Part shown: positions 1-43,488 of the stretch, in pieces | Numbering within the stretch: position 1 is the first letter of the stretch | Layout: the number at the start of each line of letters is the position of its first letter | Virus record (IMG/VR): IMGVR_UViG_3300037422_000481 | DNA length: 43,488 bases | From: a virus | Reading direction: 5' to 3' (one strand) | The notes under the pieces: generated by a model | What the model saw: only the letters and a program-made list of their open reading frames with translations | Told to the model about the DNA's origin: nothing | Databases searched by the model: none | Made by a program: the position numbers and the translations under genes

Positions 1-127
1 CGATTCGGCGGCGGCTGCTGGGGACAAGGCGCTCCTCGTCGCTTGCTGGGTGGCCTGCTACGACGCGGACCTCCTGCCGGACCCGGTCGCGACCGCCAGC
101 GGCGAGGAGGCGCAGCCGTGAGCGCCC
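1..127. repeat. Terminal direct repeat, left copy. 1-127 is identical to 43362-43488, and the same 127-mer also occurs internally at 42448-42574.
   Basis: Direct comparison of the printed sequence (cgattcggcggcggctgctgg ... gcagccgtgagcgccc) at all three places. The copies diverge only after the 127-mer (128 acgacacg versus 42575 tcggcccg). Confidence 0.95.
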
Positions 128-393
128 ACGACACGGCGCACCCGCTGGTCGGCAAGCTGGTGCGCTTCCGCGATGACGGCCGGACTCACGTGGGGCTCGT
201 GCGCGAGGTCGACGCGCCCCGCGAAGAGCTGCGCTCGCTCGTCGTGCAGATGCACGGCGGCTATCCGCGCTCGACGCTATCGTCGACCTTCAGCGGCCGT
301 ACCCTCCGGGTCGCGCTGCTCTCCATCGACGGCGTCGTGAACCGACGCAAGAAGTGGCCCCACCAGATCGAACCGCTGAAGGAGCACGTGTGA
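118..393 (+). CDS. Hypothetical protein, 91 aa (VSAHDTAHPLVGKLVRFRDDGR...). Fourth gene of the plus-strand island.
   Basis: GTG at 118 overlaps the TGA of the wrapped pentapeptide-repeat gene (GTGA), with GGAGG 8 nt upstream. It is in frame with track ORF 43..393, whose first 25 codons are really the C-terminus of the upstream gene. No family recognised. Confidence 0.6.
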   Translation: MSAHDTAHPLVGKLVRFRDDGRTHVGLVREVDAPREELRSLVVQMHGGYPRSTLSSTFSGRTLRVALLSIDGVVNRRKKWPHQIEPLKEHV

Positions 394-914
394 GCGAGCC
401 CTACGATTGCGACCGGGATGATCCGCCCGCGCGCGAGGTTCTGCACGACTGTGTCGAGTGCGGCCGAGAGTTCCGTGGGCCTGTTGGGCAGGGGACGTGT
501 CCTTCGTGCCTAACCGGGCCTCGCTTTCTCCCGTTGTCCACGCGAGGCCCTTGGGCCCTGGCGCCACTTCCCCCGGCGCTGGGGCCCTTTCTTTTTCTCA
601 GCGCCCGCCGAGCCCGCTCAGCGCCCGCCGAGCCCGTTGTCGCCAGGGTCCGGGCGCCCTTCCGCGAAGAATCCGCGTGCGACGAGCCCGATCGTCCGGT
701 TGACTTCGGTCTCCATCTCGCTGAAACGTGCCAGACAGTCGAGGCAGACCGCTCGGAGCTCCGCGATCAGGTACTCGCGGTCCTCGAGCGGGCGCCAACA
801 GAGATCGCAGGCCTGGGCTTGCGTGCCCTCGAGCGTAGGCCGCCCGAGGTAGCGCGGCTTCGCTTCCGCACGGGTCCACGTCATGTGACGTCGATGCCTT
901 CCTGCGGGCAGTAG
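390..914 (+). CDS. Small zinc-ribbon protein (CVEC...CPSC) with an unresolved 3' end. The formal ORF runs to 914, but only about the first 40 codons look genuine.
   Basis: GTG at 390 overlaps the TGA of the previous gene (GTGA) and lies in the frame of track ORF 354..914. After CPSC (to 509) the frame runs through an intrinsic terminator (553-598), then antisense through the minus-strand gene 618-884. A TAA sits at 511-513 in the +1 frame. Confidence 0.35.
   Translation: MSEPYDCDRDDPPAREVLHDCVECGREFRGPVGQGTCPSCLTGPRFLPLSTRGPWALAPLPPALGPFLFLSARRARSAPAEPVVARVRAPFREESACDEPDRPVDFGLHLAETCQTVEADRSELRDQVLAVLERAPTEIAGLGLRALERRPPEVARLRFRTGPRHVTSMPSCGQ
553..598 (+). terminator. Rho-independent terminator closing the plus-strand island. 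It lies between convergent plus and minus transcription units.
   Basis: A 13-bp stem gggccctggcgcc (553-565) pairs with ggcgctggggccc (575-587) including two G-U pairs. The loop is 9 nt. It is followed by tttctttttct (588-598). Confidence 0.75.
598..637. repeat. Tandem duplication of a 20-mer (tcagcgcccgccgagcccg[c/t], two copies).
   Basis: Copies at 598-617 and 618-637 differ only at the last base. The second copy contains the stop codon (620-618) and last codons of minus-strand gene 618-884. Confidence 0.9.
618..884 (-). CDS. Hypothetical zinc-ribbon protein, 88 aa (CDLCW...CLDC).
   Basis: ATG at 884 overlaps the TGA of upstream gene 881-1984 (ATGA). This is an internal start in track ORF 618..1001. 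Two CxxC pairs are present. Confidence 0.6.
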   Translation of the reverse strand: MTWTRAEAKPRYLGRPTLEGTQAQACDLCWRPLEDREYLIAELRAVCLDCLARFSEMETEVNRTIGLVARGFFAEGRPDPGDNGLGGR

Positions 915-1984
915 ATCCGTCCTTCGATGTCCGGATCCGGGCGGTGCAGCTCGCACACCGAACCGCAATTCTCGCAAGGCCGGCCGTAGGTACCCAGCCA
1001 CGCGGTGCGCTGGCCTGGTCTCTTGATCTCGGGAGAGGCGTCCTCAAGGCCGGTCGGGACGAGCGGCATCAGTTGCTTGCGCGCCTCGTAGGCGACGAGC
1101 TGGACCGGCGTCTCGGGGCGCAGTCCGCTCGGCAGCAGGAACTCAACCCGGCCGTGCTCGAGCGCTCCCTGCATCTTCGCGAACTCCCGGCTCGACGTCA
1201 GCCCGAGCGGACGCACCTTGCCGAGCTGCAGGTCGTAGCGCAGCGTGCTCGCCTCGAGCCCGCATTCGATGCACTCGTAGACCGGCTGGGAAGGGACCTT
1301 CCACCACACGTGCCCGCGCGCCTCGAGCGGCACGCCCTGGCAGACGGCCGGACCTGGGCGCTTAGCGCGCGCTGCGGCCGCCGCTTGGTAGGCGCGGATC
1401 GACACGCGCAGCTCGAGCTCGCGCAGCGCTTCCTCCTCGGTCGAGATGTAAGGCGGCATCGACTCGTCCAGGTACTCGCGTACGGTCGGTATCAAGGACC
1501 CGCGCTCGAGCGGGCCCTTCTTGCCGCGGAGTGGACCCAGCTGGATCGTGGCGAGGTCGCGCGAGCGGCGCTCGATCCACCGTTCGAGATCCGCCTCGGT
1601 CAGCCGCTTGGAGCCGTTCAGCGCCACCTCGATCCGCTCGCCGGCAAGCGCGCTGACCTGGTCGAGCTTCTCCGGCTGCACAGATACCTGAGCGGTCACG
1701 CATCCGCGCGCCGCGACCTCCGCTGTCGCCAGCAGTGCAGCCGCGATGTTGGCATCCACCTCCTTCGGCGCCTCGGGGTGGTTCCGCACCTGGCGTCGGT
1801 TCGTGACGTCTTTCCAGAAGCGACGCCAGCGCTCGAGCAGCCACTTCACCTGGAAGTGCTCGAGCCGCACCTCGCGGCGCTCGCGGTCAATTCGTATCAG
1901 CTCCAGCAGGCCCGTCACCGTCGTCGGGGCTGTCGCCCTGTACTGCTCGGCCAGGCCCGAGATGTAGCGCCGGATCCCGGTCAA
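881..1984 (-). CDS. Hypothetical protein of about 367 aa with C-terminal Cys clusters (CIECG, CENCGSVC...YCPQ). The start is uncertain.
   Basis: Lies in track ORF 881..2116. Third-position G/C becomes strong only from about 1984 downward. Upstream of that, the terS-like frame looks like the real one. Candidate starts are TTG 1984 and GTG 1918, and neither has a well-spaced RBS. Confidence 0.55.
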   Translation of the reverse strand: MTGIRRYISGLAEQYRATAPTTVTGLLELIRIDRERREVRLEHFQVKWLLERWRRFWKDVTNRRQVRNHPEAPKEVDANIAAALLATAEVAARGCVTAQVSVQPEKLDQVSALAGERIEVALNGSKRLTEADLERWIERRSRDLATIQLGPLRGKKGPLERGSLIPTVREYLDESMPPYISTEEEALRELELRVSIRAYQAAAAARAKRPGPAVCQGVPLEARGHVWWKVPSQPVYECIECGLEASTLRYDLQLGKVRPLGLTSSREFAKMQGALEHGRVEFLLPSGLRPETPVQLVAYEARKQLMPLVPTGLEDASPEIKRPGQRTAWLGTYGRPCENCGSVCELHRPDPDIEGRIYCPQEGIDVT

Positions 1985-2414
1985 TCTCCAGTCGCTTGAT
2001 CCGCTGCTCGTCTTCTCGCTCAGCCTCTCGCGCCCAGCGGGCGGCGAAGCGATGAGCGAGGAACCAAGCGGCCGCTCGCCAGTCGCGTCGGGTTGTGGTT
2101 GTGACGGTGTGCCCACCTTTGTCGCCCTCTGTCACCTCGACCTTGGTTTCCGTCCAGCCCTGCGCGGCCTCGAGGATCGTCGCCAGGGCCTTGTCTTCGG
2201 CCGCAACCTGCGCCGCGTGCACGGCCGCCGCATAGGCGAGGTAGGGCTGCTCGCCTTCCTCGCCCAGCTTCATCCACTGGTAGTGCGTCGAGACACCGAT
2301 CCCAGCCATCGTCGCGGCCACCTTGACGTAGTTGCCCTGCTTCAGCGCGAGCGTCATGCGCTGAGTGAGCTCAGGCGTGCAGTAGCTCTCGGGGCCTCGT
2401 TTGCCAGCGACCAT
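1887..2414 (-). CDS. terS: Terminase small subunit-like DNA-binding protein, 175 aa.
   Basis: ATG 2414 overlaps the TGA of the upstream gene (ATGA). It has an N-terminal helix-turn-helix-like segment (NYVKVAATMAGIGVSTHYQWMK). It also has the ...RRDWRAAAWFLAHRFAARW... motif typical of phage small terminases. The last ~30 codons have poor third-position G/C. Confidence 0.6.
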   Translation of the reverse strand: MVAGKRGPESYCTPELTQRMTLALKQGNYVKVAATMAGIGVSTHYQWMKLGEEGEQPYLAYAAAVHAAQVAAEDKALATILEAAQGWTETKVEVTEGDKGGHTVTTTTRRDWRAAAWFLAHRFAARWAREAEREDEQRIKRLEIDRDPALHLGPGRAVQGDSPDDGDGPAGADTN

Positions 2415-2902
2415 CACACCACCTTGCTCGAGAGCACGGACTCGATGCCGACGTAATGCCGCAGGAAGAGGATGCCGCTCGTCGTGACGAAGAGGTACTC
2501 CGCGAGGTAGCTCCGTCCGCCCTTCGGCCGGAAGGGCGGCACGGACTTCCCGAAGCCGTCGTTCGCACGCACGTTCGTGCTCGCGTTGCAGAGGAAGTGC
2601 AGGAAGGTGTAGCCGCTGCCGCCCTTCTGCCAGTAGCCGTCGAGCTTCACGGCCGCCTGCCACACCGTCGGGGCGCCCGGCTTCGCCGCGTTCGCGTTGT
2701 TGGTGCCCGGCACGACGTTGAGCAGGGAGTAGACCGGCGAGAGGTGCTTCAGCGGGTCGGGGTCGGTGAGGTCGAAGACGACCACCTGCCACTTCGAGAC
2801 GTCGGCCAAGACGACGTCGGCGCCGCTCGGGTGCTGGACGCGCGCGATCGTGCCCCAGTCCTCGAACTCGCTGAACTGGCTCGCGATCTGGTGGGAGCTC
2901 AT
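2414..2902 (-). CDS. Hypothetical protein, 162 aa.
   Basis: ATG 2902 overlaps the TGA of the upstream gene (ATGA). Internal start of track ORF 2414..2941. No family recognised. Confidence 0.65.
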   Translation of the reverse strand: MSSHQIASQFSEFEDWGTIARVQHPSGADVVLADVSKWQVVVFDLTDPDPLKHLSPVYSLLNVVPGTNNANAAKPGAPTVWQAAVKLDGYWQKGGSGYTFLHFLCNASTNVRANDGFGKSVPPFRPKGGRSYLAEYLFVTTSGILFLRHYVGIESVLSSKVV

Positions 2903-3138
2903 GATGTGTCCCGCCCTTCGCCCATCTCGTGTGTCGCCCAATGGAGAGCCTGCCAGAGCACGCCTTGCACGCTCCAGGACGTGAGCGCGTTCTCCTTCAT
3001 GTGCCGGTTGACCAGGCCCACGATCTCGTCGAACAGCTGCTTCTCGCCGCGAATCTGAACTTCCAGCGGCGCTCCGAACGAATCGGGTATGTCGTCCTTC
3101 ACCCCTTCGATCCTAGCGCGCGCCCTGCGCGTCGGCAT
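2899..3138 (-). CDS. Hypothetical protein, 79 aa.
   Basis: Track ORF 2899..3138. ATG 3138 overlaps the upstream gene by 26 nt. GTG 3102 is an alternative start. Confidence 0.5.
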   Translation of the reverse strand: MPTRRARARIEGVKDDIPDSFGAPLEVQIRGEKQLFDEIVGLVNRHMKENALTSWSVQGVLWQALHWATHEMGEGRDTS

Positions 3139-3934
3139 CGCCCTCTACCGGGCCGGCTTGGCCGGCGCCTCGGACCCCGTGCGCCTCGAGCCTCCCCTTG
3201 GCGGCATCGCAGCGCGCCCCTGCGCCAGTGCCCTGGCCGAGGAGCACGCCCCCCATGGCCGCCAGACGCGCCTGGGCACGCGCTGCGGCTGCGTCCGCAC
3301 GCAGGGCTGCGCGGTCGAGATCCGCGCGATCGCCGCTCCCGTGCCCTCCAAGGAAGCCGCGCGCCGTCTGGAGCACCGGGTGCCCGACCATCACGCTGGG
3401 CGGCGCGACGAACTCGAGGGGGGTGTCGACGACCTGATCGAAGCGCAGCGTGATGATGTTGTTCGGCCCCGGGGTTTGGCGGATCCCGAACACGAGGTAG
3501 ATCGTGTCGCTGACGCTGCCCAGGTGATCGGCGCCAACCACGATGGTGGTCGTGTAGGTCCCGCTCGTGAGCGTCGCGATGGGGGCGCCGTGTCGCTCTC
3601 CGATCGTCGCGATCGAGGCGCACGCGAGGTTCATCCGGCACAGGTAGAGGTCGCGCCAGCGGTAGCTCGAGTTGCCCAAGAGGACCTTGAGCCTGATCGT
3701 CCACGTGCCCGCCTTCCACACAGCGAAGCCGGGCTCTCCGAGGCCGCTCTGCATGAAGATCGCCGCGTAGGTGACGTTGTCGCCTGGCGTGCGGCACGTG
3801 GCGTTGCGCGGCGCGCCGCCGGCCGCGAGCAGCTTGCACTCGGCCGGCACCTGGGGAGTGAACGGCAACCCGGAGCAGGCGACCACGGTGCTGCACGGCG
3901 CCGTGTCGGTCATCTGGGTTGCGAGGTAGACCAC
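3113..3934 (-). CDS. Hypothetical protein, 273 aa. Possibly a tail fibre or receptor-binding accessory, judged by position only.
   Basis: Track ORF. GTG 3934 overlaps the TAG of a 26-codon micro-ORF (TAGTG). ATG 3913 is an alternative start. Third-position G/C is high throughout. Confidence 0.6.
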   Translation of the reverse strand: MVYLATQMTDTAPCSTVVACSGLPFTPQVPAECKLLAAGGAPRNATCRTPGDNVTYAAIFMQSGLGEPGFAVWKAGTWTIRLKVLLGNSSYRWRDLYLCRMNLACASIATIGERHGAPIATLTSGTYTTTIVVGADHLGSVSDTIYLVFGIRQTPGPNNIITLRFDQVVDTPLEFVAPPSVMVGHPVLQTARGFLGGHGSGDRADLDRAALRADAAAARAQARLAAMGGVLLGQGTGAGARCDAAKGRLEAHGVRGAGQAGPVEGDADAQGAR

Positions 3935-4014
3935 TAGGGCGCGCGCGGGATCGTCGTGTTGATCTCGGCGAGCTCGGCTCGCAGCCGGTCCTGGATCGAC
4001 TGATACGGTAGCAT
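3934..4014 (-). CDS. Micro-ORF, 26 aa (MLPYQSIQDRLRAELAEINTTIPRAP).
   Basis: Not in the track. ATG 4014 is preceded by GAGG with a 5-nt spacer. Its TAG overlaps the GTG of the next gene. Confidence 0.3.
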   Translation of the reverse strand: MLPYQSIQDRLRAELAEINTTIPRAP

Positions 4015-4061
4015 CTCGACCTCAGAGCCCGCGCAAGATGGCCGCGTTCATCCCTGCCCCT

Positions 4062-6662
4062 CTATCCCTGCAGCTCCTTCAGCAGCGCGGCCCAGTTCTC
4101 GATCGGCGCGTCGGCGAACTTGTCGTAGGTGAGGCCGGCCGCCTCGAGCGCGGTCTTGGCGGCCGCGAGGCTGGCCGTGTCGGTCATGCGCAGGACGTCG
4201 GTCGTGCAGTCGCGCCCGTAGCGCATCGCGAGCCCGATCGGATCGCCGACCCAGTAGGAGTCGAGCGAGTTGTCCCAGGTGATGTCGAGGTAGTTGTAGT
4301 CGACGTGCACGGTCTGACCGGGCGTGATGGCCCCGCCGGACTTCCGCCGGATCCCTGGGAAGGTGCCGGCGCCGGTCGGCGCGCCGGTCGTGCTGAGTTC
4401 GTAGTCCGTGTTGAGCACGTAGGTCACGGTGCCGGCCGTGTTGGTAACAACGATCGAGGCCGTGTAGACGCGCGGGTTCGAGAGGTTCGTGTAGGTGACG
4501 AAGTCGCCCGACATGACGCGCGCCTCGTTCGCGATCGCGTACGTCCACGTGTCGGTCTTCGGGCAGATGTTCGTCGGCACGAAGTTGGCCCGCGTGGCGT
4601 AGCGCGTGGCGGGCGCGCCCGGGTAGGGCCCGAGCGGGACACGCTTCCACGGTCCGTTGTGGCCGGTGCCGGAGATCGTCTGGCCGTCGGCGTCGGTGTG
4701 CCAGCTCATGTCGCGCAGCCCGCGCGCGACGTCCGTGATCATGGCGCTGATCTGCCGGCCGCCCGGCAGAGCGAAGGCGGCCTCGCCGAAGGTCTCGCGG
4801 ATCGCTGCGAGCGCGATGATCCAGTAGAACTCGCCGAAGGTCTGCGCGACGAAGTAGGTCGCCGTCACGTTGTTGCCGAAGGGCGGCTGGTTGACGGCCT
4901 TCCCGCCCTCGAGATAGCTGAACGCTTGGAGCAGCCCGTTGGCCATCTGGGCGTTCTCGAGGTTGGTCAGGATGTTCTTCACGAACGCCTTGGCGAGATC
5001 GAGCCGGTTCGCGCGGCTGAAGATCGCGGTGAAGCAGTTCTGCACCGTGGCCCAGGCTTGGTCGCGCGTCCAGTTCATGCCGGCGTCAACGCGTGCGGCC
5101 GGATTGAGCACGCGCGTGGGCGCCCAGCTTCCCGGCCCGTACCACTGGATCATCTTCGTCATTTCGCCGTCGCCCTGCAGGTAGAGCAGCGTGGGCGGAT
5201 CGGCGGAGAGGTAGGCGAGGACCATGTTGTCGCGCATCGCCCGCAGCCAGTGGGCGCAGTCGATCCTATCGAACGCCCCGAAGCTCGAGTGCTGGCTGCC
5301 TGATGGTGCGGGGGTGGGGTCGTAGTCGATGGGGCCTGCAGGGCGTGGGTAGTTGTGCCAGCCCCACGGGTTGTCGCGCACGATTCCGCCCTGCTTCAAG
5401 AAGTTGCCGAAGCTATCCATCGCCCAGGGCGCGAAGCCGTTCGCGTCGAGGTTGTTCTCGGCGGTCATGGGTGCGCCGATCTTCTTGAAGGGTGTCCCCG
5501 CGCCGGCGGGGATGTCGCAGTAGGTGTTGCCGACGCCGCGCGAGCGGTAGCGCAGCTGGCGGAGCATGTGCAGCAGGATCCCCTCTGGCTGCCTCGACGC
5601 GATGATGCGCACGCCAGGGTGGAAGTCGATGCCCTCGCCGCTGGTGGCGCCGCCGTACGGGACGCCGTAGGCCGGCAAGAAGCGCGAGAGCGAGCGCCGG
5701 CCCGGCGTACCGTAGACCGGGTCGTTGGTCGGGCCGGCCACGTCCCCGATCAGGTAGCCCTTCTGCGCGTTGTAGGTCGCGAGCACGTTGGCGCCGAGGT
5801 TCGCGACGTGCGCGAGGCTGGGCATCTCGAGCCCGTGCGGCAGATAGCCGCCGCCCTGCCAGTTGTGGAAGAAGAGGCCGCGGTCGTAGCGCGGGATCTC
5901 GGGCGGCTCGGCCTCGGGATGCAGGATGATCCGGAAGAGCCGCTCGAAGCGCTGCGGCAGGATGTGGTTCCCGGCCGTCACGAGAGCGTCGAGCCCTGGG
6001 TTCATGATGAGGTCCGCGTCCAGGCGCGGCACCCACTTCCAGATCAGGCCTTCGACCTCGTCGCCGCGGACGAGGAACTTCAGCGCGCGGAAGAGGATGT
6101 CGGCGCGCGGGATGCCGTTGTGCCAGTTGATGTCGATCTCGATCTCGCGCGAGAAGGCGTTGATCGTGACCCACACGTGGAAGCCGCCGTAGCGCTTCGT
6201 GTGGTGGTGAGTCAGCCATGTGCGCATGTAGCGCCCGGAACGAACGACCGCCGTCGGCGGCGCGCTCAGGTTCACGGTCTCCGTGTCTCCGTGACCGATC
6301 ACGCGCAGCAGCGCGGAGTCGGGGCGGGCTATGAAGCTCTCCACCGCTCCGTAGAAGCGAGGCGTGAACCCCGCCGACGGGTCCAGCACCGGATCCAGGA
6401 ACACGGCCGGCTCGACGTATCCGTCGTGCACCTCGAAGCTCGCGGTGCCGGGCCCGAGCACCGTGATGAACTCCACGATGTTGAAGGTGCTCGTGCTCCC
6501 GGTGATGCGGTACTGCACCGGCCGCTCTTGCTCGGGCGGAAGCGCCGCGGGCACGAAGCACAAGTTGAGGTCGGTCGCGAGCGGGACGGGCGCGACGCCC
6601 CGGGCGCGGAAAGGCCGATCGGTGTAGGGGTTCGTGCCGGTCAGGGTCGCGACGATCGCCAT
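4062..6662 (-). CDS. Large hypothetical structural protein, 866 aa. Candidate tail spike or fibre.
   Basis: ATG 6662 is preceded by GGAGG with a 7-nt spacer. Internal start (MAIVATLTG...) of track ORF 4062..7592. The upstream part of that ORF is Arg/Gly-rich shadow of the methyltransferase region. No family recognised by eye. Confidence 0.7.
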   Translation of the reverse strand: MAIVATLTGTNPYTDRPFRARGVAPVPLATDLNLCFVPAALPPEQERPVQYRITGSTSTFNIVEFITVLGPGTASFEVHDGYVEPAVFLDPVLDPSAGFTPRFYGAVESFIARPDSALLRVIGHGDTETVNLSAPPTAVVRSGRYMRTWLTHHHTKRYGGFHVWVTINAFSREIEIDINWHNGIPRADILFRALKFLVRGDEVEGLIWKWVPRLDADLIMNPGLDALVTAGNHILPQRFERLFRIILHPEAEPPEIPRYDRGLFFHNWQGGGYLPHGLEMPSLAHVANLGANVLATYNAQKGYLIGDVAGPTNDPVYGTPGRRSLSRFLPAYGVPYGGATSGEGIDFHPGVRIIASRQPEGILLHMLRQLRYRSRGVGNTYCDIPAGAGTPFKKIGAPMTAENNLDANGFAPWAMDSFGNFLKQGGIVRDNPWGWHNYPRPAGPIDYDPTPAPSGSQHSSFGAFDRIDCAHWLRAMRDNMVLAYLSADPPTLLYLQGDGEMTKMIQWYGPGSWAPTRVLNPAARVDAGMNWTRDQAWATVQNCFTAIFSRANRLDLAKAFVKNILTNLENAQMANGLLQAFSYLEGGKAVNQPPFGNNVTATYFVAQTFGEFYWIIALAAIRETFGEAAFALPGGRQISAMITDVARGLRDMSWHTDADGQTISGTGHNGPWKRVPLGPYPGAPATRYATRANFVPTNICPKTDTWTYAIANEARVMSGDFVTYTNLSNPRVYTASIVVTNTAGTVTYVLNTDYELSTTGAPTGAGTFPGIRRKSGGAITPGQTVHVDYNYLDITWDNSLDSYWVGDPIGLAMRYGRDCTTDVLRMTDTASLAAAKTALEAAGLTYDKFADAPIENWAALLKELQG

Positions 6663-6685
6663 GGGAAAGCCTCCGGTGCCTTCGG

Positions 6686-7957
6686 TCAGGCTAAGAGGGT
6701 AGAGATATGCTGGGCTGAAGCAACGCGCGCCGACACGATCGCGCGCGCCACGGCCTCGGCAAGGGGCGGCGGCATGGCCATCCCGATCTGACTCCAGCGA
6801 GACCGCTTGGTCATGCCGACGAAGACCCACGACTCGGGGAACCCCTGAAGGATCTTCGCGGCGCGCTCGGAGAGGACGATCGCGTTCGGGTGCCCGCGCT
6901 GTGACTCGCCCCGGCGCCTGCCGGGCGGAGGCTGGCGCTCGTTCGTGCAGATGGTCGTCGAGGGGATGTCCCACGGCCACTCCATAGCACGCCCCCCCTG
7001 CGCGCCGCCTCTGTCCTTCGCGCACACGGTCTTCGAGGGTTCGTCGGGGGAGCTGATCGGGTGCTTCGCATCCAAGAGCAAGACCGCGCTCGCCGAGGAC
7101 TGCCCCGCTGCGGTCACGGTGAGGGCCGGCTCGTCGACACGCGAGGGAAGGTGGCCACCGTGCTTCCAGCGGCCGACGAGACGCGAGTCGATCGCAGCGT
7201 CGTTGCCCTCGCGCGTGATCGTGGGCGAGACATCGTCGCCGCCGACGGTGACGTGTCCCGACATCCTGGATCCGTTGCGCCGATCCGCATCGGTCCACCG
7301 CAGCCGCACGGGACGTCCGAGATCCGCCGGCGCGAGAGGAGACAGCGCCTGCCTGCACGTAACCCATGGCTTCAAGGGCTCGAACCCGGGGAACGGCGTC
7401 TGCGCCGCTTCGGTGGGCGAGCAGTGCGTGCGCACGGGCCAGGAGATGCACGGGCCGCCGCGATGGCCGAACCAAAAAGGCCTGACGCGGTGTTGCGGAA
7501 CCCCGAAGTCGGCCGCGTCCAAGCAGGCGTAGTCGTCGACGCAGTAGCCTTGCCGCGCCAGCCCGCCGATCACATCCTGCACGACACCCCACGAGGAAGC
7601 ATCCAGGAGCCCCGGTACGTTACCGATCAGGTACTCGCGCGGCTTCAGGAGCGCGATCAGCTCGGCTGTCTCGCGCAGCATGTCGCGTTCGTCGGCGAGG
7701 CCTTGGCGCTTGCCTGCGCGACTCCAGGGCGTGCAGGGCGGGTCTGCGACGAGCAGGTTGATCGGACCGGGGCTCCAACCGCCGCGCACCATGGCGAGGA
7801 GATCGTGCACGTCCATCTGGATCGGCGCGTGCCCGAGGTTCTGCGCGTAGCTGGCACAGGCATCCGGATCCTTGTCGAAGACGAAGTCGAAGCGGATGCC
7901 GGCGCGGCGGAAGCCCTCGGCCATGCCGCCGGAGCAGGAGAAGAGCTCGAGGTTCAC
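6686..7957 (-). CDS. DNA (cytosine-5) methyltransferase, 423 aa. No restriction partner is visible.
   Basis: Motif I is LFSCSGG (FxGxG). Motif IV is ADPPCTPWS (PC). Motif VI-like is IGNVPGL. Motif VIII is QHRVRPFW (QxRxR). Motifs IX-X are LQGFPESW...QIGMAMPPPLA. GTG 7957 overlaps the TGA of the upstream gene (GTGA). Confidence 0.85.
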   Translation of the reverse strand: MNLELFSCSGGMAEGFRRAGIRFDFVFDKDPDACASYAQNLGHAPIQMDVHDLLAMVRGGWSPGPINLLVADPPCTPWSRAGKRQGLADERDMLRETAELIALLKPREYLIGNVPGLLDASSWGVVQDVIGGLARQGYCVDDYACLDAADFGVPQHRVRPFWFGHRGGPCISWPVRTHCSPTEAAQTPFPGFEPLKPWVTCRQALSPLAPADLGRPVRLRWTDADRRNGSRMSGHVTVGGDDVSPTITREGNDAAIDSRLVGRWKHGGHLPSRVDEPALTVTAAGQSSASAVLLLDAKHPISSPDEPSKTVCAKDRGGAQGGRAMEWPWDIPSTTICTNERQPPPGRRRGESQRGHPNAIVLSERAAKILQGFPESWVFVGMTKRSRWSQIGMAMPPPLAEAVARAIVSARVASAQHISTLLA

Positions 7958-9000
7958 GGCAACACAGTTGCCGTGAGGGGGCTCGAGAGCGTGCGCGGTC
8001 CAAGCTCGATCGCCTGGAAGGCGTAGCTGCGGCCGATCAGGCCAGCGTCTGGCGGGATCGCCCAGCTCAACGTCGAGGGCCCGCGCCGCAGCCATGTGCC
8101 GACGAGCGGAGACGCCAACCACCACTCGCCGGCCACGCGCACCTGGACAGGCACGCGCAGCTCGGAGGCGACCACGACCTCGACCCAGCCTGTGGCGAGG
8201 ATCTCGAGCTCGAGCGCACCGCCCATCCTGGACGGCTCGCTGAGCCGCAGCACGGGCTCGAGCTTCCCCTGGTCGCCCGCGCGCACGACTTGCACGCGCT
8301 GCGCGGGCGGGCCGTCCCCGACCTCGAGGCGTGAGCTCGAGACGCGCAGCGTCGCACACTTGATGGCTCCGCCACCGACTCCCATGCGACCCTGGCGTTC
8401 GTCCCCACCGCTGCCGCCATCGCCTCCGATCACCACCGAGTCGATCACGAGCACGGTGGACATCGAGGCCTCCACCGCCCAAGTACCCGCCATGCCGGCC
8501 GTACGCGCCGCGGAGGCCTGTAGCGTGCAGCGCTCGAGCACGACGAGCGTCGCGTCGGTGAGCAGCGCGGGCGCGGACACAAGCTCGTCCTCGCCCCAAG
8601 GGAACGGAGGCCGCCAGGCGGCCGCGCGCACGTCGCAACCCTCGAGCACGAGCGTCGAGGCCCACAGCCCGTTGCCGTAGATCGCCGGTTTCGTGATCGG
8701 GTACTGCGTTCCTCCGGCGCGCCCTCCGAAGCGGATGTTCACGAGCCGCACCGTGCCGGAGAAGGGACCGGAGATGAAGAGGGCCTCGGTGTAGCCGCCG
8801 AGCTCGCGCGACCCGACCAGCACCGGCGCTGGATCTCCCAGCAGAGTCAACGGGCGCTGGATCGAGACGGCGCCGTGCACGCCGCCATGCACGATCACGA
8901 CATCGTTCGCCTTGGCGGAGTCGAGTGCGGCCTGCAAGGTGTCGTGCGTGCCGGGCACGTGGAGCTGGGCGAGAACGAGAAGGAGCGAGAGGAGGGTCAT
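7954..9000 (-). CDS. Predicted exported parallel beta-helix protein, about 348 aa.
   Basis: The N-terminus is hydrophobic (MTLLSLLLVLAQLHVPG). With the alternative TTG 9024 start it also gains a K/R n-region. Repeated short beta-strand/turn units are typical of pectate-lyase-like folds (VVIVHGG, VRLVNIRFGG, LVLEGCDV, VVLERCTL, VLVIDSVVIGGDGG, LRVSSSRLEV). ATG 9000 overlaps the TGA of the upstream gene (ATGA). Confidence 0.6.
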   Translation of the reverse strand: MTLLSLLLVLAQLHVPGTHDTLQAALDSAKANDVVIVHGGVHGAVSIQRPLTLLGDPAPVLVGSRELGGYTEALFISGPFSGTVRLVNIRFGGRAGGTQYPITKPAIYGNGLWASTLVLEGCDVRAAAWRPPFPWGEDELVSAPALLTDATLVVLERCTLQASAARTAGMAGTWAVEASMSTVLVIDSVVIGGDGGSGGDERQGRMGVGGGAIKCATLRVSSSRLEVGDGPPAQRVQVVRAGDQGKLEPVLRLSEPSRMGGALELEILATGWVEVVVASELRVPVQVRVAGEWWLASPLVGTWLRRGPSTLSWAIPPDAGLIGRSYAFQAIELGPRTLSSPLTATVLP

Positions 9001-9236
9001 CGGAACTGGTCTCTTTTCGGGCAATCGACGTAGTGGCTCGCGTGAAACGTGTTGCCCTGTTCGTCCGTGCGCGCGAGTTCGGAGGAGAGCGGGTGCAGCT
9101 TCAGTTCACCCCTCTTGTTTCTGATCGGGACGAAGTAGATCGACTTCGCGCATCCGCGGCAAGGCACAAGGCGATCCTCGGGACCGACGCGCCAGCCGTA
9201 GCCGGCCCGAAACTCCCGAGGTTGTCGCTGCCTCAC
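8997..9236 (-). CDS. Hypothetical protein, 79 aa.
   Basis: Track ORF. GTG 9236 overlaps the TGA of the micro-ORF 9233-9358 (GTGA). Confidence 0.5.
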   Translation of the reverse strand: MRQRQPREFRAGYGWRVGPEDRLVPCRGCAKSIYFVPIRNKRGELKLHPLSSELARTDEQGNTFHASHYVDCPKRDQFR

Positions 9237-9358
9237 TCGAGCGTCGGTCGGTCACGACAGTCGAGCTCACAGCGCCGCAACGCCAGCTCGTAGGCCTCGC
9301 GGATCATGCCGCCGTCGATCGTCGTGAGCGTCGTCAGGGAGAACTTCTCGAGAGCCAT
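9233..9358 (-). CDS. Micro-ORF, 41 aa (MALEKFSLTTLTTIDGGMIREAYELALRRCELDCRDRPTLE).
   Basis: Not in the track. ATG 9358 lies 12 nt after the stop of the upstream gene. Its TGA overlaps the GTG of the next gene. Confidence 0.4.
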   Translation of the reverse strand: MALEKFSLTTLTTIDGGMIREAYELALRRCELDCRDRPTLE

Positions 9359-9369
9359 GACGGTGCCTT

Positions 9370-9726
9370 TCAGTGCTCGTGGTGGTGATATGTTTCGGGC
9401 GCATCGAACTCCAGCTGCTGCGGCCCAGACGCCACGGTAGCGCGCCCCTCGTCGAGCAGCTCACGCAACGCGGCGACCTCGAGCCCCAAGGTGTAGACGC
9501 TCGAGCGTCGCGACATCGCGCGCATGATCGCGTCCTCCGGGATCTTGCGCGCCTTCGCGGCTGCGCGCAGCGGAATCAGGCTGCGCAGCGCCGCCCAGTC
9601 CGCCTCGCCGAACGTGTTCCACAGTGACCACAGCGCGTGGCGCGGGCGGCCCTCGGCGAGCGCGCTCTCCTGGTGGGCCCGCACCCACTCCTGGAGCTCG
9701 GGGTCGGTGATGTCCTCGATCTTCAT
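9370..9726 (-). CDS. Hypothetical protein, 118 aa. First gene of a minus-strand block.
   Basis: ATG 9726 (MKIEDITDPELQEW...) is preceded by GAGGGA. Internal start of track ORF 9370..10122. Confidence 0.65.
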   Translation of the reverse strand: MKIEDITDPELQEWVRAHQESALAEGRPRHALWSLWNTFGEADWAALRSLIPLRAAAKARKIPEDAIMRAMSRRSSVYTLGLEVAALRELLDEGRATVASGPQQLEFDAPETYHHHEH

Positions 9727-10197
9727 GGCGGCTTGTCCCTCACGCGCCTCCGGCGCTCGCGGAAGCGTCCAGTGGGGTCGTTCGAGAGTAGCATCTCTGG
9801 AAGAAACCCGGAAACGGAACCCTGCGGTCAGCACCACCCCACCCTCCGTGGCAGGTGAGTGCCAGGATGGCAGAGCGGTCGGTCTTTCCCGGGCTCGTGT
9901 TGCCTCTCGCTGTATGCCCGGACGCTGGCTTACCCCAGTCGCACCCCTACGCAGCGGGCGGCGCGTACAGCCTCCACGCCGCCAGTCGCCTCGAGGACCA
10001 GTCTCCGATTCCGAAGAATCTCCGGCGTGGTCCTGAAAACCCGGGGTAGCTCTTGCGCGGCACGCCCGCGACAGCCACCTTGGTACCGGCTGTTCATACA
10101 GGCGTTGGTCTACCGCCGCCAAGCAGACCAGTCAACGGGGGGCGCGCTTCTTCGGGGGCGCGCCCCCCTTGCCTTTCCAGGCACCTTCCAGGGTAGG
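9727..10197. other. Gene-free divergent region of 470 bp. It could be a control region, and it is a candidate structured plus-strand ncRNA.
   Basis: No frame shows the strong third-position G/C bias seen in the neighbouring genes. Several local hairpins are present (for example gattc-cgaa-gaatc near 10005). An intrinsic-terminator-like hairpin sits at its 3' end (10137-10178). I saw no tRNA T-loop consensus. Confidence 0.4.
10137..10178 (+). terminator. GC-rich hairpin plus T-rich tail, about 20 nt upstream of the GroES-like gene.
   Basis: An 11-bp perfect stem ggggggcgcgc (10137-10147) pairs with gcgcgcccccc (10158-10168). The loop is 10 nt. It is followed by ttgcctttcc. Confidence 0.5.
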
Positions 10198-10512
10198 ATG
10201 CCGCCCATGTTCCGACCGGACGAATGGGTGCCGCGGCTCGACTACCTGATCGTGGGCCTGGTGAGCGAGGTCCAGGAGCCCGGCCCGAACGACATCATCG
10301 TCCCGGACAGCGCCAAGGAGAAGGAGGAGTCGATGCGCGCGATCGTCTCCGCGGTTGGCCCGGGCCTGCAGTACGAGAGCGGCGCCCGCAAGCCGATCGA
10401 CCTCGAGCGCGGCGACGAGGTCCTGCTCCTCACCGACCAGGACTGCGTCGACATGGGCGGAGGGTACTACCTGGTGCGCGACCATCACGTGATCTCGAGA
10501 AAGAAGGGCTGA
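10198..10512 (+). CDS. groES: GroES-like co-chaperonin (Cpn10 family), about 104 aa.
   Basis: The sequence LDYLIVGLVSEVQEPGPNDIIVPDSAKEKEESMRAIVSAVGPG...RKPIDLERGDEVLL aligns by eye to the canonical GroES pattern (IIIPDTAKEKPQEG.VVAVGPG ... PLDVKVGD.VLF). ATG 10198 or 10207 could be the start. Confidence 0.8.
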   Translation: MPPMFRPDEWVPRLDYLIVGLVSEVQEPGPNDIIVPDSAKEKEESMRAIVSAVGPGLQYESGARKPIDLERGDEVLLLTDQDCVDMGGGYYLVRDHHVISRKKG

Positions 10513-10826
10513 TGTTCAAGGGAGTCCGTTCGATCTACCAGCGCCGGCTCGCCGACGATGACGTGCGCGACCTGACAGAGATCATGGCGGGGATCGCCGA
10601 TCTCACCGAGCTGATCCAGGCGTGCTTCGATCGGGGCGTCGCGCGCGACCAGGCGCTGGCTCGACTCATGGAGTGCGGTGCGTGGTGCGACCTCGCGTTG
10701 CGCGCCAAGCACGAGAACCCGAAGACCGAGGAGCGGCTCATGCCTTCGGGCGCCCCACCCGGAGCGGACAGGAAGAAGCGCGAGGCGAACGACCCGGTGG
10801 ATCCGCGCGCGTCCAAGATGTCATGA
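10512..10826 (+). CDS. Hypothetical protein, 104 aa.
   Basis: ATG 10512 shares one base with the TGA of the GroES-like gene (TGATG). Lies in the frame of track ORF 10224..10826. Confidence 0.6.
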   Translation: MFKGVRSIYQRRLADDDVRDLTEIMAGIADLTELIQACFDRGVARDQALARLMECGAWCDLALRAKHENPKTEERLMPSGAPPGADRKKREANDPVDPRASKMS

Positions 10827-10832
10827 TGCTGC

Positions 10833-11468
10833 ATGCACATCCGAGCCGGAGCTCACTCGAATGCTCCCGTCGACGCCCGTCGCTTCGTGAAGCCGGAGCG
10901 CAGCCATCTCGTGCGCGGCGCTCCGCCCCCGGCCAAGCCGCCCTTCTTCGTCCTCGGCAGGCCGCGATCGCGCACAGCATGGCTCGCGAACTGGCTCTCC
11001 TACGGCGACCATTCGCTGTGCCTGCATGATGAGGCCTGCTCGTGGCAGGCATTCGAGACGACCACCCGGGACCGGCTGCGCCTCGCGGGTTCGCAGCTCG
11101 TTGGCTCCGCGAACACCGCGCTGATCCTCTGGCACACGCTCCTCGTCTCGACCTTCCCTGACGCGCGCTTCGTCTTCTTGCTCTCCGAGCCAGACGCGTT
11201 CGATCGTTGGGCCAAGAAGAACGGACTCGACGACGAGATGCGCCGCGTCACGAATCAGGCTTATTGTGACGCCGAACGCGCGCTGGGCCATCTGGAGAGA
11301 ACAGTCTGCGTCCGCGTTGGAGATCTCGGCCGCCGCGACGCGCTCGAGCTTGTCTGGCGACACGTCGGGATCCTCGCGCCATTTCCCGAAGAGCGCCGCC
11401 TCATGCTCGAGGATCTCGACATCCAGCAGCTTCCGCGGAAGATCTTGGCGGCCTGGACCGAGGAGTGA
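10833..11468 (+). CDS. Sulfotransferase-fold-like protein, 211 aa (tentative).
   Basis: Track ORF. FFVLGRPRSRTAWLANWL resembles the 5'-PSB loop of sulfotransferases (xxGxPRSGTTxL). FVFLLSEPDAFDRW resembles the later RDPxD segment. This is a by-eye assignment only. Confidence 0.45.
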   Translation: MHIRAGAHSNAPVDARRFVKPERSHLVRGAPPPAKPPFFVLGRPRSRTAWLANWLSYGDHSLCLHDEACSWQAFETTTRDRLRLAGSQLVGSANTALILWHTLLVSTFPDARFVFLLSEPDAFDRWAKKNGLDDEMRRVTNQAYCDAERALGHLERTVCVRVGDLGRRDALELVWRHVGILAPFPEERRLMLEDLDIQQLPRKILAAWTEE

Positions 11469-12052
11469 AGCCCACGCTCGAGCAGGTCGTCGCGCACGCG
11501 CTCGAGGAAGCGCCGACTGCGCTTGCGCCCGTGCCCGGGCACGGCCCATGGATGATCCCCAGGGACGCGCAGTCCGAGCTCGTGAGCTGGATCGCCGCGC
11601 GCGTGCTCGCCTACTACCTGGCGACCGCCGGCATCCCCGCGAAGATCGAGCTGAGCGAAGGTCTGTGCCTGCTCGAGCTCGCACACCAGCGCGCGCTCAT
11701 GCTGGGCGCGGTGCGCAGCCACGGGGGCCTCTACATCTTCCAGGCGCCGATCGTGCCCCCTGTCAAGTTCGTGGCCGTGCTCGCCTTCTTCGAGCCGGGC
11801 GGCGTCCTGTGGGCCTTGGCGACCGCGGAGAACACGCGAGCGATGGCCACCATCGTCGGCGGCAGGCGCCTGCTCATTCCAGATGTCGAGAGCGCGGAGG
11901 GAGGGCTGCAGACCACGCTCGAGCTGGTCGAAGGGCTGCGCGTCCTCAGCGCGGCCCCCAAAGAAGAAGGCCGGGCCCCGGGGAGTCGGGCGTCTCCCAA
12001 GGAACCCGGCCAGGCATCTCCACCTGCGAAGGTGGATGCTACTTCGGCTTGA
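11465..12052 (+). CDS. Hypothetical protein, 195 aa.
   Basis: GTG 11465 overlaps the TGA of the previous gene (GTGA). Track ORF. Its 3' end overlaps the convergent VRR-NUC gene by 14 nt. Confidence 0.6.
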   Translation: MKPTLEQVVAHALEEAPTALAPVPGHGPWMIPRDAQSELVSWIAARVLAYYLATAGIPAKIELSEGLCLLELAHQRALMLGAVRSHGGLYIFQAPIVPPVKFVAVLAFFEPGGVLWALATAENTRAMATIVGGRRLLIPDVESAEGGLQTTLELVEGLRVLSAAPKEEGRAPGSRASPKEPGQASPPAKVDATSA

Positions 12053-12341
12053 CCTCCAGCACCAGGCCGACGGCCACGAGCGCATCGCGCGCGCTCTTCA
12101 CGATCGCGATCTGGCCGCCCCAGCCGACATGCCAATCCAGCTGAGCTGGCGTGAGCGCTTGAGCCGTGGGCGACTTCAGCGGGTTCTTGACCTCGAGCAG
12201 GAAGTTCATGCCGTTGTAACCGACCAGGAGGTCCGGGCAGCCCTTGCCGACCGCGTGAAGCGGCTGCACCGAGGCGCCAGCCTTCCGGAGCGCCTCGGTG
12301 ATCTCAGGCTGGTTCTCGTCGACGTTAGCGCGGCGACGCAT
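12039..12341 (-). CDS. VRR-NUC-like PD-(D/E)xK nuclease, 100 aa.
   Basis: GKGCPDLLVGYNGMNFLLEVK (D...ExK core) is followed by LTPAQLDWHVGWGGQIAIVKSARDAL, the typical VRR-NUC layout. ATG 12341 is an internal start of track ORF 12039..12452. Confidence 0.65.
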   Translation of the reverse strand: MRRRANVDENQPEITEALRKAGASVQPLHAVGKGCPDLLVGYNGMNFLLEVKNPLKSPTAQALTPAQLDWHVGWGGQIAIVKSARDALVAVGLVLEVKPK

Positions 12342-12615
12342 CCGCCGCCGGCAAGGGCACGTCCTTGAAGGTGACGGGCGCTCCAGGAGCCGAGCCCCAA
12401 GGGTCGTCGCGCGGCGCTTCGGGCGCCTGGCACAACTTGCTTTCAAGGGCATCCCGGAGGAACTGCGCGAGCATGCGCTCGCGCCGCACCAGGAACTCGG
12501 CGACTTTGGCGATCTCGAGCACCTGCAGATGCTCGAGCCGCTGTGCCAAGAGCTCGATCCTTCGGTCGCTTCTCGTGCGCAGGCCGGTCTTCTCGGCCAG
12601 GTTCGGCTTCTTCAC
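12325..12615 (-). CDS. Hypothetical coiled-coil protein, 96 aa.
   Basis: GTG 12615 is preceded by GAGGAG with a 5-nt spacer. It overlaps the TGA of the upstream gene (GTGA). Confidence 0.55.
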   Translation of the reverse strand: MKKPNLAEKTGLRTRSDRRIELLAQRLEHLQVLEIAKVAEFLVRRERMLAQFLRDALESKLCQAPEAPRDDPWGSAPGAPVTFKDVPLPAADASPR

Positions 12616-12974
12616 GGAATCTCCTCGGCGGCTTCTCCGCCCGTGTCTTCGGCCCTGTGAATCCTCCGCTTGTTGATCAGCCGGATGCACCACTCGTAGA
12701 GTTGGAACAGCTTCAGGTTCGCGGAGTTGCGCACTTCGAGTTGCCCGAGGTAGTCGCGCGCCTCTGCCTCGGATGCGAAGAAGGTCGCGAGATCCGGCGA
12801 GGAACTCGCGACCGTGGCGTGCTGCTTCGAGATCAGGAAGCGCTCGTCCTTGGTGAGGAGCACGTAGATCTGCTTGCAGAGCGGCACGGACATGGAGACC
12901 ATCCCAAGAGTCATGAGCGGGACGGGCTGGGCTTTCTCTACCCAGGGTGTCTCGACTGCGATGCGGTTGGTCAT
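12612..12974 (-). CDS. Hypothetical protein, 120 aa.
   Basis: Track ORF. ATG 12974 overlaps the TGA of the upstream gene (ATGA). Confidence 0.6.
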   Translation of the reverse strand: MTNRIAVETPWVEKAQPVPLMTLGMVSMSVPLCKQIYVLLTKDERFLISKQHATVASSSPDLATFFASEAEARDYLGQLEVRNSANLKLFQLYEWCIRLINKRRIHRAEDTGGEAAEEIP

Positions 12975-14143
12975 GAGGGGTTCATCCTCTGCGTACTAGC
13001 CGGAGAGCTCGGCACTCCATCGTCCTCGCCAGCGAAGAGCTCGCCCGTCTTCGTGCGGCGCAGGAACTCGCGCGTCTGTCCGCGGGTCATGACGTCTCGT
13101 TTCGCGAGGCCGATCTCCTCGCGGTACTTGTTGAGCTGGCGCTGCGACGCGGAGCCGGCGGCGATCGCCGCAGCCAGCTCGGTGAGCAGCGAGTGCGTCA
13201 CCGGCTCATCGTCGTCGTCGGCCTTCTCCGCCGGAGGCGTCGGCGCGGGGGCCGTGCCGGCGGTGCTCGCGGCCGCCACCTTGTCGAGGCCTTCCTTCGC
13301 GCTGCCGGCCTTCGGCACGCGGAAGTATTCCTCGCGGTTCGAGTTGCCATCCTTCAAGGACTGCGCGATCGCCAAGAGGTCCGCGAGTTCGCGCTCGTCG
13401 ACCTGGGCGATGTCGTGCTCGAGGAAGGCGTCGATCATATCCTTCGTGACGGCGAACTCCTGGAACACGAAGAGCAGCTTCTTGCAGGTCGCGTCGCGGT
13501 CGAGCGCGAGCGATTGCTTGGCGCCCTCCGCTCGCGTCTTGGAGGCTACCCGCAAGGCGTCCTCGATCACGTCAGGCGGTATCAGCTTGAGGATCGAGTT
13601 GCGCTCGCAGAACGCGCCCCACTTCGCCGTGGTCTCGCGCAGCTCGCGCTCGTCGTCCGTGACGATCCACTCCGTCACGCCCGTCTTCGCGTTTTCGCGC
13701 TGGAACTTTTTCAAGAAGCGGTGCTCGGTCTCGGTGTAGGCGTTGGTCTGCACGTCGTGCGCCCAGCCGCAGAGCTGGCGCGCCTCGGGCGTGTCCTCGA
13801 CGATGCGGATGCCGGAACGGATGTTGCCCCAGTACTGCGCGATCAGCCGCGCAAGCTGCACGCTGGGTCCAGAGATCTGGGTCGTCTTGCCCTTGCTTCG
13901 GCGCGGGAAGGAGTACGTCGCTTCCTCGGCCACGCCCCGCCGGCCGCACGCCGTCATGATGGACGTGTGAGCGCGGAGCTCGTCGCGCGGGCGCGCCATC
14001 GCGGCGAGGATGGAGGCCTTGATCAGGCCTTCCTCGCGCGCGATCGCGGCCGCGGTGAGCGGTGTGAGCCCTTCGCCGTTGCGCTGGACCGTGGCCGGCA
14101 CGAAGGAGGGCGCCGGCACGACGTCGTCGATGTCGGAGCTCAC
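12971..14143 (-). CDS. Putative recombination (single-strand annealing) protein, 390 aa. The function is inferred mainly from position next to the exonuclease.
   Basis: GTG 14143 is preceded by AAGGAG with an 8-nt spacer and overlaps the exonuclease TGA (GTGA). Internal start of track ORF 12971..14569. The core ...ATYSFPRRSKGKTTQISGPSVQLARLIAQYWGNIR... could not be placed by eye in RecT, Red-beta or Erf. Confidence 0.4.
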   Translation of the reverse strand: MSSDIDDVVPAPSFVPATVQRNGEGLTPLTAAAIAREEGLIKASILAAMARPRDELRAHTSIMTACGRRGVAEEATYSFPRRSKGKTTQISGPSVQLARLIAQYWGNIRSGIRIVEDTPEARQLCGWAHDVQTNAYTETEHRFLKKFQRENAKTGVTEWIVTDDERELRETTAKWGAFCERNSILKLIPPDVIEDALRVASKTRAEGAKQSLALDRDATCKKLLFVFQEFAVTKDMIDAFLEHDIAQVDERELADLLAIAQSLKDGNSNREEYFRVPKAGSAKEGLDKVAAASTAGTAPAPTPPAEKADDDDEPVTHSLLTELAAAIAAGSASQRQLNKYREEIGLAKRDVMTRGQTREFLRRTKTGELFAGEDDGVPSSPASTQRMNPS

Positions 14144-15009
14144 GAGGTTTGCTCCTTCGTCATCGACTCGAGGAGGGCCCCGAGTTGCGCCTGGTCGGGC
14201 GTGTACCAGGTGGGCAAGCCGATGTCGGTGGGCAAGCCGGAGAGGTCGGGCCACTGACCGCTCTTCTGGCAGGCCGCGAAGACCTGCAGCAGGAAGTCGA
14301 TCTCGAGGCGCCCGAGGTTGATGGCTTCCTGCGTCAGGCGGTACACCGCCGCGTCGTACGGAGCGCAGCGCTCGTAGGCCACGCAGTAGTAGGCCGGCAG
14401 ACGCCCTTCGTGCGTGGCCGCGTAGCCCCACGAGTACCAGGCCGCCTGCAGGTGCAGCTTCTGGCTCGCGATCGTGCGCGCGAACGAGAAGAGCGAGCAG
14501 TCCTCGGTGGTCTTGAGGTCGCAGATGACGTCGGGCCCCGGCAACAGGATGTCGAGGCGCCCCTTGCACGGCGTGCCGTCCGGGAGCTGCCAGGCGAGCG
14601 TGACCTCACGCATCGCGCCCGGGTGCTCGAGCAGGAGCTTCACGTAGGGCTTGGCCCGGATGGACGCGGCGATGCCGCGGATCGCTGCGCCTTGGTTCGC
14701 GGTGAGACACACCGCGTCGGGATGTTCAGCCTCGAAGACCTTCCATTCCTTGAGGCGACGGTCCGAGACGGGTCCGATCGCGTGCGCCGCCTCGAAGCGC
14801 GCCGGCTCGAGGATGGCGCAGTGCACCGCCTTGCCGACGAGCTGCGCGTCGGTCTCTTCGTCGTCCGGATGGTCCTTCCTGTAGCGGTAGCGCGCGGGGC
14901 TTCGCGAGAGCTCGACGAGGTCGCTGCGCGAGAGCGCGTCCGTCTGCAGGTACTGAGCCCAGCCGATGTCCTTGTGAACGCCTGGAGAGAGAGAGGTCAC
15001 GGTTTCCAT
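14140..15009 (-). CDS. PD-(D/E)xK exonuclease (RecB/RecE-C-terminal/YqaJ-like), 289 aa.
   Basis: GRLDILLPGPDVICDLKTT (D...DxK) and QKLHLQAAWY (QxxxY) are typical of RecB-family phage exonucleases. ATG 15009 is preceded by AAGGAA with an 8-nt spacer. Confidence 0.7.
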   Translation of the reverse strand: METVTSLSPGVHKDIGWAQYLQTDALSRSDLVELSRSPARYRYRKDHPDDEETDAQLVGKAVHCAILEPARFEAAHAIGPVSDRRLKEWKVFEAEHPDAVCLTANQGAAIRGIAASIRAKPYVKLLLEHPGAMREVTLAWQLPDGTPCKGRLDILLPGPDVICDLKTTEDCSLFSFARTIASQKLHLQAAWYSWGYAATHEGRLPAYYCVAYERCAPYDAAVYRLTQEAINLGRLEIDFLLQVFAACQKSGQWPDLSGLPTDIGLPTWYTPDQAQLGALLESMTKEQTS

Positions 15010-15254
15010 AGGTCCTGTTCCTTGCAGTGGAGAATGTCGGCGCAGGCCTTGATCAGCCAGCGCTGTCTGGGTCGTGGCCCTGGCGCGTCCCGTCCGTCCA
15101 GCGTCGCGTAGAGGCCAGAGAGCGACGGCACGGGGAGGGGGCGTCCGTTGGGGCTCGGCCTCCGGCACGAGAGCCCGTCGCGGATGGCCTGCATCGAGAG
15201 TCGCAGCGCAAGGCGCCGGGCGCGGAAGTAGCGGCCTTGCCAGGGGGTCTTCAT
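14997..15254 (-). CDS. Small basic protein, 85 aa. Possible HTH regulator.
   Basis: Track ORF. The N-terminal ...RARRLALRLSMQAIRDGLS... is weakly XRE/Cro-like. It is the third ORF of the early/recombination block, after the two short ORFs 15453-15626 and 15265-15456. Confidence 0.45.
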   Translation of the reverse strand: MKTPWQGRYFRARRLALRLSMQAIRDGLSCRRPSPNGRPLPVPSLSGLYATLDGRDAPGPRPRQRWLIKACADILHCKEQDLWKP

Positions 15255-15264
15255 GCCCCCGAGT

Positions 15265-15456
15265 CTACCCCGCTTTCCAGCGTTTTTCCAGAATCATTTG
15301 GCCGGTACGTGATCCACGGGTTCGACGGGTTGCCCAGAATCTACCGTCCTCGGCCTCCGTAAGGCCGTGCAGCTCGACAAGGTGCCAGCCCCGCGCCTCG
15401 GCGAGGCGGACGAAGGCGAGGGGGTCGGAGCCGAGTTCGACCGTGGGCTCGCTCAC
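15265..15456 (-). CDS. Hypothetical protein, 63 aa.
   Basis: GTG 15456 overlaps the TGA of the upstream 57-aa gene (GTGA). Lies in the frame of track ORF 15265..15495. Confidence 0.45.
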   Translation of the reverse strand: MSEPTVELGSDPLAFVRLAEARGWHLVELHGLTEAEDGRFWATRRTRGSRTGQMILEKRWKAG

Positions 15457-15626
15457 GACCCACTTCTCCCGCGCGGGACGCCCGATCCTGGGCACCCCGC
15501 GAGGAGTCGGCCGCTGGCGAGCAGCTCGACGACGGCAGCGAGCCTTCCCTGGTCGACGACCGGAACGCCCAGAGCAGCGGCGAACTCCGTGACGGTGACG
15601 AACCCGTCGGTGATGAGCGTGTCCAT
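15453..15626 (-). CDS. Hypothetical protein, 57 aa. Possible small winged-helix/HTH protein (MDTLITDGFVTVTEFAAALGV...).
   Basis: ATG 15626 is an internal start of track ORF 15453..15785. No clear RBS. Confidence 0.4.
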   Translation of the reverse strand: MDTLITDGFVTVTEFAAALGVPVVDQGRLAAVVELLASGRLLAGCPGSGVPRGRSGS

Positions 15627-15726
15627 GACGGCGCGTTCGTAATGCCAGCCGTCAGGAGCTGGAAGTAGGAGATGGCTTCTGTACCCAGTCTTCTGGGGCC
15701 ACAGCGAAGGGGGGGGGTCGATCTTC

Positions 15727-15766
15727 GTTGCCGCGATCCCTAGCCGCGCCCTACGCTTGCGGCAAC
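15727..15766. promoter_or_regulatory. Inverted repeat (8-bp arms gttgccgc / gcggcaac) spanning the stop codon of the lipoprotein gene. It could be a terminator or an operator at the late/early boundary.
   Basis: Arms at 15727-15734 and 15759-15766. There is no U-tract on either side. A G9 run (15709-15717) lies just beside it. Confidence 0.3.
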
Positions 15767-16269
15767 GGGGCGGGGCCCGGGGCATCCGGGACTCCGCCCT
15801 CGACTTGGTTCGGAGGTTCGGGGGCTCGCGGGGTGGAATCCGCGGCTTGGTTGTCCCGGGCCTCGGCTCTGCCCAGCACCAGGCGCAGCTCGAGGAGGAC
15901 CAAGCGCGCTGCGATCGCGAGCCCCCGCACGCGCGCCTGCGTCTCGAGGTCGTCCGTCACCACCACGGTGATGGGCGCGAGGAGCTGCAGGGCCAGGTCG
16001 ATCGACTGGTAGAGGTCGAGCGTCTCGGCCCCGCCGGCCAGGACGAGCTCGAGGTTCGCGTCGACGACGCCGAGGGCCTCGTGGATCGGCTCGAGCGTCT
16101 CCGCCAGAGACGGATCGAACTCTCCGTACCCCGCGATCACGTCACCGATCGCGGTTCCGAAGATCTCAACCTGCGCATGGACCTCGACCAGCTCAAGTCG
16201 GTTGCCGGCCGGCGTGCTCCGGCACGCACAGACCAGGGCGGCCAGGGTTGCGATGGGCGTCGTCTTCAT
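15751..16269 (-). CDS. Putative lipoprotein, 172 aa.
   Basis: MKTTPIATLAALVCAC is a signal peptide with an imperfect lipobox. ATG 16269 overlaps the TGA of the upstream membrane protein (ATGA) and is preceded by AAAGGAA. Confidence 0.6.
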   Translation of the reverse strand: MKTTPIATLAALVCACRSTPAGNRLELVEVHAQVEIFGTAIGDVIAGYGEFDPSLAETLEPIHEALGVVDANLELVLAGGAETLDLYQSIDLALQLLAPITVVVTDDLETQARVRGLAIAARLVLLELRLVLGRAEARDNQAADSTPRAPEPPNQVEGGVPDAPGPAPLPQA

Positions 16270-16595
16270 GTGTTCCTTTCTTCGTGGGGTTTGACCTGCC
16301 GCCCGGGCGCCTCGGTGCGCTCCCACATGCGGGCGATGCGCACGTGTTCCTCCGCCAGCACCAGAACGTTGTCGAGTTTGAGGCCTTGCTGGGTCATCCG
16401 CTCCGTGAACAGCGTCTCGAGTCTGCTCACGAGAGCCGGCGTTGCCTCCTGGGCCGCGGCCATGCGGTCCATCGCCTGCGTGATCCGTCGCAGAAAGAAT
16501 CCGATCGTGACGATGCCGCTGATCACGACCGCCATCAGCAGCCAAGCGACGACGCCGACGTCCTTGACGAGGTCAGGGGACGGAAACTGTTCCAC
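16266..16595 (-). CDS. Single-pass membrane protein, about 109 aa.
   Basis: One hydrophobic helix (VGVVAWLLMAVVISGIVTIGFFL) is followed by a charged helical region. GTG 16595 is the assumed start. It overlaps the giant ORF end by 23 nt. Confidence 0.55.
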   Translation of the reverse strand: MEQFPSPDLVKDVGVVAWLLMAVVISGIVTIGFFLRRITQAMDRMAAAQEATPALVSRLETLFTERMTQQGLKLDNVLVLAEEHVRIARMWERTEAPGRQVKPHEERNT

Positions 16596-19500
16596 GCGCG
16601 GTCGTGTCTGCGCTGAGGCGCCGGATCGCCGAGATTCTCCGGAGCAGCTCACGCGCGTGCTCGCTCTCCGAGCTGCGCAGCTGCGGTCCGAGGAAGGAAC
16701 CCGAGGGACGATAGGGCTCGTAGCGGTTCCGGATCACCTGCGCGATCGTGTCGGCCGAGAGTGCTCCGCGCAAGCTGCGCATGATCTCGCTGTCCGTGAG
16801 GCCGAGCCCTCGCGCGGCGCTGAGGGCCGCCTGGAAGTCCTCCCACAGGCGGCTCCTGGCGCGCTCGGTCGCTCCGTACGCCTCGACCAGGTCCTCGTCA
16901 CTCACGCGGCCGCGCTTGCCGGCCACGCGCGAGAGGATCGAGGTCGCGTCCGCGCTCTGCCGTGCAAACTCGCGCGCCAGCTGGTGCAGGGCCTGGCGCG
17001 TGTCGACCGAGCTCATGCGCACGCCCGAGAGCATCGCGAGCGTCTCCACCCCCGGATCGTAGACGCGGCCGTACTGCGTCACCTCGCCCTGCAGGCCGCG
17101 CGCGATGCGCCGCAGGCTCGTCGCGGTGCCCGGCTCGACCGCCTTGCCGAGGTGCGCCAGGACGTCGCGCGTTTGGGCAAGCGTGGAGTCCTCGGGGTCG
17201 TAGATCTGGTTGTCGAACTCGTCGCGGTTGTACCAGAGGGCGTCGATCACGGCCTTGGTCGCGATCTCCTCGGAGAAGAACGGCGCCAGCACGTTGGCGG
17301 CGCCGCGGCGCGCAGCGTCCTCCCAGTCGTCGCCGCGCAGGAAGGCCATCAGCGGCTTCTTGAGGTAGCTGTGCGGGTCGAGGTAGCTGATGTCGACGTA
17401 GGTGCGCGCGCCTTCGCTGTTCTCCGCCAGCCACAGGAGATCCGAGTCACGCGACCACGGCGGAAGGAACTTGCGCGCCGCCTCGTCGTCGTCGTCGGTC
17501 ATGCCCACGAGGTAGCGCGCCAGCGCTGCGAGTCCCGCTGTCCAGCCGGCGGCGAGGAAGGTGCCGGCGAGCCGCCGTGCGCCGATCACGCGCACACCGC
17601 TCGTCTGGCTCCCGAGCTCGCTGCGGATCTGCATGATCGTGTTCTTCGCCGTGCGCATCACCTCCCACGGGAAGCTCACGAAGGTGCCGACCAGCGGGAA
17701 CTGGCGCAGCTGGCGCACCGCGCGCGGCACCATCGAGTAAGTCGGGAAGACGTTGCGCACGATCTCGGCGGTCTTGCGCTCGAGCTCGTCGGCGCTGAGG
17801 CGCGGCTCGGCCTTGCGGTAGGCCGCCTTCTCGTTCTCCCACGCGAAGAGCTTCCAGAAGTCGTCCTGCGCGCCGTACACGCGCGAGAAGAAGTGGAGGG
17901 CACGCACGCCCTTCGCCTTGGCGCTGTCCGGATCGAACATGGACGCATCGGCGACGTGCACGTCCTCGAGCAGCGCGCGCAACTCCTGGCCGTGTGGGCT
18001 CTCGTGGATCACGCCGAGCTCGACTGCGCGGCGCAGGTAGGCGCGCCAAGCCGGCCGCGAGAGCGCGTGGAACTCCGCGGCCATGCCCTTGAGCGCCGGA
18101 GCGAACTTGCCGGCGCGGAAGTAGCCTTGCGCCAGGGCGAAGCCGGTGTTGCCGAGGTTGTTCCGGACCGTGGTCATGACCGAGAGCACGGTCTTCGAGT
18201 ATTTCGCGATCCCGTTGATTGCGACCCACCAGCGCCACGCCGTGTCCAGGCTCGCCGGCTCCATCTGCTTGAAGGCGTCGCGGATCTCCGGCGTGGTGTA
18301 GAGCCCGTTCAGCGGCGCGTAGACGGCCGAGGCCTCACCCGCGATGCGCGCCTTCGCCTCGGGCGGGATGGCCGGATCGTCGCCCTCCCACAGGTAACGC
18401 CCGAGACCATCGGCACGTACGGCCGCCAGGAACTCGTGGTTCCCGATCGTGAAGGCCATCTTCGAGACCGAGCGCATGTAGTTGACGCGCGCGTCCTTGT
18501 ACTCGCCCCACAGCGCGCGGATCTCGACCGGGACGTTCTTCCTGCGCTTCATGAAGGAGAGATCCTTCGTCCCAAGCTTCGCCTGGGCCATGACGCGCAC
18601 CGGCCCGTCGGCGGCCTTGCCCTCGAAGAGCAGCCGCTCGATCACGGCCTCGAGCGCGCGCGGCTGCTGGCGCGCCTGCAGCACGCCGATCTCGCGCTGC
18701 ACGCGCGCCATGCGCCGCTGCGTCGAGCCAAGCCGCGCCAGGTCCTTCTTGGTGGGCTTGGACACGGCCTCGAGCGCAGCCTCGAGGCCGGAGAGCGCGC
18801 CCAGCAGTCGGCCAGCTTGGAACTCGCGACGGGAGTACTCCTGCGCGATGAAGGCCTTCGCCGCGTTGCGCGCTTGCACGGGAACCTTCTCGGCCCACTG
18901 CGGGTCGTCGAAGGCCCGGTAGCTGCGCGTCGCGTAGAGCTCGAGGTTCTTCGTGATCACCGGCACCAGGCGCTGGTCGACGACGCCGCTCGAGATCAGG
19001 CGCTGCGAGAGCTCCTTGATGTGGTTGCGCGCGGCCTGCACGGCGTTGCCTAGCTTGACTGGGAGCGCGCCGCGCGCGGTCGGGTCCTTGAGGGCGTCGT
19101 CGACCAGCGCGACCTGGGCGGGCGTCAGCTTCTTGCCAAAGGTCGCACGCAGCGCCGCGACCAGGTCGTGCTCGATCTCCTCGGCGCGCCGCATGTGCGC
19201 GTTGATCCAGCCATCGCGCCGGATCTTCGAGGCGAAGGGCCCCTCGGGCAGTCCTGCGGCCGCGGTGAAGTTGCGGCGCCAGCCTCTACCGAGCGAGAAG
19301 AGCACTGGAGCGCCGCCGCCTTCGCTGAACTCGTTCGCGATCTGTTGCTCGATGGGCAGGTTCTCTTCGGCAATGAAGGACGCTTGCCCACCCGCGAGAT
19401 CACGCGCTCGAGCCGCGAGACCCTCAAGCCGTGCCGCCACCCGCGTTGGCTTCTCCTTCAGCACGGAGCGCAAGATCGCGACGGCGGTCGCGTCGCTCTT

Positions 19501-22500
19501 CCATCCCACGTCGATACCAGGCATGACGGCTTGCCGCAGAACGTCAGCCAGCGGCTGATTCGTCTGCACGACCTCGGCGGCTCCCTGAGCCACGTGAAGC
19601 ATCGTGTCCGCGAACCCGGGCGCGCGCGCCTTCAACGTGACGAGCGCCGGAAGGGCCCGCAGTAAGACGTTCCGAGTCGCTGGTGGCGTCTCCACGAGCG
19701 TCCGCACGTCGCCGATCACGCTGCCGAGCAGTGCGTCCTCGATGACCTGCTTCCCGCTCTGAGTCGGGATGCCGCGCCGTGGATCGAAGAGCTCGGCCAT
19801 GTCCCGTTGTCCCAGCGCACCGGCCCGCACCATCGTCCGCGCGATGTCTCTCGCCTTGCCCGCGTCGCCGAGCGCGTCACGCAACGTGCCTTCGCCGATC
19901 ACGCCCGCAATCGAGCTCGCGACCTCGGCCGTGATTTTCGATCCGCGCGACACGGCTTCGGTCGTAGCGCCCTTCCCGGTCGTAAGCGACTCGTTCAGGA
20001 CGCGCGAGAGCTCGCCAGGTGCGCCTTCGCGGCCTGGCTCGACGATGCGCACCAGAACCGGATCGGCGATCCCGAGCGGTTCGATGCCGAAGCGCTTGGC
20101 CGCCTTGACCATGCCCGCGCGAATCTCTTCCGCTTGCGGACCGGCTCGTGAGTAGGCGAGCTGCATCCCCATCGTGCGCGCATTGCCCCCGAGCACGACG
20201 CCCTTGCTCGTCACGATCGGAGGACCGTCGACCGGCGAGGGTGTGTCAGTCGTGAGCAGCGACACCTTGGGAGCGTTGGCGATCGCTCGCACTGTCTCCC
20301 GCATCGGCGCGCCCTCAACGGGATCGTCGTAGGGGCGCTCGTTCAGGTCGCCGGCCGGGTTGCGGACGAACCCGCGTCGCACGTCATGGCTCGGCACGAG
20401 CTCGCTGGCTGCCACGATGGCATAGGTCACGGGCAGGGTACGACCCTCGGCGAGTTCGACCGTCGATGCCTCCCCGGAGCGAACGAGGATTTCCAGTTCT
20501 TGTCCAGGCTGGATCCGGCTACCCTTGAGGGGTAGTCTTCCCCCGACGATGCCGCTTCCTGATTCCTTTCCTGCTGGAACAACCTTCTGGGATTGCAGTG
20601 ACGTTCCCGTGGTGGCCACTCCAGGGCTGGTCTGCACGGCCTTCGATGTGCCGGACGGGCGGCGTTTCCCCTGCACGACGGTCGATAGCGACGGCGTGCC
20701 GATCTCGGAGGCGGCCTTCCGCGCCATGGTGCCCAAGGCCATCGCTCGACTGGCCGCGTTCCAAGCCGAGTCGTAGACCGCGCGCTGCTTGGCCTCGAGC
20801 TGGTCGATGCGGCGCTGCTGCTCACCCGTACGTGGGCCTCGAGCGCGCTGCAACCGCTGCATCTCTTCGTACTCGAGATGGAGGCGCTCCTTCGCCTCGA
20901 TCATTCTAGGCACGTTGATCTGCACCTCGGCGTGCAGGGCACCCAGGTCGAAGTGCATGAGTATGTCGCGGTAGCCGGTCGTCACGATCGGCGCCGTGAA
21001 GTCGCGGAACTTCACCGGCTCACCGAACCGTCTGCGCAACTCGACGACGGCCGCTTCGGCCTGCTCGAGCGTGTCCACCACGACGGTGCCGCGCAGGATG
21101 TCGCGCACTCGCGTCGCGTCGCCTTGATAGTCGTGCAGCGCTTTCACCAGCGCCCGAGCCATGCTCTTCACGCCAGGCAATAACGGCTTGTGGTGCGAGC
21201 CCACGGCCTTCGCCACCGCGCGAATGGAGCGGCCGAAAGAGGGCTCGCGCCTTCGCGCCGCAGCCAAGAGCTTGACCAACGTCCGCCGCGCCCGCAGTTC
21301 GACGGCGCGCAGATCCAGTTTCCGCGGCTTGCGCTCCTTGGGCGGCGCAGCGGCGAGGCGTTCACGCTTCTTCTTGCCGCGCTGCCGGAATCCGACCCGG
21401 CGCGGGCGCGCCTCCAGCCCTTCGAGCTCGAGCTCCATACGCGAAGGCTGTATGCGCCGCGTGACCTCCAGGCGCGGGGGCTTCGGCAGCTTCGCGAGGC
21501 GGCGCTCGAGCACGCGGACTCGAGCCTCCGCGCCTGAGCGACCACGGAGTGCGCGGATCTCGGCCTCGAGCTTCCCGCGCTTCTGGCGCACGCGCTTCGC
21601 CTGCGGGCCGGTGAGAGCCTGCTGCGAGGGGATCCAAGTTGGTTGAGGGATGCCCCGTTGCGCTTCGCGCGCGGCCGGAACGGCACGCTGGCTGGGCTCT
21701 ACAGCCCTCTGCCGACGGGGAAGTTCTCCACGGACAGGAATCCGGCGTCCCTCTTCCGGCCATGCGGCGCTCGTTCCTGCCGGTGCGGCAGGGCCGGCCG
21801 CAATGGCAGCCGCTGCCGGCCTTCTCGAGGGACGCCGGTAGCCCTCGATCGTGGCGAAGGCCTGCTGCACGAGCCGCGCGATCTCTGGGATGCGCGCCGG
21901 CTCGATGACGATCTCCTGGTCGGTCTCGGCGAGTTCGTCCCTGAGCTCTCGCAGCGCCTTCTCCGTCGACGTCTCCAGGTGCACGCCCGCGCGGCGCACC
22001 ATCCGGATCAGCGCGTCGATCATGCGCCGCAGGAGGCCGGGGCGCTCCGCAGCTTTGCGGAAGCGCTCGCCCTCGAAGAGGAGCCCGCCGCGCTCTTCCA
22101 GGTAGTTCGAGACCGCCTCTTCCGCCTGGCGCTCTGGGCTCAAGCCCTGGGCCTTGTAGCGTTCCCTGACGTCGAGCTCGGTCGCCGCGAAGCCCTCCGG
22201 ATCGACCTCCTTCAGATCGACGGCGAGCTGGTTCGCGGTGTCGACGGCCGTGTCGCCAGCCATGTCCTCGCGCACGACCTGGGCGAGGTGGTGGTAGGCC
22301 TCGTGGAGGAGCAGCCGCCGCTCGAGCACCTTGTCCGCGGCCGCGACGTCGAAGACCAGCGCGCGCTGCTCGGCCACGTAGCCGGCAGGGGCCGCTCCGC
22401 GATCGCCCTCTTCTTCCTCCGTCGGTTCGTCGGTGTACTCGACGAAGACCGCTTCAGCGCCCAGGCGGCGCGCGCGCTCGGCCACGCGAGCCTGAGCGGC

Positions 22501-23772
22501 GCTCCGGGGCTCCACCACGGCGCCCGTGCGCCCCTGGCGGCCTAGGAAGGTTGCAGCGGCGCGGCGGCCACCTGCGGACGCCGGCGCGACGTAGGGGATA
22601 TCGTCCGGTGCAGAGCCCGGTGATGCATCGGGCACAGCCACGTCGCCTTCAGCGGCTGCGAATAGTCCGCGTGGTGTGCCTCGACCTTCGAGCTCTTGCA
22701 CACGGCGCAGGGCAGCTTCTTCACCAAGCCCCTGCGCACGTAGACGCGCAAGTAGCTGCGCGCGATCGCCCTCCGGCGCGTCTCGCCCACTAACGGGTGT
22801 GCCTTCCTCCAGACCCTTGTCTTCGCGTTCTGACACGGACGGCAGTACCCGCCGACGCCCTTCGGCGTCCGCGCGCAGTTCGGGCACAGACCGTCCTTCC
22901 GCCTCATGTTGTGGAACAGTACCGCCCCCAACCTCCGCCGTCGAGGCCAGGGCCGAGAGGAGTCCGCCAGCGACCGCCGGCACCACCAGGGCCTCCCCGC
23001 TGGCCCAGCGCTGCATGAGTTCTTCCAGGGGTTTTCTTGCCTGGTCATGGCGCGAGATGTAGCGCGCCGTGACGTCGGCCAGCACCTGCTGGAAGTTCTC
23101 CTGCAGCACCTCTTCACCGGCCTCGAGCGCGGCCGTGCGGATGAAGCGCGAGAGCATGCGCCCGCTCGCCTTGTCGGCGAGCCCGAGCACGCGCCGCGCT
23201 TGGCCGGCGATCGGGACCGCCTCGCTCGCACCCTCGATCACGCCCAAGAGCGCCGCGAGGAGAGCCGCGTCCTGTGCTTCCTCGGACTCCGGGTCCTCGA
23301 AGGAAGCCAGCGCCTCCTTGTAGCGCGGCCCGACGGTCGCCAGCACGCCCGAGGTGCCAGCCATGAGCGGCGCCGCTACTGGCGCGCTCGCGCCGAGACC
23401 CACGAGGCCCGCCGTGCCGAGCGCGGTCGCGCCCAGGAATCCAAGGCCACTGCCGACGCCCTCGACCGTCTTCTCGAAGAGCGACACGGGCGCGGCGCCA
23501 GCACGCTCGCGTTGTTGCCCGAGCCAGCGCGCGGCGTCACCCATGCGCGGGATGCCCAGTACCTCGCCGGTCTCGGCCGCGCCCTGCACGACCCCGAGCG
23601 CGCCCCGCGCGAGACCTCCGACGATCGTGGGCGGGACGCGCTTGATCTTGGGGCCGAAGAGCCTCCGCAGCTCTTCCTCGAGCGGATCCTCTTCCACCTG
23701 CGCAGCAGGAGCATGCGCGCCGCTGAACAACGTGCGCAGCTCCTGCTCGAGCGGATCCTCCGCGTCCCTCAT
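16573..23772 (-). CDS. Formal 2,399-codon ORF for a giant multidomain (polyvalent-type) putative internal-virion or ejected protein. It may not be one continuous gene (see the nested HNH gene).
   Basis: ATG 23772 (MRDAEDPLEQELR...) overlaps the TGA of the upstream gene (ATGA). The first 398 codons of track ORF 16573..24966 are shadow of gene 23769-25247. Contents:
- Gly/Ala-rich hydrophobic segments (about 23340-23480).
- HEAYH (22291-22305).
- An RSH-like segment (20857-21180).
- A ParB-like segment (20090-20439).
- About 1,100 unassigned C-terminal residues.
Third-position G/C collapses in this frame across about 22545-22925. Confidence 0.55.
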   Translation of the reverse strand: MRDAEDPLEQELRTLFSGAHAPAAQVEEDPLEEELRRLFGPKIKRVPPTIVGGLARGALGVVQGAAETGEVLGIPRMGDAARWLGQQRERAGAAPVSLFEKTVEGVGSGLGFLGATALGTAGLVGLGASAPVAAPLMAGTSGVLATVGPRYKEALASFEDPESEEAQDAALLAALLGVIEGASEAVPIAGQARRVLGLADKASGRMLSRFIRTAALEAGEEVLQENFQQVLADVTARYISRHDQARKPLEELMQRWASGEALVVPAVAGGLLSALASTAEVGGGTVPQHEAEGRSVPELRADAEGRRRVLPSVSEREDKGLEEGTPVSGRDAPEGDRAQLLARLRAQGLGEEAALRRVQELEGRGTPRGLFAAAEGDVAVPDASPGSAPDDIPYVAPASAGGRRAAATFLGRQGRTGAVVEPRSAAQARVAERARRLGAEAVFVEYTDEPTEEEEGDRGAAPAGYVAEQRALVFDVAAADKVLERRLLLHEAYHHLAQVVREDMAGDTAVDTANQLAVDLKEVDPEGFAATELDVRERYKAQGLSPERQAEEAVSNYLEERGGLLFEGERFRKAAERPGLLRRMIDALIRMVRRAGVHLETSTEKALRELRDELAETDQEIVIEPARIPEIARLVQQAFATIEGYRRPSRRPAAAAIAAGPAAPAGTSAAWPEEGRRIPVRGELPRRQRAVEPSQRAVPAAREAQRGIPQPTWIPSQQALTGPQAKRVRQKRGKLEAEIRALRGRSGAEARVRVLERRLAKLPKPPRLEVTRRIQPSRMELELEGLEARPRRVGFRQRGKKKRERLAAAPPKERKPRKLDLRAVELRARRTLVKLLAAARRREPSFGRSIRAVAKAVGSHHKPLLPGVKSMARALVKALHDYQGDATRVRDILRGTVVVDTLEQAEAAVVELRRRFGEPVKFRDFTAPIVTTGYRDILMHFDLGALHAEVQINVPRMIEAKERLHLEYEEMQRLQRARGPRTGEQQRRIDQLEAKQRAVYDSAWNAASRAMALGTMARKAASEIGTPSLSTVVQGKRRPSGTSKAVQTSPGVATTGTSLQSQKVVPAGKESGSGIVGGRLPLKGSRIQPGQELEILVRSGEASTVELAEGRTLPVTYAIVAASELVPSHDVRRGFVRNPAGDLNERPYDDPVEGAPMRETVRAIANAPKVSLLTTDTPSPVDGPPIVTSKGVVLGGNARTMGMQLAYSRAGPQAEEIRAGMVKAAKRFGIEPLGIADPVLVRIVEPGREGAPGELSRVLNESLTTGKGATTEAVSRGSKITAEVASSIAGVIGEGTLRDALGDAGKARDIARTMVRAGALGQRDMAELFDPRRGIPTQSGKQVIEDALLGSVIGDVRTLVETPPATRNVLLRALPALVTLKARAPGFADTMLHVAQGAAEVVQTNQPLADVLRQAVMPGIDVGWKSDATAVAILRSVLKEKPTRVAARLEGLAARARDLAGGQASFIAEENLPIEQQIANEFSEGGGAPVLFSLGRGWRRNFTAAAGLPEGPFASKIRRDGWINAHMRRAEEIEHDLVAALRATFGKKLTPAQVALVDDALKDPTARGALPVKLGNAVQAARNHIKELSQRLISSGVVDQRLVPVITKNLELYATRSYRAFDDPQWAEKVPVQARNAAKAFIAQEYSRREFQAGRLLGALSGLEAALEAVSKPTKKDLARLGSTQRRMARVQREIGVLQARQQPRALEAVIERLLFEGKAADGPVRVMAQAKLGTKDLSFMKRRKNVPVEIRALWGEYKDARVNYMRSVSKMAFTIGNHEFLAAVRADGLGRYLWEGDDPAIPPEAKARIAGEASAVYAPLNGLYTTPEIRDAFKQMEPASLDTAWRWWVAINGIAKYSKTVLSVMTTVRNNLGNTGFALAQGYFRAGKFAPALKGMAAEFHALSRPAWRAYLRRAVELGVIHESPHGQELRALLEDVHVADASMFDPDSAKAKGVRALHFFSRVYGAQDDFWKLFAWENEKAAYRKAEPRLSADELERKTAEIVRNVFPTYSMVPRAVRQLRQFPLVGTFVSFPWEVMRTAKNTIMQIRSELGSQTSGVRVIGARRLAGTFLAAGWTAGLAALARYLVGMTDDDDEAARKFLPPWSRDSDLLWLAENSEGARTYVDISYLDPHSYLKKPLMAFLRGDDWEDAARRGAANVLAPFFSEEIATKAVIDALWYNRDEFDNQIYDPEDSTLAQTRDVLAHLGKAVEPGTATSLRRIARGLQGEVTQYGRVYDPGVETLAMLSGVRMSSVDTRQALHQLAREFARQSADATSILSRVAGKRGRVSDEDLVEAYGATERARSRLWEDFQAALSAARGLGLTDSEIMRSLRGALSADTIAQVIRNRYEPYRPSGSFLGPQLRSSESEHARELLRRISAIRRLSADTTARGTVSVP
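20090..20439 (-). other. ParB-N-terminal-like (DdrB-ParB type) segment inside the giant ORF.
   Basis: YAIVAASELVPSHD...NERPYDD...GPPIVTSKGVVLGGNARTMGMQLAY matches the ParB-like layout (...SHD...PR.R...GxPIV...xxGNxRxxA) seen in polyvalent proteins of phages and plasmids. By-eye assignment. Confidence 0.45.
20857..21180 (-). other. RelA/SpoT-homologue (RSH) synthetase-like nucleotidyltransferase segment inside the giant ORF.
   Basis: The segment reads GVKSMARALVKAL...VRDILRGTVVV...TTGYRDILMHF...AEVQINVPRMIEAKERLHLEYEE. It parallels the RSH synthetase motifs in the same order: RxKxxxSxxxK, DxxGxRxI, GYxSxH, EhQIRT, HxxYK. Confidence 0.55.
22291..22305 (-). other. HExxH zinc-metallopeptidase-type motif inside the giant ORF (LLLHEAYHHLAQ).
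   Basis: The codons cac gag gcc tac cac were read on the minus strand. The preceding ~70 residues (AEAVFVEYTD...GYVAEQRALVFDV) resemble the start of a zincin-like domain. This is motif-level evidence only. Confidence 0.45.
22542..22907 (-). CDS. HNH-type endonuclease-like zinc-finger protein, 121 aa. It is encoded out of frame inside the giant ORF and may be a mobile homing-endonuclease cassette.
   Basis: MRRKDGLCPNCARTPKGVGGYCRPCQ...KKLPCAVCKSSKVEAHHADYSQPLKATWLCPMHHRALH matches the common phage HNH pattern C-x2-C...(E)AHH-x-DY-x-x-PL-x-x-x-WLC-x-x-x-H-x-x-x-H. This is the C-terminal part of track ORF 22542..23231. Third codon positions are almost all G/C in this frame, but mixed in the giant-ORF frame over the same bases. 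Confidence 0.7.
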   Translation of the reverse strand: MRRKDGLCPNCARTPKGVGGYCRPCQNAKTRVWRKAHPLVGETRRRAIARSYLRVYVRRGLVKKLPCAVCKSSKVEAHHADYSQPLKATWLCPMHHRALHRTISPTSRRRPQVAAAPLQPS

Positions 23773-25247
23773 GACCTCTTCGTCTTGATGCGTTTCTGCT
23801 GCGCCGTCACCTTGCGCTGCAGGCGGCTTCCCTTCGGTTGCTTCGGCGGGTTCTCGATGAACTCGCGCAGCTGCTTGCGCTTCTCGGCCGGACTGAAGTC
23901 GCTGCGCTCTTCCGTGACGCTGCGTGGGCCCTCGGTCGTGCTCGTGCCGAGCCACCTTAGCTCCGGCTTCTCGGGTGCAGCCTCGCGCTCCGTGAAGTCG
24001 CGCTGCTGCCATGCGGCCGAGAGTTCCTGCTTCACGTCCTCCGGCAGAGCCTCGACGTCGGCGCGCTCGAGCACGGCCTTGACGGCCTGCACGACCTCTT
24101 CGGTGCCGCGCGCCGCGCGCACGACCTCGAGCAACTCCGCGCGCACCTCGGGCTCCAGCGGTCGCACGGTGCCGCCTGGCGCCTCGGGCGGGCCAGCCTC
24201 TTCGGGCTCGTCGAAACGCCCCGTCAGCGTGTAGCGCGCGAAGCGGTCGAGCAGCGCGGCTTGCTCGGCCTGCTTCATGAATATGAAGCCCTGGTCCTTC
24301 ATCAGATCGGAGAGCAGGCGCTTCCTCAGCTCGACTTCGTCGTGCTGGTTGGGCGAGAACATCAGCCCGGAGATCTCCGCGAGTGCCTTCTCCGGGTCGA
24401 CCACGCGCCAGTTCATGCCCCACTGCTCGAGCAGGAAGTTCGCTTTGGCTTGGCGCTGGCGCCACTCGCTCCCGGTGATGTTTAGGTAGGGCGGCGGAGC
24501 CGGCAGCGCGATCGCTTCGCTCGCGGACTGGTGGAAGCGCAGGAAGGTCGCCTGGACCGAGCGCTCGCGCGCGATCGTCGCGCGCTCTTCCATCAGGAAG
24601 CGCTCGAGCACGGCCGGGTTGACGTCCGGCCGGTTCTCGTCCTCGAGATCGGCCAGCATCTGCATGCCCTGCTCGGGCGAGAGCACGGGCTCCTCGCCGT
24701 TCGGGCCAGGCTGCATCGCGTCCTGGATCTGGCCACGCACCGCGGCCGTGCTCTTCTCGAGGCCGCGCTTGACCGCCTGCTGCTGCAGGAACTGCATCGC
24801 GTCGGCGCGGTCCTCGGGGGCCATCGTGGCCATGGCCTCGCGGATCCGCGCGTTCAAGCCCAGGATGGGAGCGATCGAGGCGGCGAAGATCTGCGGCACG
24901 TGGGCCGTGTTCGCAGCGGGCATGATCGACCCGGGCGCGCGTCCGCGGATCGCGTCCATGGCCCACATGTCGAAGTCGGTCTTCGCCTGGCGTTCGCGCA
25001 GCTCGCGCGCGCGGTCGTCCTGCTCGAAGCGGAAGCGCTCCTGGGCCTGCGTCAGCGCGGCCCGCTGCGTCTCGCCGGCACGCGCCTCCTGGCGGTCGAA
25101 GCGCGCTTCGCGCCGCAGCGCCAGGTCGTGCTCGCGCTCGCCCTCCTTCTTGCGCAGCTTGAAGAGCCGCTCGTCCTGCAGGAAGCCGGCGATGCCCTTG
25201 CCGGTCTCGCTGACGCCCTCGACGATGTCGGCGATGACGCTCGGCAG
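23769..25247 (-). CDS. Putative internal virion protein, 492 aa if started at CTG 25247 (399 aa from the first ATG at 24968).
   Basis: Track ORF 23769..24968. The 279 nt upstream are open in the same frame with near-uniform G/C third positions (LPSVIADIVEGVSETGKGIAGFLQDERLFKLRKKEGERE...). They contain no ATG, GTG or TTG. CTG 25247-25245 sits 7 nt after AAGGAG (25260-25255). Confidence 0.6.
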   Translation of the reverse strand: MPSVIADIVEGVSETGKGIAGFLQDERLFKLRKKEGEREHDLALRREARFDRQEARAGETQRAALTQAQERFRFEQDDRARELRERQAKTDFDMWAMDAIRGRAPGSIMPAANTAHVPQIFAASIAPILGLNARIREAMATMAPEDRADAMQFLQQQAVKRGLEKSTAAVRGQIQDAMQPGPNGEEPVLSPEQGMQMLADLEDENRPDVNPAVLERFLMEERATIARERSVQATFLRFHQSASEAIALPAPPPYLNITGSEWRQRQAKANFLLEQWGMNWRVVDPEKALAEISGLMFSPNQHDEVELRKRLLSDLMKDQGFIFMKQAEQAALLDRFARYTLTGRFDEPEEAGPPEAPGGTVRPLEPEVRAELLEVVRAARGTEEVVQAVKAVLERADVEALPEDVKQELSAAWQQRDFTEREAAPEKPELRWLGTSTTEGPRSVTEERSDFSPAEKRKQLREFIENPPKQPKGSRLQRKVTAQQKRIKTKRS

Positions 25248-25251
25248 GGGA

Positions 25252-25944
25252 CTACTCCTTGTCGCCGAACATGGCCATGATCAGCTGGAAGATCCCGCTC
25301 GCGTCGGTCCCGCCGCCAGCGCTCGGATCGGAACGCGCACCGGACATGAGCTCGAGCAGCGGGCTGTAGTGCGTCGCGCTCTCCTGCGCGAAACGCGCCT
25401 GGTAGAACTCGCCGAGATCCTGGAGGGCGTTCGCCTCGGCCGCGGCGAAGTGCGAGTAGAGCCCCGCGCGCTGCGCCGAGAAGGAGCTGAAGAGCTCGTC
25501 CATCTGCCGGTCGCTGGCCTCACGCACGCGTCGCTCGCTCGACTCCGCGATCGATGTGCTGCCAAGCCCGCGACTGGTCAGGCGCTGGCGCGTCGCACCG
25601 ATCTCTGAACGCTCGCGTTCGGCAACGCGGCGCTGCCCGGTGCGCAGGAGCCGCGACGTCTCCCCGAGAGCCTCGGCCTTGCCCTTTCGGATCGTCTCGA
25701 GCGCTTTCGTCTTCTCCGCGAGCGCAGAGCCGTAGAGCTGGTGTAGCCGACCCTGCTGCTTCCCGAGCACGATCTTGCCGCGCCGGCGTGACAGCCGGCG
25801 GTTCTTGTTCGCGGCGTGGGCCTTCGACGCAGAACCGCCGACCGAGCTGCCCAACGCAGCGATCGCGGCGATCAGGGCGGCGTAGGGACAGGTGAGCGCA
25901 GCCAACAGTGCAGCCAGGAAGAGCAGCGTCGTGTACCCACCCAT
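25252..25944 (-). CDS. Membrane-anchored putative internal virion protein, 230 aa.
   Basis: Track ORF. The N-terminus is hydrophobic (TTLLFLAALLAALTCPYAALIAAIAALG). ATG 25944 follows GGAGG and shares a base with the upstream TGA (TGATG). Confidence 0.65.
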   Translation of the reverse strand: MGGYTTLLFLAALLAALTCPYAALIAAIAALGSSVGGSASKAHAANKNRRLSRRRGKIVLGKQQGRLHQLYGSALAEKTKALETIRKGKAEALGETSRLLRTGQRRVAERERSEIGATRQRLTSRGLGSTSIAESSERRVREASDRQMDELFSSFSAQRAGLYSHFAAAEANALQDLGEFYQARFAQESATHYSPLLELMSGARSDPSAGGGTDASGIFQLIMAMFGDKE

Positions 25945-26357
25945 CAGACCTCCTTCACGTGCTGAGCACGCTTCAGGGCAAGCAACAGCTCGTCGAACCG
26001 CTGCACCACTTCGTTGACCTTGTCCTGGATCAGTTGCACCTGCGCCTGGGTCGGAGGACTCGAGATCGCCTGCGTCAGCTTGCCGCCCGTGGCGCGCACC
26101 GGATCAGCCAGCTTGAGAGCGAGGCGACGCGCTGCCGTGCTCAAGCCCGAGCCGGCCATCAGCGTGGCGAGCGCGGCGATGTCGACGACCAGGTGGTCCT
26201 CCTCGACAGCGAGCGGCATACCGATCAGGAGTTGCGCCTTGCCGCCACGAATCACGAGCGGCGCGACGAATGCCATGGAGCCGGCGCGCGCAGAGCGCGG
26301 GTCGTAGCCGCCCTGCTGCACGAGGGTCGTCCCTACCTTGGTTGCCTTGCGTGTCAT
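25944..26357 (-). CDS. Hypothetical protein, 137 aa.
   Basis: ATG 26357 overlaps the TGA of the large tail gene (ATGA). Internal start of track ORF 25944..27389. Confidence 0.6.
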   Translation of the reverse strand: MTRKATKVGTTLVQQGGYDPRSARAGSMAFVAPLVIRGGKAQLLIGMPLAVEEDHLVVDIAALATLMAGSGLSTAARRLALKLADPVRATGGKLTQAISSPPTQAQVQLIQDKVNEVVQRFDELLLALKRAQHVKEV

Positions 26358-29300
26358 CCCCAGAAGCTCCGATCTCGTACCCGCCCGGCGCGGTGCGCCC
26401 AATAGTTGCCGCTCACCAGCGCCCAGCGCTGCCCCACCGCGGCGTTGCCGAGACGGGCGTAGCAGTAGGCGCCGCGCACGCGCTCGAGGCGCGTCGCGTT
26501 GCGTCCCGGCTTCAGGCGCGCGAAGGTCTGCGCTTGGCCGATGCGGCTCGGCTCGTTGGTGCCGAAGAGCTCGAGCGTCGCGCCTCCGTCCGAAACGTCG
26601 TCGAGCACGAGCGTGAAGTGCCCGAAGCGGTACTCCCATTGGCTGTTCGCGCCCTCTGGCGCCAGCGGCCCGATCGTGACCGTGGACTTGATCGGGTTGC
26701 CGTCGTCGTCGTTTCGGTTGGGGTCGATCCTGCGCACGAAGCCGTCCTGGCAGCCGAGCACGACGCGCCTCTCCGCGATCGTGTTTCCCTCGAGCGCGTG
26801 CACGGAGGTGGGCTGAATCCCGAGCGTGTAGTGATCGGGATGCCAGGCGCCGAACTCCTCTTCCCAGAAGTAGTGCTCGATCTGGGTCGTGTGCACGCCG
26901 AACGGGATCACGATCACGTAGAGCCCGCCTTCCTCCTGGCTCCACTGCAAGCGCACGAAGTGGGTTTCGAAGTCGATCGCCCGCAACCGAGCCGGGATGT
27001 TCATGGAGAGCGCCTCGAAGCTCCCGTCCGTGCCGACGCGCGCCACCTCGGCCGTGGTGAGCATCACGTACGTGCGCCCGAACGGGTCGCGCGTCCAGGC
27101 GCGCCCGAACGCGATCCCGTACTGTGAGCTGAGAACGTCGATCTGTCCGTCCGCCGCCGGATCGCCGACCACCTTGTGGATCGAGGTCGTCGTGCCGATC
27201 AGCGCGAAGTCGTCGGTGAGCGGAATGAAGGCGTTGATCGGTTCCGCGATCGCGCCGATGAAGTCGGCCTGGGCTCCGTTGATGCTCGCGATCACGCTGT
27301 CCTCGGGCGGCGCGTCGTCCCAGTCGAAGGGATCGTCCTTCGCGCTGGCGTACCAGATCTGCGGGTTGGATGGATCGCCGAAGGCCCACAGGCGCCCGCG
27401 CCAGAGCTCGAACACGCGCAAGCGCGGGGGCAGCACGCCCTTCTTCGTCTCGAACTTCGTGACCGTGTCGGTCTCGGCGTCATAGACCGCGTACTTGTCG
27501 CCGTCGCTCCAGAAGATCTTCCCGAAGCCCGCCGCCGCGGTGACGAAGCGCGCACTCGAGGAGAGCGCGCCCGCGCCGCCGGTGGGCGTGACCGCCGGCC
27601 CACCCTCGACCAGGCGCACGATGTTGCCGCCTGCAGCTCCAAGCCAGATCGGAACGCGCGGCACGTCCGTGTTGTGCGTGGTCGAGACGAGCTTGACTTT
27701 CTGCAAACAGAGCGTGGTCGTCGAGAGTCCGTCGATGCTCGTGACATCGAGCCCGACGTAGACGAACTCGCTGCGCAAGGCGGTGACCGCGATCTCGGCC
27801 TCGGGGTACTTGGGCGCATTCGGAGCGGGCGCGATCGCGAAGGCGGGGAACGACGCCCCGACCGTGGCGGCGCTCAAGACCTCGAGCAGGTTCGAGCCAA
27901 GCCGGAAGATCGCGAAGGTCGCCCCGAGCGAGGTCGAGTCAGACTTGACCGGAACGTAGAGCGTCTGGAAGTGGTCGACCGCGATGCGCGGGAACTGGTC
28001 GGCCAGGTCATAGGCCGTCCCGAAGGACGCAGTGCCGGCGTTGCTGAGCGCGACCCCGTTGTCGTTGAGCCAGCGCACGTCGGCCACGCCAGGAGCTGGC
28101 GGACCGCAACAGGCGACCACGTGCGGGATCAAGTCACTCGTGTCAAACACCGACTTCGGGAGCGTCGCGATGCCGTAGCCGATGCCTCCCACGTCCGTCA
28201 GCACGATCGAGAGCGCGTTGGTCTGGGCGTCCCACTTGGCGACGATCCCGTCGACGTCGAGCAGTTTGTTCGGGTCCGCGTTGAATGCCCCAGGCCCAGG
28301 GCCGTTGCTGCCGGCCCAGGGCACCTGAAAGCGGCGCAGCGCTGTGGCGCCGTCGCCGTAGGGGTGCACGAAGTTCGAGTCGGTGTCCCCGACCTCGTTG
28401 CCACGCTTGTAGGTCGCGCCGTCATCGAGCAGGTGCCCGATGCCCCAGCGGCGCGCGACCACGGCCTCGAGCTGCTCCATGATCGAGTCGCTGCTGCCGG
28501 ACCAGGCCGTGTCCGGGTACTGGTAGGCAACACCGGTCGTGTGGTCGCTGAAGAGTCCCGACGTCGTCGGGGCCGCGCGGTCGCGCAGCTCGAGCACGAT
28601 GATCTCGTGCACGTAGCCCTTGAAGTAGTTCCAGGTCGTCTGGTCGTCGCAGCGTCCGATCTTGCCGGCCTTCGCGCTCTCGATCGGGCGCGCGTTCCAC
28701 TTGTCGATGGGACAGCCGTTCCAGCGGAAGAGCGAGCTCTCGCCGCCCCCCCCGGCGACGATCGCGTGCTGCCCTGCGCACACGTACGTGAGCACGCCCG
28801 AGGCCGGGGCGAGCCCCGCGCCACCCGCGCCGGAGTGCGTCTTGACGTCGTAGATCGCGGCCTCGATGTCAGAAGGCGCCGTGCCACCCGCGCCGGAGAG
28901 GGCATCCTCGTTGATCGAAATGTGCCCCTTCGTCGCGGCCCCGGGCACGGCGCCGTCAGGCCTGTTCGCGATGATGGCCCGGTCGAAGGCGAGCTGGTTC
29001 GTCTGCGCCAGCGTGTTCTCCTGGTCCTGCCACAGGAGGCAGCCCATCGTCGCCGATGGCTCGGGCGTCACCACCATGATCACGGCGAAGGCCGCGCCCT
29101 GGTAGCCGGGCAAGAGCGAGAGCTGCTGGTCCGCGAAGGCGGCCGTGACCCCGGGGTTCGCCAGCGACACAAGCGCGTTGTCGATCCCGTCGAAGTAGAT
29201 CGCCGGCTTGCCCGCCAAGGGTCCGCGCTTGTGGTAGTGCGGCGAGCTGTTGCCCAGGCTCTCGTCGCCGTACAGGTGGCGCCGGATGCCGAGCGGCTTG

Positions 29301-30280
29301 AAGTCCGCGCAGAGAGACACGCGCAGATCTGCCGGCTCTCCGACCAGGTGCTCTTCGGCCAGCTTGTCGGCCCGGAACCACGACCAGAGCTTGATGTCGC
29401 CGTTGCGTTCGTAGTCGTCGACGTCGAAGCCACGATTGACGTTCTTCGTGTTCTGGTTGGGGATAAGGCCGCGGTTCGCAAAGGGCGGGTGGGTCGTGAA
29501 GATCGAGCCGTTCACGTCGATCGCGAGCGCGCGCGACGGGTAGGGCACGCTGAAGATGCGCTGCTCGATCGGGTTGACCGCCTCGACCACGTCGTAGACC
29601 ACACAGTAGGAGAACTGGAACTCGGGGTCGTCTTGGGTCGTGTAGAGGCGCCCGTCGTGCCAGCGCATGTGCGTGACGAACCGGCCTGGCTTGATCACCC
29701 ATTGCAAGTCGTAGACGAGGCGTCCGTCTTCCTCGAGCCCTGGCACCCACGACGCGATCAAGGCCGAGCGCGGGTCTCCACCCTCGGCGACGCCGACGAA
29801 GACCTGGCGCGCGCTCGAGAGCTCGAGCGTGCGGATGATGCCGTTCCGGTCGTCAAGCGGGATGCTGACGGAGAGCGTGCGCTTGCCGTCGGGCGTGTAG
29901 AGCGACCAGGCCGTGTTGCCGTCGAGCGCGTAGACGTTGCCACGCGCGTCGCACTTCAGGTCCCGGCAGCCGAGCTTCTGGCTAGGAACCGCGACGGACC
30001 ACTCGCTCGTGTTGTTCGGGTTCGCGATGGTCGCGAACGTGACCTGCTTCTTCGCCTGCACGATCGAAGCGATCTCATTGACGGGGGCCGCGGCGAGCGC
30101 GGTCGTGCCGACCTTGCTCTGCCCGGAGCGCTGCCCGCCGGTCGCGCGCCGCGTCAGCGGATGCTTGCCGCGCACGTCGCCGCCCTCGCGGTAGGTGAGC
30201 GGCGGCTGGTGCGCGAGCGAGAAGCGCTCGGAGAGCCCGCCGAATGGGAACGTGAGCGGCTGGGTGTCGCTGATGCTCAC
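26354..30280 (-). CDS. Large tail protein, 1,308 aa, in the position of a podovirus tubular-tail/nozzle protein. It has an inserted LamG/concanavalin-like segment.
   Basis: Track ORF 26354..30298. GTG 30280 overlaps the TGA of a 32-codon ORF (GTGA). The central stretch KPAIYFDGIDNALVSL...FAVIMVVTPEP...LLWQD...GHISINEDAL...FKGYVHEIIVLE follows the LamG-type jelly-roll pattern. Confidence 0.6.
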   Translation of the reverse strand: MSISDTQPLTFPFGGLSERFSLAHQPPLTYREGGDVRGKHPLTRRATGGQRSGQSKVGTTALAAAPVNEIASIVQAKKQVTFATIANPNNTSEWSVAVPSQKLGCRDLKCDARGNVYALDGNTAWSLYTPDGKRTLSVSIPLDDRNGIIRTLELSSARQVFVGVAEGGDPRSALIASWVPGLEEDGRLVYDLQWVIKPGRFVTHMRWHDGRLYTTQDDPEFQFSYCVVYDVVEAVNPIEQRIFSVPYPSRALAIDVNGSIFTTHPPFANRGLIPNQNTKNVNRGFDVDDYERNGDIKLWSWFRADKLAEEHLVGEPADLRVSLCADFKPLGIRRHLYGDESLGNSSPHYHKRGPLAGKPAIYFDGIDNALVSLANPGVTAAFADQQLSLLPGYQGAAFAVIMVVTPEPSATMGCLLWQDQENTLAQTNQLAFDRAIIANRPDGAVPGAATKGHISINEDALSGAGGTAPSDIEAAIYDVKTHSGAGGAGLAPASGVLTYVCAGQHAIVAGGGGESSLFRWNGCPIDKWNARPIESAKAGKIGRCDDQTTWNYFKGYVHEIIVLELRDRAAPTTSGLFSDHTTGVAYQYPDTAWSGSSDSIMEQLEAVVARRWGIGHLLDDGATYKRGNEVGDTDSNFVHPYGDGATALRRFQVPWAGSNGPGPGAFNADPNKLLDVDGIVAKWDAQTNALSIVLTDVGGIGYGIATLPKSVFDTSDLIPHVVACCGPPAPGVADVRWLNDNGVALSNAGTASFGTAYDLADQFPRIAVDHFQTLYVPVKSDSTSLGATFAIFRLGSNLLEVLSAATVGASFPAFAIAPAPNAPKYPEAEIAVTALRSEFVYVGLDVTSIDGLSTTTLCLQKVKLVSTTHNTDVPRVPIWLGAAGGNIVRLVEGGPAVTPTGGAGALSSSARFVTAAAGFGKIFWSDGDKYAVYDAETDTVTKFETKKGVLPPRLRVFELWRGRLWAFGDPSNPQIWYASAKDDPFDWDDAPPEDSVIASINGAQADFIGAIAEPINAFIPLTDDFALIGTTTSIHKVVGDPAADGQIDVLSSQYGIAFGRAWTRDPFGRTYVMLTTAEVARVGTDGSFEALSMNIPARLRAIDFETHFVRLQWSQEEGGLYVIVIPFGVHTTQIEHYFWEEEFGAWHPDHYTLGIQPTSVHALEGNTIAERRVVLGCQDGFVRRIDPNRNDDDGNPIKSTVTIGPLAPEGANSQWEYRFGHFTLVLDDVSDGGATLELFGTNEPSRIGQAQTFARLKPGRNATRLERVRGAYCYARLGNAAVGQRWALVSGNYWAHRAGRVRDRSFWG

Positions 30281-30375
30281 TCGCGCACCTTCCACCATAG
30301 GCCGTTCACGAGCTCGACCCGCCCGATGACTCGGCGCTTCTCCACGTCGACGCCTAGGTTCGGCTCTTCGCTCAC
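30277..30375 (-). CDS. Micro-ORF, 32 aa (VSEEPNLGVDVEKRRVIGRVELVNGLWWKVRE).
   Basis: Bounded by GTGA overlaps at both ends (30375/30372 and 30280/30277). Lies in the frame of track ORF 30277..30588. Confidence 0.4.
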   Translation of the reverse strand: MSEEPNLGVDVEKRRVIGRVELVNGLWWKVRE

Positions 30376-31754
30376 GAGTCCTCCGGACCGGCGACGGTCG
30401 TGCCCGAGCCCCAGTCGTGCGTGTACCTCGAGCCGCCCACGGCTCCGTTTCGGATCCGCCCGTACTCTGGCTGCACGTCGGCGTCGCGCTCGATGGCGGA
30501 CTCCAGGAAGACGTTCCCGCGGCCCATCAGCGCGCCGATTCGCTCGGTGAGGTACGCCAGGTCCTCCTCCTCGAAGCCGCGCGCCCACTGCACGAGCAGC
30601 TCCTGGAAGTAGGAGTTGAGGTAGGCCGGGATCGAGATCACGTCACGCTCGCTCTCCACGTGCGGCCAGCCTCCGCGGTAGACGAAGCTGATGGGGCCGG
30701 TCAGATCGTCGGTCTCCGGAATGGGCGAGATCTCGAGCACGGGGACCGGCTCGCCGCCGGAGATGATCTCGGCCCCGGGCACCGGGACGTACGGCGTCGG
30801 GTCGCTTGGCACGACCGTGGAACTCGCGGCAGGCAGCACGGCCTCGAGCTGCGGATCGGCGACGAAGAGCGCCTTCGTGGCCTCGCCGAGGTCCGAAGCG
30901 ATCACCTCGAGCGCCATGGTCAGCTTGCCGTCGTCGGCGGTCTGCAGGTACGTCACGTCGACCCAGGCGCGCACCCATCCGTCCGAGCGGCGCTCGAGCC
31001 CGAAGGTGTGCACGCCCGCGCCAGCGCTCACGGGAGCCACTGTGCGCAGGGCGGCCGTGAATGTGGCCCACGTGATGTCGATGATCGTGCGCAGTGCCCC
31101 GGCACTCGAGGTGAGCTGCAGCGTGCTTCGGGTGGGCAGGGCGGCGCCGTCGGCCTTGAGCAGGATGGATGCGCGGTAGACCACTGAACGCGTGAGGCGG
31201 TGTGCAGAGACGGTCTGCTTGACCTGGTTGCCGGCGGCCGCGGCCTCGACACGGGTCGTCGTGACCTCGCCCGTGGCGGGATGCGGAGGATGGCCGGCCA
31301 CGCCCTTCGCGAGCACGTGCGCGCCCACCGTGAACCAAGTCGGGCCTCCCGCGGCGGCCTCGACCAGCGCCTCGGTCTCGAACAGGAGATTCGGCGCCGG
31401 GCGGGGCAAGTGCGCGAGTGCGATGTGGCGGTTGAAGGTGTCCGGAGCGCTGCTGTCGCGCTCGTCGAGTAGGTGTCCCCAAGAGGTCCAGTCGACCGAG
31501 TGCAGGATCTCGGCGGGACTCACCGCGATGATGTCGCGCAGCTCGTGCGGGAAGCGCAGCGGCAGCGTCACGTACGGTATGCCCTTGAAGAGGTTCACGT
31601 CGACCTGCTGGCGTGTCAGCCAGTTCCATGGATGCACCGTGACCAGGAACTCGCCGCACTCGTTGATGATGTCGAGCACGCTGGCGCTCGGCATCTCGCT
31701 TGCCCCGAGCGTGCGCAGGATCCTCTCCTTGGCCTTGATCACCGGGAAGGCCAT
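30372..31754 (-). CDS. Tail/adaptor structural protein, 460 aa, in the position of a podovirus tail tubular protein A or adaptor.
   Basis: ATG 31754 (MAFPVIKAKERIL...) lies 2 nt after the upstream stop. Internal start of track ORF 30372..32363. Confidence 0.55.
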   Translation of the reverse strand: MAFPVIKAKERILRTLGASEMPSASVLDIINECGEFLVTVHPWNWLTRQQVDVNLFKGIPYVTLPLRFPHELRDIIAVSPAEILHSVDWTSWGHLLDERDSSAPDTFNRHIALAHLPRPAPNLLFETEALVEAAAGGPTWFTVGAHVLAKGVAGHPPHPATGEVTTTRVEAAAAGNQVKQTVSAHRLTRSVVYRASILLKADGAALPTRSTLQLTSSAGALRTIIDITWATFTAALRTVAPVSAGAGVHTFGLERRSDGWVRAWVDVTYLQTADDGKLTMALEVIASDLGEATKALFVADPQLEAVLPAASSTVVPSDPTPYVPVPGAEIISGGEPVPVLEISPIPETDDLTGPISFVYRGGWPHVESERDVISIPAYLNSYFQELLVQWARGFEEEDLAYLTERIGALMGRGNVFLESAIERDADVQPEYGRIRNGAVGGSRYTHDWGSGTTVAGPEDS

Positions 31755-31756
31755 CG

Positions 31757-32266
31757 TCACACCTTGGCCCAGTTGTGCCAGCCGTTGAAGAGCACGCGCA
31801 CGAGGCCGGCGCCGACGCGCGCCTGCTGCGCGATCGCGATCACCTTGCTGGCGGTATTGAGGTTCGCGGCGCCGGCCTGCAATTCGACGGCCAGGTCCAC
31901 GTCGATCATCATCGGATCCCCCACGGCGCACCCGAGCGCGTCCACCGACGCCAGGAGATCGCTGCCCCACATGCAGGCCATGCCCTCGCGGTCGTCCTCG
32001 ATCTCCTCCATGATCAGGACGTGCGGCGCATAGGCCTGCCCGCCCAAGCCCCCGGCCGCCTCGAAGTTGGGACGCACCACGTTGACCCAGCACGAGGCTC
32101 GGTCGCCGAAGTTGTCGTTCGTCGTCTCGGGCGCACTCCTTCTGATGTCGAACATCGCGACGTTGCCGCGCTGGAGCGTGATGCCGCTGCGATTGATCAC
32201 GCGCACCAGCTTCGTGGTGAAGGCGAGCCCGCGCTCGGGCAGGGTGTCCGGGATCCACTCGCTCAT
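31757..32266 (-). CDS. Decoration-like paralogue 4, 169 aa.
   Basis: ATG 32266 follows GGAGAAAG. It shares the N-terminal (IPDTLPERGLAFTTKLVRVINRSG...GNVAMFD) and C-terminal (...KVIAIAQQARVGAGLVRVLFNGW) patterns with 32400-32885 and 32885-33382. Confidence 0.6.
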   Translation of the reverse strand: MSEWIPDTLPERGLAFTTKLVRVINRSGITLQRGNVAMFDIRRSAPETTNDNFGDRASCWVNVVRPNFEAAGGLGGQAYAPHVLIMEEIEDDREGMACMWGSDLLASVDALGCAVGDPMMIDVDLAVELQAGAANLNTASKVIAIAQQARVGAGLVRVLFNGWHNWAKV

Positions 32267-32397
32267 GCCGTCTTTCTCCAGCACTCGAGCGCGTCCATGG
32301 CCGTGACCTTGCAGACTTCCTCCACGGATTCCCTGGTGGCGTGAGCACAGACCCGCAGCGCACACCAGTAGACGAGTTCGCGCGGAAGCAACCACAT
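32263..32397 (-). CDS. Cys-rich micro-ORF, 44 aa (MWLLPRELVYWCALRVCAHATRESVEEVCKVTAMDALECWRKTA).
   Basis: ATG 32397 lies 2 nt after the upstream stop. Its TGA overlaps the ATG of paralogue 4 (ATGA). Internal start of track ORF 32263..32493. Confidence 0.35.
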   Translation of the reverse strand: MWLLPRELVYWCALRVCAHATRESVEEVCKVTAMDALECWRKTA

Positions 32398-32399
32398 GG

Positions 32400-32885
32400 T
32401 CAGCCCTTCCCGATTCCGTAGACGCCGTTCCAGTAGAGCTCGAGCAGACCACTCGGCGGCGGCGGAGCGATGCCGAAAGCGAAGCCGCAGCACTTCGCGG
32501 CGGCCGCGAAGCCGAGGCCATCCAGCGCGACGCTCGAGCCGTTGGGCCCGAGCGACGAACCGAAGGCGATTGGCTCCTGGGCGACGGCATAGCGTCCGGG
32601 CGCGTTGCCCCAGAGCAGGCCGAGCCCTTCTCGCCCGTCTGCCACGTCCTCAAGTAGGAGCGCGTAGAGCCCGAACCCGTCGCGCGCCGAGTTGGGGGTG
32701 ATGCAGACGTAGAAGGCGCTGGCAGGGTCGCCGAACTTGAAGTTCGTCGCGACCGTCAGAGCGAGGTCGAACATCAGGCACTGGCCACGCAAGCGGTCGC
32801 CACCCGAGCGGTTCAGGACCCGGCAGACCTTCTGCGTGAAGGCGATGCCGAGCGAAGGCAGCGCACTCGGGATGCACTCGCCCAT
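32400..32885 (-). CDS. Decoration-like paralogue 3, 161 aa.
   Basis: Track ORF. ATG 32885 follows GGGAGGA and shares a base with the upstream TGA. It carries the paralogue motifs IPSALPSLGIAFTQKVCRVLNRSG...CLMFD...NFKFGDPAS...LELYWNGVYGIGKG. Confidence 0.65.
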   Translation of the reverse strand: MGECIPSALPSLGIAFTQKVCRVLNRSGGDRLRGQCLMFDLALTVATNFKFGDPASAFYVCITPNSARDGFGLYALLLEDVADGREGLGLLWGNAPGRYAVAQEPIAFGSSLGPNGSSVALDGLGFAAAAKCCGFAFGIAPPPPSGLLELYWNGVYGIGKG

Positions 32886-33382
32886 CAGGGTCCTCCCTTC
32901 CCGAATCCGTGGAAGCCGTCGAACGTGACCCAGCAGAGGCCCGCTCCCGCGACGATCTCTTGCGCGATCGCGAGCACCTTGGCGCCGCCCAGGGGCGTGA
33001 CGTCAAGAGACAGGGCGTCGTTCGTTTGTGTGCAGCCGAGCGGCTGCCCGTAGATCGTGGCGCCATCCACCCGCGCGCGCACGCGCGGATGCCACAGCCA
33101 CGCTGCTCCGAACTCGTTCACGGCGATGAACTCCGCGATCACGCAAGCGAGGGCGTAGCCGTCGACCGCCGACGCAACACCAGGCCCGCGCACGGCGACC
33201 AAGGTCGAAGCGGGATCGCCGACGGCGAAGTTCGTGATTCCTGGGGCTGTGCCGCCGAAGTGCACGAACATGGTCACATCACCGAAGACGAGCGGCGCCG
33301 CGGTCGCGTTGCGCACGCGGATCTGCTTCTTGGTGAGCGTCAGGCCGAGCCCGGGGAACACATCCGCCACGAAGTCGCCCAT
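32885..33382 (-). CDS. Decoration-like paralogue 2, 165 aa.
   Basis: Track ORF. It carries the motifs FPGLGLTLTKKQIRVRNATA...VTMFV...NFAVGDPAS...KVLAIAQEIVAGAGLCWVTFDGFHGFGKG. Confidence 0.65.
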   Translation of the reverse strand: MGDFVADVFPGLGLTLTKKQIRVRNATAAPLVFGDVTMFVHFGGTAPGITNFAVGDPASTLVAVRGPGVASAVDGYALACVIAEFIAVNEFGAAWLWHPRVRARVDGATIYGQPLGCTQTNDALSLDVTPLGGAKVLAIAQEIVAGAGLCWVTFDGFHGFGKGGP

Positions 33383-33408
33383 CTCTGGATTCTTCTGTCA
33401 GGGGAGCT

Positions 33409-33438
33409 GCCCGCCCAGGCGCGGGGGCCTGAGCGGGC
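33409..33438 (-). terminator. Stem-loop between the first and second decoration-like genes. Possible attenuator or mRNA-stabilising hairpin; there is no U-tract.
   Basis: An 11-bp stem gcccgcccagg (33409-33419) pairs with cctgagcgggc (33428-33438), with one G-U pair on the minus-strand RNA. Confidence 0.35.
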
Positions 33439-33452
33439 TTCGGGTTGATGGG

Positions 33453-33983
33453 TCAGGTGTCCGCAGCGTTGCGGAACGCCGGGCTTGCGCCCTCGAACCA
33501 CACCTGCGCCAGGATCTCGACTCCGGAGTTCTTCGCTTCCTCCGCGCGCGCGACCAGCCGTCCCACGACGGTCGGCGTCGAGCTGCGGAAGTCGATCACT
33601 CCGGCGGCGGTCACGATTCCTTCCTGGCCGCGCACCCAGGCCGAGGCCGCCCCCGACGACAAGGCGAGCACTCTCGTCTGGCCGTAGAGACGGACGCGAC
33701 CCGTGGCGCCGGCCGCGATGACCTCCTGGCACACGCCGAAGATCGACAGGCGCCCGGTGATGCCGAGCAGCCCTGCTTGCGGAAGGATGACGTGGTTGTA
33801 GCCGCTGCCGTTCACGCCGAACTTGAGGTTCAGCGTGTCGGCGTCGATCACGGCGAGGTCGAGCTGGACCACGCGTCCCACAGGGAACGAGGTCGCAGCG
33901 GTGACGTTCTTCACGGAGATGTCCTGCGGACCGCGCTGGTAGCCCAGCGGGCCGGTCGCAGTCATCGCGGGGGTCCCACTCAT
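33453..33983 (-). CDS. Head decoration/cement-like protein, 176 aa. A more distant member of the same array.
   Basis: Track ORF. ATG 33983 follows AAAGGAG with an 8-nt spacer, immediately downstream of the capsid gene. The pattern ...GRVVQLD...GITGRLSIFGVCQEVIAAGATGRVRLYGQ...VVGRLVARAEEA...VEILAQVWFEG resembles the small beta-rich capsid decoration proteins (DUF2190-like). Confidence 0.5.
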   Translation of the reverse strand: MSGTPAMTATGPLGYQRGPQDISVKNVTAATSFPVGRVVQLDLAVIDADTLNLKFGVNGSGYNHVILPQAGLLGITGRLSIFGVCQEVIAAGATGRVRLYGQTRVLALSSGAASAWVRGQEGIVTAAGVIDFRSSTPTVVGRLVARAEEAKNSGVEILAQVWFEGASPAFRNAADT

Positions 33984-33996
33984 TGGGCGTGCTCCT

Positions 33997-35208
33997 TTAC
34001 GCGAAGGCCGTAGCGGACGGCGAGACCTGCACGTGACGACGTCGGCTGCGGCACACGTTGTTGTGCCACATGTCGACGATCATGATGTGCGTGTAGGGCT
34101 GCTTGGAGGGGGAGAACGGCGCCTTCTTGTAGAAGTAGCGATCGCGGTGGATCGTCTTCAGCATGAACTGGCCGTTGATCCCGTAGTAGCGCGGTCCGTT
34201 CAGCGTGGCCGTCACTTCGGTGGCCAGCGCGCCGGCAGCACCGGCGTAGAGAGCAGCGGTGTCGAGGTCGCTGATGTACACGATCTCGACGCCGCGGAAC
34301 GTGGGACTTCCGAAGGCGGGGTCTTGCCGGCCGGTCCACACGAAAGTGTCCTGGCCTTGACGGAGGGCCGACTCGTAGATGCCCACGCCCCACAGCGAGG
34401 TCGCGTAGAAGCTGGGCACGCTGGCCGGGTCCGAGATGCGCGGGTACTTCGGCACTTGGTCGAAGCGCACGCGGAAGTAGCCGCGAGACATGGCGCGGAA
34501 GAGGTGCGTGGTCGCGTTGCTGCCCGTGTCGCCGCTCAGCGGTCCGACGACGCCGTACAGCTCGACCGCGTTCCGCCAGTTCGGCTTGCTCGCCGGAGCG
34601 ATCCCCATCACGGTGGTCCACGCCGTCGCGTCCGGTCCGTTGAGCGGCACCGTGCCGAACTGCGCCGTGTTGGGCAGGTCGGCCGAGCCGTTCTCGGTGA
34701 TGAACGCGTTCAGCGTGTAGGGCGTCTCGCCGTCCGAGGCTTCCATCTCGGCGACGTCCGGGCCGGCCCAGAACTGGTCGTCGATGAACTTCAGAAGCCC
34801 CGTGTAGAGGTTCATTTCCTTGGAATATTTGATGTCCTTGAACTTCTGGATCCGAGCTCCCTGGGACATCTCTCCGACGTTCAGGCCGATCTCGTGATCG
34901 GTCCACACCATCTCGTCCTTGGTGAAGCGCCACGGTATGCTCCACTGCGAGAGCACCTGCGGGTTTCTGTAATTAAACTCCGCGTTCGGCTTGTAGTTGG
35001 CCGAGTTGGAGTCGACTCCGAGGAAGATGTTGTCTTTGACGCTGTTTCCGCCCTGCACCATCTCCCGCATCGTCTTTCCGAAGATGAAGCGCGGGAGCGT
35101 GTAGGTGTTCTTCACCGCATCGTTCACGATATCCTCGGGGCCGGTCAAGAATGCCGGACCCGTGGAGAGCACGAAGTCGGTGAAGACGTCGATTGCCGAG
35201 CCAGCCAC
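33997..35208 (-). CDS. Major capsid protein, 403 aa.
   Basis: Track ORF. GTG 35208 follows GGAGG with a 9-nt spacer. It lies directly after the scaffold-like gene and before the decoration genes. The size and composition are typical of HK97-fold capsid proteins. Confidence 0.75.
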   Translation of the reverse strand: MAGSAIDVFTDFVLSTGPAFLTGPEDIVNDAVKNTYTLPRFIFGKTMREMVQGGNSVKDNIFLGVDSNSANYKPNAEFNYRNPQVLSQWSIPWRFTKDEMVWTDHEIGLNVGEMSQGARIQKFKDIKYSKEMNLYTGLLKFIDDQFWAGPDVAEMEASDGETPYTLNAFITENGSADLPNTAQFGTVPLNGPDATAWTTVMGIAPASKPNWRNAVELYGVVGPLSGDTGSNATTHLFRAMSRGYFRVRFDQVPKYPRISDPASVPSFYATSLWGVGIYESALRQGQDTFVWTGRQDPAFGSPTFRGVEIVYISDLDTAALYAGAAGALATEVTATLNGPRYYGINGQFMLKTIHRDRYFYKKAPFSPSKQPYTHIMIVDMWHNNVCRSRRRHVQVSPSATAFA

Positions 35209-35229
35209 TTGTAGTTACCTCCGTGGTCG

Positions 35230-36543
35230 TCAGCGTTTTCGGGACGCGCGCTCCATCGCTCTTTCGAGTTCGTTCTGAACTTCCTTGTCTCCGCGTTCTC
35301 GAGCCTGCAGCCACTTCGTCTCGAGCTGATCGCGATCGAGCGTCGCGAAGGGCGCGCGCTCGGCCGTGATTCGAGTATTGGTGAGCTGTCCGTTCTCTCG
35401 CGCCGCGTGAGCCACCCGGCGACTCTCGCGCTCCTTGCGGGAGAGCGGATCGCCGAGTCTCGCCCGTGCTGCGTCGCTGAAGGCCTGCTCGATTCCTCGG
35501 AGGCCTGGGGCGTATGCACGGCGCTTGAGACCTGCCTCGAGCAGCGAGTGGCCAAGGTTGGCAATGCGCGCCCACAGGTCGTCGTCTGATTTCAGCTTGG
35601 GGAAACGCTCCCCGAGCCTAGTGCGCACGCGTTCCTCGATGAGCTCGTTGACCAGGTTCTCGCGGGCTCGCGCCTCGCGGGAAATGGAGGTCGCCTTGCC
35701 CAGCACCTTGCGCAGCGCAGCGCTCGTCTTCTGGCCCAGGGCGTCGTCGGCGAAACCTTCGACGAGGTACCCCTCCAGCTCTTCGATCGCGTCGTCGAGC
35801 GTGGCGTTGTAACGAGCGTCGCCAGTGACTGGCTCGGCAGAGTCGTCTTCCGGCTCTCGTGCACGCTCTCGGCCGTTGCGTCGACCGTTCTGGATGTCCC
35901 TGGACCGTTCGGCGAACCTGGAGTCGACATCCGACTGAGAACGAGCGCGCTTCTCTCCGATCCGGAGGACCGCCTTGTCGCTCAGCTTGTCGAGCTCCTT
36001 CTCCGTCCAGCCATCACGCCGAAGTGCCTTGATGGCCCGCTCCATGCGGACCTCGGTGTCGTCGCGTTCGCTGGATCCGTCCCCGTCGAGATCCTCGGCG
36101 GGTGTTTCGTCCTCCTCCTCGAGCTCCTCCTCAAGCTCCTCGCCCTCACCCCTCTCCGGCTCTGCCTCCTCGCCGCGCTCCATCCACTGCTTGAAGCGCC
36201 CCTGCTCGTCGCGGATGACGCCCTTCTCCTTGGACTTCGCGTCCCAAGTGATCGGCTTCCCGGGGTCGAAGCGGTCAGCGCGCTCGGTCTCTTCCTCTTC
36301 TTCCTCCGCCTTCGCACGGGTGCGGCCGCGCCGTGACTCGCTTCCTGTCCCTTCCTCGGAGCGTCCACGGCCGCGACCTCGAGCCACGCCGTGCTTGGCC
36401 TCGAGGTCACGCAGGTGCGCGTCTTCGTCGGCGTCGCTGCGGTGCGGAGCCTGCGTCCCGAGCGCTGCTGCGGCCGGGGAGGTGGAATCGACGTTGCGCG
36501 CGCGCGTGCCCGGATCGAGCTCCGGGTCTGCCGTCTGCGACAT
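35230..36543 (-). CDS. Scaffolding-like protein, 437 aa.
   Basis: ATG 36543 is an internal start of track ORF 35230..36609. The sequence is extremely charged and helical, with low complexity (EEEEETER..., EELEEELEEEDE...). It lies between the portal and capsid genes. Confidence 0.6.
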   Translation of the reverse strand: MSQTADPELDPGTRARNVDSTSPAAAALGTQAPHRSDADEDAHLRDLEAKHGVARGRGRGRSEEGTGSESRRGRTRAKAEEEEEETERADRFDPGKPITWDAKSKEKGVIRDEQGRFKQWMERGEEAEPERGEGEELEEELEEEDETPAEDLDGDGSSERDDTEVRMERAIKALRRDGWTEKELDKLSDKAVLRIGEKRARSQSDVDSRFAERSRDIQNGRRNGRERAREPEDDSAEPVTGDARYNATLDDAIEELEGYLVEGFADDALGQKTSAALRKVLGKATSISREARARENLVNELIEERVRTRLGERFPKLKSDDDLWARIANLGHSLLEAGLKRRAYAPGLRGIEQAFSDAARARLGDPLSRKERESRRVAHAARENGQLTNTRITAERAPFATLDRDQLETKWLQARERGDKEVQNELERAMERASRKR

Positions 36544-36618
36544 TCTGCGCCTGTGGATTGGGCGCGGTTCGGGTGCTCTATCCCTACCCCTGGGGGCGGG
36601 CGCGCGCAAGGGCCGTGC

Positions 36619-37071
36619 TCACGCGCGCCCCTTCCTGGGGCCCTTGCGCCGCCGGCGATGCGCCCGTCCTGGCGGTGGCCCCTCGATCACGACGGTGGGG
36701 ATCTTGCTCATGGCGTGGGCCTTCTGGCAGCGCGGCGTACGCTCGCAGGTGGCCGGCATGGCGCCGTAGGCGAGCTCGGGGTGGCGCGCCAGGAACTCGT
36801 CGAGCTCGCGCCGGCTGGTGAAGCGTGGCTGCCCGTAACTCGCGCTCTTCGGGTCGCGGTCGTAGGCGGGCGCGTCCGGATACCACTGCGGCAACTGCCA
36901 CGACACGAAGTGCACGTCCTTGGCCGGCTCGGTCGACTGCCACGAGACCACGCGCCGGCAGGGCCCGTGCCCCTCGAGTGCGACGAGCTCGCCGATCGGA
37001 GGAGCCTTGCCGAAGGGGAAGTCGGCCTCGACCTTCGCGCCGTCGCTCCGCTCGAACTCGTAGAGAGTCAC
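36619..37071 (-). CDS. Hypothetical protein, 150 aa, with a basic C-terminal tail.
   Basis: GTG 37071 overlaps the TGA of the upstream micro-ORF (GTGA). Internal start of track ORF 36619..37170. Confidence 0.55.
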   Translation of the reverse strand: MTLYEFERSDGAKVEADFPFGKAPPIGELVALEGHGPCRRVVSWQSTEPAKDVHFVSWQLPQWYPDAPAYDRDPKSASYGQPRFTSRRELDEFLARHPELAYGAMPATCERTPRCQKAHAMSKIPTVVIEGPPPGRAHRRRRKGPRKGRA

Positions 37072-37229
37072 GTGTTCCCGCCTCGCGCCTTCTCCCGCCG
37101 ACGCTCGAGCTGGATCTGCCGCAGCTCGCGCAGCGCGTTCACCGTGTAGACGACCGCGTACGCGACGCACACGGCGGCGAGCGCCAGCACCTGCCCGATC
37201 GCGGACTCGAGGATCCCTTCCAGGGTCAT
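37068..37229 (-). CDS. Small single-pass membrane protein, 53 aa (MTLEGILESAIGQVLALAAVCVAYAVVYTVNALRELRQIQLERRREKARGGNT).
   Basis: Not in the track. ATG 37229 overlaps the portal TGA (ATGA), and its own TGA overlaps the next GTG (GTGA). Third-position G/C is high. Confidence 0.5.
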   Translation of the reverse strand: MTLEGILESAIGQVLALAAVCVAYAVVYTVNALRELRQIQLERRREKARGGNT

Positions 37230-39253
37230 GACTTCTCCTTCGTGGTTGAGCTCGTGCCGAGCGAGCGGTTGCTGCGCCCCGCGCCAGGTAGTCTACCCAG
37301 CGCCCGCCCGGACGCCGCAGCAGGACCCCGTGAGCTCACCATCCCCGCGCGCGGGGCGCGCACGTCGGCCTTGGCCCCGCCGCCCCCCGGTCCGCCGGGC
37401 CGCGCCTGCTGCGGGCGTGCCTGGCCGAGCTGCGCGTAGTTCTGACCGCGCGAGTTCAAGAGGTGCCCGGGCGAGCGCTGCGTGCTGGCCGGCGTCTGCG
37501 CGCCCATGACCGAGGCGCCCATCTGCGCCTGGAGCTGCTGCGCGTGGCGTTGCATCTCCTTCCAGTCCACGAGCTCGGCCAGGTCGGGGACCTGGAAGGC
37601 CACGCCGACGTGCTTGGCGATCTCGGGCCACTTCGCCTCCGGGAACTGCACCATCATCGGCATCGTGCCGACCAGCCACTCCATGGCCGAGACGACCTGA
37701 GCGGAGTAGCCGGAGTCCATGAGGCGCTGCGAGAAGGGCTCCACGTCGAGCTCGAGCGCAGCCAGCGGCACATCCTGCGCCGTGATCCCTCCTTGGTAGC
37801 GCAGCCGCCTGACCTTGTTCGGGTCGATGCCGAGCTCCTCGAACGCCTCCTGGTCGAGCTCGATCACCGTGCGGTTGTCGTGGTAGATGAAGTGCAGCGC
37901 GTTCTTGAGACCGGCGACCGTGCCGAGCTTGAATTGGAGGTCCACCCACTCCACGCGCGTCTCGCTCGCGCCGGCCGCTCGGTCCACTTCCGTGGCCGTG
38001 CCGCGGCCCTCGATCGAGCCGCGCGAGGGCGTGTCCAAGTGCAACGTGCGGTTCACGCGGTCGCGCGCGATCGCGCTGTACGCGATCTGCTGGTCGGTGA
38101 TCCCGCCGACCTCGGCCTCCTGCATCTTGTCCTTGGAGAAGCCGACCAGCGGCAGGATGCCGTGGTGCCCGATGTTCGCGATCGCGTTCTGGATCCGTGG
38201 ATCGGTCTTGTCCACCACGATGAAGCGCTTGTAGTCCTTCGCGCTCTCGGAGAGCGAGCGTGCGTGCGCGTTGGCGTCCTTGATCTGCTCCTCGGCCACG
38301 GCGAGCGGTGAGAGGTGTCGCGTGGATCCGGGCACGAAGTGCACGCCGAAGAGCGTGAAGGGTCCCTCCATTGGCCCGTAGTAGGGGCGCGGCTTGCGTA
38401 GCCAACTCGAGGGTGACGAGCCGTTTGGCGTCTCGACCGGCAGCGTGAGCGTCAGCCCGTGGAACCCCCACGCGCGCCAGCCGCGCACGGGCCCGCCGCC
38501 CTCGAACTCGGCTTCGGGCACCCACTCCTCGCTCCAGCACACGAGGTCGCGTCCAGTGTCGACGTCGACGTCGTTCTGCTGCAGCAGCTCCTTCGCGATC
38601 CCCTTCGGCAGAGCCTGGATCTCGGCCAGAGACCAGCCCTGGTCGGGGAAGGCGTGCGCTCGCGCAAGCAGCTCCTCGCGCAGCGCGAAGCACACACGCC
38701 CGCGGAAGCGCACCTCGTCCGGCTGGCGCGCGAGCGCGTCGTCGTGGTAGCAGTCGGGTGAGAGGCGGTACGGGTAGGGGGAGTGCGGGATGCCTGGCAC
38801 GTCCGGCTCTTCCGGATCCAGCCCCTCCATCGGTCGCGCGCCCGGAATGCCCTGCTGCGAGGTCAGCATCACGCCGTGCGCGAACTGCATGTCGACGAGC
38901 AGCCAGGAGAGCAACACCTGCAGGTTGCGGTCCTTGATCCAGCGATTCATCGCGAGCTCGAGCACCTTGGCGATGCGCCCCACGCTGCGCTCGCTGCGCA
39001 CAGAGCCGATCCGCACGCGCGGTGCGTTGTAAGCGCTGCGCGGGGTGATGTAGCTGGTCCAGTCCGCGTAGTCGTTCTCGAGCGCCGCGTCCGCGACCGC
39101 GACGTCGGTCCGGAAGTACTTCCCGTGGTACTTCTTGATCATAGGCAGCACGGGCGCGATGTGCGCCTCGGTCTTCGCCATCGCCGCCTTCATCTCGCGC
39201 CACATGCGACCCGGGTCGCCCCACCACGCCGCCGTGTCGATGCGCTCGGCCAC
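37226..39253 (-). CDS. Portal protein, about 675 aa.
   Basis: Internal GTG 39253 of track ORF 37226..39376, 5 nt after the upstream TAG. ATG 39205 is an alternative start. The size and the position (terL, small gene, this gene, scaffold, capsid) fit a portal. Confidence 0.7.
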   Translation of the reverse strand: MAERIDTAAWWGDPGRMWREMKAAMAKTEAHIAPVLPMIKKYHGKYFRTDVAVADAALENDYADWTSYITPRSAYNAPRVRIGSVRSERSVGRIAKVLELAMNRWIKDRNLQVLLSWLLVDMQFAHGVMLTSQQGIPGARPMEGLDPEEPDVPGIPHSPYPYRLSPDCYHDDALARQPDEVRFRGRVCFALREELLARAHAFPDQGWSLAEIQALPKGIAKELLQQNDVDVDTGRDLVCWSEEWVPEAEFEGGGPVRGWRAWGFHGLTLTLPVETPNGSSPSSWLRKPRPYYGPMEGPFTLFGVHFVPGSTRHLSPLAVAEEQIKDANAHARSLSESAKDYKRFIVVDKTDPRIQNAIANIGHHGILPLVGFSKDKMQEAEVGGITDQQIAYSAIARDRVNRTLHLDTPSRGSIEGRGTATEVDRAAGASETRVEWVDLQFKLGTVAGLKNALHFIYHDNRTVIELDQEAFEELGIDPNKVRRLRYQGGITAQDVPLAALELDVEPFSQRLMDSGYSAQVVSAMEWLVGTMPMMVQFPEAKWPEIAKHVGVAFQVPDLAELVDWKEMQRHAQQLQAQMGASVMGAQTPASTQRSPGHLLNSRGQNYAQLGQARPQQARPGGPGGGGAKADVRAPRAGMVSSRGPAAASGRALGRLPGAGRSNRSLGTSSTTKEKS

Positions 39254-39258
39254 CGCTG

Positions 39259-39771
39259 CTAGTCTTCGCTGGGCCGCAGCGCTTGGAAGCCCGACGCCAG
39301 CATCATCGACGGGCGCCGGAAGTACACGTGGATCCGGTAGTCGTCGCCGCCCGTAGCGGGGATGAGCAAGCCCCACGGCTGGCTGATCACGATCCCGCGC
39401 GAGAACATGATCGGCGTCGCCGGCAGATTCTGGAGCGTCGGAGAGACCGCGCGGTGGTCCGTCGCGACCGGCATGTTGGCGAGTCCGCTGAGGGCCGCGC
39501 CGGTCTCGTCGACGAACGAGAAGACGCGCGGGTCGGTCGCCGGGAAGACGATGATCTGGTAGCCCTCGAGCACGGTGAACGGCTCGAGCCGGATGATGCT
39601 CGCCTCCTTGTCGGGCGTGTAGAGTCCGCCGCCCGAGGGGAAGATCGGTACACCCGTGGCGCCGGCCACGGAGGTGAGCACGTCCATGAAGTCGGCTGCG
39701 ACGTCGGCTTGCCCAACGGCCGTGGTCCTTTCATCGGACGGTTCGGGACCGTCCCCTGCTTCACGCGCCAT
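39259..39771 (-). CDS. Hypothetical protein, 170 aa, between terL and the portal.
   Basis: Track ORF. ATG 39771 overlaps the end of terL by 11 nt. Confidence 0.6.
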   Translation of the reverse strand: MAREAGDGPEPSDERTTAVGQADVAADFMDVLTSVAGATGVPIFPSGGGLYTPDKEASIIRLEPFTVLEGYQIIVFPATDPRVFSFVDETGAALSGLANMPVATDHRAVSPTLQNLPATPIMFSRGIVISQPWGLLIPATGGDDYRIHVYFRRPSMMLASGFQALRPSED

Positions 39772-41326
39772 CGTCGAACCTCACTTTGTCGTGCTCCAGG
39801 ATCGCTCCAATGCTGTCCTCAGGGACCGTTCTCACCTGCTCCCGCGGCGGAGTCAAGTCCTTGCCGAAGGCCCAGACCGCAGCGTACTGAGTCGCGTCGC
39901 ACCCGTGGTCGGGACAGGCCCGGTCCGGCTCCTCCTTGACGGGCTTGCCATCCTTCCACTGCGCCCACACGTAGCCGGGGATCTCGTCCTCGGTGCAGTT
40001 GGGCTTGTGCTCCTCGGCGAGCGCCTGATCGGGAGACTCGAGCGCGTCCCAGCACAGGTAGAGCCGCGGCGGGGATTCGGCGAGCTCAACGCCTTGGCCT
40101 TCTCCGGGCGCGAGCCCGTAGCGCACCGTGTCGATGCGCACCTGCTTGTCTTGCACGCCTCCGATCGCCAGGTGCGGTGTGTCGCGCGCGCCAACCTCGA
40201 TCAGCCGGCGATTCAGGAACTCGATCAGGTCCGGACGCGACGGGTCACAGACAACAGCCGCGAGCCCATAGCGCTTGTAGAACCGCGCCACGTGCTCCGC
40301 CCAGGCGTCCAGCTGCAACGCTCGTCTGTAGATTTCGTGGATCCGGTAGATGCGCTCGCACTTGCCGACCACGCCCCACACCTGGAGACAGCCGGGTGCG
40401 CGGTGGCCCCAGTCGAAGCTCGCGAAGTACCAGTCGAAGGTCAGGCGCCCCCGCTCGTCGCGTCGATGGCCGTCCTTGAGCGCGGTCCCGTCGACGCCCG
40501 TCGCATCGCGGTAGACCATGTGCTTGTCGCGATCGAAGATCTCCCACACCTGGCCTTCGGCTCCCACCCACTCGCCGCGCAGGAGACGGCCGCGCTGCGG
40601 ACCCGTGAGGGTCTCGAGCTTCGCCATGTACTTCGCGCCGTCGAGCGTCAGCTCGCCCGAGACCTGGTCGTACAGCACCGGGTTGTCGGTGTGGCGCGAG
40701 AGCAGGCGACGCATCTGCATCTCGCCTTCGCGCGGCTCGCCGAGCAACCGCACCAGCTCGGGCGTGCGCTCGAGTCGTCGCTTCGCGCGCCGGTTGAGCC
40801 AGTGCTGCTCGTGGTCCGGGTTCGTATCGGCGATGATCTGGTTCCAGGGCAGGTGCCCGTTCCGGCAGCGCGTGAACAGCGCTTGCCAGTCCTCCTCCGA
40901 GAGCTCGCGCGCCTCGAGCGCGACGATGATGTCGTACTCCGTCGACATGATCCGGCTCGACTTGTCCATCCCGCCGAGGACCACGCGCGAGCGCCCGCGA
41001 TAGGTAACGCCGTCGACCGTGTTCATCCCCCACGGGAACTCGTAGGCGTGCCTCTGCTCGGCCGAGCCGCCCCTCCGCATGCAGGCGTCGTCGGGGAGTA
41101 CGCGCTGCTCCCACGTCACGCAGCCCGACTCCGTGAGCGACGCGCGCGTCTTGCGCACGAGCAGGATGCGCACCCCAGGGAACGTGACGCAGACCCAGTA
41201 GACGTACTCAAGGACCCCGCGCGTCTTGCCGCAGCCGGCCGGTCCCTCAAGCAGGATCTCCTGCTCGCGCGCGAAGAAGAGATCTCGGATGGCCCCGCAA
41301 GGCCGGAAGCTGACGGCACTTACCAC
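39761..41326 (-). CDS. terL: Terminase large subunit, 521 aa.
   Basis: Walker A is GPAGCGKT. Walker B-like is YDIIVALEA. The C-terminal RNase-H-like nuclease acidic motifs are ASFDWGH and PDHGCDATQYA. The GTG 41326 start is uncertain because GAGG is immediately adjacent. Confidence 0.9.
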   Translation of the reverse strand: MVSAVSFRPCGAIRDLFFAREQEILLEGPAGCGKTRGVLEYVYWVCVTFPGVRILLVRKTRASLTESGCVTWEQRVLPDDACMRRGGSAEQRHAYEFPWGMNTVDGVTYRGRSRVVLGGMDKSSRIMSTEYDIIVALEARELSEEDWQALFTRCRNGHLPWNQIIADTNPDHEQHWLNRRAKRRLERTPELVRLLGEPREGEMQMRRLLSRHTDNPVLYDQVSGELTLDGAKYMAKLETLTGPQRGRLLRGEWVGAEGQVWEIFDRDKHMVYRDATGVDGTALKDGHRRDERGRLTFDWYFASFDWGHRAPGCLQVWGVVGKCERIYRIHEIYRRALQLDAWAEHVARFYKRYGLAAVVCDPSRPDLIEFLNRRLIEVGARDTPHLAIGGVQDKQVRIDTVRYGLAPGEGQGVELAESPPRLYLCWDALESPDQALAEEHKPNCTEDEIPGYVWAQWKDGKPVKEEPDRACPDHGCDATQYAAVWAFGKDLTPPREQVRTVPEDSIGAILEHDKVRFDDGA

Positions 41327-41420
41327 CCTCTATTGGAAATTCTCTGGAAACTCGGCGCGACGTGGCTAGGCTGTGTCTGCACAAGGCGACGTGTTCGCCT
41401 ACCAACGGGAGACTATACCG
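41327..41420. promoter_or_regulatory. Divergent intergenic region between terL (minus) and the plus-strand island. Presumed promoter region.
   Basis: This is one of the most AT-rich stretches I noticed in the window (tattggaaattctctggaaactc). TGGAAA is repeated with 11-bp spacing. GGGAGA lies 8 nt before ATG 41421. I could not identify a confident -35/-10 pair. Confidence 0.4.
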
Positions 41421-41654
41421 ATGAGCAAAGAAGCGTACATGACAGTCATCACCTACCAACATGCGCCGCACTACGGCGGGCGCGGTATCGCGCTCTGCGC
41501 GTCCTGTGCGACCGAGGACACGCGGACGGAGGCGTGTGATCTACCGTCGCTCGGGCCGGTCTCGCACGGGCTCCACGCGGGGCAGTGCCAGTGCCCATGC
41601 CACGCCACGCGCGCCAGCGCCGTGCGCGTGGAAGGCGAGGAGGCGCAGCCGTGA
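41421..41654 (+). CDS. Cys/His-rich small protein, 77 aa. First gene of the plus-strand island.
   Basis: ATG 41421 follows GGGAGA with an 8-nt spacer. The Cys/His-rich segment is ...CASC...C...HGLHAGQCQCPCH.... Its C-terminus EGEEAQP and stop lie in the same 27-nt junction motif that ends both pentapeptide-repeat genes. Confidence 0.6.
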   Translation: MSKEAYMTVITYQHAPHYGGRGIALCASCATEDTRTEACDLPSLGPVSHGLHAGQCQCPCHATRASAVRVEGEEAQP

Positions 41655-42568
41655 GCGCCCTCGGCCCGATCCCCGCGCACCTGGCCGCGTACCCCTGGTA
41701 TGCGCCGCACCAGGCGTACCTGCTCTCGGTAAGCTCCGCTGCGTATGATCCAGGGGGGGCCACTCCGCAGCGGGCCGTGCTCGACCGTGCGAGTCTCGAC
41801 GGTGCGAGTCTCGACGGTGCGATCCTCGACGGTGCGAGTCTCGACGGTGCGAGTCTCGTCGGTGCGAGTCTCGACGGTGCGAGTCTCGTCGGTGCGCGTC
41901 TCGTCGGTGCGCGTCTCGACGGTGCGAGTCTCGTCGGTGCGATCCTCGACCGTGCGAGTCTCGTCGGTGCGCGTCTCGTCGGTGCGAGTCTCGTCGGTGC
42001 GCGTCTCGTCGGTGCGATCCTCGTCGGTGCGCGTCTCGTCGGTGCGAGTCTCGACCGTGCGCGTCTCGACGGTGCGAGTCTCGACCGTGCGCGTCTCGAC
42101 GGTGCGCGTCTCGTCGGTGCGCGTCTCGTCGGTGCGAGTCTCGACCGTGCGCGTCTCGTCGGTGCGAGTCTCGACCGTGCGCGTCTCGACGGTGCGCGTC
42201 TCGACGGTGCGAGTCTCGACCGTGCGAGTCTCGACCGTGCGAGTCTCGACCGTGCGAGTCTCGACGGTGCGATCCTCGACCGTGCGAGTCTCGTCGGTGC
42301 GACGATGCCCGACGGCCGCGTGTGGGAGGACTACCGCGCCGACCACTACGCCGGCATCTGCGACACGCCTGAGGTCCGCGCGCGCGCCGATGCCGCTTGG
42401 GACCGCCACACGTGGAAAGACTGCCCGTTGCGCGCGGCGTTGGGCCTCGATTCGGCGGCGGCTGCTGGGGACAAGGCGCTCCTCGTCGCTTGCTGGGTGG
42501 CCTGCTACGACGCGGACCTCCTGCCGGACCCGGTCGCGACCGCCAGCGGCGAGGAGGCGCAGCCGTGA
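41651..42568 (+). CDS. Pentapeptide-repeat protein 1, 305 aa. The core is 35 x A-[S/R/I]-L-[D/V]-[G/R] and is roughly charge-neutral.
   Basis: GTG 41651 overlaps the upstream TGA (GTGA), with GGAGG 8 nt upstream. It has 35 consecutive 5-residue units (41774-42298). These are flanked by a 41-aa N-terminal segment and an ~89-aa Cys-containing C-terminal domain. Confidence 0.85.
   Translation: MSALGPIPAHLAAYPWYAPHQAYLLSVSSAAYDPGGATPQRAVLDRASLDGASLDGAILDGASLDGASLVGASLDGASLVGARLVGARLDGASLVGAILDRASLVGARLVGASLVGARLVGAILVGARLVGASLDRARLDGASLDRARLDGARLVGARLVGASLDRARLVGASLDRARLDGARLDGASLDRASLDRASLDRASLDGAILDRASLVGATMPDGRVWEDYRADHYAGICDTPEVRARADAAWDRHTWKDCPLRAALGLDSAAAAGDKALLVACWVACYDADLLPDPVATASGEEAQP
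41774..42298 (+). repeat. Array of 35 x 15-nt units (consensus gcgagtctcgacggt) encoding the repeat core of protein 1.
   Basis: Read directly. After the first unit, every unit is gcg-[agt/cgt/atc]-ctc-[gac/gtc]-[ggt/cgt]. Confidence 0.95.
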
Positions 42569-43482
42569 GCGCCCTCGGCCCGATCCCCGCGCACCTGGCC
42601 GCGTACCCCTGGTATGCGCCGCACCAGGCGTACCTGCTCTCGGTAAGCTCCGCTGCGTATGATCCAGGGGGGGCCACTCCGCAGCGGGCCGTGCTCGACC
42701 GTGCGAGTCTCGACGGTGCGAGTCTCGACGGTGCGATCCTCGACGGTGCGATCCTCGACGGTGCGAGTCTCGACGGTGCGAGTCTCGACGGTGCGAGTCT
42801 CGACCGTGCGAGTCTCGACGGTGCGATCCTCGACGGTGCGAGTCTCGACGGTGCGAGTCTCGACCGTGCGAGTCTCGACGGTGCGAGTCTCGTCGGTGCG
42901 AGTCTCGTCGGTGCGAGTCTCGACGGTGCGAGTCTCGACCGTGCGAGTCTCGTCGGTGCGAGTCTCGACCGTGCGAGTCTCGACGGTGCGATCCTCGACG
43001 GTGCGAGTCTCGACGGTGCGAGTCTCGACGGTGCGAGTCTCGACGGTGCGAGTCTCGACGGTGCGAGTCTCGTCGGTGCGAGTCTCGACGGTGCGATCCT
43101 CGACGGTGCGAGTCTCGACGGTGCGAGTCTCGACGGTGCGAGTCTCGACGGTGCGAGTCTCGTCGGTGCGATCCTCGACGGTGCGATCCTCGACGGTGCG
43201 AGTCTCGACCGTGCGACGATGCCCGACGGCCGCGTGTGGGAGGACTACCGCGCCGACCACTACGCCGGCATCTGCGACACGCCTGAGGTCCGCGCGCGCG
43301 CCGATGCCGCTTGGGACCGCCACACGTGGGAAGACTGCCCGTTGCGCGCGGCGTTGGGCCTCGATTCGGCGGCGGCTGCTGGGGACAAGGCGCTCCTCGT
43401 CGCTTGCTGGGTGGCCTGCTACGACGCGGACCTCCTGCCGGACCCGGTCGCGACCGCCAGCGGCGAGGAGGCGCAGCCGTGA
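42565..43482 (+). CDS. Pentapeptide-repeat protein 2, 305 aa. The core is 35 units, mostly ASLDG, and is strongly acidic.
   Basis: It has the same start/stop architecture as copy 1, exactly 914 bp downstream. The flanking N- and C-terminal segments are essentially identical at DNA level; I saw one difference (K versus E in HTW[K/E]DCP). The core is at 42688-43212. Confidence 0.85.
   Translation: MSALGPIPAHLAAYPWYAPHQAYLLSVSSAAYDPGGATPQRAVLDRASLDGASLDGAILDGAILDGASLDGASLDGASLDRASLDGAILDGASLDGASLDRASLDGASLVGASLVGASLDGASLDRASLVGASLDRASLDGAILDGASLDGASLDGASLDGASLDGASLVGASLDGAILDGASLDGASLDGASLDGASLVGAILDGAILDGASLDRATMPDGRVWEDYRADHYAGICDTPEVRARADAAWDRHTWEDCPLRAALGLDSAAAAGDKALLVACWVACYDADLLPDPVATASGEEAQP
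42688..43212 (+). repeat. Array of 35 x 15-nt units encoding the repeat core of protein 2.
   Basis: It has the same unit grammar as 41774-42298, but I saw no cgt in the second codon. Confidence 0.95.
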
Positions 43483-43488
43483 GCGCCC
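43362..43488. repeat. Terminal direct repeat, right copy. It implies a circular, circularly permuted or terminally redundant genome, or an assembler k-mer overlap.
   Basis: Identical to 1-127 and to 42448-42574. Confidence 0.95.

Follow-up and report, generated by a model that had tools for sequence, protein, structure and literature searches.

The giant gene and its surroundings

The window analysed here is the whole 43,488-nt stretch of viral DNA recorded as IMGVR_UViG_3300037422_000481, from a phage with a genome GC content of 68%. Its minus strand carries a giant gene that begins with an ATG at 23772, ends with a stop codon at 16573–16575 and comprises 2,399 codons plus the stop (Table 1). 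The mechanical ORF reaches back to 24966; the GC content by codon position places a change of coding frame at about 23770, and the ATG shares the sequence ATGA with the stop codon of the upstream 492-aa gene. Third-position GC (GC3) is 0.8–0.97 in frame across 16573–23772 and falls to 0.58–0.68 only at aa 241–420, 661–720, and 1021–1080, all of which are low-complexity linkers. The probability of 2,399 codons without a stop at such base composition is about 10^-22. Such a length could also arise as an artefact, from genes fused by an assembly or sequencing error or from a chance open frame, as high-GC DNA does yield long spurious ORFs (e.g., a 1,098-aa antisense ORF at 15757–19053) and GC3 dips three times. 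We consider this origin extremely improbable, since one frame keeps its codon periodicity throughout, the dips coincide with the linkers, 58 related IMG/VR ORFs are of equal length, and the relatives P0005 (2,805 aa, with an additional RadC domain) and P0006 are each colinear with it as a single protein. Because P0005 is colinear in all four blocks, the giant ORF is one gene and not several. The preliminary description of this DNA had read the region as a single ORF while naming a set of separate genes as the contrary case; codon periodicity and the colinear P0005 bear out the former.

Table 1. Features of the giant gene and its neighbours, with positions in the window.
Feature	Coordinates	Strand	Basis
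Two spanin-like genes, directly downstream of the giant gene	15751..16535	(-)	translations
Giant gene, probable polyvalent virion protein (2,399 aa + stop)	16573..23772	(-)	continuous in-frame GC3, ATGA overlap, colinear P0005
C module, aa 1480–2399, conserved all-alpha	16576..19335	(-)	phrog_22602, phage homologues, AF2 model
ddrB-like ParB domain, Pfam core aa 1109–1243, helical extension to ~aa 1480	19333..20505	(-)	PF18763
Tas1-like RSH (RelA/SpoT-type) pyrophosphokinase domain + tail, aa 830–1080	20533..21285	(-)	PDB 6ox6 match, family invariants
Arg/Lys-rich basic linker, aa 651–829	21286..21822	(-)	read directly from sequence
HExxH domain, aa 420–650, candidate zincin-like metallopeptidase	21823..22515	(-)	invariant motif residues, AF2 model
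Low-complexity Glu/Arg/Ala/Gly linker, aa 301–419	22516..22872	(-)	GC3 0.58–0.68, region without conservation
N module, aa 1–300	22873..23772	(-)	duplicated short motif, then Gly/Ala-rich hydrophobic segments
492-aa gene, third of three small virion-operon genes, probable CTG start 25247	23769..25247	(-)	open frame, high GC3, AAGGAG
230-aa protein, N-terminal transmembrane helix	25252..25944	(-)	hydropathy 2.0–2.3 across aa 5–28
137-aa protein, first of three small genes	25944..26357	(-)	frame + GC3
1,314-aa probable tail protein	26354..30298	(-)	homologous to large gene upstream of small-gene trio in relatives

The sizes of 137, 230, and 492 aa given earlier for the upstream neighbours were right, although the last of them requires the CTG start; its frame is open with high GC3 up to that codon, and AAGGAG lies 7 nt ahead of it. 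Relatives have genes of 331–611 aa at this position. The 230-aa protein is homologous to a 225-aa gene at the equivalent position in L005, and the 137-aa protein had no family match in Pfam or PHROGs. Homologues of the 1,314-aa protein were found in L003, L005, L009, L010, and L011, and in L005 the homologue comes after a Pfam SU10_adaptor gene. The same order of a big tail protein, proteins of about 100, 200, and 400 aa, and then the giant gene is repeated in the relatives. Downstream, the i-spanin-like protein (89 aa) has an N-terminal transmembrane segment and its o-spanin-like partner a lipobox-like MKTTPIATLAALVCAC, with no family matches for either in our searches. The giant gene is the last of the virion operon, whose end the spanin-like genes mark. 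Searches with Pfam, PHROGs, and tblastn and against PDB sequences revealed no portal, scaffold, or capsid gene in the phage.

Conserved modules at both ends of the protein

From the N- to the C-terminus, the giant protein consists of the N module, the HExxH domain, a Tas1-like RSH domain, a ddrB-type ParB domain, and an all-alpha C module of 920 aa. This last module matched phrog_22602, "virion structural protein" (E 2e-55), and has 129 database homologues and 71 fold matches in BFVD. Homologues occur in Cellulophaga, Pelagibacter, and Pseudoalteromonas phages; those of Cellulophaga podophages, including phi18:3 gp123, carry an MS/MS-based annotation as virion proteins. The AF2 model of the module (pLDDT 89) is all-alpha and aligned by Foldseek with the phi19:3 protein (E 1e-31, TM 0.72). 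Solved structures gave no significant match to it; 9jyy_I, a T7 core protein, ranked seventh with an E of 1.3, which is no sign of relatedness. It is likely that the C module is the carrier or packaging part of a virion protein. Among 183 IMG/VR loci with the module, it mostly lies at the end of 1,500–4,000-aa ORFs, and more than 700 aa precede it in 58 of 81 IMG/VR ORFs. The cargo that precedes it differs from protein to protein and includes ART-PolyVal (10 in the census), LPD1 (6), LPD5 (5), InPase (4), ddrB-ParB (3), and 2H/Acb1-like (1) domains, as well as methylases, SLT, and GGDEF; there are C-module proteins with N-terminal ART-PolyVal, GGDEF, SLT, or RadC. The cargo of P0009 is GNAT and ART-PolyVal, and P0132 has the HExxH domain and the C module only.

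The N module opens with a duplicated motif (DPLEQELRTLF at aa 6–16 and DPLEEELRRLF at aa 29–39). The Gly/Ala-rich hydrophobic segments noticed near the N-terminus were confirmed as hydropathy peaks at aa 106–139, 170–188, and 261–279. Homologous N modules are present in P0005, P0006, P0009, P0035, and P0114, and also in P0160, P0175, P0180, P0188, and P0244, all five of which were found with the C module as the query. P0160 (1,491 aa) aligns with the N module and 99% of the C module. The N-module proteins recovered as C-module homologues have only about 1,100–1,500 aa, and since this leaves no room for the HExxH-RSH-ParB segment, the latter is cargo inserted in a carrier. Judged from these alignments, the N module is also fused straight to the C module, so that the enzymes sit as an insert between the two modules of a carrier. 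Partial conservation with P0009 and P0132 was seen for the basic linker (aa 651–829).

Great length and Gly/Ala-rich hydrophobic segments are also typical of tape-measure proteins, and Pfam and PHROGs searches gave no tail-gene identities for the phage. Accordingly, the phage could be long-tailed and its giant protein tape-measure-like or part of the tail tip, rather than an internal capsid or ejection protein. We regard this as very unlikely. The cultured phages with the C module (Pachyviridae, vB_PunP_Y3, and pelagiphage HTVC027P) are podoviruses, one syntenic relative carries a Pfam SU10-type (podovirus) adaptor, and the searches detected no tail tube, sheath, or tape-measure chaperone family. 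The family of phi18:3, Pachyviridae, includes a podovirus by microscopy (PMC8776804). The position proposed earlier, that of an internal, ejected virion protein, gains indirect support from the homology of the C module to MS/MS-annotated proteins, the operon end, and the recurring synteny; ejection into the host cell, proteolytic processing, and the enzyme activities of the protein are inferred.

Enzyme-like domains of the cargo

The HExxH motif (HEAYH) occupies aa 490–494, and H490, E491, H494, E552, and Y557 are invariant among nine relatives. In the AF2 model (pLDDT 78), a small three-stranded beta-sheet is followed by a helix bearing the motif. Pfam, PDB, and Foldseek gave no significant match of the domain, including to any known zincin, and the top Foldseek match (6cyy, E 0.6, probability 0.54) was below significance. 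The metallopeptidase-type motif noted at the outset therefore stands as a motif and not as a recognised zincin profile or fold, and the domain is a putative protease.

The segment described as an RSH-like nucleotidyltransferase (aa ~830–1080) was confirmed by its significant match to Tas1 (PDB 6ox6), the only PDB sequence match of the domain, with an E of 5.7e-9 for the segment alone and 1.2e-26 as a family profile. Pfam RelA_SpoT is matched by 10 of the 19 family members, and the segment of the giant protein itself is below detection by that model. All the family-invariant residues are present (D891, R894, G933, D936, E949, Q951, K961, and H965). The domain bears a conserved Ser/Thr/Gly-rich tail, directly after which comes the ParB domain. 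The suggested ParB-like segment exceeds the Pfam gathering score at aa 1109–1243 (PF18763, E 6e-16; score 59 bits, cut-off 27.6), and its GGNART motif is conserved in P0002 and P0004, with which the extension at aa 1260–1480 also aligns. The roughly 1,100 residues initially left without assignment are thus resolved into this extension and the conserved C module. Of the three domain families expected in profile searches, ddrB-ParB and RSH were significant and HExxH was not. The polyvalent reading itself is supported by the two significant families and by 23 related giant ORFs with hallmark polyvalent domains.

Among solved structures, the one closest to the RSH domain is that of the interbacterial toxin Tas1, and the MuF-fused RSH toxins of temperate phages, which produce (p)ppApp, are accompanied by immunity proteins (PMC12226406). 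The giant protein might thus be a phage-borne polymorphic toxin like MuF-Apk2, carried on the particle or released at lysis, that kills competing bacteria and has its immunity function elsewhere. Such a role is quite unlikely, as the Pfam search found no MuF domain, the toxin-type domain is internal instead of C-terminal, and the downstream genes resemble spanins and not immunity genes. Among the scanned ORFs, which are part of all ORFs, neither a (p)ppApp hydrolase or Tis1-like gene nor an integrase was recognised.

The protein could also be mainly structural, an ejectosome or tail-channel component whose enzyme-like inserts are relics or active only in the producing cell or capsid (e.g., in assembly or DNA condensation), and not effectors. 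The N and C modules are indeed the conserved parts, cargo-free versions occur, the C module shares its large size and all-alpha build with known ejection proteins, and the basic linker could bind packaged DNA. We hold this to be unlikely, because the protein keeps all the invariant RSH residues, the arginine of GGNxR in ParB, and HExxH, and the cargo of the relatives comprises known conflict domains (ART-PolyVal, InPase, 2H/Acb1-like). Moreover, RSH and ddrB-ParB are paired in 36 of 145 proteins, which argues for a selected function.

Proposed function and comparison with known systems

We hypothesize, with a probability of roughly 0.7 for the explanation as a whole, that the product of the giant gene is a polyvalent protein of the phage type, built on a virion carrier of two modules, which is packaged and ejected and whose cargo acts in the host. 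The protein would be a late product that enters the particle by way of its C module, along with the 137-, 230-, and 492-aa proteins. At infection, all four would leave through the tail, like T7 gp14–16 and P22 gp7/20/16, and the 230-aa protein, by its membrane anchor, and the hydrophobic N module may assist in crossing or lining the envelope. After arrival of the enzymatic middle in the cytoplasm, the HExxH peptidase might cleave the low-complexity linkers and so free or activate the RSH and ParB domains. The RSH domain would pyrophosphorylate adenine nucleotides and, to judge from Tas1 and Apk2, yield (p)ppApp; the ParB domain may bind or hydrolyse nucleotides or DNA. During the first minutes of infection, the two would jointly weaken the metabolism of the host and its defences based on nucleotides or restriction. 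If fully active, a Tas1-like enzyme would deplete the ATP needed by the phage, so its activity is presumably restrained or directed to another substrate.

After the tail genes, the giant gene is last and largest, like the ejection proteins T7 gp13–gp16 and P22 gp7/gp20/gp16, and sizes rise along the run. The ejection proteins have 138, 196, 747, and 1,318 aa in T7 and 229, 471, and 609 aa in P22. Some relatives of the C module have an N-terminal SLT lytic transglycosylase, as in T7 gp16. However, no sequence or fold homology to the T7 (including gp16) or P22 proteins was detected, and neither phage has an equivalent of the cargo domains. Of the T7-type layout proposed earlier, the last position after the three small genes holds, but TerL precedes the module, an arrangement also found in P22, while T7 has it at the end, so the likeness to P22 is equal to that to T7. 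Phage N4 virion RNA polymerase gp50 is likewise a giant protein, which is carried inside the head of a podovirus and injected along with the DNA; the giant protein has no RNA polymerase domain and no detectable homology to it, and no N4-like phage was among the tblastn results. Iyer et al. (2017, PMC5512222) count N4 gp50 among the polyvalent proteins and place an MPTase in the part of it that encapsidation requires.

In the Pseudomonas aeruginosa T6SS effector Tas1 there is also an RSH-fold pyrophosphokinase domain, and Apk2 domains are associated with phage particles through MuF and produce (p)ppApp in vitro (PMC12226406). In both, the domain is C-terminal behind PAAR/T6SS or MuF, whereas here it is internal to a virion carrier and followed by its Ser/Thr/Gly-rich tail and ddrB-ParB, and no immunity gene was recognised in the scanned ORFs. 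A further comparison is with DdrB of phage P1, which is a myovirus. DdrB, from the dar antirestriction operon, is the prototype of ddrB-ParB proteins, is proteolytically processed and packaged into heads, and has an MPTase, which lies C-terminal to ParB, so that the two domains are in the opposite order to the giant protein; neither an RSH domain nor a C module is mentioned for DdrB in that source (PMC5512222).

The C module is homologous to proteins of Cellulophaga phi18:3 (gp123), phi13:2, and phi19:3 and Pseudoalteromonas vB_PunP_Y3 (ORF30/ORF31), with 24–30% identity across 650–850 aa. The combination of HExxH and RSH is in none of these four phages. In Y3, a 3,421-aa "DdrB-like ParB" protein is encoded directly upstream of the C-module protein, which itself has a weak ART-PolyVal domain; the polyvalent part is thus encoded separately from the C module in Y3, whereas a single gene encodes both here.

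The closest parallel in composition is the class of polyvalent proteins (Iyer, Burroughs, Anand, de Souza, and Aravind, 2017, PMC5512222), which lie near late genes, adjoin virion genes, and are predicted to be packaged, injected, and processed by MPTase; their phage-type domains include MPTase, RelA/SpoT, and DdrB-ParB. Unlike the members described there, the HExxH domain matches neither Pfam MPTase-PolyVal nor another zincin model, the cargo is framed by C and hydrophobic N modules without a match to Pfam LPD models, and RelA/SpoT is carried by a 68% GC phage, while such proteins came chiefly from Spirochaete and epsilonproteobacterial prophages (PMC5512222). In common with them, many conflict-type domains are joined in one giant polypeptide beside virion genes, DdrB-ParB and RelA/SpoT (both phage-specific in that study) occur with a candidate MPTase, and the relatives carry ART-PolyVal, InPase, LPD1/3/5, and MuF_C. 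The type of system is not new, and the giant protein adds a member to a polyvalent class known from comparative genomics.

Reading frame and neighbourhood of the giant gene

In the giant protein, an N module (aa 1-300) and a C module (aa 1480-2399), together called the carrier, flank an HExxH-RSH-ParB stretch called the cargo. On the minus strand, one ORF spans 24966 to 16573, and codon-position GC divides it into two genes in different frames that meet at ~23770. The GC content of the window is 68%. In-frame GC3 of the giant gene was 0.8-0.97 and dropped to 0.58-0.68 only in low-complexity segments (aa 241-420, 661-720, and 1021-1080). The probability of so long an open frame by chance is ~10^-22 at the base composition of the window, and P0005, a 2,805-aa homologue from the representative library, aligned colinearly in four blocks with 43-63% identity. 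Because of this coding signal, the improbability of a chance ORF, and the colinear homologue, the giant ORF is one gene, with the same coordinates as in the preliminary description. A possible split by an HNH gene was checked; that gene was located outside the giant ORF, which it does not divide. Since homologues conserve the minus frame at those places, antisense ORFs within the giant gene, such as the two listed in the table, were dismissed as shadows cast by the GC-rich coding frame. No tandem repeat of any meaning was found inside the gene, and around its 3' end promoter and terminator signals did not exceed chance. A megablast search with the gene found no DNA match among 50,697 phage records, NCBIfam was matched neither by the whole protein nor by eight pieces of it, and the word-indexed protein search with the whole protein returned only 4 matches. 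Single-protein pattern scans of genome contigs and viral contigs revealed no close relatives. Judged from its sequence, the phage is a lineage without a close cultured relative.

Features of the window, with the minus-strand late genes in their order from TerL
Feature	Coordinates	Strand	Size	Match or remark
TerL	39761-41326	(-)		Pfam and PHROG
Portal candidate		(-)	716 aa
Two proteins		(-)	183 and 459 aa
Capsid candidate		(-)	403 aa
Protein		(-)	176 aa	weak cement-protein match
Four proteins		(-)	165, 161, ~214, and ~466 aa
Large protein		(-)	1,314 aa
Small protein		(-)	137 aa
Membrane protein		(-)	230 aa	N-terminal TM helix
Protein		(-)	492 aa
Upstream stretch of 492-aa gene	24969-25247	(-)
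Giant gene	16573-23772	(-)	2,399 codons	ATG 23772 to TGA 16575-16573; ATG overlaps stop of upstream gene (ATGA)
Duplicated motif, aa 6-39	23656-23757	(-)
Conserved RSH tail, aa ~1021-1075	20548-20712	(-)
Spanin-like i-component	16266-16535	(-)	89 aa	N-terminal TM helix
Lipoprotein-like protein	15751-16269	(-)		lipobox; begins MKTTPIATLAALVCAC; ATGA overlap with 89-aa gene
Mechanical ORF	15751-16545		264 aa	probably not the real gene
Recombination/nuclease cluster	14140-15168, 12971-14569, 12039-12452	(-)		RecE-like exonuclease (DUF3799, phrog_412, E 2e-61), phrog_3657 protein, HNH-type endonuclease (phrog_93)
Possible hydrolase	10833-11468		211 aa	'hydrolase' PHROG match
Cpn10/GroES-domain protein	9859-10512	(+)	217 aa	Pfam E 1.9e-8
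Antisense ORFs	21643-22545, 22906-24234	(+)
Exact repeat	1, 42448, 43362		127 nt	position of each copy
15-nt repeat array	within 41780-43216			~94 copies in two blocks, consensus CTCGACGGTGCGAGT
Tandem duplication	41534-42447, 42448-43361		~914 nt	87% identical; contains both repeat blocks
Translated repeat 'ORFs'	41471-42409, 42505-43323			VETRT repeats

Synteny with relatives supports the predicted layout of the virion genes. In four relatives (loci L003, L005, L008, and L009) the carrier gene comes after three small genes (about 100, 150-225, and 330-610 aa), themselves preceded by a large tail protein, and the 1,314-, 230-, and 403-aa proteins of the window are homologous to genes at matching positions of L005, which also carries a Pfam SU10-type adaptor, a podovirus marker. 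For the 403-aa protein, homology to the gene at the L005 capsid position is the sole link found. Neither the portal and capsid candidates nor the 1,314-aa protein had a Pfam, PHROG, or PDB sequence match; tblastn with the two candidates returned nothing, and the ~466-, ~214-, 165-, and 161-aa genes had no match in Pfam. The scaffold named in the preliminary description, like the portal and capsid, was confirmed by no search. The sizes given there for the last three genes before the giant gene (137 aa, 230 aa with a TM helix, and 492 aa) were recovered. Its T7-type order stood in so far as tail genes, small genes, and then the giant gene recur in relatives, but TerL lies upstream, so the order is as P22-like as it is T7-like. 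The frame of the 492-aa gene is open for 93 codons upstream of its first ATG, with coding-type GC3 and no ATG, GTG, or TTG in this stretch. The CTG at 25247, 7 nt after AAGGAG, is the likely non-canonical start.

Downstream of the giant gene, the 89-aa and lipoprotein-like genes look like an i-/o-spanin pair in their sequence features, and a Gram-negative host is therefore implied. As possible immunity/hydrolase genes, the mechanical ORF across this pair and the 211-aa protein were searched against the PDB, with no match. The recombination/nuclease cluster follows the lysis genes, and a DUF3799 gene also lies directly after the giant gene of L005. No tRNA genes were found. The window also encodes a Cpn10/GroES-domain protein; cpn10 is listed among the core genes of Pervagoviridae, a flavophage family whose portal cluster is common to Pachyviridae (PMC8776804).

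The exact 127-nt sequence occurs at both window ends, which thus overlap. This fits a circular assembly of 43,361 bp (127-base exact end overlap, k=127-like), but the repeat could also have misled the assembly. Immediately upstream of TerL, the 15-nt array may serve in packaging or regulation; the two 'ORFs' there are only its translation.

Domains of the giant protein

An 11-residue motif stands twice at the start of the N module (DPLEQELRTLF and DPLEEELRRLF). The Gly/Ala-rich hydrophobic segments reported earlier near the N-terminus follow this motif at aa 106-139, 170-188, and 261-279. Other motifs are duplicated at the same N-terminal place in homologous proteins, namely LRVLRP in P0005 and P0006, L-x-A-x-E-x-WAS in P0001, and DDPWxART in P0002. 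This variation suggests a docking peptide, specific to the lineage, for an oligomeric partner.

The HExxH domain (aa 420-650) is a plausible candidate for a zincin-type peptidase on the grounds of its motif and predicted model. Nine relatives all keep H490, E491, H494, E552, and Y557, and the invariant E552, downstream of HExxH, is a candidate third metal ligand. The AF2 model (pLDDT 78, pTM 0.73) has a helix and a three-stranded sheet, followed by a long helix (61-85 of the model) that bears HExxH. The metallopeptidase-type motif of the preliminary description is therefore present, invariant, and placed on a helix, but no known zincin was matched significantly. The domain had no match in Pfam at E<=1, in a profile search of PDB sequences, or in the word-indexed protein search, and Foldseek against the PDB gave nothing significant (best 6cyy_A, PrpR, E 0.6, probability 0.54, a lead only). 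A single-sequence match of aa 538-605 to SmPolE (PDB 9j3g, E 1e-4) was lost with a 9-sequence profile and is held to be spurious; the name SmPolE was absent from the literature searched. A basic linker rich in Arg/Lys occupies aa 651-829.

The sole PDB match of the RSH domain (aa 830-1080) was the Tas1 toxin domain 6ox6, with E 5.7e-9 for the single sequence and E 1.2e-26 for a family profile of 19 sequences. Pfam RelA_SpoT (PF04607) was matched by 10 of these 19 members and not by the giant protein's own segment. All family-invariant residues are kept (D891, R894, G933-Y-R-D936, E949, Q951, K961, and H965). They include both catalytic-type motifs of RSH synthetases, the DxxR acidic/Arg motif on a beta-strand (D891/R894) and ExQ (E949/Q951). 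The RSH-like nucleotidyltransferase segment was therefore upheld. That its product would be (p)ppApp, and not (p)ppGpp or pyrophosphorylated tRNA, is proposed solely by analogy with Tas1 and with the MuF-fused RSH Apk2. The representative search retrieved 953 proteins at E<=1e-3, almost all of them via this domain. An apparent linker after the RSH core (aa ~1021-1075) is conserved across the family as aSE-x-G-x-P ... RG-x-S-x-SQA ... G(M/T)PSTS, and 70 of 145 homologues contain the element G[MTI]P[SP]T[SF] once, ~230-250 aa past the RSH start. This tail may be regulatory or may contain a cleavage site.

The ParB-like segment was confirmed by PF18763 (ddrB-like ParB), which matched aa 1109-1243 well above its gathering score (59.1 bits against 27.6, E 6e-16) over profile positions 2-119 of 121. 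The putative ParB/Srx active-site arginine motif is VLGGNARTMG (aa ~1193-1202), whose GGNART aligns with GGNARTMG in P0002 and GGNSRTMS in P0004. A helical extension behind the ParB core, to ~aa 1480, is common to both homologues. Two of the three domain families named in the preliminary description, ddrB-ParB and RSH, are thus significant, and the case in which none is significant was not seen. On these matches the giant protein is assigned to the ddrB-ParB and Tas1-like RSH families. Among the 145 Tas1-like RSH proteins, 36 carry ddrB-ParB in the same chain (e.g., P0022, P0052, P0095, P0110, and P0005), mostly ~10-25 residues after the RSH domain. Because of this co-occurrence, usually with adjacent domains, a shared pathway is hinted at, and the recurrent pair may act on one nucleotide pathway.

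The C module matched phrog_22602 'virion structural protein' with E 2e-55. By tblastn, it is 24-30% identical to proteins of Cellulophaga phages phi18:3, phi13:2, and phi19:3, and also matches Pelagibacter phage HTVC027P and Pseudoalteromonas phage vB_PunP_Y3. Homologues carry the annotation of MS/MS-detected virion proteins, and the cultured phages that carry the module are podoviruses. The AF2 model is nearly all helical (pLDDT 89, pTM 0.86). It gave nothing in the PDB by Foldseek at E<=1e-3 (T7 core 9jyy_I, E 1.3, TM 0.12, a lead only), and matched 71 predicted viral structures, mainly C-terminal pieces of giant phage proteins. LPD38 (PF18857) had no Pfam match in the giant protein. It is present in P0002 (aa 3745-3927), and the identification of the C module as LPD38 was rejected, with no link from the C-module HMM or from hhalign against P0002 and only a motif-level likeness by eye.

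Carrier and cargo across relatives

The C module had 129 homologues in the word-indexed database and is encoded by 183 IMG/VR loci. In 58 of 81 IMG/VR ORFs, more than 700 residues lie ahead of it, the longest ORF having 4,027 aa. Viral metagenomes commonly contain giant ORFs bearing the C module. The carrier is also found without cargo: P0160, P0175, P0180, P0188, and P0244, all retrieved with the C-module query, have the N module, and at ~1,100-1,500 aa they are too short for cargo; P0160 aligns with 99% of the C module. In P0132, the HExxH domain is directly joined to the C module, in P0009 the N module and HExxH domain are followed by GNAT and ART-PolyVal, and P0005 has the domain order of the giant protein plus a RadC/JAB insert. 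Many C-module proteins of 900-1,600 aa have an N-terminal ART-PolyVal, GGDEF, SLT, or RadC. A Pfam census of the parts ahead of the C module in 23 IMG/VR ORFs found ART-PolyVal (10 ORFs), LPD1 (6), LPD5 (5), InPase (4), ddrB-ParB and methyltransferases (3 each), and MuF_C, LPD3, and 2H/Acb1-like (1 each). From this comparison, it follows that the giant gene is one variant of a common design with a conserved carrier and exchangeable conflict enzymes. Its particular cargo is rare; among the sequences retrieved, HExxH, RSH, ParB, and the C module were combined only in P0005.

In phage Y3 (L001, 4260-17634), the published annotation of the C-module protein WPJ21803 is 'ADP-ribosyltransferase', and its gene was counted as auxiliary metabolic. 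The resemblance to ART-PolyVal is confined to aa 52-130 and is weak, below the Pfam cut-off; the other ~850 aa are virion C module. Together with the upstream 3,421-aa ddrB-ParB protein, WPJ21803 forms a split polyvalent protein.

Proposed role and comparison with known systems

In the likely mechanism, the protein would be packaged into the particle via its C module and leave through the tail along with the 137-, 230-, and 492-aa proteins, the 230-aa protein and the N module acting on the membrane. The HExxH domain would cleave the linkers, and RSH and ParB would act in the cytoplasm. A Tas1-like ATP drain would also harm the phage, and therefore the activity must stay dormant within the polyprotein, last only briefly, or use a different substrate. 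In a bolder reading, with a probability of about one in four, a large clade of podovirus-like phages employs its largest ejection protein as a general cargo carrier. The hydrophobic N module and the C module would be a delivery scaffold, with almost any enzyme spliced between or ahead of them, and the cargo of this phage would pair a (p)ppApp synthetase of the Tas1 type with a nucleotide-binding ddrB-ParB enzyme. The cargo, inactive in the polyprotein, would be switched on by the built-in HExxH peptidase only after injection, and a pulse of alarmone synthesis with an ATP drain would be the first act of infection.

If this bolder reading is true, the giant protein would be the first virion-injected alarmone-synthetase effector, and the recurrent RSH-ParB pair would be tied to a single nucleotide pathway. 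To our knowledge, almost no polyvalent protein has been put to experimental test. The giant protein is unusually readable in that its carrier is also known without cargo, its three-enzyme insert is compact, its linkers are plain and of low complexity, and its conserved operon position corresponds to the one occupied by ejection proteins in T7 and P22. It makes testable the ideas that podovirus ejection proteins double as delivery vehicles, that cargo is released by a built-in peptidase, and that a toxin-type (p)ppApp synthetase serves host takeover or counter-defence. Moreover, hundreds of uncultivated phages bear the C module as a genomic marker, and searches for injected effectors could use it as a handle. 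The N/cargo/C organisation with its RSH-ParB insert is an experimental entry point of moderate interest.

The giant gene has the same position as T7 gp16, after tail genes and small internal-protein genes, although no homology to gp16 or to another solved ejection protein was found (Foldseek against the PDB gave nothing at E<=1e-3), and the giant protein matched none of the ejection-protein families in Pfam or PHROG. P22 shares with the window the placement of TerL upstream of the virion genes. Polyvalent proteins, with 2 to 15 distinct conflict-type domains per polypeptide, were predicted from sequence in 2017 to be injected multi-effectors (PMC5512222). The polyvalent architecture first proposed for the giant ORF agrees with the defining features of the class: the HExxH, RSH, and ddrB-ParB domains and both carrier modules sit in a single ORF. 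This ORF is phage-encoded near late/virion genes, with TerL upstream, tail-gene synteny, spanin-like genes downstream, and a virion PHROG match. The published network has MPTase, DdrB-ParB, ART, and others as hub domains; the giant protein is linked to it through DdrB-ParB, above the Pfam cut-off, and relatives with the same C module carry ART-PolyVal, LPD1, LPD5, InPase, and MuF_C. Iyer et al. proposed that in the polyvalent proteins of phages MPTase performs processing, RelA/SpoT alters host physiology, and DdrB-ParB acts on nucleotides or DNA; DdrB of P1 is processed and packaged (PMC5512222). Synthesis of (p)ppApp was shown for MuF-fused RSH domains (PMC12226406). The proposed mechanism fits both. 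The class, the domains, and the predicted role were thus already published in 2017 (PMC5512222). What goes beyond the published description is the clean N-carrier/cargo/C-carrier organisation and the insert of a Tas1-type RSH with ParB.

Follow-up and report, generated by a model that had tools for sequence, protein, structure and literature searches.

Tas1 (Apk1; PDB 6OX6), which Pseudomonas aeruginosa uses as a type VI secretion effector that synthesises (p)ppApp, is the best match among described enzymes to the domain considered here, at about 25% identity. Two further groups of enzymes invite comparison, namely Apk2, which comprises MuF-fused prophage (p)ppApp synthetase toxins with Tis1-like and Aph1/SAH immunity (PMC10083569, PMC12226406), and toxSAS (FaRel, FaRel2, CapRel and PhRel). 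RelA/SpoT domains have also been described in phage polyvalent proteins by Iyer, Burroughs, Anand, de Souza and Aravind in 2017 (PMC5512222); the concept has thus been in print since then, and the present case is a further example of it.

The window, by which we mean the whole stretch of 43,488 nucleotides that was analysed, is environmental DNA with 68% G+C, and profile matches to a large terminase, a RecE-like exonuclease and virion protein families identify it as phage DNA. The reading that we favour, and consider reasonably probable, is that it encodes a Tas1/Apk-type RSH (RelA/SpoT-homologue) module within a packaged and ejected polyvalent protein, which would make (p)ppApp early in infection. 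If active, this would be a virion-borne alarmone-producing or ATP-depleting enzyme from a very large and almost wholly unannotated Tas1-like family.

The carrier protein and its relatives

The domain lies inside a protein of 2399 residues, whose gene (16573-23772, minus strand) is the last of a late block that begins at the large terminase. Its start codon, the ATG at 23772, shares nucleotides with the stop codon of the gene upstream (ATGA), and its own stop codon occupies 16573-16575; gene calling on an independent Logan contig, SRR13020435_40943, gives an identical product of 2399 residues. A search of IMG/VR for relatives of the whole protein found none, and 20 kb of the window gave no megablast match to cultured phages. 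The protein does have an ortholog of 52% overall identity (P0001, also L008), which carries an extra RadC/JAB insert and is encoded on a contig binned with an Acidobacteriota MAG; this binning is weak evidence for an Acidobacteriota host, and the only lead to one.

Several quite different regions succeed one another along the polypeptide. Near the N terminus, three Gly/Ala-rich hydrophobic segments (residues 106-139, 168-190 and 257-281, within 22930-23457 on the minus strand) reach Kyte-Doolittle peaks of 1.4-1.8 with a window of 19; the region is conserved in P0001 and may serve in membrane insertion. The sequence LLLHEAYHHL (residues 487-496; 22285-22314, minus strand), a conserved HExxH(H) motif that appears in the ortholog as LVLHEAQHHL, could be the site of a zincin-type peptidase, which we note only as a lead: this region matched no peptidase family in Pfam, gave a single weak and unrelated match in the PDB ('SmPolE'), and paired with the DUF4157 region of the relative P0055 at an hhalign probability of 0.7%. 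A basic, Pro/Ala-rich linker without family match (roughly residues 640-831; 21280-21855, minus strand) leads up to the RSH domain, and residues 640-860 hold 58 Arg and Lys against 20 Asp and Glu. Beyond the RSH domain lie a ddrB-like ParB superfamily domain (residues 1109-1243; 20044-20448, minus strand; Pfam PF18763, E 7.3e-16, 58.8 bits against a cut-off of 27.6) and a C-terminal module (residues 1728-2334; 16771-18591, minus strand). The whole would be laid out as beads on a string, with the RSH domain as one globular module between flexible linkers.

The C-terminal module probably anchors the protein in the virion. For the C-terminal 600 residues PHROGs gives phrog_22602 (E 2.3e-55), a family whose annotation reads 'virion structural protein', and by tblastn they resemble structural-annotated proteins of Cellulophaga phages phi13:2, phi18:3 and phi19:3 and of Pelagibacter phage HTVC027P, as well as the C-terminal part of an 'ADP-ribosyltransferase'-annotated protein of Pseudoalteromonas phage Y3. 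The C-terminal 908 residues found no match in the PDB; besides this virion family, PHROGs recognised on the carrier only two others, both of unknown function, and a PAAR delivery domain was found with none of Pfam, PHROGs and NCBIfam. A virion location of the carrier is therefore plausible from homology and annotation. The preliminary description of this DNA had spoken of a domain embedded in a putative ejected protein: the embedding holds, and ejection is plausible through the homology of the C-terminal module. With several unrelated conflict-type domains in one polypeptide, the carrier is, by its recognisable domain content, a phage polyvalent protein.

By the same measure, its relatives are classical polyvalent proteins: among 27 of them we found ddrB-ParB in 13, RadC in 7, LPD38 in 6 and ART-PolyVal in 4, together with InPase, LPD22, LPD3 and SNF2. 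The family built around the RSH domain is large. An exhaustive HMMER search returned the representatives of 1370 clusters when the limit was E<=1e-3 and of 342 when it was E<=1e-10, so that the family has at least 1370 protein clusters, formed at 50% identity. One strict DNA pattern recovered 70 IMG/VR contigs; among cultured phages the family has a single member, and on plasmids hardly any. The family consensus, used as a query for related loci, recovered a single locus.

Fold and catalytic residues of the RSH domain

Five RSH motifs had been proposed from the sequence, and all five occur verbatim in the minus-strand translation, within one open reading frame: VKSMARALVKA (21139-21171), RDILRGTVVV (21076-21105), GYRDILMHF (20950-20976), AEVQINVPRM (20902-20931) and HLEYEE (20863-20880). 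A plus-strand reading of 20857-21180 contains none of them and is not the coding frame. This interval, which had been given as the extent of the segment, does enclose the motifs, but the folded domain is wider, at about 20707-21279 on the minus strand (residues 832-1022) by the AF2 model. Nor are the motifs degenerate, as they had been called; within a Tas1-like subfamily this is their normal form.

Sequence, profile, predicted fold and residues all back the assignment of this Tas1/Apk-like RSH synthetase (toxSYNTH) domain. Searched against the PDB with phmmer, the 191-residue segment matches Tas1 at E 2.6e-9, and a profile of 44 family sequences matches Tas1 at 6.8e-25, SaEAS at 7e-6, E. coli RelA at 1.6e-3 and RelSeq at 0.012. 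An AF2 model made from the same 44-sequence alignment has a pLDDT of 95.7 and a pTM of 0.88, compared with a pLDDT of only 51 from the single sequence. All 47 of its Foldseek matches at E<=1e-3 are RSH synthetase domains (Tas1, SaEAS, RelQ, RelP, Rel, RelA and SpoT), with TM scores up to 0.70; FaRel2 (8PU3) follows at rank 48. Whether ranked by sequence, by profile or by Foldseek, the PDB matches are headed by Tas1. Taking sequence and model together, residues 832-1022 belong to the RSH pyrophosphokinase superfamily as a genuine member of Tas1/Apk type.

Standard resources pass over this domain. Pfam RelA_SpoT (PF04607) matched neither the whole protein nor the isolated segment, even at E<=10, NCBIfam did not detect it, and a word-indexed homolog search with the single segment returned no relatives. 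The profile comparison proposed in the preliminary description thus comes out empty with Pfam itself and significant, for RSH synthetases, with our own family profile. A homolog in Bordetella phage PHB04 (tblastn 4e-14) does exceed the gathering score of PF04607, with 30.6 bits against 27, and the Pfam domain is carried by 3 of 18 database relatives and by 1 of 27 in another set. Pfam, NCBIfam and PHROGs all miss the RSH domain here, and the family alignment that we built is a usable profile for it. A lack of any significant RSH profile match had been named as grounds for dropping the assignment; going by Pfam alone, it would have been dropped wrongly.

Is the domain likely to work? The preliminary description had made its case depend on the catalytic residues, and R330, E382 and Q384 of Tas1 and D275, E335 and H354 of RelA all have equivalents here. 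Conservation was counted over a family alignment of 148 sequences, in which 13 columns are invariant, and the domain keeps every one of them: K869, R873, K877, D891, R894, G933, Y934, R935, D936, E949, H965, Y968 and Y1000; Q951 is near-invariant (146 of 148). In Syn1 and Syn2, K869, R873, K877 and D891 align with K305, R309, K313 and D327 of Tas1, and we take the roles in donor-ATP and Mg binding from R64, K66, K74, R77 and D90 of FaRel2 (PMC11782079). D891 (segment D60; codon 21100-21102, minus strand), which by profile alignment also pairs with D275 of E. coli RelA, is the predicted Mg2+-binding Asp of Syn2, by analogy with the catalytic D90 of FaRel2 (PMC11782079). The predicted catalytic Glu of Syn4 is E949 (segment E118; codon 20926-20928, minus strand), with Q951 two residues on; the pair aligns with E382/Q384 of Tas1, E182/Q184 of SaEAS and E335/Q337 of RelA (comparison residues from PMC12691689). 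G933-Y934, in the Syn3 G-loop, correspond to G318-Y319 of RelA, and H965 and Y968 of Syn5 to its H354 and Y357.

Two positions of the acceptor site are atypical. Where Tas1 has N370 the domain has L938 (across the 148 sequences, K in 78, N in 40 and L in 16), and the residue next but one is His, where 94 of the 148 have Asn; activity or specificity may therefore differ from that of Tas1. For K353 of Tas1 the alignment offers no clear counterpart; the candidate is R923. These two residues, the silence of Pfam and the lack of an immunity gene (see below) are what could be said for a catalytically dead domain, kept as a structural or binding module, or for a chance resemblance. We regard this as extremely unlikely, given the 13 of 13 invariant columns with the Mg-binding Asp and the catalytic Glu among them, E-values down to 1e-25, a confidently predicted RSH fold and the same residues in the ortholog of 52% identity. 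The domain is probably catalytically competent.

Product, delivery and self-protection

Among the possible products, we favour (p)ppApp over (p)ppGpp or tRNA pyrophosphorylation on the strength of the motifs and matches. Apk-type enzymes are marked by R-x-T in Syn2, G-x-N in Syn3 and a Syn4 without Arg (PMC12226406). Here, Syn2 (D-I-L-R-G-T) and Syn4 (E-V-Q-I-N, with no Arg after E-x-Q-I) fit the adenosine 3'-pyrophosphokinase type and not guanosine RSH enzymes, and Syn3 (G-Y-R-D-I-L) bears neither the G-x-N of Apk nor the S-x-H of RSH (PMC12226406).

That last motif is one reason to consider a (p)ppGpp synthetase, which would shut down host transcription and translation in the manner of a stringent response and not deplete ATP. 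Indeed, SaEAS (8VX3) comes second in the profile search and in the fold comparison, the same role was proposed for the RelA/SpoT domains of polyvalent proteins by Iyer et al. 2017 (PMC5512222), and the MESH1-like partner hydrolases of relatives cleave both alarmones (PMC10083569). However, any (p)ppGpp synthetase scores about 60 bits below Tas1 in the profile search, and Syn2 and Syn4 point towards adenosine, bearing in mind that such signatures are weak predictors of specificity, swaps having failed to convert that of Apk2 (PMC12226406); on balance we think a guanosine product unlikely. We also tried to type the product through the partner hydrolases of relatives; being MESH1-like and promiscuous, they are uninformative.

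Very unlikely, in our estimation, is that the domain acts as FaRel2, CapRel or PhRel2 do, pyrophosphorylating the 3'-CCA of tRNA and so blocking host translation. Such an activity would accord with the shared toxSYNTH fold, with the presence of FaRel2 among the Foldseek matches and with the strongly basic linker before the domain. Kurata et al. reportedly found in 2021 that enzymes of the small-alarmone-hydrolase (SAH) type can reverse tRNA pyrophosphorylation, which would also count for it. Yet FaRel2 stands only 48th in the ranking by fold, the sequence profile picks up neither FaRel2 nor CapRel, a pZFD-type antitoxin domain or gene is missing, and a total block of translation would stop the expression of phage genes too.

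In the (p)ppApp reading, the protein would be made late and then packaged in the particle, and would enter the host together with the DNA. There, with ATP as the donor of a beta-gamma pyrophosphate and the 3'-OH of adenine nucleotides as the acceptor, the RSH module would catalyse the transfer, making (p)ppApp and drawing down ATP and ADP, so that host metabolism and ATP-dependent defences would be struck in the first minutes of infection, alongside any action of the ParB-type domain; the activity, the acceptor, packaging and ejection, and the physiological effect are all steps that we infer. In other members of the family, the gene comes immediately behind that of the portal, or domain and portal form one fusion protein, which would place the domain in phage heads.

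ATP depletion at the time of infection would harm the phage as well, and this counts against such a scheme.

Perhaps the active domain works elsewhere and not as an ejected effector, late in the producing cell or as a weapon of a lysogen against competitors after lysis, with a carrier that may stay in the particle. Ejection is, after all, something that we infer, portal fusion occurs in many relatives although portals are not known to leave the capsid, and the literature likewise leaves undecided what the MuF-fused Apk2 toxins do (PMC10083569). We judge this distinctly unlikely: hydrophobic segments near the N terminus and a layout of beads on a string accord with an ejected protein, polyvalent proteins have been argued to act on entry (PMC5512222), and activity in the cytoplasm before packaging, with no immunity, would drain ATP during assembly.

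How, indeed, would the producing cell be spared? It had been noted earlier that no immunity gene is evident nearby, and our searches agree. No HD-type hydrolase appears in any frame of the window (HD_4/SAH, two-sequence SAH HMM on the six-frame translation, best E 1.3), tblastn of the window with the PHB04 hydrolase, its 69-residue neighbour and its phosphatase found nothing, and the products of eight flanking ORFs gave no Tis1 or antitoxin match against the PDB. A novel immunity protein encoded near the gene is conceivable. The lack of an immunity or hydrolase gene is unusual if the toxin acts very fast and is made inside the producing cell, and this weighs against the favoured reading. Relatives placed after the portal gene, or fused to the portal, do have the gene of a MESH1-like alarmone hydrolase in their neighbourhood, which is what a toxic product of the pyrophosphorylated-nucleotide kind would lead one to expect.

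The domain here is followed at once by a conserved low-complexity tail (residues 1015-1070; 20563-20730, minus strand), which a tail HMM finds in the window at E 6.5e-16. This tail is present in 110 of 150 family representatives, where it always adjoins the RSH domain and never occurs elsewhere in the protein. Among the members compared, hydrolase partners accompany only C-terminal forms of the domain, and the conserved tail only internal ones. This dichotomy raises a concrete question: how do phages avoid poisoning their own assembly? We could speculate that the module is a self-contained, injection-activated enzyme, in which the tail of about 55 residues would act in cis, by autoinhibition or processing, in place of the trans immunity (SAH/Tis1) of the tail-less C-terminal and portal-fused forms, keeping the enzyme silent during assembly and releasing it after ejection or cleavage; in a bolder variant, the acceptor would be not ATP or ADP but a nucleotide of host immune signalling whose 3'-OH is free. 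We offer this as a long shot that we would not expect to hold.

Comparison with described systems

The toxSAS enzymes are the more distant comparison. They share the toxSYNTH fold, the basic residues of the donor site, the Mg-binding Asp and the G-loop Tyr (PMC11782079), but the phage domain does not belong to a bicistronic or fused toxin-antitoxin module, lacks a pZFD, Tis1-like or SAH antitoxin, and is much less similar to them than to Tas1. With Tas1 it has in common K-S..R...K in Syn1, D-x-x-R-x-T in Syn2, the G-Y loop and E-x-Q-[VI]-N. The two differ in Syn3, which is G-Y-R-D-I-L here and G-Y-S-G-V-N in Tas1, in the Leu that stands for N370, and in an insertion of about 25 residues before the His..Tyr motif of Tas1. 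Moreover, the phage domain is internal to a protein of 2399 residues and runs into a family-specific tail, whereas PAAR, the type VI context and a Tis1 immunity gene are absent.

Apk2 comes closer in its setting, as a head-associated phage carrier protein with an Apk-type domain. The relatives in PHB04 and on a phage contig from a JGI metagenome share in this likeness: each comes immediately behind the portal gene and has an HD-domain hydrolase in its vicinity. In contrast to Apk2, Pfam, PHROGs and NCBIfam show no MuF domain here, and none was detected in PHB04; the domain is internal and not C-terminal, the window has neither a hydrolase nor a binding-type immunity gene, and the partner hydrolases of relatives are MESH1-like and not Aph1-like.

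Polyvalent proteins offer a further parallel. Their usual zincin peptidase (MPTase), which is common and not universal among them, is undetectable here by profile. PMC5512222 describes prophage acquisitions in Spirochaetes and Epsilonproteobacteria, as against an environmental phage with an Acidobacteriota-binned relative here, and its available portion contains no description of an RSH-linked tail or of missing hydrolase partners; the RSH-specific tail, the portal-RSH fusions and the restriction of hydrolase partners to C-terminal forms are possibly new observations. Shared are a giant multidomain phage protein that combines an RSH nucleotidyltransferase with DdrB-ParB (PMC5512222), the shuffling of hallmark domains among relatives (RadC, LPD38, ART-PolyVal, InPase and SNF2), and a proposed role as effectors delivered with the DNA (PMC5512222). 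If the domain is active, then, with so large a family, phage particles would be a major delivery route for (p)ppApp-type toxins, beside type VI secretion and toxin-antitoxin modules.

Gene context and fold of the RSH domain

The five peptide strings that the preliminary description read as a RelA/SpoT homologue (RSH) segment at 20857-21180 are all present verbatim on the minus strand, within 20863-21171, whilst plus-strand translation of 20857-21180 gives none of them. The segment is, as proposed there, embedded in a bigger protein, the motif coordinates falling within a very long minus-strand ORF. GC3 frame analysis assigns the 5' portion of this stop-to-stop ORF to a different gene in a different frame; the giant gene in fact starts at 23772, where its ATG lies within an ATGA shared with the stop of the preceding gene, and a separate 41.5-kb Logan contig yields an identical call of its 2399-aa product (16573-23772, minus strand). 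Along this protein lie Gly/Ala-rich hydrophobic segments (aa 106-281), a HEAYHH motif (aa 490-495), a very basic Pro/Ala-rich linker (aa ~640-831), the RSH domain (aa 832-1022; window 20707-21279, minus strand), a conserved tail (aa 1015-1070; window 20563-20730, minus strand), a ddrB-ParB domain (aa 1109-1243; E 7e-16) and a match to phrog_22602, 'virion structural protein' (aa 1728-2334; E 2e-55).

The domain almost certainly has the RSH fold. Pfam, NCBIfam and PHROGs report no RSH match, and a Pfam-type RelA_SpoT profile search alone would thus have led to wrongful rejection of the finding; the RSH identity is strong by other evidence. The sole PDB match of the 191-aa segment (phmmer, all PDB sequences) is Tas1, the type VI secretion (p)ppApp synthetase effector of Pseudomonas aeruginosa (6OX6; E 2.6e-9 over 120 residues). 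Exhaustive HMMER searching of 1.84 billion representatives recovered 1370 family members with E<=1e-3, of which 342 reach E<=1e-10; the nearest is a 2805-aa protein with 58% identity across the RSH region. Against the PDB, the profile of a 44-sequence family alignment (A1) finds Tas1 (6.8e-25), the exported synthetase SaEAS (7e-6), E. coli RelA (1.6e-3) and RelSeq (0.012), reaching RelP/RelQ only at marginal scores. The AlphaFold2 model built with A1 has a pLDDT of 95.7 and a pTM of 0.88, and all 47 chains retrieved by Foldseek at E<=1e-3 are RSH synthetase domains, with Tas1 first. Transitive evidence comes from a homologue in Bordetella phage PHB04, which passes the Pfam RelA_SpoT threshold, and PF04607 is also present in some database relatives.

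Catalytic residues and likely product

Alignment leaves the catalytic residues intact: the window protein holds the consensus residue in all 13 invariant columns of A1 (K38, R42, K46, D60, R63, G102, Y103, R104, D105, E118, H134, Y137 and Y169 in segment numbering, to which 831 is added for protein numbering), and the same columns are invariant or nearly so (143-148/148) in a second family alignment of 148 sequences. A dead domain is unlikely because of this conservation, and from its sequence the domain is quite probably catalytically competent. The HMM-guided alignment matches the published Tas1 numbering (residue list from PMC12691689) after a 21-residue PDB-chain offset. R894 corresponds to Tas1 R330, E949 to Tas1 E382 and RelA E335, Q951 to Tas1 Q384 and RelA Q337, D891, the predicted Mg-binding Asp, to RelA D275, the G-loop Tyr Y934 to RelA Y319, and H965 to RelA H354. 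Tas1 N370 is matched by a Leu, L938 (K/N/L across the family), and the counterpart of Tas1 K353 is ambiguous in the alignment, with R923, basic in 140/148 family members, as candidate.

Signatures in Syn2, Syn3 and Syn4 are reported to tell adenosine from guanosine pyrophosphokinases (PMC12226406). Syn2 (R-x-T) and Syn4 (E-V-Q-I-N, without Arg) of the window domain are of the adenosine type, and Syn3 (G-Y-R-D) is particular to its own family. Considering that, in the same paper, signature swaps did not convert specificity, the product is not readable from sequence: we give (p)ppApp roughly an even chance, with (p)ppGpp or dual synthesis, and tRNA pyrophosphorylation, as rivals. The best-supported reading is a Tas1/Apk-type pyrophosphokinase (Apk, adenosine 3'-pyrophosphokinase) that would be carried in the virion and, after delivery, act on adenine nucleotides.

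The carrier protein and its phage

The window is phage DNA: it encodes structural proteins, a RecE-like exonuclease and a large terminase (4.5e-33), and almost all of its genes run on the minus strand. The 2399-aa protein belongs to the polyvalent-protein class described by Iyer et al. 2017 (PMC5512222). Twenty-seven full-length relatives carry hallmark domains of that class, namely ddrB-ParB (13), RadC (7), LPD38 (6) and ART-PolyVal (4), and further InPase, LPD22, LPD3, SNF2 and Eco57I domains; an ortholog (P0001, locus L008), 52% identical, has an extra RadC/JAB insert. Further matches of the C-terminal module are to Cellulophaga and Pelagibacter phage proteins with a structural annotation and, in Pseudoalteromonas phage vB_Pun_Y3 (L002), to the C-terminal portion of a 1027-aa protein that bears the annotation 'ADP-ribosyltransferase' and whose gene adjoins that of a separate giant DdrB-ParB protein (3421 aa). 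The presence of the virion module on the Y3 protein points to one scaffold with different effector domains in different phages. We lean towards packaging and delivery of the protein in the virion, with action in the producing cell as the rival.

An HExxH(H) motif, LLLHEAYHHL (22285-22314, minus strand), is conserved in the ortholog and may mark a processing peptidase typical of polyvalent proteins; profile searches gave no match for a peptidase in this region. The phage also encodes a GroES-like co-chaperonin (9859-10512, plus strand; Pfam Cpn10, E 1.9e-8), and a long stop-to-stop ORF (4062-7619) overlaps at its 5' end, in a different frame, with a 423-aa gene (L003:25816-27087, about window 6686-7957, minus strand) that has a precomputed Pfam DNA_methylase (C-5) match. 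Directly downstream of the giant gene, two small genes (16266-16652 and 15751-16545, both minus strand) encode an N-terminal transmembrane-helix protein and then a lipoprotein-like protein with the signal MKTTPIATLAALVCAC; by their sequences they look like an i-spanin/o-spanin lysis pair, which hints at a Gram-negative-type host. The sole relative among GTDB species genomes, the phage-sized L008 contig (CAZMRX010000003.1, 44.8 kb), is binned with an uncultured Acidobacteriota MAG, a weak host hint.

Architectures, partner genes and immunity

A strict DNA pattern (GYRD-x12-E.Q.N) found 70 loci in IMG/VR, all with true family members, in three architectures: ~300-aa proteins with a C-terminal RSH domain; Phage_portal_3-RSH fusions of 760-792 aa, single ORFs with the RSH domain again C-terminal (L011:228-2510(+), L012:666-2963(-), L016:1151-3475(-) and L033:6579-8954(-)); and large proteins of 1000-3700 aa with an internal RSH domain. 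Among loci L009-L079 that have 2.5 kb or more of sequence downstream, HD-domain hydrolase genes accompany only C-terminal forms (15/25, against 0/17 internal tailed forms; Fisher p 4e-5, a statistic that ignores relatedness although many loci are near-identical). These hydrolases are nearest MESH1 (1e-30 to 1e-36), with weak similarity to Aph1, and being MESH1-like they do not identify the product. Internal forms carry, rather than hydrolase genes, a conserved ~55-aa low-complexity tail directly after the RSH domain (consensus ...SSETGAPLRRAES.GN.RG...SQA...ETGTPSTSKNSVP.GN), present in 110 of 150 family representatives, always adjoining the RSH domain and never elsewhere. In 304-aa forms, the TAA that ends the RSH gene is followed at once, in frame, by tail-like sequence (L010:5931-6056(-), and the near-identical loci L021, L027, L044, L057 and L062); either descent from a longer ancestor or read-through could account for it. 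PHB04 is the only cultured phage carrying the family, which is nearly absent from plasmids.

Both RelA/SpoT domains within polyvalent proteins of phages and Apk toxins borne by phage head proteins are already published, and the window domain thus adds a member to a known class. The parts of the literature covered by a limited check hold no mention of the Tas1-like subfamily's size and near-total lack of annotation, the RSH-specific tail, portal-RSH fusions as a carrier architecture, or the hydrolase/tail dichotomy, each of which may be new.

The preliminary description saw no adjacent immunity-like gene, and the searches agree: no small-alarmone hydrolase (SAH) was detected in any frame of the window, nor at locus L008, the neighbours of the giant gene have no Pfam matches, and the products of 8 flanking ORFs show no similarity to Tis1 or any antitoxin in the PDB. 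How, then, would a fast ATP-consuming enzyme be tolerated during assembly without immunity? We infer the RSH-linked tail or a precursor context as candidates. Genes for Tis1-like binders, Aph/SAH hydrolases or both accompany those for Tas1 and the MuF-fused Apk2 toxins (PMC10083569). Unlike those loci, the window is without a comparable binder or hydrolase gene; the toxin and hydrolase pattern is present in two relatives, a JGI metagenome phage contig, where the RSH protein is encoded after the portal, with an HD_4 gene at 2 kb distance, and PHB04, where the portal gene is followed by a 493-aa protein with a C-terminal RSH domain, a 69-aa ORF and an HD-domain hydrolase.

Follow-up and report, generated by a model that had tools for sequence, protein, structure and literature searches.

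The window, a stretch of viral DNA of 43,488 nucleotides, carries on its minus strand a gene for a giant virion protein of the polyvalent type (2,399 aa, 16573‒23772), which starts at ATG 23772, ends with a stop codon at 16573‒16575, and reads through a nuclease cassette. The giant protein matches PHROG 22602, "virion structural protein" (E=1.5e-55), and has 31 homologues of 1,400‒2,800 aa, among which LPD38, Zeta-toxin, and ParB domains are found. Its N-terminal domain (aa 1‒283; 22924‒23772, minus strand) is hydrophobic, rich in Gly and Ala, and ends in ...VVPAVAGGLLSALASTAEVGGG. A HEAYH sequence of the HExxH type (22291‒22305, minus strand), a candidate zincin-like peptidase domain, lies just downstream of the cassette and is conserved in a syntenic relative, L036, as LHEA.HHL; no profile match for such a domain at this position was obtained with Pfam or NCBIfam. 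Further downstream, a DdrB-like ParB domain (20044‒20448, minus strand) was recognized by Pfam above the gathering score (PF18763, E=5.2e-16) and shows 45‒76% identity across the homologues. According to Iyer et al. (2017, PMC5512222), no domain is more common in polyvalent proteins than the HExxH peptidase; of the two features typical of this class, DdrB-ParB was found here by Pfam and HExxH was seen only as a motif. An upstream gene of 399 aa (23769‒24968, minus strand), whose stop codon overlaps the ATG of the giant gene (ATGA), corresponds to the first ~1.2 kb of a mechanical 2,797-aa ORF and is read in another frame. An exonuclease VIII gene is located at 14140‒15009.

Within the giant gene, a second ORF of 121 aa (22542‒22907, minus strand) runs in the +1 frame from ATG 22907 to TAG 22544‒22542. 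The encoded protein has an N-terminal CxxC...CxxC zinc ribbon and two helices, followed by PCxVC...HH.DY..P....WLC..HH...H, the pattern of a beta-beta-alpha His-Me finger. In profile searches, which an earlier note on this DNA had proposed for HNH, it matches PHROG 2340 "endonuclease" (E=3.8e-13) and PHROG 2255 "HNH endonuclease" (E=8e-04); the curated Pfam and NCBIfam models gave no HNH match. A tblastn search retrieved 274 phage records, and an exhaustive phmmer search retrieved 15,654 homologous protein clusters at E<=1e-3, 888 of them at E<=1e-10. The family members are free-standing proteins of 90‒170 aa, and their N-termini align with M1 at 22907. The nested copy retains all 19 near-invariant residues of the family as well as the ATG, and its ORF is of full length.

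The AF2 model of the nuclease (pLDDT 92.4) contains strands at residues 76‒79 and 88‒91 and a helix at 93‒103, and thus the beta-hairpin followed by a helix that characterizes HNH and His-Me finger nucleases is present in the predicted structure. In this fold a conserved His closes the first strand and a metal-binding His lies in the helix; His78/His79 and His96 are invariant or near-invariant across the family. The structural zinc site that brackets the motif, C67-x2-C70 plus C92-x2-H95, is present and conserved. No conserved Asn, the central residue of the H-N-H triad, was found between HH79 and C92, and the family has a conserved Trp90 in this stretch. Asn is absent from many His-Me fingers. 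In a profile search of the PDB, a Cas5-HNH fusion (8yb6_A, deposited as CasD) was matched at E=0.024, and the eS31/S27ae zinc ribbon scored better. Foldseek against the PDB returned nothing at E<=1e-3, the best two matches being Cas5-HNH with a probability of 0.69‒0.75. BFVD gave ten matches at E<=1e-3 (1.2e-07 to 1.3e-04), including proteins named "HNHc domain", "endonuclease VII", and "recombination endonuclease VII". From its homologues and its model, the product of the intact +1 ORF is predicted to belong to a very large family of small phage nucleases of the zinc-ribbon/His-Me-finger (HNH) type.

The composition of the interval follows the nuclease frame. In a codon-by-codon reading of the minus strand, the third positions of the giant frame (f0) are nearly all G/C down to codon 22926 and about 50% G/C over 22923‒22602; from 22599 on, most of them are G/C once more. 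Those of the +1 frame (f1) are G/C in almost all codons from 22920 to 22605. In 120-nt windows across the interval, GC3 decreases to 0.45‒0.62 in f0 and increases to 0.88‒0.95 in f1. The log-odds of codon usage, for which seven further genes of the window served as the training set, are +13 to +49 per 40 codons for f0 on both flanks, and they are -3 to -14 for f0 and +4 to +26 for f1 in windows starting at 22932‒22692. Over the HNH core, the G/C fractions at the three codon positions are 0.57/0.54/0.90 in f1 and 0.90/0.58/0.52 in f0. By GC3 and codon log-odds, which both switch from f0 to f1, the cassette fitting the +1 frame spans ~325 nt (22600‒22925, minus strand).

These measurements reproduce the main observation of the earlier note, an HNH-type gene lying out of frame in the giant ORF and marked by a switch in G/C codon position, and confirm the second same-strand frame with near-uniform G/C third positions and the motifs quoted for it. 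The mixed third positions described for f0 over about 22925‒22545 were also recovered, with ~50% G/C over 22923‒22602. Among the facts of the note, one needs correcting: high GC3 does not return to the giant frame "immediately after" the HNH stop; it returns, together with a positive codon score, ~55 nt before the stop, from ~22599. The split of the giant ORF into about 283 and 1,990 aa is correct when counted from the likely start, ATG 23772, and both flanks are in the same frame with no stop between them, f0 having no stop and the third frame four across the interval. Given this absence of stops, translation of the giant frame almost certainly continues across the cassette, and both frames are probably read. 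To deny the giant frame a coding role in this stretch is an overstatement: the HNH frame shapes the sequence, but the giant frame has no stop.

In f0, the cassette would encode a filler of ~108 aa rich in Ala, Gly, Arg, and Glu. This translation has no homologues among the 31 giant homologues (best E=0.18) or in 40 loci (best E=0.82), and no family was recognized in it by Pfam and PHROG profile searches. The HNH frame, in contrast, has thousands of homologues. Each host codon begins one base ahead of an HNH codon, and since host codon position 1 coincides with HNH codon position 3, which is ~90% G/C, codons beginning with T, and hence stop codons, are scarce in the host frame. In real genes of the window, 55% of 122-codon windows are stop-free in this register and 9% in the other, and therefore an open giant frame is unsurprising at a GC3 of ~0.9. 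At such a GC3, a stretch as long as a small gene lacks stops in one of its two alternative registers in about half of cases, and thus a frame-preserving insertion can spare the host gene.

The 3' end of the nuclease gene extends beyond the cassette. Its last 19 codons are giant-gene sequence read in +1 and form a dual-coding overlap (22545‒22604, minus strand); the host sequence under them (22604‒22545), conserved in a relative, is PASAGGRRAAATFLGRQG. The C-terminal tail of the nuclease, ISPTSRRRPQVAAAPLQPS, is not conserved, and its giant-frame counterpart, IPYVAPASAGGRRAAATFLG, is conserved in L036, where the alignment picks up again at PAS..RR.AA.F.G.QG. The codon score of the tail is +6.3 in f0 and -2.0 in f1. 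The pLDDT of the AF2 model falls to 70‒77 past residue ~103, and most homologue matches in the phmmer search stop at residue ~101‒105.

The insert is located exactly between the end of the conserved N-terminal domain and the conserved stretch that precedes the HExxH motif. In BLASTP searches, the N-terminal domain matched the N-terminus of P0003 (E=2e-12) and P0001 (E=5e-07), as well as P0002, P0013, and P0026. In these five homologous giants, among polyvalent virion proteins of 2,000‒2,700 aa, the domain is fused collinearly to the same DdrB-ParB core and is followed by ordinary linkers; by this collinearity, the two flanks of the cassette are parts of one gene. In L036, whose residues encoded at 6938‒7462 are 49% identical to the N-terminal domain, the site has no nuclease ORF and a shorter, unrelated linker. 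This comparison of presence and absence involves one relative that is ~45‒50% identical in the region and has divergent linkers, and searches for closer relatives found none. In the alignment with related genomes proposed in the earlier note, this relative lacks the nuclease ORF, but a precise empty site was not seen in any closely related genome. Judged from these homologues, the cassette appears to be an insertion and not ancestral.

The giant gene of L036 has a nuclease-like ORF of its own, in the +1 frame at 8352‒8768 and in another of the linkers. GC3 flips over this stretch as well (f0 0.47‒0.70, f1 0.93‒0.97), and the ORF matches the family HMM (E=1.7e-06), but it lacks Cys70 and His78 and contains indels, and is thus degenerate. 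Flanking repeats, or similarity between the cassette site and the L036 insertion site, were not found. Between the two related genomes, this hidden-HNH layout is found twice, independently. Since an identical 21.2-kb sequence occurs in a Logan assembly and L036 shows the same layout, an assembly artefact was discounted.

No Shine-Dalgarno or promoter-like site was found 5' of ATG 22907, and clear Shine-Dalgarno sequences are also absent from the other genes of the window. The start region of the nuclease gene is in the 7th percentile of GC and the top 8% of predicted unpairedness, and it resembles the start of the giant gene itself. Outside the nuclease ORF, the cassette comprises only ~18 nt 5' of the ATG and nothing 3' of the conserved core.

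We consider it fairly probable that a nuclease cassette of ~325 bp occupies the disordered linker that joins the N-terminal domain to the HExxH region, with the host gene read through and the nuclease translated separately. The cassette preserves the host frame, its filler of ~108 aa replacing a linker, and the giant protein would be made by read-through as a single polypeptide in which the filler is tolerated. Internal initiation that does not depend on a Shine-Dalgarno sequence may yield low amounts of the nuclease, and its gene may have arrived as a mobile element of the putative homing type that can do without introns and inteins. An endonuclease cassette inserted into a linker with the frame kept and a nested gene, which had been listed as separate explanations, are one and the same thing, and the position between conserved domains, the absence from the L036 site, and the homologues of the HNH frame all support it.

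The same anatomy could also hold a working phage gene for recombination or packaging rather than a selfish homing element, which we regard as rather unlikely. Homologues lie directly after the SSB gene in three cultured phages, in two of which SSB itself is paired with a preceding Erf gene, and P0035, with 55% identity, is located just upstream of a large terminase gene and overlaps it. The "recombination endonuclease VII" proteins among the BFVD matches and the exonuclease VIII gene of the window (14140‒15009) point in the same direction, as does the finding that the window holds no other copy of the nuclease family. However, a fixed slot beside a conserved gene is also typical of free-standing homing endonucleases, and the positions in these genomes would suit a housekeeping nuclease no less than a selfish element. 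The degenerate copy at another site in L036 suggests instead that the nuclease is dispensable and mobile.

It is improbable that the nuclease ORF is a recently dead, untranslated relic and that the read-through giant protein alone matters. The missing Shine-Dalgarno and promoter-like sites would agree with a relic, L036 illustrates how such inserts decay in place, and a high GC3 would outlast function for some time; the intact invariant residues, ATG, and full-length ORF, the confident AF2 model, and the unusually AT-rich, open start region nevertheless argue against it. A fusion is highly improbable, whether the HNH part followed the 283-aa part as a C-terminal domain made by +1 frameshifting or belonged in frame to the giant protein and was hidden by sequencing indels. 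Although the +1 frame is open upstream of ATG 22907 to 23231 and polyvalent proteins are mosaics of domains (PMC5512222), the nuclease has its own ATG where its free-standing relatives begin, no slippery site was seen in the sequence, and the homologous giants lack such a domain; an in-frame domain would presuppose a pair of errors that cancel each other out in this gene and another such pair in L036, and the second assembly is identical in sequence. Least credible is an origin from two ancestral genes that flanked an HNH gene, with loss of a stop codon, or from an HNH-bearing group I intron or intein: HNH genes are common in all these settings, but the N-terminal domain is fused to the rest of the protein in the five giants and in L036, an Rfam search of the window found nothing that reached the gathering score and one of 22200‒23300 found no intron even at E<=1, almost no non-ORF sequence is left for a ribozyme core, and the HNH is out of frame, with f0 insert termini (GGG|TVPQ to ...APDD|IPYV, read from the sequence) that are not intein-like.

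For the nested nuclease we favour, the closest precedent is the "hidden HNH" layout first described in 2025 for ShiLan-domain insertions in DNA methylase genes of actinobacteriophages, such as ShiLan gp65 and Pacc40 gp60 (Arsenault, Gosselin & Gogarten, Genes 16:178, PMC11855218). In both cases, an insertion within a protein-coding gene of a high-GC phage, recognized against uninvaded homologues, adds no stop to the host frame, its host-frame product has no recognizable function, and an alternative frame of the same strand encodes an HNH-type nuclease with zinc fingers. Both also lack intron or intein signatures and a recognizable ribosome-binding site, and occupy differing positions in related host genes. 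On the other hand, the host is a methylase in the ShiLan case and a giant virion polyvalent protein here, and the site lies among highly conserved residues there and in an inter-domain linker here. The ShiLan-type nucleases have 195 and 160 aa, whereas the present one has 121 aa and belongs to a different-looking family. The ShiLan HNH is in the third frame, with GTG at positions 18‒20, and its stop lies inside the insertion, while the nuclease here is +1 relative to the host and its tail extends over 19 host codons that are conserved. Active homing of the ShiLan domain was inferred because close relatives carry it in a disjunct pattern; the comparison made here is with one distant relative, L036.

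Some free-standing homing endonuclease genes of T4-like phages split their host gene, for example Aeh1 mobE/nrdA. Free-standing homing endonuclease genes of T4-like phages as a class (reviewed in PMC2988022) resemble the present one in being small, free of introns and inteins, tied to a conserved phage gene, and variably present, but they lie between genes or split the host into two polypeptides, whereas the host frame here is open and read through. Genes of PHROG 2340/11793 (IME_EC2 gp22, Vibrio phage D60 VPHD60_0082, and Vibrio phage 209E38-1 VPH209E381_0090) are homologous to the nested nuclease, with 34‒43% identity over ~60‒80% of the protein, and share its zinc ribbon and HH...C..H motif; in contrast, these genes are free-standing and separately annotated, each directly follows SSB, and none is nested. 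The host protein resembles the phage-type polyvalent proteins of PMC5512222, which are very large, multidomain, virion-associated proteins; shared features are the DdrB-like ParB domain, the HExxH motif, and a gene position among those for late structural proteins. That study describes no genes nested in linkers, and its sole mention of HNH concerns GmrSD.

The hidden-HNH layout, until now reported in actinophage methylases, also occurs in an unrelated gene class of uncultured high-GC phages. More tentatively, and with only a modest chance of holding in general, disordered linkers of giant polyvalent virion proteins may be safe landing sites for nuclease genes without introns or inteins, a third way of residing inside coding sequence in high-GC phages that extreme GC3 would enable by sparing the host register stops and that gene callers and protein databases would systematically miss. 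If so, expression of the nested gene could be tied to late transcription of the giant gene. Since nested copies are not called as genes, surveys of protein databases would undercount homing and HNH nucleases in high-GC phages. An identical public contig carries gene calls of exactly 2,399 and 399 aa and no nuclease gene; ~108 residues of its 2,399-aa product would be by-product sequence, and the real gene is invisible in the annotation.

The giant gene of the window, a phage genome of 68% G+C with its large terminase gene at 39761‒41326, harbors a hidden nuclease gene, and this is a real feature. A mechanically called ORF of 2,797 aa (16573‒24966, minus strand) was rejected as a single gene, since its first 1.2 kb form a separate gene in another frame. 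The TGA of the upstream 399-aa gene (23769‒24968, minus strand) overlaps the ATG of the giant gene as ATGA at 23769‒23772, which suggests translational coupling. The start of the giant gene is most likely ATG 23772, which gives a protein of 2,399 aa. The public Logan contig SRR13020435_40943, which is identical to the window (100% over 21.2 kb), carries the same 2,399-aa gene call, with no gene recorded for the nuclease ORF. The giant protein contains a DdrB-ParB domain (Pfam E=5.2e-16) and, just downstream of the nuclease cassette, an HExxH motif (LHEAYHH, 22291‒22305). It appears to be a polyvalent virion protein of the type set out by Iyer et al. 2017 (PMC5512222), who propose that such proteins are processed by peptidases.

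The coding frame switches within the cassette (about 22925‒22600, minus strand). In the giant-gene frame, third positions are nearly all G/C to codon 22926, about half G/C over 22923‒22602, and from 22599 on mostly G/C once more, and a codon-by-codon reading of the +1 frame shows the reverse pattern across the interval. Both sliding GC3 and codon-usage log-odds, trained on seven other genes and scored per 40 codons, agree with this switch. On either flank, the giant-gene frame reaches +13 to +49; in windows starting at 22932‒22692, it scores −3 to −14 and the +1 frame +4 to +26. In the cassette core, G+C by codon position is 0.57/0.54/0.90 in the +1 frame and 0.90/0.58/0.52 in the giant-gene frame, as expected of a frame that leads the real codons by one base. 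The interval has no stop in the giant-gene frame and four in the third frame. The frame switch, the HNH frame, and the open giant frame described in the earlier note are all borne out, but not its placing of the return of G/C third positions after the HNH stop: the giant-gene frame recovers about 55 nt before it. At the upstream border, the host sequence ahead of the cassette reads ...GAGGTTGGGGGC.

The nuclease ORF runs from ATG 22907 to TAG 22542 in the +1 frame and encodes 121 aa. The protein has a hit in PHROG 2340 "endonuclease" (E=3.8e-13) and a weak one in PHROG 2255 "HNH endonuclease". A tblastn search matched 274 phage records, and exhaustive phmmer found 15,654 clusters at E≤1e-3 (888 at E≤1e-10), with the top homologues being free-standing proteins of 90‒170 aa with 40‒60% identity over residues ~5‒105. 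All the near-invariant residues are present (C8, C11, C22, C25, R34, R50, R59, G60, P66, C67, C70, H78, H79, D81, Y82, P85, W90, C92, and H96). The AlphaFold model (60 sequences; mean pLDDT 92.4), whose confidence drops beyond residue ~103, predicts a ββα-motif consisting of strands 76‒79 and 88‒91 and helix 93‒103. Foldseek against viral models gave ten matches at E≤1e-3, several of them called HNHc or endonuclease VII; against the PDB, nothing was significant, and the two best hits were Cas5-HNH. The Pfam and NCBIfam HNH models did not match. Since viral models match but Pfam, NCBIfam, and the PDB give no significant match, "HNH-type" denotes resemblance and motif only. In this sense, a predicted HNH-type nuclease is well supported by sequence and model, and membership in a curated HNH family is not supported. 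The best PDB sequence match of the family profile (A4), over residues ~37‒99, was the eS31/S27ae zinc ribbon (E=8.5e-05), probably reflecting common zinc-ribbon geometry, followed by Cas5-HNH (E=0.024). The three top-scoring homologues (P0032, P0033, and P0034; 190‒210 aa) carry the zinc-ribbon/HNH unit twice in tandem. In three cultured phages (Vibrio phages D60 and 209E38-1, and IME_EC2), the nuclease homologue directly follows SSB, and an Erf-SSB pair precedes it in two of the three. A 55%-identical metagenomic homologue (locus L042) overlaps the start of a large terminase gene. These neighbors hint that the family may function in recombination or packaging; the nested nuclease is its only copy in the window.

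A related phage provides a comparison at the insertion site. The contig L036 (44.8 kb), which was binned with a MAG of Acidobacteriota, shows synteny with the window in its structural genes and its giant gene (40‒73% amino-acid identity). The two giant proteins can be aligned as far as ...GGLLSA(L/V)AS, and the alignment resumes at PAS..RR.AA.F.G.QG..GAVV. Between these points, L036 has ~63 residues of unrelated linker and the nuclease ORF in no frame, and the window has ~114 residues, ~108 of which are the giant-frame reading of the cassette. The giant gene of the window thus carries an insertion relative to its syntenic homologue, and the tail of the nuclease overlaps conserved host sequence over 19 codons. 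The giant-frame reading of the cassette has no significant similarity to 31 homologous giant proteins (best E=0.18) or within 40 fetched loci (best E=0.82). Because of this dissimilarity, the situation is the opposite of a conserved giant frame with an unconserved HNH frame, which the earlier note had named as fatal to its claim. Elsewhere in the two genomes, the portal and terminase block (L036:16165‒20743; window 36827‒41308) is reversed in orientation relative to the tail/giant-gene block, which means that an inversion or rearrangement separates the window phage from L036.

L036 itself contains a second nested nuclease-like ORF (L036:8352‒8768, plus strand) in the +1 frame of its giant ORF (L036:6623‒15040). 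GC3 flips there at 8363‒8723 (0.47‒0.70 in the giant-gene frame, 0.93‒0.97 in the +1 frame), ~300 codons farther downstream, in the linker that follows the HExxH region, and once more the register is +1. The ORF has the N-terminal zinc ribbon in common with the window nuclease (53% over 32 aa, E=2e-08) and matches the family HMM (E=1.7e-06). It is without C70 and H78, has lost ~20 aa at one place and gained 13 aa at another, and shows no ATG before the first cysteine; judging from these changes, it looks like an older nuclease gene decaying in place. The DNA of the two cassettes is alignable only in the zinc-ribbon part, with unrelated flanks. At the site of the L036 cassette, the window has no cassette, and the interval is ~258 nt shorter. 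Each phage has one nested copy, and their location in different linkers points to insertion, not inheritance. The second copy also makes an assembly artefact less likely. With the family HMM, nested copies turned up in the window and L036 alone. A GC3-flip scan of the 40 loci flagged many segments, the majority of them Glu/Gln/Lys-rich linkers. Three +1-frame stretches in other giant genes (L040:9249‒9401, L040:8250‒8450, and L019:about 330‒670; GC3 0.92‒0.96 in the +1 frame and ~0.5 in the giant-gene frame), one of which reads MPKKLDRCVRKVKQKGGAKNPWAVCNAAVGKG..., had no Pfam or PHROG matches and could be more nested genes or just linker composition. No close relative with a precise empty site was found by blastn of 21900‒23800 against 50,697 phage records, by word-indexed protein searches with the first 809 aa or the HNH protein, or by viral-contig scans with the HNH protein, the C-terminal 808 aa, and the junction alignment of the window and L036.

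The open host frame has a compositional explanation. In the register of the window, the first base of each host codon is the third base of an HNH codon, a position that is ~90% G/C, so that T-initial codons, and hence stops, are rare in the host frame. Among real genes of the window, 55% of 122-codon windows are stop-free in this register and 9% in the other. If an insertion keeps the frame and falls in the right register, the chance that the host ORF stays intact is thus about even. In an important virion gene, selection would retain only insertions of this kind.

The cassette probably came in as a mobile nuclease gene, which may be selfish or useful to the phage. The earlier note was right in two of its four proposals, a frame-preserving cassette in a linker and a nested gene. 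The giant protein would be translated through the cassette, with ~108 aa of filler tolerated in the linker, and this tolerance may gain from the peptidase processing proposed by Iyer et al. The nuclease start seems to be internal and without a Shine-Dalgarno sequence; clear sequences of this kind are also missing from other genes of the window. The 25 nt around the nuclease ATG are in the 7th percentile of GC and the top 8% of predicted unpairedness, like the start of the giant gene. No sigma-70-like promoter or intrinsic terminator was found in 22300‒23400, and there were no convincing direct or inverted repeats flanking the cassette.

An HNH domain reached by frameshifting from the upstream part of the giant gene is unsupported. 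No slippery site was seen in the sequence, and a frameshift fusion is unlikely because the N-terminus of the nuclease coincides with those of free-standing relatives. Two original genes with the HNH gene between them, also suggested earlier, are ruled out by homology. Residues ~53‒283 of the giant protein align with the N-terminal domain of the homologous giant protein P0003 (E=2e-12), and this domain also aligns in P0001, P0002, P0013, and P0026. In all five homologues, it occupies the same N-terminal position, fused to the DdrB-ParB core in one protein of 1,900‒2,600 aa; by this comparison, the giant gene is one gene. BLASTP carried the N-terminal match into "EAEGRSVPEL" against "EAEGRALPEV" of P0003, but this candidate host-linker remnant alone gives E=8.7 and was rejected as chance. 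An intron was rejected since the cassette is almost entirely ORF and Rfam gave nothing relevant, either at the gathering score over the whole window or at E≤1 in 22200‒23300; no tRNAs were found. An intein was dismissed on two grounds, the out-of-frame position of the nuclease and giant-frame termini that are not intein-like.

The closest precedent for the nested cassette is the hidden HNH of the ShiLan domain in actinophage methylase genes, with Pacc40 gp60 as a second case (Arsenault, Gosselin & Gogarten 2025, PMC11855218), which makes the present layout a further example of a kind described only recently, rather than a kind of its own. In both, the host frame is read through, the HNH with zinc fingers is out of frame, there is no intron, intein, or ribosome-binding site, and the phage is high in GC. 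However, the host gene encodes a giant, polyvalent-type virion protein in the window and a methylase in the ShiLan case, and the site is a disordered linker instead of conserved residues. The window nuclease is shorter, its tail overlaps conserved host sequence, and it has a decayed sister copy in the relative L036. The register also differs, the published ShiLan case apparently using the other one, and the register preference is a bias, not a rule. The result corrects the annotation by placing a nested nuclease gene inside the giant-gene call, carries a phenomenon with two examples so far into a new gene class and a lineage of uncultured phages, and points to base composition as a simple explanation for the survival of such insertions in high-GC phages.

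After an exonuclease VIII homologue (14140‒15009, minus strand; PHROG 412, E=5e-61) comes a 390-aa protein of PHROG 3657, function unknown (within 12971‒15009, minus strand), and Pfam gave no SSB or annealase matches beside the exonuclease. In the giant protein, the stretch GYRDILMHF...HAEVQI (20950‒20976, minus strand) resembles a RelA/SpoT-type nucleotidyltransferase motif. It had no profile match, and RelA/SpoT-type nucleotidyltransferase domains are among those listed for phage polyvalent proteins (PMC5512222).

Follow-up and report, generated by a model that had tools for sequence, protein, structure and literature searches.

We found that an uncultured, high-GC tailed phage (genome 68% GC) carries two tandem pentapeptide-repeat protein genes (PRP1 and PRP2) in a plus-strand cassette, which occupies what comparison with relatives supports as a variable accessory slot. 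The two copies differ almost exclusively at outward-facing positions of their repeat arrays, and both end in a helical domain that appears to define a rare PRP subfamily. The window, that is, the whole stretch of 43,488 nt analyzed here, has identical ends, since an exact-match search found positions 1-127 again at 43362-43488 as the k=127 overlap of a circular assembly. This overlap is no extra DNA, which leaves 43361 bp for the true circle. The phage was also assembled a second time, as Logan SRR13020435 (41566 bp), and that assembly was identical over the 3.2-3.3 kb compared beside each of its ends.

The cassette and its slot

The first-pass annotation had described a block transcribed against the terS-side genes and terL, and this layout was borne out on the circular map, with plus-strand genes between minus-strand flanks. 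The "two small genes" placed between terS and the block turned out to encode proteins of 367 and 88 aa (p367 and p88). The flanks and signals are as follows.

39761-41326, minus strand: terL, large terminase subunit, reading away from the cassette; Pfam Terminase_3/6N, 35% identity to Streptomyces phage Dagobah terL
41327-41420, no strand: divergent intergenic region between terL (minus) and g1 (plus), presumed promoter region of the cassette and possibly of terL
1-127, no strand: terminal assembly overlap, identical to 43362-43488
553-598, plus strand: intrinsic terminator of the cassette, 13-bp stem and U-run, from folding and pattern scan
618-884, minus strand: p88, conserved Zn-ribbon protein, final gene of the terS-side block and convergent with the cassette; ATGA overlap with p367, 45-53% identical homologues in all five relatives
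881-1984, minus strand: p367, conserved protein between terS and p88, conserved in relatives
1887-2414, minus strand: terS, small terminase subunit; phrog_4102, E=1e-16

The region upstream of the cassette (41327-41420) is AT-rich for this genome, as noticed earlier, with 56% GC against 68%, and 41383-41462 is one of the three lowest-GC 80-nt windows. No consensus match to a sigma-70-like promoter was found in these 94 nt, by a scan that does not cover the promoter types of the host. Folding confirmed the strong intrinsic terminator proposed at the other end, in which a G+C stem of 13 bp at 553-585 precedes UUUCUUUUUCUC; its core was also recovered by a pattern scan. There is no U-run for it on the minus strand.

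To place the block among related phages, we compared five relatives (L004, L005, L006, L007 and L009), whose terL proteins are 50-57% identical. All of them keep the gene orders p175-terS-p367-p88 and terL-portal, and carry unrelated small genes on the same strand between p88 and terL: genes of 66 and 72 aa in L004 (the latter with a PF24729 Acb2_Tad1_hairpin domain), 121, 128 and 98 aa in L006, 192 aa in L007, and 103, 52, 89 and 87 aa in L009. Since the flanks are kept and the space between them is filled with unrelated genes, this is a variable accessory slot. None of g1, the PRP genes, g4 or g5 was found in the slot of the five relatives; the block is absent from 5/5.

The earlier reading of the block as a moron held in part: its absence from syntenic relatives, own terminator, AT-rich upstream region and opposite strand agree with it, but the sigma-70 scan did not find a promoter of its own. 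Like morons, the block is extra DNA relative to the relatives, with orientation independent of the flanking operons; unlike them, it stands where relatives have small genes of other kinds and is no pure addition between adjacent core genes. Conserved flanks around differing small genes, as in the five relatives, are what comparison would show for a moron-like accessory slot.

The cassette was proposed to hold five genes.

41421-41654, plus strand: g1, 77-aa Cys/His-rich protein (CxxC ... CQCPCH); GC3 0.83, also annotated in the Logan assembly
41651-42568, plus strand: PRP1, 305-aa pentapeptide-repeat protein, near-neutral paralogue; PF00805, E=5.9e-41
42565-43482, plus strand: PRP2, 305-aa pentapeptide-repeat protein, strongly acidic paralogue; PF00805, E=6.4e-41
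118-393, plus strand: g4, 91-aa basic protein, pI 10.45; GC3 0.90, called in the Logan assembly
390-914, plus strand: g5 ORF from a GTG at 390, with a CxxC-x12-CxxC zinc-ribbon motif at 450-509; GC3 only 0.72

Stop/start overlaps of the form GTGA chain these frames at all four junctions (g1/PRP1, PRP1/PRP2, PRP2/g4 and g4/g5), as first described. As for the GGAGG described 8 nt upstream of each start, at the first three junctions the motif ends 7 nt short of the GTG, and g4/g5 has GGAG with a 5-nt spacer. The last seven codons and the stop of g1 fall within a 27-nt junction repeat, J (see below), and its product had no match in Pfam, PHROG, NCBIfam, PADLOC or PDB, nor did a homologue search return any. 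Residues 11-41 of g4 gave one recurrent weak match (Pfam 7kD_DNA_binding, E=0.008; NCBIfam Sul7d, E=0.008; PDB Sac7d/affitin, E=0.06-0.2), and the protein may possibly have an Sso7d/Sac7d-like small DNA-binding fold, the matches being sub-threshold.

The fifth gene fared worse. It had been ended, with the block, near 510, but the g5 frame does not read the taa at 511-513 as a stop and stays open to 914; it therefore crosses the terminator and runs antisense to the entire convergent gene at 618-884. It is absent from the independent gene call on the same sequence (Logan annotation), and a search found no homologues. Only the CxxC-x12-CxxC part (450-509) looks gene-like. Because g5 is without a usable stop, the count of five is doubtful, and g1, PRP1, PRP2 and g4 stand.

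Tandem PRP genes and their divergence

Both large proteins are pentapeptide-repeat proteins, as originally called, by profile match (138 bits for PRP1 and 137.9 bits for PRP2, against a PF00805 gathering cut-off of 20.2) and by the predicted beta-solenoid described below. Each combines a cap motif at the N-terminus (PIPAHL..YPWYAPHQA), a 35-unit solenoid without interruption (~8.75 coils, encoded by nearly identical 15-nt units) and a C-terminal helical head.

41634-41660, plus strand: J copy 1, at g1/PRP1; exact-match search
41774-42298, plus strand: PRP1 array, 35 head-to-tail 15-nt units; TRF period 15, score 1003
42299-42565, plus strand: PRP1 C-terminal helical domain, 89 aa, the subfamily signature
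42548-42574, plus strand: J copy 2, at PRP1/PRP2; exact-match search
42688-43212, plus strand: PRP2 array, 35 units of 15 nt; repeat finder and unit table
43213-43479, plus strand: PRP2 C-terminal helical domain, 89 aa; HMMER search, alignment, AlphaFold
43462-43488, plus strand: J copy 3, at PRP2/g4; exact match, the same as window 101-127 through the assembly overlap

The PRP gene is thus present as 914-nt tandem copies with the direct repeat J, GGCGAGGAGGCGCAGCCGTGAGCGCCC, at their boundaries; J holds the ribosome-binding site GGAGG, the codons for GEEAQP and the GTGA overlap. Array units in PRP1 have the form GCG-(AGT/ATC/CGT)-CTC-(GAC/GTC)-(GGT/CGT) and are rich in ARLVG, ARLDG and ASLDR, and those in PRP2 are mainly ASLDG and AILDG. 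Between the two genes, 47 of the 48 nucleotide differences lie inside the 525-nt arrays. They alter 39 codons, every one of which changes the amino acid, with no synonymous swap, and 38 of the 39 occupy three outward-facing repeat positions. Across all 70 units, variation is limited to nucleotide positions 4-6, 11 and 13, with position 3 as a further point of difference in the two cap units (AVLDR). Since pentapeptide positions 1 and 3 face inward and the remainder outward (PMC10886550), all variable sites are surface-exposed. This exclusively non-synonymous, surface-directed divergence suggests selection on the rod surface itself. In addition, every PRP1/PRP2 variant state recurs elsewhere in the same array, and the pattern is therefore such as gene conversion or unequal exchange among units would make.

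The Logan assembly breaks precisely at the g1/PRP and PRP/g4 junctions, which confirms these outer junctions; the PRP-PRP junction, the copy number, and the array order and haplotypes rest on one short-read assembly. Short-read repeat assembly or mixed strain variants might have generated the two copies, their 35 units each, the order and the haplotypes around a PRP gene that is present in any case. Such an artefact would fit with the 127-nt overlap of the contig ends, which sits within the repeated PRP C-terminal segment, with PRP1/PRP2 N- and C-flanks identical across 204 and 158 nt (longer than k), with the exact positions of the Logan breaks, with arrays being the end point of many subfamily contigs, and with JGI gene calling, which gave 82-aa fragments only. 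However, the array interiors are made up of unique 127-mers, the existence of the contig requires a tandem C-term-J-N-term junction in the reads, an independent assembler reproduced the outer junctions, and the completely sequenced isolate Caulobacter phage BL94 has a 15-nt array that is likewise near-perfect and shares the codon pattern; we consider an artefact in these details improbable. The confinement of the differences to few nucleotide positions could also point to programmed hypervariation of the DGR type, the two copies being template and variable region, and PRP2 indeed has A where PRP1 has not at 22 of the 48 differing sites. The other 26, however, are G/C or T-containing changes, beyond adenine mutagenesis, and the recurrence of each variant state within the array speaks for exchange among units instead. 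No reverse transcriptase was found among the Pfam-scanned ORFs longer than ~230 aa, and a DGR target, for which A is involved in too few of the differences, is largely excluded, with a probability close to nil.

Predicted fold, charge and C-terminal domain

An AlphaFold model of PRP2 gave block-mean pLDDT values above 90 for residues 51-200 and of 81-82 for 41-50 and 201-210, with one strand per five residues from 43 to 218. Foldseek matched this model at probability 1.0 to HetL, synthetic beta1 solenoids, Np275/276, QnrB1, MfpA and AlbG, and it superposed on beta1_ex1 with an rmsd of 0.9 A over 177 columns. The confident beta-solenoid model bears out the expected beta-helix, and the modelled PRPs have the features of the right-handed quadrilateral fold. 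By charge, DNA mimicry would fit PRP2 (net -34, pI 4.05; solenoid -24) but not PRP1 (net -7; solenoid +1).

The head (~80-89 aa) was modelled as a four-helix domain (pLDDT 88.6, pTM 0.78) with the motif MPDGRxWExY..D[HP]LAG[IL]C..PE..RA.AAW..H.W..CP...A.G....[WF]VA.[YF]D..LL. In the alignment, both PRPs carry it, and G6, W34, C42, P43 and D71 are invariant. An exhaustive HMMER search with the head covered 1.84 billion representatives and retrieved 56 clusters at E<=1e-3; 42 of them reached E<=1e-10, and the best were 60-66% identical. In nearly all clusters the head is C-terminal or close to it, and it follows pentapeptide repeats in the members inspected. Subfamily loci came from IMG/VR (5) and metagenomes (40); the head patterns were absent from 185,579 species-representative bacterial and archaeal genomes, and the head had no match in PDB or BFVD. 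By these searches, the PRPs belong to a rare subfamily, confined to virus and metagenome data and defined by a previously undescribed helical C-terminal domain.

Elsewhere in the subfamily, the solenoid spans ~2 to 23 units, against 35 here, with a median charge of only -0.17 per unit. Because its length and charge vary, a DNA-like rod of defined length is not what is conserved; the head is. Among 43 neighbour proteins scanned at 17 subfamily loci, replication/recombination genes dominate, including VapE-like, ResIII/Helicase_C, Prim-Pol, D5_N, DUF5906, AAA_24 and PD-(D/E)XK proteins and one topoisomerase IA fragment. Members share the strand with primase, helicase, AAA_24, PD-(D/E)XK and ParB-like genes, and the subfamily thus seems usually to be located in phage replication modules.

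Likeness to known systems and possible function

PRPs are known as gyrase-binding DNA mimics, and phage-encoded gyrase inhibitors exist (PMC10886550). The proposed analogy to MfpA, Qnr and AlbG applies to the fold but not to the family. The PRPs reach 45.2 and 44.1 bits against the NCBIfam MfpA equivalog cut-off of 360 bits, and 30.4 and 27.8 bits against the Qnr cut-off of 240 bits, every Qnr subfamily likewise being far off; in sequence they best match consensus-type PRPs of protein-protein function (PipB2, HetL, Np275/276) and not gyrase-binding ones. With MfpA, Qnr, AlbG and McbG they share the predicted right-handed quadrilateral beta-solenoid, ~8-9 coils and carriage on a mobile element; the anionic surface of PRP2 would be compatible with DNA mimicry, and PRP1 is not acidic. 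Qnr/MfpA-type PRPs typically dimerise tail-to-tail via short C-terminal helices, and in some gyrase-binding PRPs one or two loops stick out of the solenoid (PMC10886550). The PRPs here differ from them by an unrelated helical domain of 80 aa at the C-terminus and a motif of their own at the N-terminus, and no loop break interrupts the 35 in-register units of either array. In tests against BREX, neither McbG nor QnrB was inhibitory, so PRP DNA mimics are not general anti-defence agents (PMC7261183).

Closer in repeat type are the consensus-type phage PRPs, for which 174 phage records matched, including Caulobacter phage BL94 gp020 and those of Ralstonia, Microcystis and Mycobacterium phages. 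These phage-borne, uncharacterised proteins likewise have near-identical 15-nt units with invariant codons for the inward Ala and Leu and variation restricted to outward positions, and they too often lie in replication modules. Unlike the PRPs of this cassette, they are single copies on the strand of their neighbours, have shorter arrays (7 to 23 units at the loci inspected, against 35 here) and carry other terminal domains (BL94 gp020 is without the MPDGR...CP...[WF]VA.[YF]D head). Ocr/ArdA-type proteins mimic the charge of duplex DNA; T7 Ocr, ArdA and T4 Arn share with PRP2 a strongly acidic, elongated form and an accessory position in phages, with no relationship in sequence or fold. Among anti-defence families, the cassette had no PADLOC match, and its PHROG matches were all of unknown function. 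Phage anti-defence loci have been described to undergo segmental amplification (the 'gene accordion'; PMC13096335), which resembles the present locus in an accessory gene in tandem between short direct repeats and in copies diverged by amino-acid-changing differences only; here no homing endonuclease is implicated, and there are only two copies in one assembly.

What the PRPs do may be read in several ways. Their head might be the working part, binding a component of the phage or host replisome or recombination machinery, with the solenoid as a length-variable rigid spacer and the gene relocated and duplicated here. The head as the sole conserved part, the range from ~2 to 35 units with unconserved charge and the same-strand replication neighbours of other members would all fit, as would BL94 gp020, a different consensus-type PRP whose gene adjoins that for DNA polymerase I. 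The PRPs here, however, lie outside the replication block, in a separate opposite-strand operon of an accessory slot; that five relatives manage without the block argues against a core replication role, and the surface-directed codon differences suggest selection on the rod. We regard this reading as unlikely, if worth keeping in view. In its original form, the moron concept includes expression from a prophage, and a classical lysogenic-conversion moron would benefit the host by superinfection exclusion or by protecting gyrase from toxins or antibiotics. The orientation, terminator and absence from relatives agree with such a moron, and PRPs such as Qnr, McbG and AlbG do shield gyrase from poisons (PMC10886550; PMC7261183). 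Yet no integrase domain was found among ~30 ORFs scanned with Pfam, the Qnr and MfpA cut-offs were missed, and the head had no match in the 185,579 genomes, so the family is not seen in prophages of sequenced species; we judge a lysogenic-conversion moron quite improbable.

With less than even confidence, we favor the reading of the cassette as an independently terminated accessory operon whose duplicated PRP gene supplies a decoy or DNA mimic for host DNA-handling proteins. The operon occupies the hypervariable slot between terS-p367-p88 and terL and would be transcribed independently, against its minus-strand flanks; expression early in infection is a guess. The PRP gene has been duplicated in tandem between the 27-nt repeats, and the copies diverged afterwards or through gene conversion among units, giving one polyanionic rod (PRP2) and one near-neutral, Arg/Val-rich rod (PRP1). 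These rigid solenoids would act as protein-binding decoys, with PRP2 imitating the charge pattern of duplex DNA, like MfpA/Qnr-type PRPs and Ocr/ArdA-type mimics, and the conserved head supplying dimerisation or docking. The target may be a topoisomerase or a nuclease-type defence enzyme, and we infer that the PRPs may partner with g1, g4 or g5. The failure at the Qnr/MfpA cut-offs, the non-acidic PRP1 and the unconserved length and charge in the subfamily were counted against the decoy, as were the lack of a match to PADLOC or anti-defence models, the protein-protein type of the best sequence matches and the BREX result for McbG and QnrB.

Because the difference between the two rods is one of surface alone, very acidic in one and neutral in the other, the cassette is a plausible candidate decoy for host DNA-handling or defence enzymes. 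We hypothesize that it may have an anti-defence role, in which the re-charged second copy would broaden or shift the range of targets.

The cassette and its slot between terS and terL

Nearly all genes of the window (43,488 nt, 68% G+C) are on the minus strand; the exceptions on the plus strand are 10027-12052 and the block encoding two pentapeptide-repeat proteins, PRP1 and PRP2. As the first-pass annotation had claimed, this block runs opposite to its surroundings between the terS side and terL, and has its own terminator.

Features of the cassette and its flanks
41421-41654, plus: g1, 77 aa, Cys/His-rich
41651-42568, plus: PRP1, 305 aa
42565-43482, plus: PRP2, 305 aa
118-393, plus: g4, 91 aa
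390-914, plus: putative g5 reading frame, start GTG at 390, open to 914; zinc-ribbon motif CxxC-x12-CxxC at 450-509
553-598, plus: hairpin terminator, 13-bp stem and U-run
618-884, minus: p88, converging on the cassette
1887-2414, minus: terS (phrog_4102, E=1e-16)
39761-41326, minus: terL (Pfam Terminase_3 and Terminase_6N)

Successive cassette genes overlap by GTGA, as had been noted; GGAGG, said to stand 8 nt upstream everywhere, was found at three junctions, where it ends 7 nt ahead of GTG. The 94-nt region 5' of g1 has 56% GC, against 68% for the window, and overlaps one of the genome's three most AT-rich 80-nt windows. The claim of an AT-rich upstream region thus held. No consensus promoter was detected in these 94 nt, nor was any repeated motif common to this region and other intergenic regions. 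A fifth gene ending near 510 was a misreading: the TAA at 511-513 lies in another frame, and that of g5 stays open to 914, through the terminator and antisense to all of p88. This gene is also absent from the Logan gene calls, made with an independent gene caller. From its sequence g5 is doubtful as a gene, and the open frame possibly reflects an indel error, a non-stop transcript or no gene at all. A perfect 20-nt tandem duplication, two copies of CTCAGCGCCCGCCGAGCCCG, occupies 597-636 straight after the terminator and overlaps the p88 stop codon. Since the terminator's U-run exists on the plus strand only, minus-strand transcripts from the terS side could, speculatively, cross the cassette antisense towards terL; such read-through, as a further speculation, would switch the cassette off late in infection.

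The partner proteins had been described as uncharacterised, which our searches bore out. None of g1, g4 and g5 gave a significant domain match. One concatenated query (E<=0.01) returned no homologue, and self-matches were also absent, so that short proteins are perhaps under-represented in that index. Tblastn found none of the three in five related phages, in a contig of the same phage, in a further PRP locus (L001) or in 45 PRP loci, and the PADLOC defence models gave zero matches for any cassette protein. The basic g4 (pI 10.45) has a sub-threshold match to Sso7d/Sac7d/Sul7d over residues 11-41 in Pfam, NCBIfam and PDB (E 0.008 to 0.2), a lead towards similarity with small DNA-binding proteins of this type.

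A search of IMG/VR with terL found no close relatives, and the closest terL match among isolated phages was that of Streptomyces phage Dagobah (35% identity). TerL homologues 50-57% identical were present on five other contigs (L004, L005, L006, L007 and L009). All five keep the order p175-terS-p367-p88 ... terL-portal, as determined by tblastn, and between p88 and terL they carry small, unrelated genes of the same orientation, indicating that this slot is hypervariable.

Genes in the slot of related phages
L004: 66 aa, and 72 aa with the PF24729 Acb2_Tad1_hairpin domain
L009: 103, 52, 89 and 87 aa
L006: 121, 128 and 98 aa
L007: 192 aa

The slots of the five relatives hold no opposite-strand gene and no homologue of g1, PRP, g4 or g5. 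This survey upholds the proposal of an accessory block, and the data support a moron-like architecture in which two of four defining features were found, a promoter and prophage expression being putative. The 72-aa gene lies immediately upstream of terL at L004 9767-9985 (NCBI GCA_964568755.1) and also at L005 1339-1557. PF24729 is the anti-CBASS/anti-Thoeris sponge fold family; judged by domain match, the slot carries a gene of a counter-defence fold family in at least one relative, and is a place to seek counter-defence genes in this phage's lineage.

The genes terS and terL are non-adjacent in the window phage and all five relatives, with the conserved p367 and p88 between them (618-1984, minus). 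The former has a Cys-rich C-terminus and the latter CxxC-x19-CxxC; no known domain was found in either, and they may be packaging accessory factors. A 2399-aa ORF (16573-23772, minus) encodes a giant multidomain protein whose sole recognisable domain is ddrB-like ParB (E=6e-16); its 2805-aa counterpart in L004 has ddrB-ParB and a weak RadC match. We also observed a C-5 cytosine DNA methylase (6686-8125, minus; E=1.6e-37), a DUF3799 PD-(D/E)XK-like protein (14140-15009, minus; E=1.1e-25) and, in the sole other plus-strand block, a 161-aa protein with a Cpn10-like segment (10027-10512). The window contains no tRNAs.

Divergence of the tandem pentapeptide-repeat genes

The assignment of the tandem genes to pentapeptide-repeat proteins was confirmed by PF00805 (Pfam; E=5.9e-41 for PRP1 and 6.4e-41 for PRP2), and both belong to this superfamily. 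In a single-sequence AlphaFold model of PRP2, block-mean pLDDT exceeds 90 over residues 51-200 and one strand occurs per five residues from 43 to 218. Foldseek against the PDB matched the model to HetL, designed beta1 solenoids, Np275/276, QnrB1, MfpA, AlbG and EfsQnr with probability 1.0 each. The proposed parallel with Qnr, MfpA and AlbG therefore stands for the fold, but membership of the MfpA and Qnr families was rejected, as the NCBIfam scores fall below the cut-offs (45 bits vs 360 for MfpA, 30 vs 240 for Qnr); Qnr, MfpA, AlbG and McbG provide a mechanistic analogy.

The two genes, 918 nt each, form a 914-nt tandem repeat. A 27-nt direct repeat, J (GGCGAGGAGGCGCAGCCGTGAGCGCCC), is present at the g1/PRP1, PRP1/PRP2 and PRP2/g4 junctions, and holds the ribosome-binding site, the final codons (GEEAQP), the stop and the following start. 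The gene body is thus bracketed by direct repeats, which would allow duplication or deletion by recombination. Each protein opens with 41 aa that carry the motif PIPAHLAAYPWYAPHQA, continues as a solenoid of 35 pentapeptides without a break (about 8.75 coils) and closes with an 89-aa C-terminal domain. Public JGI annotation called only 82-aa C-terminal fragments of both (43234-43482 and 42320-42568; record P0001), and an exact look-up of PRP2 and P0001 returned no record. Gene calling presumably masked or skipped the repeat arrays, so PRPs of this kind are probably under-represented in protein databases. Because the array lies between terS and terL and JGI left the genes uncalled, we also considered a non-coding signal, for example a packaging site or an array of CRISPR type. 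This was rejected, since the frame gives strong PRP profile matches and the N- and C-terminal flanking parts have coding-type GC3 (0.84 and 0.90) and homologues.

The two copies differ at 48 nucleotides, 47 of them inside the 525-nt arrays. All 39 codons that differ change the amino acid, with no synonymous swap. Across the 70 units the Ala (GCG) and Leu (CTC) codons are invariant, except for GCC in two cap units, and only three codons vary: AGT/ATC/CGT (Ser/Ile/Arg), GAC/GTC (Asp/Val) and GGT/CGT (Gly/Arg). In PRP pentapeptides residues 1 and 3 face the core and the rest face outward (PMC10886550), which places all variable sites on the surface. PRP2 has a net charge of -34 (pI 4.05; solenoid -24), and PRP1 of -7 (solenoid +1), with twelve Arg-at-position-2 units absent from PRP2. 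PRP1 is thus a neutral rod and PRP2 a polyanionic rod, with identical ends and divergence confined to the surface. We found no prior description of a tandem PRP pair with charge-divergent surfaces.

Variant states recur within the arrays, so the simplest mechanism would be gene conversion or unequal exchange among units, together with selection on the surface. The arrays have a GC3 of 0.62, vs 0.84-0.90 in the flanking domains, owing to T-ending codons, which would fit a recent expansion from a single unit. The codon pattern recurs in near-perfect 15-nt arrays at 4788-5031 of contig L010 and in gp020 of Caulobacter phage BL94 (L002 4023-4362), a fully sequenced isolate in which the gene has a different C-terminus and adjoins DNA polymerase I. 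In both, the Ala and Leu codons that face inward never vary, changes occur at outward positions only and synonymous variation is nearly nil (one CTC among 23 Leu codons). Judged from these arrays, phage PRPs of this consensus type seem to evolve generally by outward-only unit change. Pentapeptide-repeat annotations matched 174 phage records, and the full-text literature searched yielded no functional study of a PRP encoded by a phage.

A subfamily defined by its C-terminal head

With the N- and C-terminal parts of the PRPs as queries, a word-indexed search recovered only four other proteins; when the 89-aa C-terminal domain, or head, was run exhaustively with HMMER against 1.84 billion representatives, 56 clusters were recovered, of which 42 had E<=1e-10. 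The head is at or near the C-terminus in nearly all matches and follows pentapeptide repeats in the sequences inspected, which are mostly of 120-314 aa. Its alignment has invariant G6, W34, C42-P43 and D71, and the alignment-based AlphaFold model is a confident four-helix domain (pLDDT 88.6, pTM 0.78). The head had no significant PDB match by profile or Foldseek, none in BFVD and no Pfam profile match. Pattern scans, based on a 10-sequence alignment since the full 32-sequence alignment was too diverse, located it at 5 IMG/VR loci and 40 metagenome loci, mostly on JGI contigs; among 185,579 species-representative genomes there was no confirmed match, in a pattern-based scan that may miss distant copies. 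We found no prior description of the head or of its restriction to virus and metagenome data.

Two members (P0143 and P0151) carry the N-terminal motif of PRP1 and PRP2, and another (P0129) shares their ASLDR/ARLDG/ARLVG unit types. Elsewhere in the subfamily the unit number is about 2 to 23, so that no array seen is longer than the 35 units of the window; solenoid charge has a median of only -0.17 per unit, and a second copy was found in no other locus examined. The motif PIPAHLAA[YH].WYAPHQAW also occurs on proteins with different C-terminal domains (P0003, P0004 and P0005), the last of which combines only some two pentapeptides with a distinct domain that contains Cys. The three parts (cap motif, solenoid, head) thus behave as exchangeable modules. 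In 17 loci (43 proteins scanned) replication and recombination functions predominate among the neighbours: VapE-like, ResIII/Helicase_C, Prim-Pol, D5_N, DUF5906, AAA_24, PD-(D/E)XK, methylase and one topoisomerase IA fragment. In a low-GC metagenome contig (L045 63-731, 1031-1258) this fragment (Topoisom_bac and Zn_ribbon_Top1, assigned to the neighbour by inference from its sequence) appears directly upstream of a subfamily PRP.

Proposed function and rival explanations

Taken together, the cassette is an accessory operon that has its own terminator, sits in a variable slot and encodes a duplicated PRP with a new conserved head. MfpA/Qnr-type PRPs and Ocr/ArdA-type mimics imitate DNA charge. 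Our preferred reading, plausible but held tentatively, is that the solenoids would act as rigid binding surfaces sequestering host proteins that act on DNA: PRP2 would imitate DNA charge like those proteins, the head would serve for dimerisation or docking, and a second copy would widen or shift the range of targets. McbG and QnrB, both PRP mimics, failed to inhibit BREX (PMC7261183). A bolder version, which we consider rather unlikely, is a natural gene accordion, in which PRP genes would be amplified or lost via J while the near-identical 15-nt units let surface charge be rewritten fast, from acidic to neutral or basic, with the core codons fixed. Head-bearing PRPs would then be new programmable decoys for counter-defence or topoisomerase modulation, with PRP2 as a DNA mimic, PRP1 as a retargeted variant and the head as a docking or dimerisation module. 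Segmental amplification of phage anti-defence loci (PMC13096335) offers an evolutionary analogy for the duplicated PRP.

As the main alternative, the head might be the functional part, binding a replication or recombination component, with the solenoid as a spacer of free length. We judge this somewhat unlikely: the variable length and charge and the replication-module context suit it better across the family, but it suits the window locus less, where the slot is accessory, relatives lack the block and the rod surface appears to be under selection. No integrase was found among the large window ORFs scanned; a lysogenic-conversion moron protecting the host we regard as very improbable. Programmed hypervariation of the DGR type was rejected and deserves almost no credence, since the same ORFs include no reverse transcriptase and adenine is involved in only 22 of the 48 differences.

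That some details are an assembly artefact is improbable, and the evidence bears on it in both directions. Positions 1-127 are identical to 43362-43488, a mark of circular assembly at k=127, and the true circle is therefore 43,361 bp; this overlap sits within the repeated PRP C-terminal segment, and circularisation and PRP copy number therefore hinge on graph resolution. An independent assembly of the same phage (SRR13020435 Logan contig, 41,566 nt) is identical to the window across the 3.2-3.3 kb compared beside each of its ends, and ends exactly at the g1/PRP and PRP/g4 junctions. The PRP-PRP junction is thus known from one short-read assembly, and the observation of the cassette is solid. 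The arrays in L010 and in the fully sequenced BL94 isolate indicate that such arrays are real biology and not only an assembly effect.

The cassette offers a clean experimental handle, its function being a proposal. The conserved, structurally new head is a marker of the subfamily and a handle for pull-downs and structural work, and PRP1 and PRP2, with identical ends and a difference in surface charge alone, constitute a natural paired test of whether DNA-like charge matters. Should the decoy idea prove true, consensus-type PRPs would count, with Ocr, ArdA and the anti-CRISPR DNA mimics, as a strategy in wide use among phages; should it prove false, the locus remains a clear case of repeat-driven evolution of a protein surface.

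Follow-up and report, generated by a model that had tools for sequence, protein, structure and literature searches.

The repeat locus near the end of this phage genome raises the question of how two adjacent genes with nearly identical flanks came to carry arrays of equal length and contrasting charge, and what the two encoded proteins might do. The window, meaning the whole stretch of 43,488 nucleotides that was analyzed, is a circularly closed contig of a tailed phage, and as the contig closes on itself, the second repeat gene is followed by the ORF at positions 118 to 393. The locus is laid out as follows.

39761 to 41326, minus strand: large terminase subunit (PHROG 2, E = 4e-33), transcribed divergently from the repeat operon
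41327 to 41420: divergent intergenic region and presumed promoter, with the terminase gene on one side and the small operon containing the repeat genes on the other
41421 to 41654, plus strand: 77-aa Cys/His-rich ORF adjoining repeat gene 1 upstream
41634 to 41660, plus strand: 27-nt junction repeat GGCGAGGAGGCGCAGCCGTGAGCGCCC, copy 1, exact
41651 to 42568, plus strand: repeat gene 1, the neutral paralogue, 918 nt, 305 aa (N-terminal segment 41651 to 41773, array 41774 to 42298, C-terminal domain 42299 to 42565, stop 42566 to 42568)
42548 to 42574, plus strand: 27-nt junction repeat, copy 2, at the junction between the tandem genes
42565 to 43482, plus strand: repeat gene 2, the acidic paralogue, 918 nt, 305 aa (N-terminal segment 42565 to 42687, array 42688 to 43212, C-terminal domain 43213 to 43479, stop 43480 to 43482)
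43462 onward (= 101 to 127), plus strand: 27-nt junction repeat, copy 3, exact
43362 to 43488: terminal overlap of 127 nt, identical to window positions 1 to 127
118 to 393, plus strand: 91-aa ORF, its GTG start overlapping the gene 2 stop via the third junction repeat

The two repeat genes are tandem paralogous accessory genes that are probably expressed early, and relatives of this family sit in a phage accessory context. The intergenic region has a GC content of 56%, compared with 68% genome-wide, and no sigma-70 consensus was found in it; it is from the gene layout that we presume it to be a promoter region. The 77-aa ORF has the GEEAQP-stop end and the 27-nt junction common to the repeat genes, is carried in identical form at the end of an independent Logan contig, and has no match in Pfam, NCBIfam, or PADLOC; PADLOC gave no hits at all. 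The junction repeat, present in three exact copies against zero expected by chance, holds a ribosome-binding site (GAGGAGG), a stop codon, and an overlapping GTG start, and repeat genes 1 and 2 themselves overlap through a GTGA start/stop. The 91-aa ORF is the final gene of the small plus-strand operon, with a terminator-like hairpin beyond it at 571 to 594. At the repeat locus, the JGI annotation is limited to an 82-aa ORF from the C-terminal part. The arrays are free of stop codons in all six frames, and GC3 is higher in antisense than in sense. Antisense ORFs of 312 and 272 aa with TVETR repeats were nevertheless rejected as genes: openness in six frames follows from the way the repeat is built, and the sense frame alone is continuous with conserved domains.

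Each repeat protein consists of a 41-aa N terminus, 35 pentapeptide units, and an 89-aa C-terminal domain, and at the DNA level each array runs to exactly 35 repeats of 15 nt, or 70 across both genes. Unit 1 reads GCC GTG CTC GAC CGT in both arrays. Every later unit conforms to the formula given in the initial annotation, GCG-[AGT|CGT|ATC]-CTC-[GAC|GTC]-[GGT|CGT], and, as also stated there, no synonymous variant of the GCG (Ala) or CTC (Leu) codon occurs after unit 1. Variable nucleotides in these units lie only at unit positions 4, 5, 6, 11, and 13, and every variant alters residue 2, 4, or 5. That all variation is non-synonymous is correct as an observation but is not significant within the window alone, with its 4 to 5 distinct variant codons: the chance of zero synonymous changes among 4 variant codons is 0.44, and the chance that 5 variable sites all land in codons 2, 4, and 5 is 0.04. 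The T-ending codons AGT, GGT, and CGT in the arrays run counter to the GC3-rich genome. The earlier counts of Asp, Val, and Arg prove exact for both arrays.

41774 to 42298, plus strand: array 1, 9 unit types, with 21 Asp, 14 Val at position 4, 22 Arg (12 at position 2, 10 at position 5), net charge +1
42688 to 43212, plus strand: array 2, 5 unit types, with 30 Asp, 5 Val at position 4, 6 Arg (0 at position 2, all 6 at position 5), net charge -24

Over the whole proteins, D+E against K+R amounts to 38 versus 31 in protein 1 and 48 versus 14 in protein 2.

In a Pfam search, each protein hits PF00805 with 138 bits, above the cut-off of 20.2 (E about 6e-41), and the AlphaFold2 model is a beta-helix with pLDDT >90 over residues 50 to 200. 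Its best PDB matches by Foldseek are HetL, NP275/276, synthetic consensus beta1 solenoids (rmsd 0.9 Å over 177 columns), Qnr, MfpA, and AlbG. The predicted fold is a right-handed quadrilateral beta-helix with four pentapeptides per coil. Together with the established geometry of pentapeptide repeats, the Pfam match and the model bear out the earlier assignment of Ala and Leu as inward-pointing and of positions 2, 4, and 5 as outward-facing. If the rise of 4.8 Å per coil is taken from known pentapeptide-repeat structures, the 35 units would form 8.75 coils with a length of about 42 Å.

The C-terminal domain, in gene 2 encoded as follows, belongs to a family of its own found behind pentapeptide arrays.

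43213 to 43479, plus strand: 89-aa helical domain (MPDGRVWEDY...GIC...AW..H.W..CP...), unannotated family

A word-index protein search with this domain returned the window alone, and the family was revealed by an exhaustive HMMER search, in which phmmer found 54 representatives at E <= 1e-3, 43 of these at E <= 1e-10. All but one (53/54) bear the domain at the C terminus of a pentapeptide-repeat protein, the exception being a repetitive weak match (P0053); two members, P0018 and P0028, also have the N-terminal PIPAHL..Y.WYAPHQA segment in common with the window proteins. Residues P5, G7, A31, W35, C43, P44, G50, D72, and L76 are invariant in the alignment, and most members have CPMH in place of the CPLR of the window copies. 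No Pfam family matches the domain; a weak WDGH match (E = 0.07) was discarded, as it was not reproduced across the family. An AlphaFold2 model built with the alignment has five helices (pLDDT 90), and neither PDB nor BFVD contains a fold match beyond the repeat part. The domain is a well-populated family without a Pfam model or structural match.

Comparison of the two copies places nearly all divergence within the arrays. The 5' flank shows 0 differences in 123 nt and the 3' flank 1 in 270 nt, in keeping with the near-identity noted initially, compared with 47 differences in the 525 nt of the core (Fisher p = 4e-11). Outside the arrays there is a single difference.

42416 A (Lys, gene 1) versus 43330 G (Glu, gene 2): sole difference outside the arrays

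The unit-by-unit comparison that the initial annotation called for was run on the two equally long cores (35 units), and the 47 in-register differences tabulated compare with 57 ± 4.2 for permuted units (p = 0.02). The first four units are identical between the arrays, and the same permutation test without them gives p = 0.09. No residual positional homology was found with a gapped unit-level Needleman-Wunsch alignment, which performs no better than one of permuted arrays. No unit combines Val-4 with Arg-5 (p = 0.004), and none carries Arg at both positions 2 and 5 (p = 0.013). The units behave as haplotypes, and the two arrays are scrambled relative to each other. The suggestion of Arg/Val stripes on the helix finds weak support: in copy 1, Arg at position 2 recurs every two units (p = 0.006 to 0.02), but Val and position-5 Arg show no face preference.

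The alternative that survives best is that the array interiors are partly an assembly artefact, with the unit order, equal lengths, or copy assignment reflecting a strain mosaic or a mis-resolved repeat. The 127-nt terminal overlap marks the contig as a short-read de Bruijn assembly (k=127), and the flanks common to both copies (204 nt and 158 nt) exceed k, so that the order of the two cores is not fixable by k-mers alone. Among comparable arrays, 47/94 touch a contig or locus end, and at this locus both the Logan contig and contig L004 from another JGI sample break, the latter beginning one base after site 42416. Against an artefact, no 126-mer is repeated within either array, so that at k=127 only one path leads through each interior, and the last array difference lies 120 nt from the Lys/Glu site, a spacing at which a single 127-mer can link the two. 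The independent Logan contig (k=31) spans exactly window positions 98 to 41663, ending 3 nt outside the 27-nt repeat on each side. Ends of this kind would arise only where reads connect a 3' flank with a 5' flank, which makes the tandem junction real, and the same break points reject the idea of one gene whose two alleles were misjoined in tandem. The unit order inside the arrays is that of the short-read contig. Cultured phage genomes, however, show the same unit alphabet and scrambling, and the unit repertoire and its restriction to positions 2, 4, and 5 survive even a wrong unit order. We consider an artefact of this kind unlikely.

When the arrays are placed into the context of other phages, the restriction of variation to surface positions gains statistical weight. 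With copy 2 as query, tblastn hit 149 phage records in GenBank, many of them carrying the annotation pentapeptide repeat protein. The variation pattern of the window recurs in about 91 to 93 other phage arrays. In 93 arrays of the class, positions 2, 4, and 5 hold 399 non-synonymous against 22 synonymous variant codons (p = 9e-16), counted as variant codon types and not mutational events, in arrays found via a degenerate DNA pattern that itself limits which residues may stand at positions 2, 4, and 5 of three successive units. With an expected synonymous fraction of 5/27, the non-synonymous excess ratio is about 4.1, and synonymous variants are even over the five codons, with 28 in Ala and Leu and 22 in the other three. 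The minor codon is usually a single-step neighbor of the major codon of the same array; the within-array pairs are GAC/GTC (66), GAT/GTT (6), GGT/CGT (21), GGC/CGC (18), and GGG/AGG (7). Gly is changed to Arg by different base changes across arrays (GGT>CGT, GGC>CGC, and GGG>AGG), and Arg is absent from position 2 in all 8 arrays whose Ser codons are of the TCN type. Arrays that start from different codons of their own reach identical S/R, D/V, and G/R alternatives, a result that points to convergent selection. Identity of the nucleotide units across unrelated phages was rejected, as other loci use AGC/CGC and codon sets differ.

The same comparison puts the charge contrast between the paralogues on a quantitative footing. 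Over 92 comparable phage arrays, the charge per unit has a mean of -0.17 (sd 0.25); copy 1, at +0.03, is typical, and copy 2, at -0.69, falls in the extreme acidic tail, so the acidic versus neutral contrast first described is real. Arrays of 35 units are among the longest of the class, with just one complete array longer. The combination of conserved flanks with a hyper-diverged core, which had been thought unusual, turns out to be the normal state for this class of phage genes.

Close relatives elsewhere reveal how such arrays change. The Caulobacter phages BL94 and RapA are about 97% identical and differ in the repeat-gene flanks at 0/141 and 1/273 nt; their arrays of 23 and 28 units have 3 main unit types and the terminal unit in common, in a different order. 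Loci L095 and L109 have identical flanks and arrays one unit apart, L054 and L078 have flanks that are 97.8% identical and different arrays, and a 3-unit indel distinguishes the arrays of the Ralstonia phages So9 and So2. Compared with phage RW, Caulobacter phage GB2A has a 375-bp deletion in the repeat gene (25 units), along with 2 single-base changes and two extra intergenic C bases (PMC11053796). In the literature searched, this deletion is the sole, incidental mention, and no analysis of phage pentapeptide-array variation was found. No close relative of the present phage with intact arrays was found, and an exact search for the tandem junction in IMG/VR gave no match. As no reads or close relatives of this phage cover its arrays, we infer their turnover from these other phages. 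Of the processes previously proposed for the diversification, recombination and selection are favored by the whole-unit changes in relatives and the 399 versus 22 codon tally; a targeted mutator is not supported.

On this basis, we favor as moderately probable an account in which the 15-nt units act as a coding minisatellite under surface selection, the gene pair and its proposed roles included. Units would constantly be duplicated, deleted, and reordered by slippage during replication, by unequal recombination, and by short gene-conversion tracts between units out of register, and this turnover would erase neutral (synonymous) differences inside an array. Selection would retain Ala and Leu in the helix core and admit a few single-step surface substitutions (Ser>Arg/Ile, Asp>Val, and Gly>Arg), which may tune charge and hydrophobicity. 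The gene pair would have arisen from a 914-nt tandem duplication bounded by the 27-nt repeat, either inside one genome and followed by array turnover or through unequal crossing-over between co-infecting variants that already differed in their arrays. Slippage normally alters length, yet both arrays have 35 units, which counts against the proposal. The chance of equal length for two independent arrays of the class is about 5%, and the equality hints at a length constraint or a length-preserving process outside the proposed model.

The assignment of charge to the two helices allows their roles to be speculated upon. With a net charge of -24 over about 42 Å, copy 2 would have a linear charge density of about -0.57 e/Å (our own arithmetic), compared with -0.59 e/Å for B-DNA. 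We suggest that copy 2, which would have lost every Arg at position 2, may imitate DNA and in this way decoy or inhibit a host enzyme that binds DNA, either a defence nuclease or a topoisomerase, and that copy 1, as a neutral paralogue, has another target or is a partner of copy 2 via the shared C-terminal domain. This pairing of an acidic decoy with a neutral paralogue is our favored guess. As most arrays are only mildly acidic, with the mean per unit given above, DNA mimicry cannot be what the class does in general. The literature searchable here reports no experimentally determined function for any pentapeptide-repeat protein of a phage.

A broader reading would make near-perfect phage arrays a widespread class of evolvable surface codes, caught in an arms race against those host defence or topology enzymes that bind DNA. 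By recombining identical 15-nt units, a phage could rapidly rewrite the charge and hydrophobicity of a rigid rod, in the way that TAL effectors alter their specificity residues, and the acidic decoy and neutral partner would pair via the C-terminal domain, with equal arrays of 35 units so that the rods match. It would accommodate the equal lengths, and we hold it to be a doubtful possibility.

Slightly less likely still is a recent duplication followed by in-place point mutation under strong diversifying selection, without recombination. Such a history would explain the equal array length, the four identical leading units, and the fact that all differences are single-step or double-step codon changes. 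It would, however, need some 40 or more independent hits on 5 nt positions per unit against 1 substitution in 393 flanking nt, and in-register similarity is barely above that of permuted units. The missing haplotypes (Val-4/Arg-5 and Arg-2/Arg-5) and the two-unit periodicity would be left unaccounted for, and relatives evolve through unit indels.

It is very improbable that the surface codons are rewritten by a dedicated mutator, whether a diversity-generating retroelement (DGR) or some other system that is templated or site-directed. Variation is limited to few nucleotide positions, and 22 of the 47 differences have A in copy 2 against C or T in copy 1, which superficially resembles templated adenine mutagenesis; moreover, similar arrays occur in Caulobacter phages assigned to Rauchvirus, the genus to which the DGR phage BPP-1 belongs. 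Adenine is, however, involved in only 23/47 differences, one of which runs the opposite way, and 24/47 have none, a pattern unlike that of a DGR. For the same reason, one array was rejected as the DGR template of the other. No reverse-transcriptase or similar enzyme domain was found in the 20 ORF translations scanned (10 with Pfam and 16 with PHROGs, a subset of the genes). The same amino-acid alternatives are reached via different base changes set by each array's own codons, and arrays change by whole units in relatives.

A DNA- or RNA-level constraint (a protein-binding or recombination-promoting array with the protein pattern as by-product) might be read from the six open frames, the higher antisense GC3, the T-ending codons, and the short JGI call, but it is equally improbable, as the sense frame is in frame with N- and C-terminal domains that have protein homologues, the Pfam match is strong, and class arrays have their peptide pattern in common but different codon sets, which places the conservation at the protein level.

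Several wider consequences follow for phage genomics. Pentapeptide-repeat proteins are annotated in many phage genomes, and this locus and about 90 relatives define a near-perfect-array subset, which is the fastest-changing part of otherwise almost identical phage genomes. The strong excess of surface amino-acid over synonymous variation, with Ser/Arg, Asp/Val, and Gly/Arg reached repeatedly from different codons, is what a host-interaction or counter-defence protein would be expected to show, a hypothesis that is directly testable in cultured Caulobacter, Pseudomonas, and Ralstonia phages. As near-perfect arrays break short-read assemblies (half of those examined lie at contig or locus ends) and gene callers can miss them, as with the 82-aa fragment called here, the class is probably under-counted.

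Comparison with known systems places these features in perspective. In TAL effectors and coding minisatellites, near-identical nucleotide repeats vary at few specificity positions and evolve by inter-repeat recombination. The present arrays may be seen as analogous, although the TAL unit is 34 aa compared with 5 aa here, and the present arrays are not known to follow a recognition code. T7 Ocr and ArdA, DNA-mimic anti-restriction proteins of phages and plasmids, are elongated and polyanionic with DNA-like charge density, as copy 2 is predicted to be, and they lie at the start of an early operon, a position and function that the window genes may share; their fold is unrelated, there is no homology, and the class as a whole is not strongly acidic.

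Closer in structure are Qnr, MfpA, AlbG, and McbG, pentapeptide-repeat proteins that protect topoisomerases as DNA mimics. Features in common with the predicted proteins are a right-handed beta-helix with four sides (Foldseek E 1e-6 to 1e-8), a helix of about 8 to 9 coils, the strongly negative surface in copy 2, and a C-terminal element that could, by analogy, mediate dimerisation. The NCBIfam models nevertheless score far below their cut-offs (Qnr 18 to 44 bits against 240 to 500; MfpA 44 to 45 against 360), which places the proteins outside both families. Repeats are irregular there and near-perfect unit copies here, where Qnr-type loops are absent, the C-terminal domain (89 aa) is of another type, a tandem pair of phage genes encodes the proteins, and copy 1 is not acidic.

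The nearest counterparts are the arrays of Caulobacter BL94 gp020 and RapA gp021, Pseudomonas Amjad_SA, and about 90 IMG/VR contigs. Like the window arrays, these consist of A-x-L-x-x units with no within-array synonymous variation and small alphabets at surface positions 2, 4, and 5; they are scrambled between near-identical genomes, and their genes occupy accessory or replication-module positions. They differ in codon sets and alphabets (e.g., ANLDG/ANLYG/ANLTR) and in their N- and C-terminal domains, with at least 4 C-terminal types, and they are single genes, whereas the tandem acidic/neutral pair is seen only in the window.

The unit grammar described for the two tandem pentapeptide-repeat genes, copy 1 (neutral) and copy 2 (acidic), is borne out: in each array of 35 units, all units but the first (68 in total) read GCG-(AGT/CGT/ATC)-CTC-(GAC/GTC)-(GGT/CGT), with unit 1 of both arrays being GCC GTG CTC GAC CGT. 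Only nucleotides 4, 5, 6, 11, and 13 of the unit vary and, as the initial annotation had stated, no synonymous variant of the Ala or Leu codons is found outside unit 1. The residue counts given there are also exact, with 30 Asp, 5 Val (position 4), and 6 Arg, none of them at position 2, in the copy 2 array (net charge -24), and 21 Asp, 14 Val (position 4), and 22 Arg in that of copy 1 (net charge +1). The contrast noticed between near-identical flanks and a diverged core amounts to 1 difference in 393 flanking nt versus 47 in 525 core nt (Fisher p = 4e-11), the single flank difference within the genes being a Lys/Glu exchange at 42416 versus 43330. In each protein of 305 aa, a 41-aa N-terminus precedes the 35 pentapeptides and an 89-aa C-terminus follows them, and both proteins match Pfam PF00805 (E ~6e-41). 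AlphaFold2 confidently models copy 2 as a beta-helix (pLDDT > 90 over residues 50-200), and comparison of the model with PDB gave HetL, designed consensus solenoids, Qnr, MfpA, and AlbG as best matches; the proposed orientation, with Ala and Leu inward and positions 2, 4, and 5 at the surface, follows the established geometry of the pentapeptide fold.

The further claim that all variation is non-synonymous holds within the window, but only four to five distinct variant codons lie behind it. Zero synonymous variants among four variant codons would arise by chance with a probability of 0.44, and confinement of five variable sites to codons 2, 4, and 5 with one of 0.04. The window alone does not demonstrate selection.

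When the arrays are placed into their genomic context, the window is seen to be a phage genome, from its terminase, virion structural protein, and RecE-like exonuclease matches. As most of the other large proteins scanned have no PHROG or Pfam match, the phage is very divergent. The contig closes on itself, with bases 1-127 exactly repeated as the last 127 (43362-43488), leaving 43,361 unique bases; an overlap of this length is typical of de Bruijn assembly at k=127, which was probably the k used here. The repeat genes belong to a four-gene plus-strand operon that is divergent from the terminase gene and separated from it by a 94-nt intergenic region with a GC content of 56%, versus 68% for the genome.

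Features of the window
14140-15168, minus strand, RecE / exonuclease VIII-like gene (PHROG 412, E = 2e-61)
16573-24966, minus strand, 2797-aa ORF (PHROG virion structural protein, E = 3e-55 over residues 2126-2732)
39761-41326, minus strand, large terminase subunit (PHROG 2, E = 4e-33)
41421-41654, plus strand, operon gene 1, a 77-aa Cys/His-rich ORF (CASC...C...HGLHAGQCQCPCH) that matches no family
41651-42568, plus strand, repeat gene 1 (copy 1), 305 aa
42565-43482, plus strand, repeat gene 2 (copy 2), 305 aa
118-393, plus strand, last operon gene, a 91-aa ORF lying across the circular junction
571-594, terminator-like hairpin after the operon
41471-42409 and 42505-43323, minus strand, antisense TVETR ORFs

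Every gene boundary in the operon is an identical 27-nt sequence, GGCGAGGAGGCGCAGCCGTGAGCGCCC, which includes a ribosome-binding site and a stop codon overlapped by a GTG start. Its copies begin at 41634, 42548, and 43462 (the last equivalent to 101), where none would be expected by chance, and the locus can therefore be described as a tandem duplication of 914 nt with a 27-nt direct repeat at its boundaries. The 77-aa ORF shares its final six residues, GEEAQP, with both repeat proteins, as the junction repeat extends into its 3' end.

All six reading frames are open across both arrays (41774-42298 and 42688-43212), and GC3 is lower in the sense repeat frame (~0.6) than in the antisense TVETR frame (0.80-0.84) because of the AGT, GGT, and CGT codons. 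The sense frame is the real frame, since it is continuous with N- and C-terminal segments that have protein homologues elsewhere. The JGI gene call at the locus is limited to an 82-aa C-terminal ORF from an internal GTG; automated annotation can thus miss array genes of this kind. The T-ending codons occur despite a genome GC3 of ~0.85-0.9, and across 91 phage arrays GGT is the most frequent codon for Gly at position 5 (38 arrays, versus 29 for GGC), even in high-GC contigs.

An assembly error could in principle affect the order of units or of the two cores. Among repeats, only the shared flanks (204 nt and 158 nt) exceed k, and which core comes first is not fixed by k-mers alone. However, no 126-mer is repeated inside either array, so that each array interior is a unique path at k=127. 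The tandem arrangement is supported independently by a Logan assembly of SRR13020435 (k=31), in which a 41,566-nt contig has ends 100% identical to the window at 98 and 41663, a span of equal length. These ends fall exactly 3 nt outside the 27-nt repeat on both sides. For a compacted k=31 graph to end a contig at these points, both 30-mers, "repeat + TCG" and "AGC + repeat", have to branch, and this requires reads that run from the 3' flank of a repeat gene into the 5' flank of a repeat gene. In JGI 3300043185, a contig of 2,394 nt, identical to window 43331-43488 and then 128-2363, starts at the base right after the Lys/Glu site; this would fit a branch at that position, though ambiguously. 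It is improbable that the unit order inside the arrays is materially wrong, and the unit repertoire would survive even such an error.

The window arrays belong to a class of near-perfect pentapeptide arrays that also occurs in other phages. Degenerate DNA patterns requiring three consecutive units recovered ~100 IMG/VR and metagenome loci, from which 91-93 distinct arrays of at least 8 units each were extracted. Their loci have no nucleotide similarity to the window outside the arrays, and they are joined to at least four unrelated C-terminal domains. Such domains, at least four, are fused to the alphabet A(S/R)L(D/V)(G/R) in five IMG/VR and JGI contigs (L005, L006, L008, L010, and L015), and one of them (…W H…GT.HCRAGW…) is also present in Ralstonia T7-like phage proteins; array and end domains appear modular. 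Codon sets differ between arrays, GCC-AGC-CTC-GAC-GGT being the commonest unit and the window unit GCG-AGT-CTC-GAC-GGT being the major unit of no other array recovered.

Across this class, the surface-restricted pattern first noticed in the window proves general, with 399 non-synonymous versus 22 synonymous variants relative to each array's major codon, counted as variant codon types rather than events in arrays that are partly non-independent and whose alphabets the search pattern had already restricted in three consecutive units. Positions 2, 4, and 5 contribute 121, 160, and 118 non-synonymous and 1, 3, and 18 synonymous variants, respectively. The synonymous fraction at surface codons (22/421) compares with 5/27 expected from single-step neighbours (p = 9e-16), for a normalised ratio of ~4.1. 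Synonymous variants in the core codons (Ala 7, Leu 21) number 28 versus 22 at the surface, which fits neutrality given an expectation of 6:5. The same alternatives co-occur widely in 93 arrays (Asp with Val in 78, Ser with Arg in 66, Gly with Arg in 58), and the minor codon is usually a single-step neighbour of its own array's major codon (GAC/GTC 66, GAT/GTT 6, GGT/CGT 21, GGC/CGC 18, GGG/AGG 7). In the eight arrays that use TCN for Ser, Arg never occurs at position 2. Taken together, the neighbouring codons and the TCN arrays indicate that the same amino-acid alternatives are reached repeatedly via different base changes; such convergence argues for selection acting on the variants that point mutation supplies and against a mutator with one signature.

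A diversity-generating retroelement was rejected, as adenine plays no part in 24 of the 47 differences and the window ORFs scanned, a partial set, yielded no reverse transcriptase. Closely related phages show whole-unit turnover instead. The cultured Caulobacter phages BL94 and RapA (L001 and L002) are ~97% identical and show, in the flanks of the repeat gene, 0 differences over 141 nt and 1 over 273 nt, yet the arrays hold 23 and 28 units, with the same three main unit types and a shared terminal unit in a different order. In these two phages, the difference of the ANLTR unit from the ANLDG unit looks like a compensated frameshift (CTGGACGGGGCC versus CTGACGCGGGCC) rather than simple substitutions. 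Similarly, two array loci (L095 and L109) have identical flanks and arrays one unit apart, another two (L054 and L078) have flanks 97.8% identical and different arrays, and a block of three units distinguishes the Ralstonia T7-like phages So9 and So2. According to Ely and colleagues, Caulobacter phage GB2A departs from phage RW in two single-base changes, two additional C bases within one intergenic region, and a 375-bp deletion in its pentapeptide-repeat gene (PMC11053796); this deletion is exactly 25 units. Arrays touching a contig or locus end make up 47 of 94.

Compared with each other, the two window arrays are essentially scrambled. In register, they differ at 47 sites versus 57 ± 4.2 with copy 1 units permuted (p = 0.02), a signal that becomes p = 0.09 once the four shared leading units are removed, and their gapped unit-level alignment is no better than chance. 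Val-4 and Arg-5 never share a window unit (p = 0.004), nor do Arg-2 and Arg-5 (p = 0.013), although other phages do have both combinations; the window units thus behave as haplotypes, not as independently mutated sites. Arg-2 of copy 1 recurs at even lags of 2, 4, and 6 (p = 0.006-0.02), which fits two-unit block duplication or, equivalently, enrichment on two opposite faces (9/12).

The arrays are best explained as coding minisatellites, whose identical 15-nt units would undergo slippage, unequal recombination, and short-tract conversion, and these processes would reorder and resize the array much faster than point mutation changes the flanks. Such turnover would erase neutral variants, while selection would preserve the Ala/Leu core and keep a mixture of a few surface residues. 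The pair could have arisen by duplication and later array turnover, or through crossing-over, unequal and located at the 27-nt repeat, of variants whose arrays were already different, and the phage's own RecE-like exonuclease could conceivably promote such rearrangements. The minisatellite model does not predict the exact length equality (35 versus 35), for which the chance between two independent class arrays is ~5%; equal length may be due to a constraint, such as would follow from pairing of the two rods.

The C-terminal domain has no Pfam model, but an exhaustive HMMER search identified 54 representatives at E <= 1e-3. In all but one (P0053, a repetitive weak hit), it forms the C-terminal end of a pentapeptide-repeat protein (46-314 aa), and two members also share the N-terminal segment. 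Conservation of residues is strong, the consensus being MPDGR.WE.Y..DPLAGIC..PEAR.RA.AAWG.H.W..CPMH. Cys22 and Cys43 are near-invariant, and His38 and His46 are frequent; these four residues could form a C-H-C-H metal site. Both window copies (42299-42565 and 43213-43479) have CPLR in place of the CPMH of most members, so that the last His is absent. Alignment-based prediction gives a confident five-helix fold (pLDDT 90), with no structural match in PDB or BFVD beyond the repeat part. Repeats in the family range from ordinary irregular ones to near-perfect arrays, such as that of representative P0006 (ASLDR, ARLDG, ASLVR, and ARLVG). Members have phage surroundings, beside terminase/portal genes or primase/helicase/methyltransferase genes. 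Three short-array members (L114, ENA k141_141343; L115 and L116, Logan SRR24319188 and SRR24319184) lie in phage replication or accessory modules, one after primase, helicase, and N6/N4 methyltransferase genes and another upstream of terminase, portal, and Mu F genes.

With regard to function, the pentapeptide helix rises 4.8 Å per coil in known structures, and the net charge of copy 2 over ~42 Å corresponds to -0.57 e/Å, near the -0.59 e/Å of B-DNA. At -0.69 per unit, copy 2 also lies in the extreme acidic tail of the class, in which 5 of 92 arrays fall below -0.6, and its small operon adjoins a putative promoter region. These three observations favour a reading, possible rather than probable, in which copy 2 would mimic DNA and act on a host DNA-binding enzyme as its decoy or inhibitor, with copy 1 as its neutral paralogue or partner. 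The class mean is only mildly acidic (-0.17 per unit), which counts against generalising DNA mimicry.

No PADLOC defence model matches the repeat proteins, and our literature search found no description of near-perfect arrays that combine rapid unit turnover with surface-restricted variation converging across the class, of a tandem acidic/neutral pair, or of the conserved, unannotated C-terminal domain. The locus would be of higher interest if a counter-defence role were demonstrated. The fold and family are already known, and phage pentapeptide-repeat proteins are widely annotated; the window proteins stand apart from the Qnr, MfpA, HetL, and PipB2 families, scoring 18-117 bits against cut-offs of 240-500.
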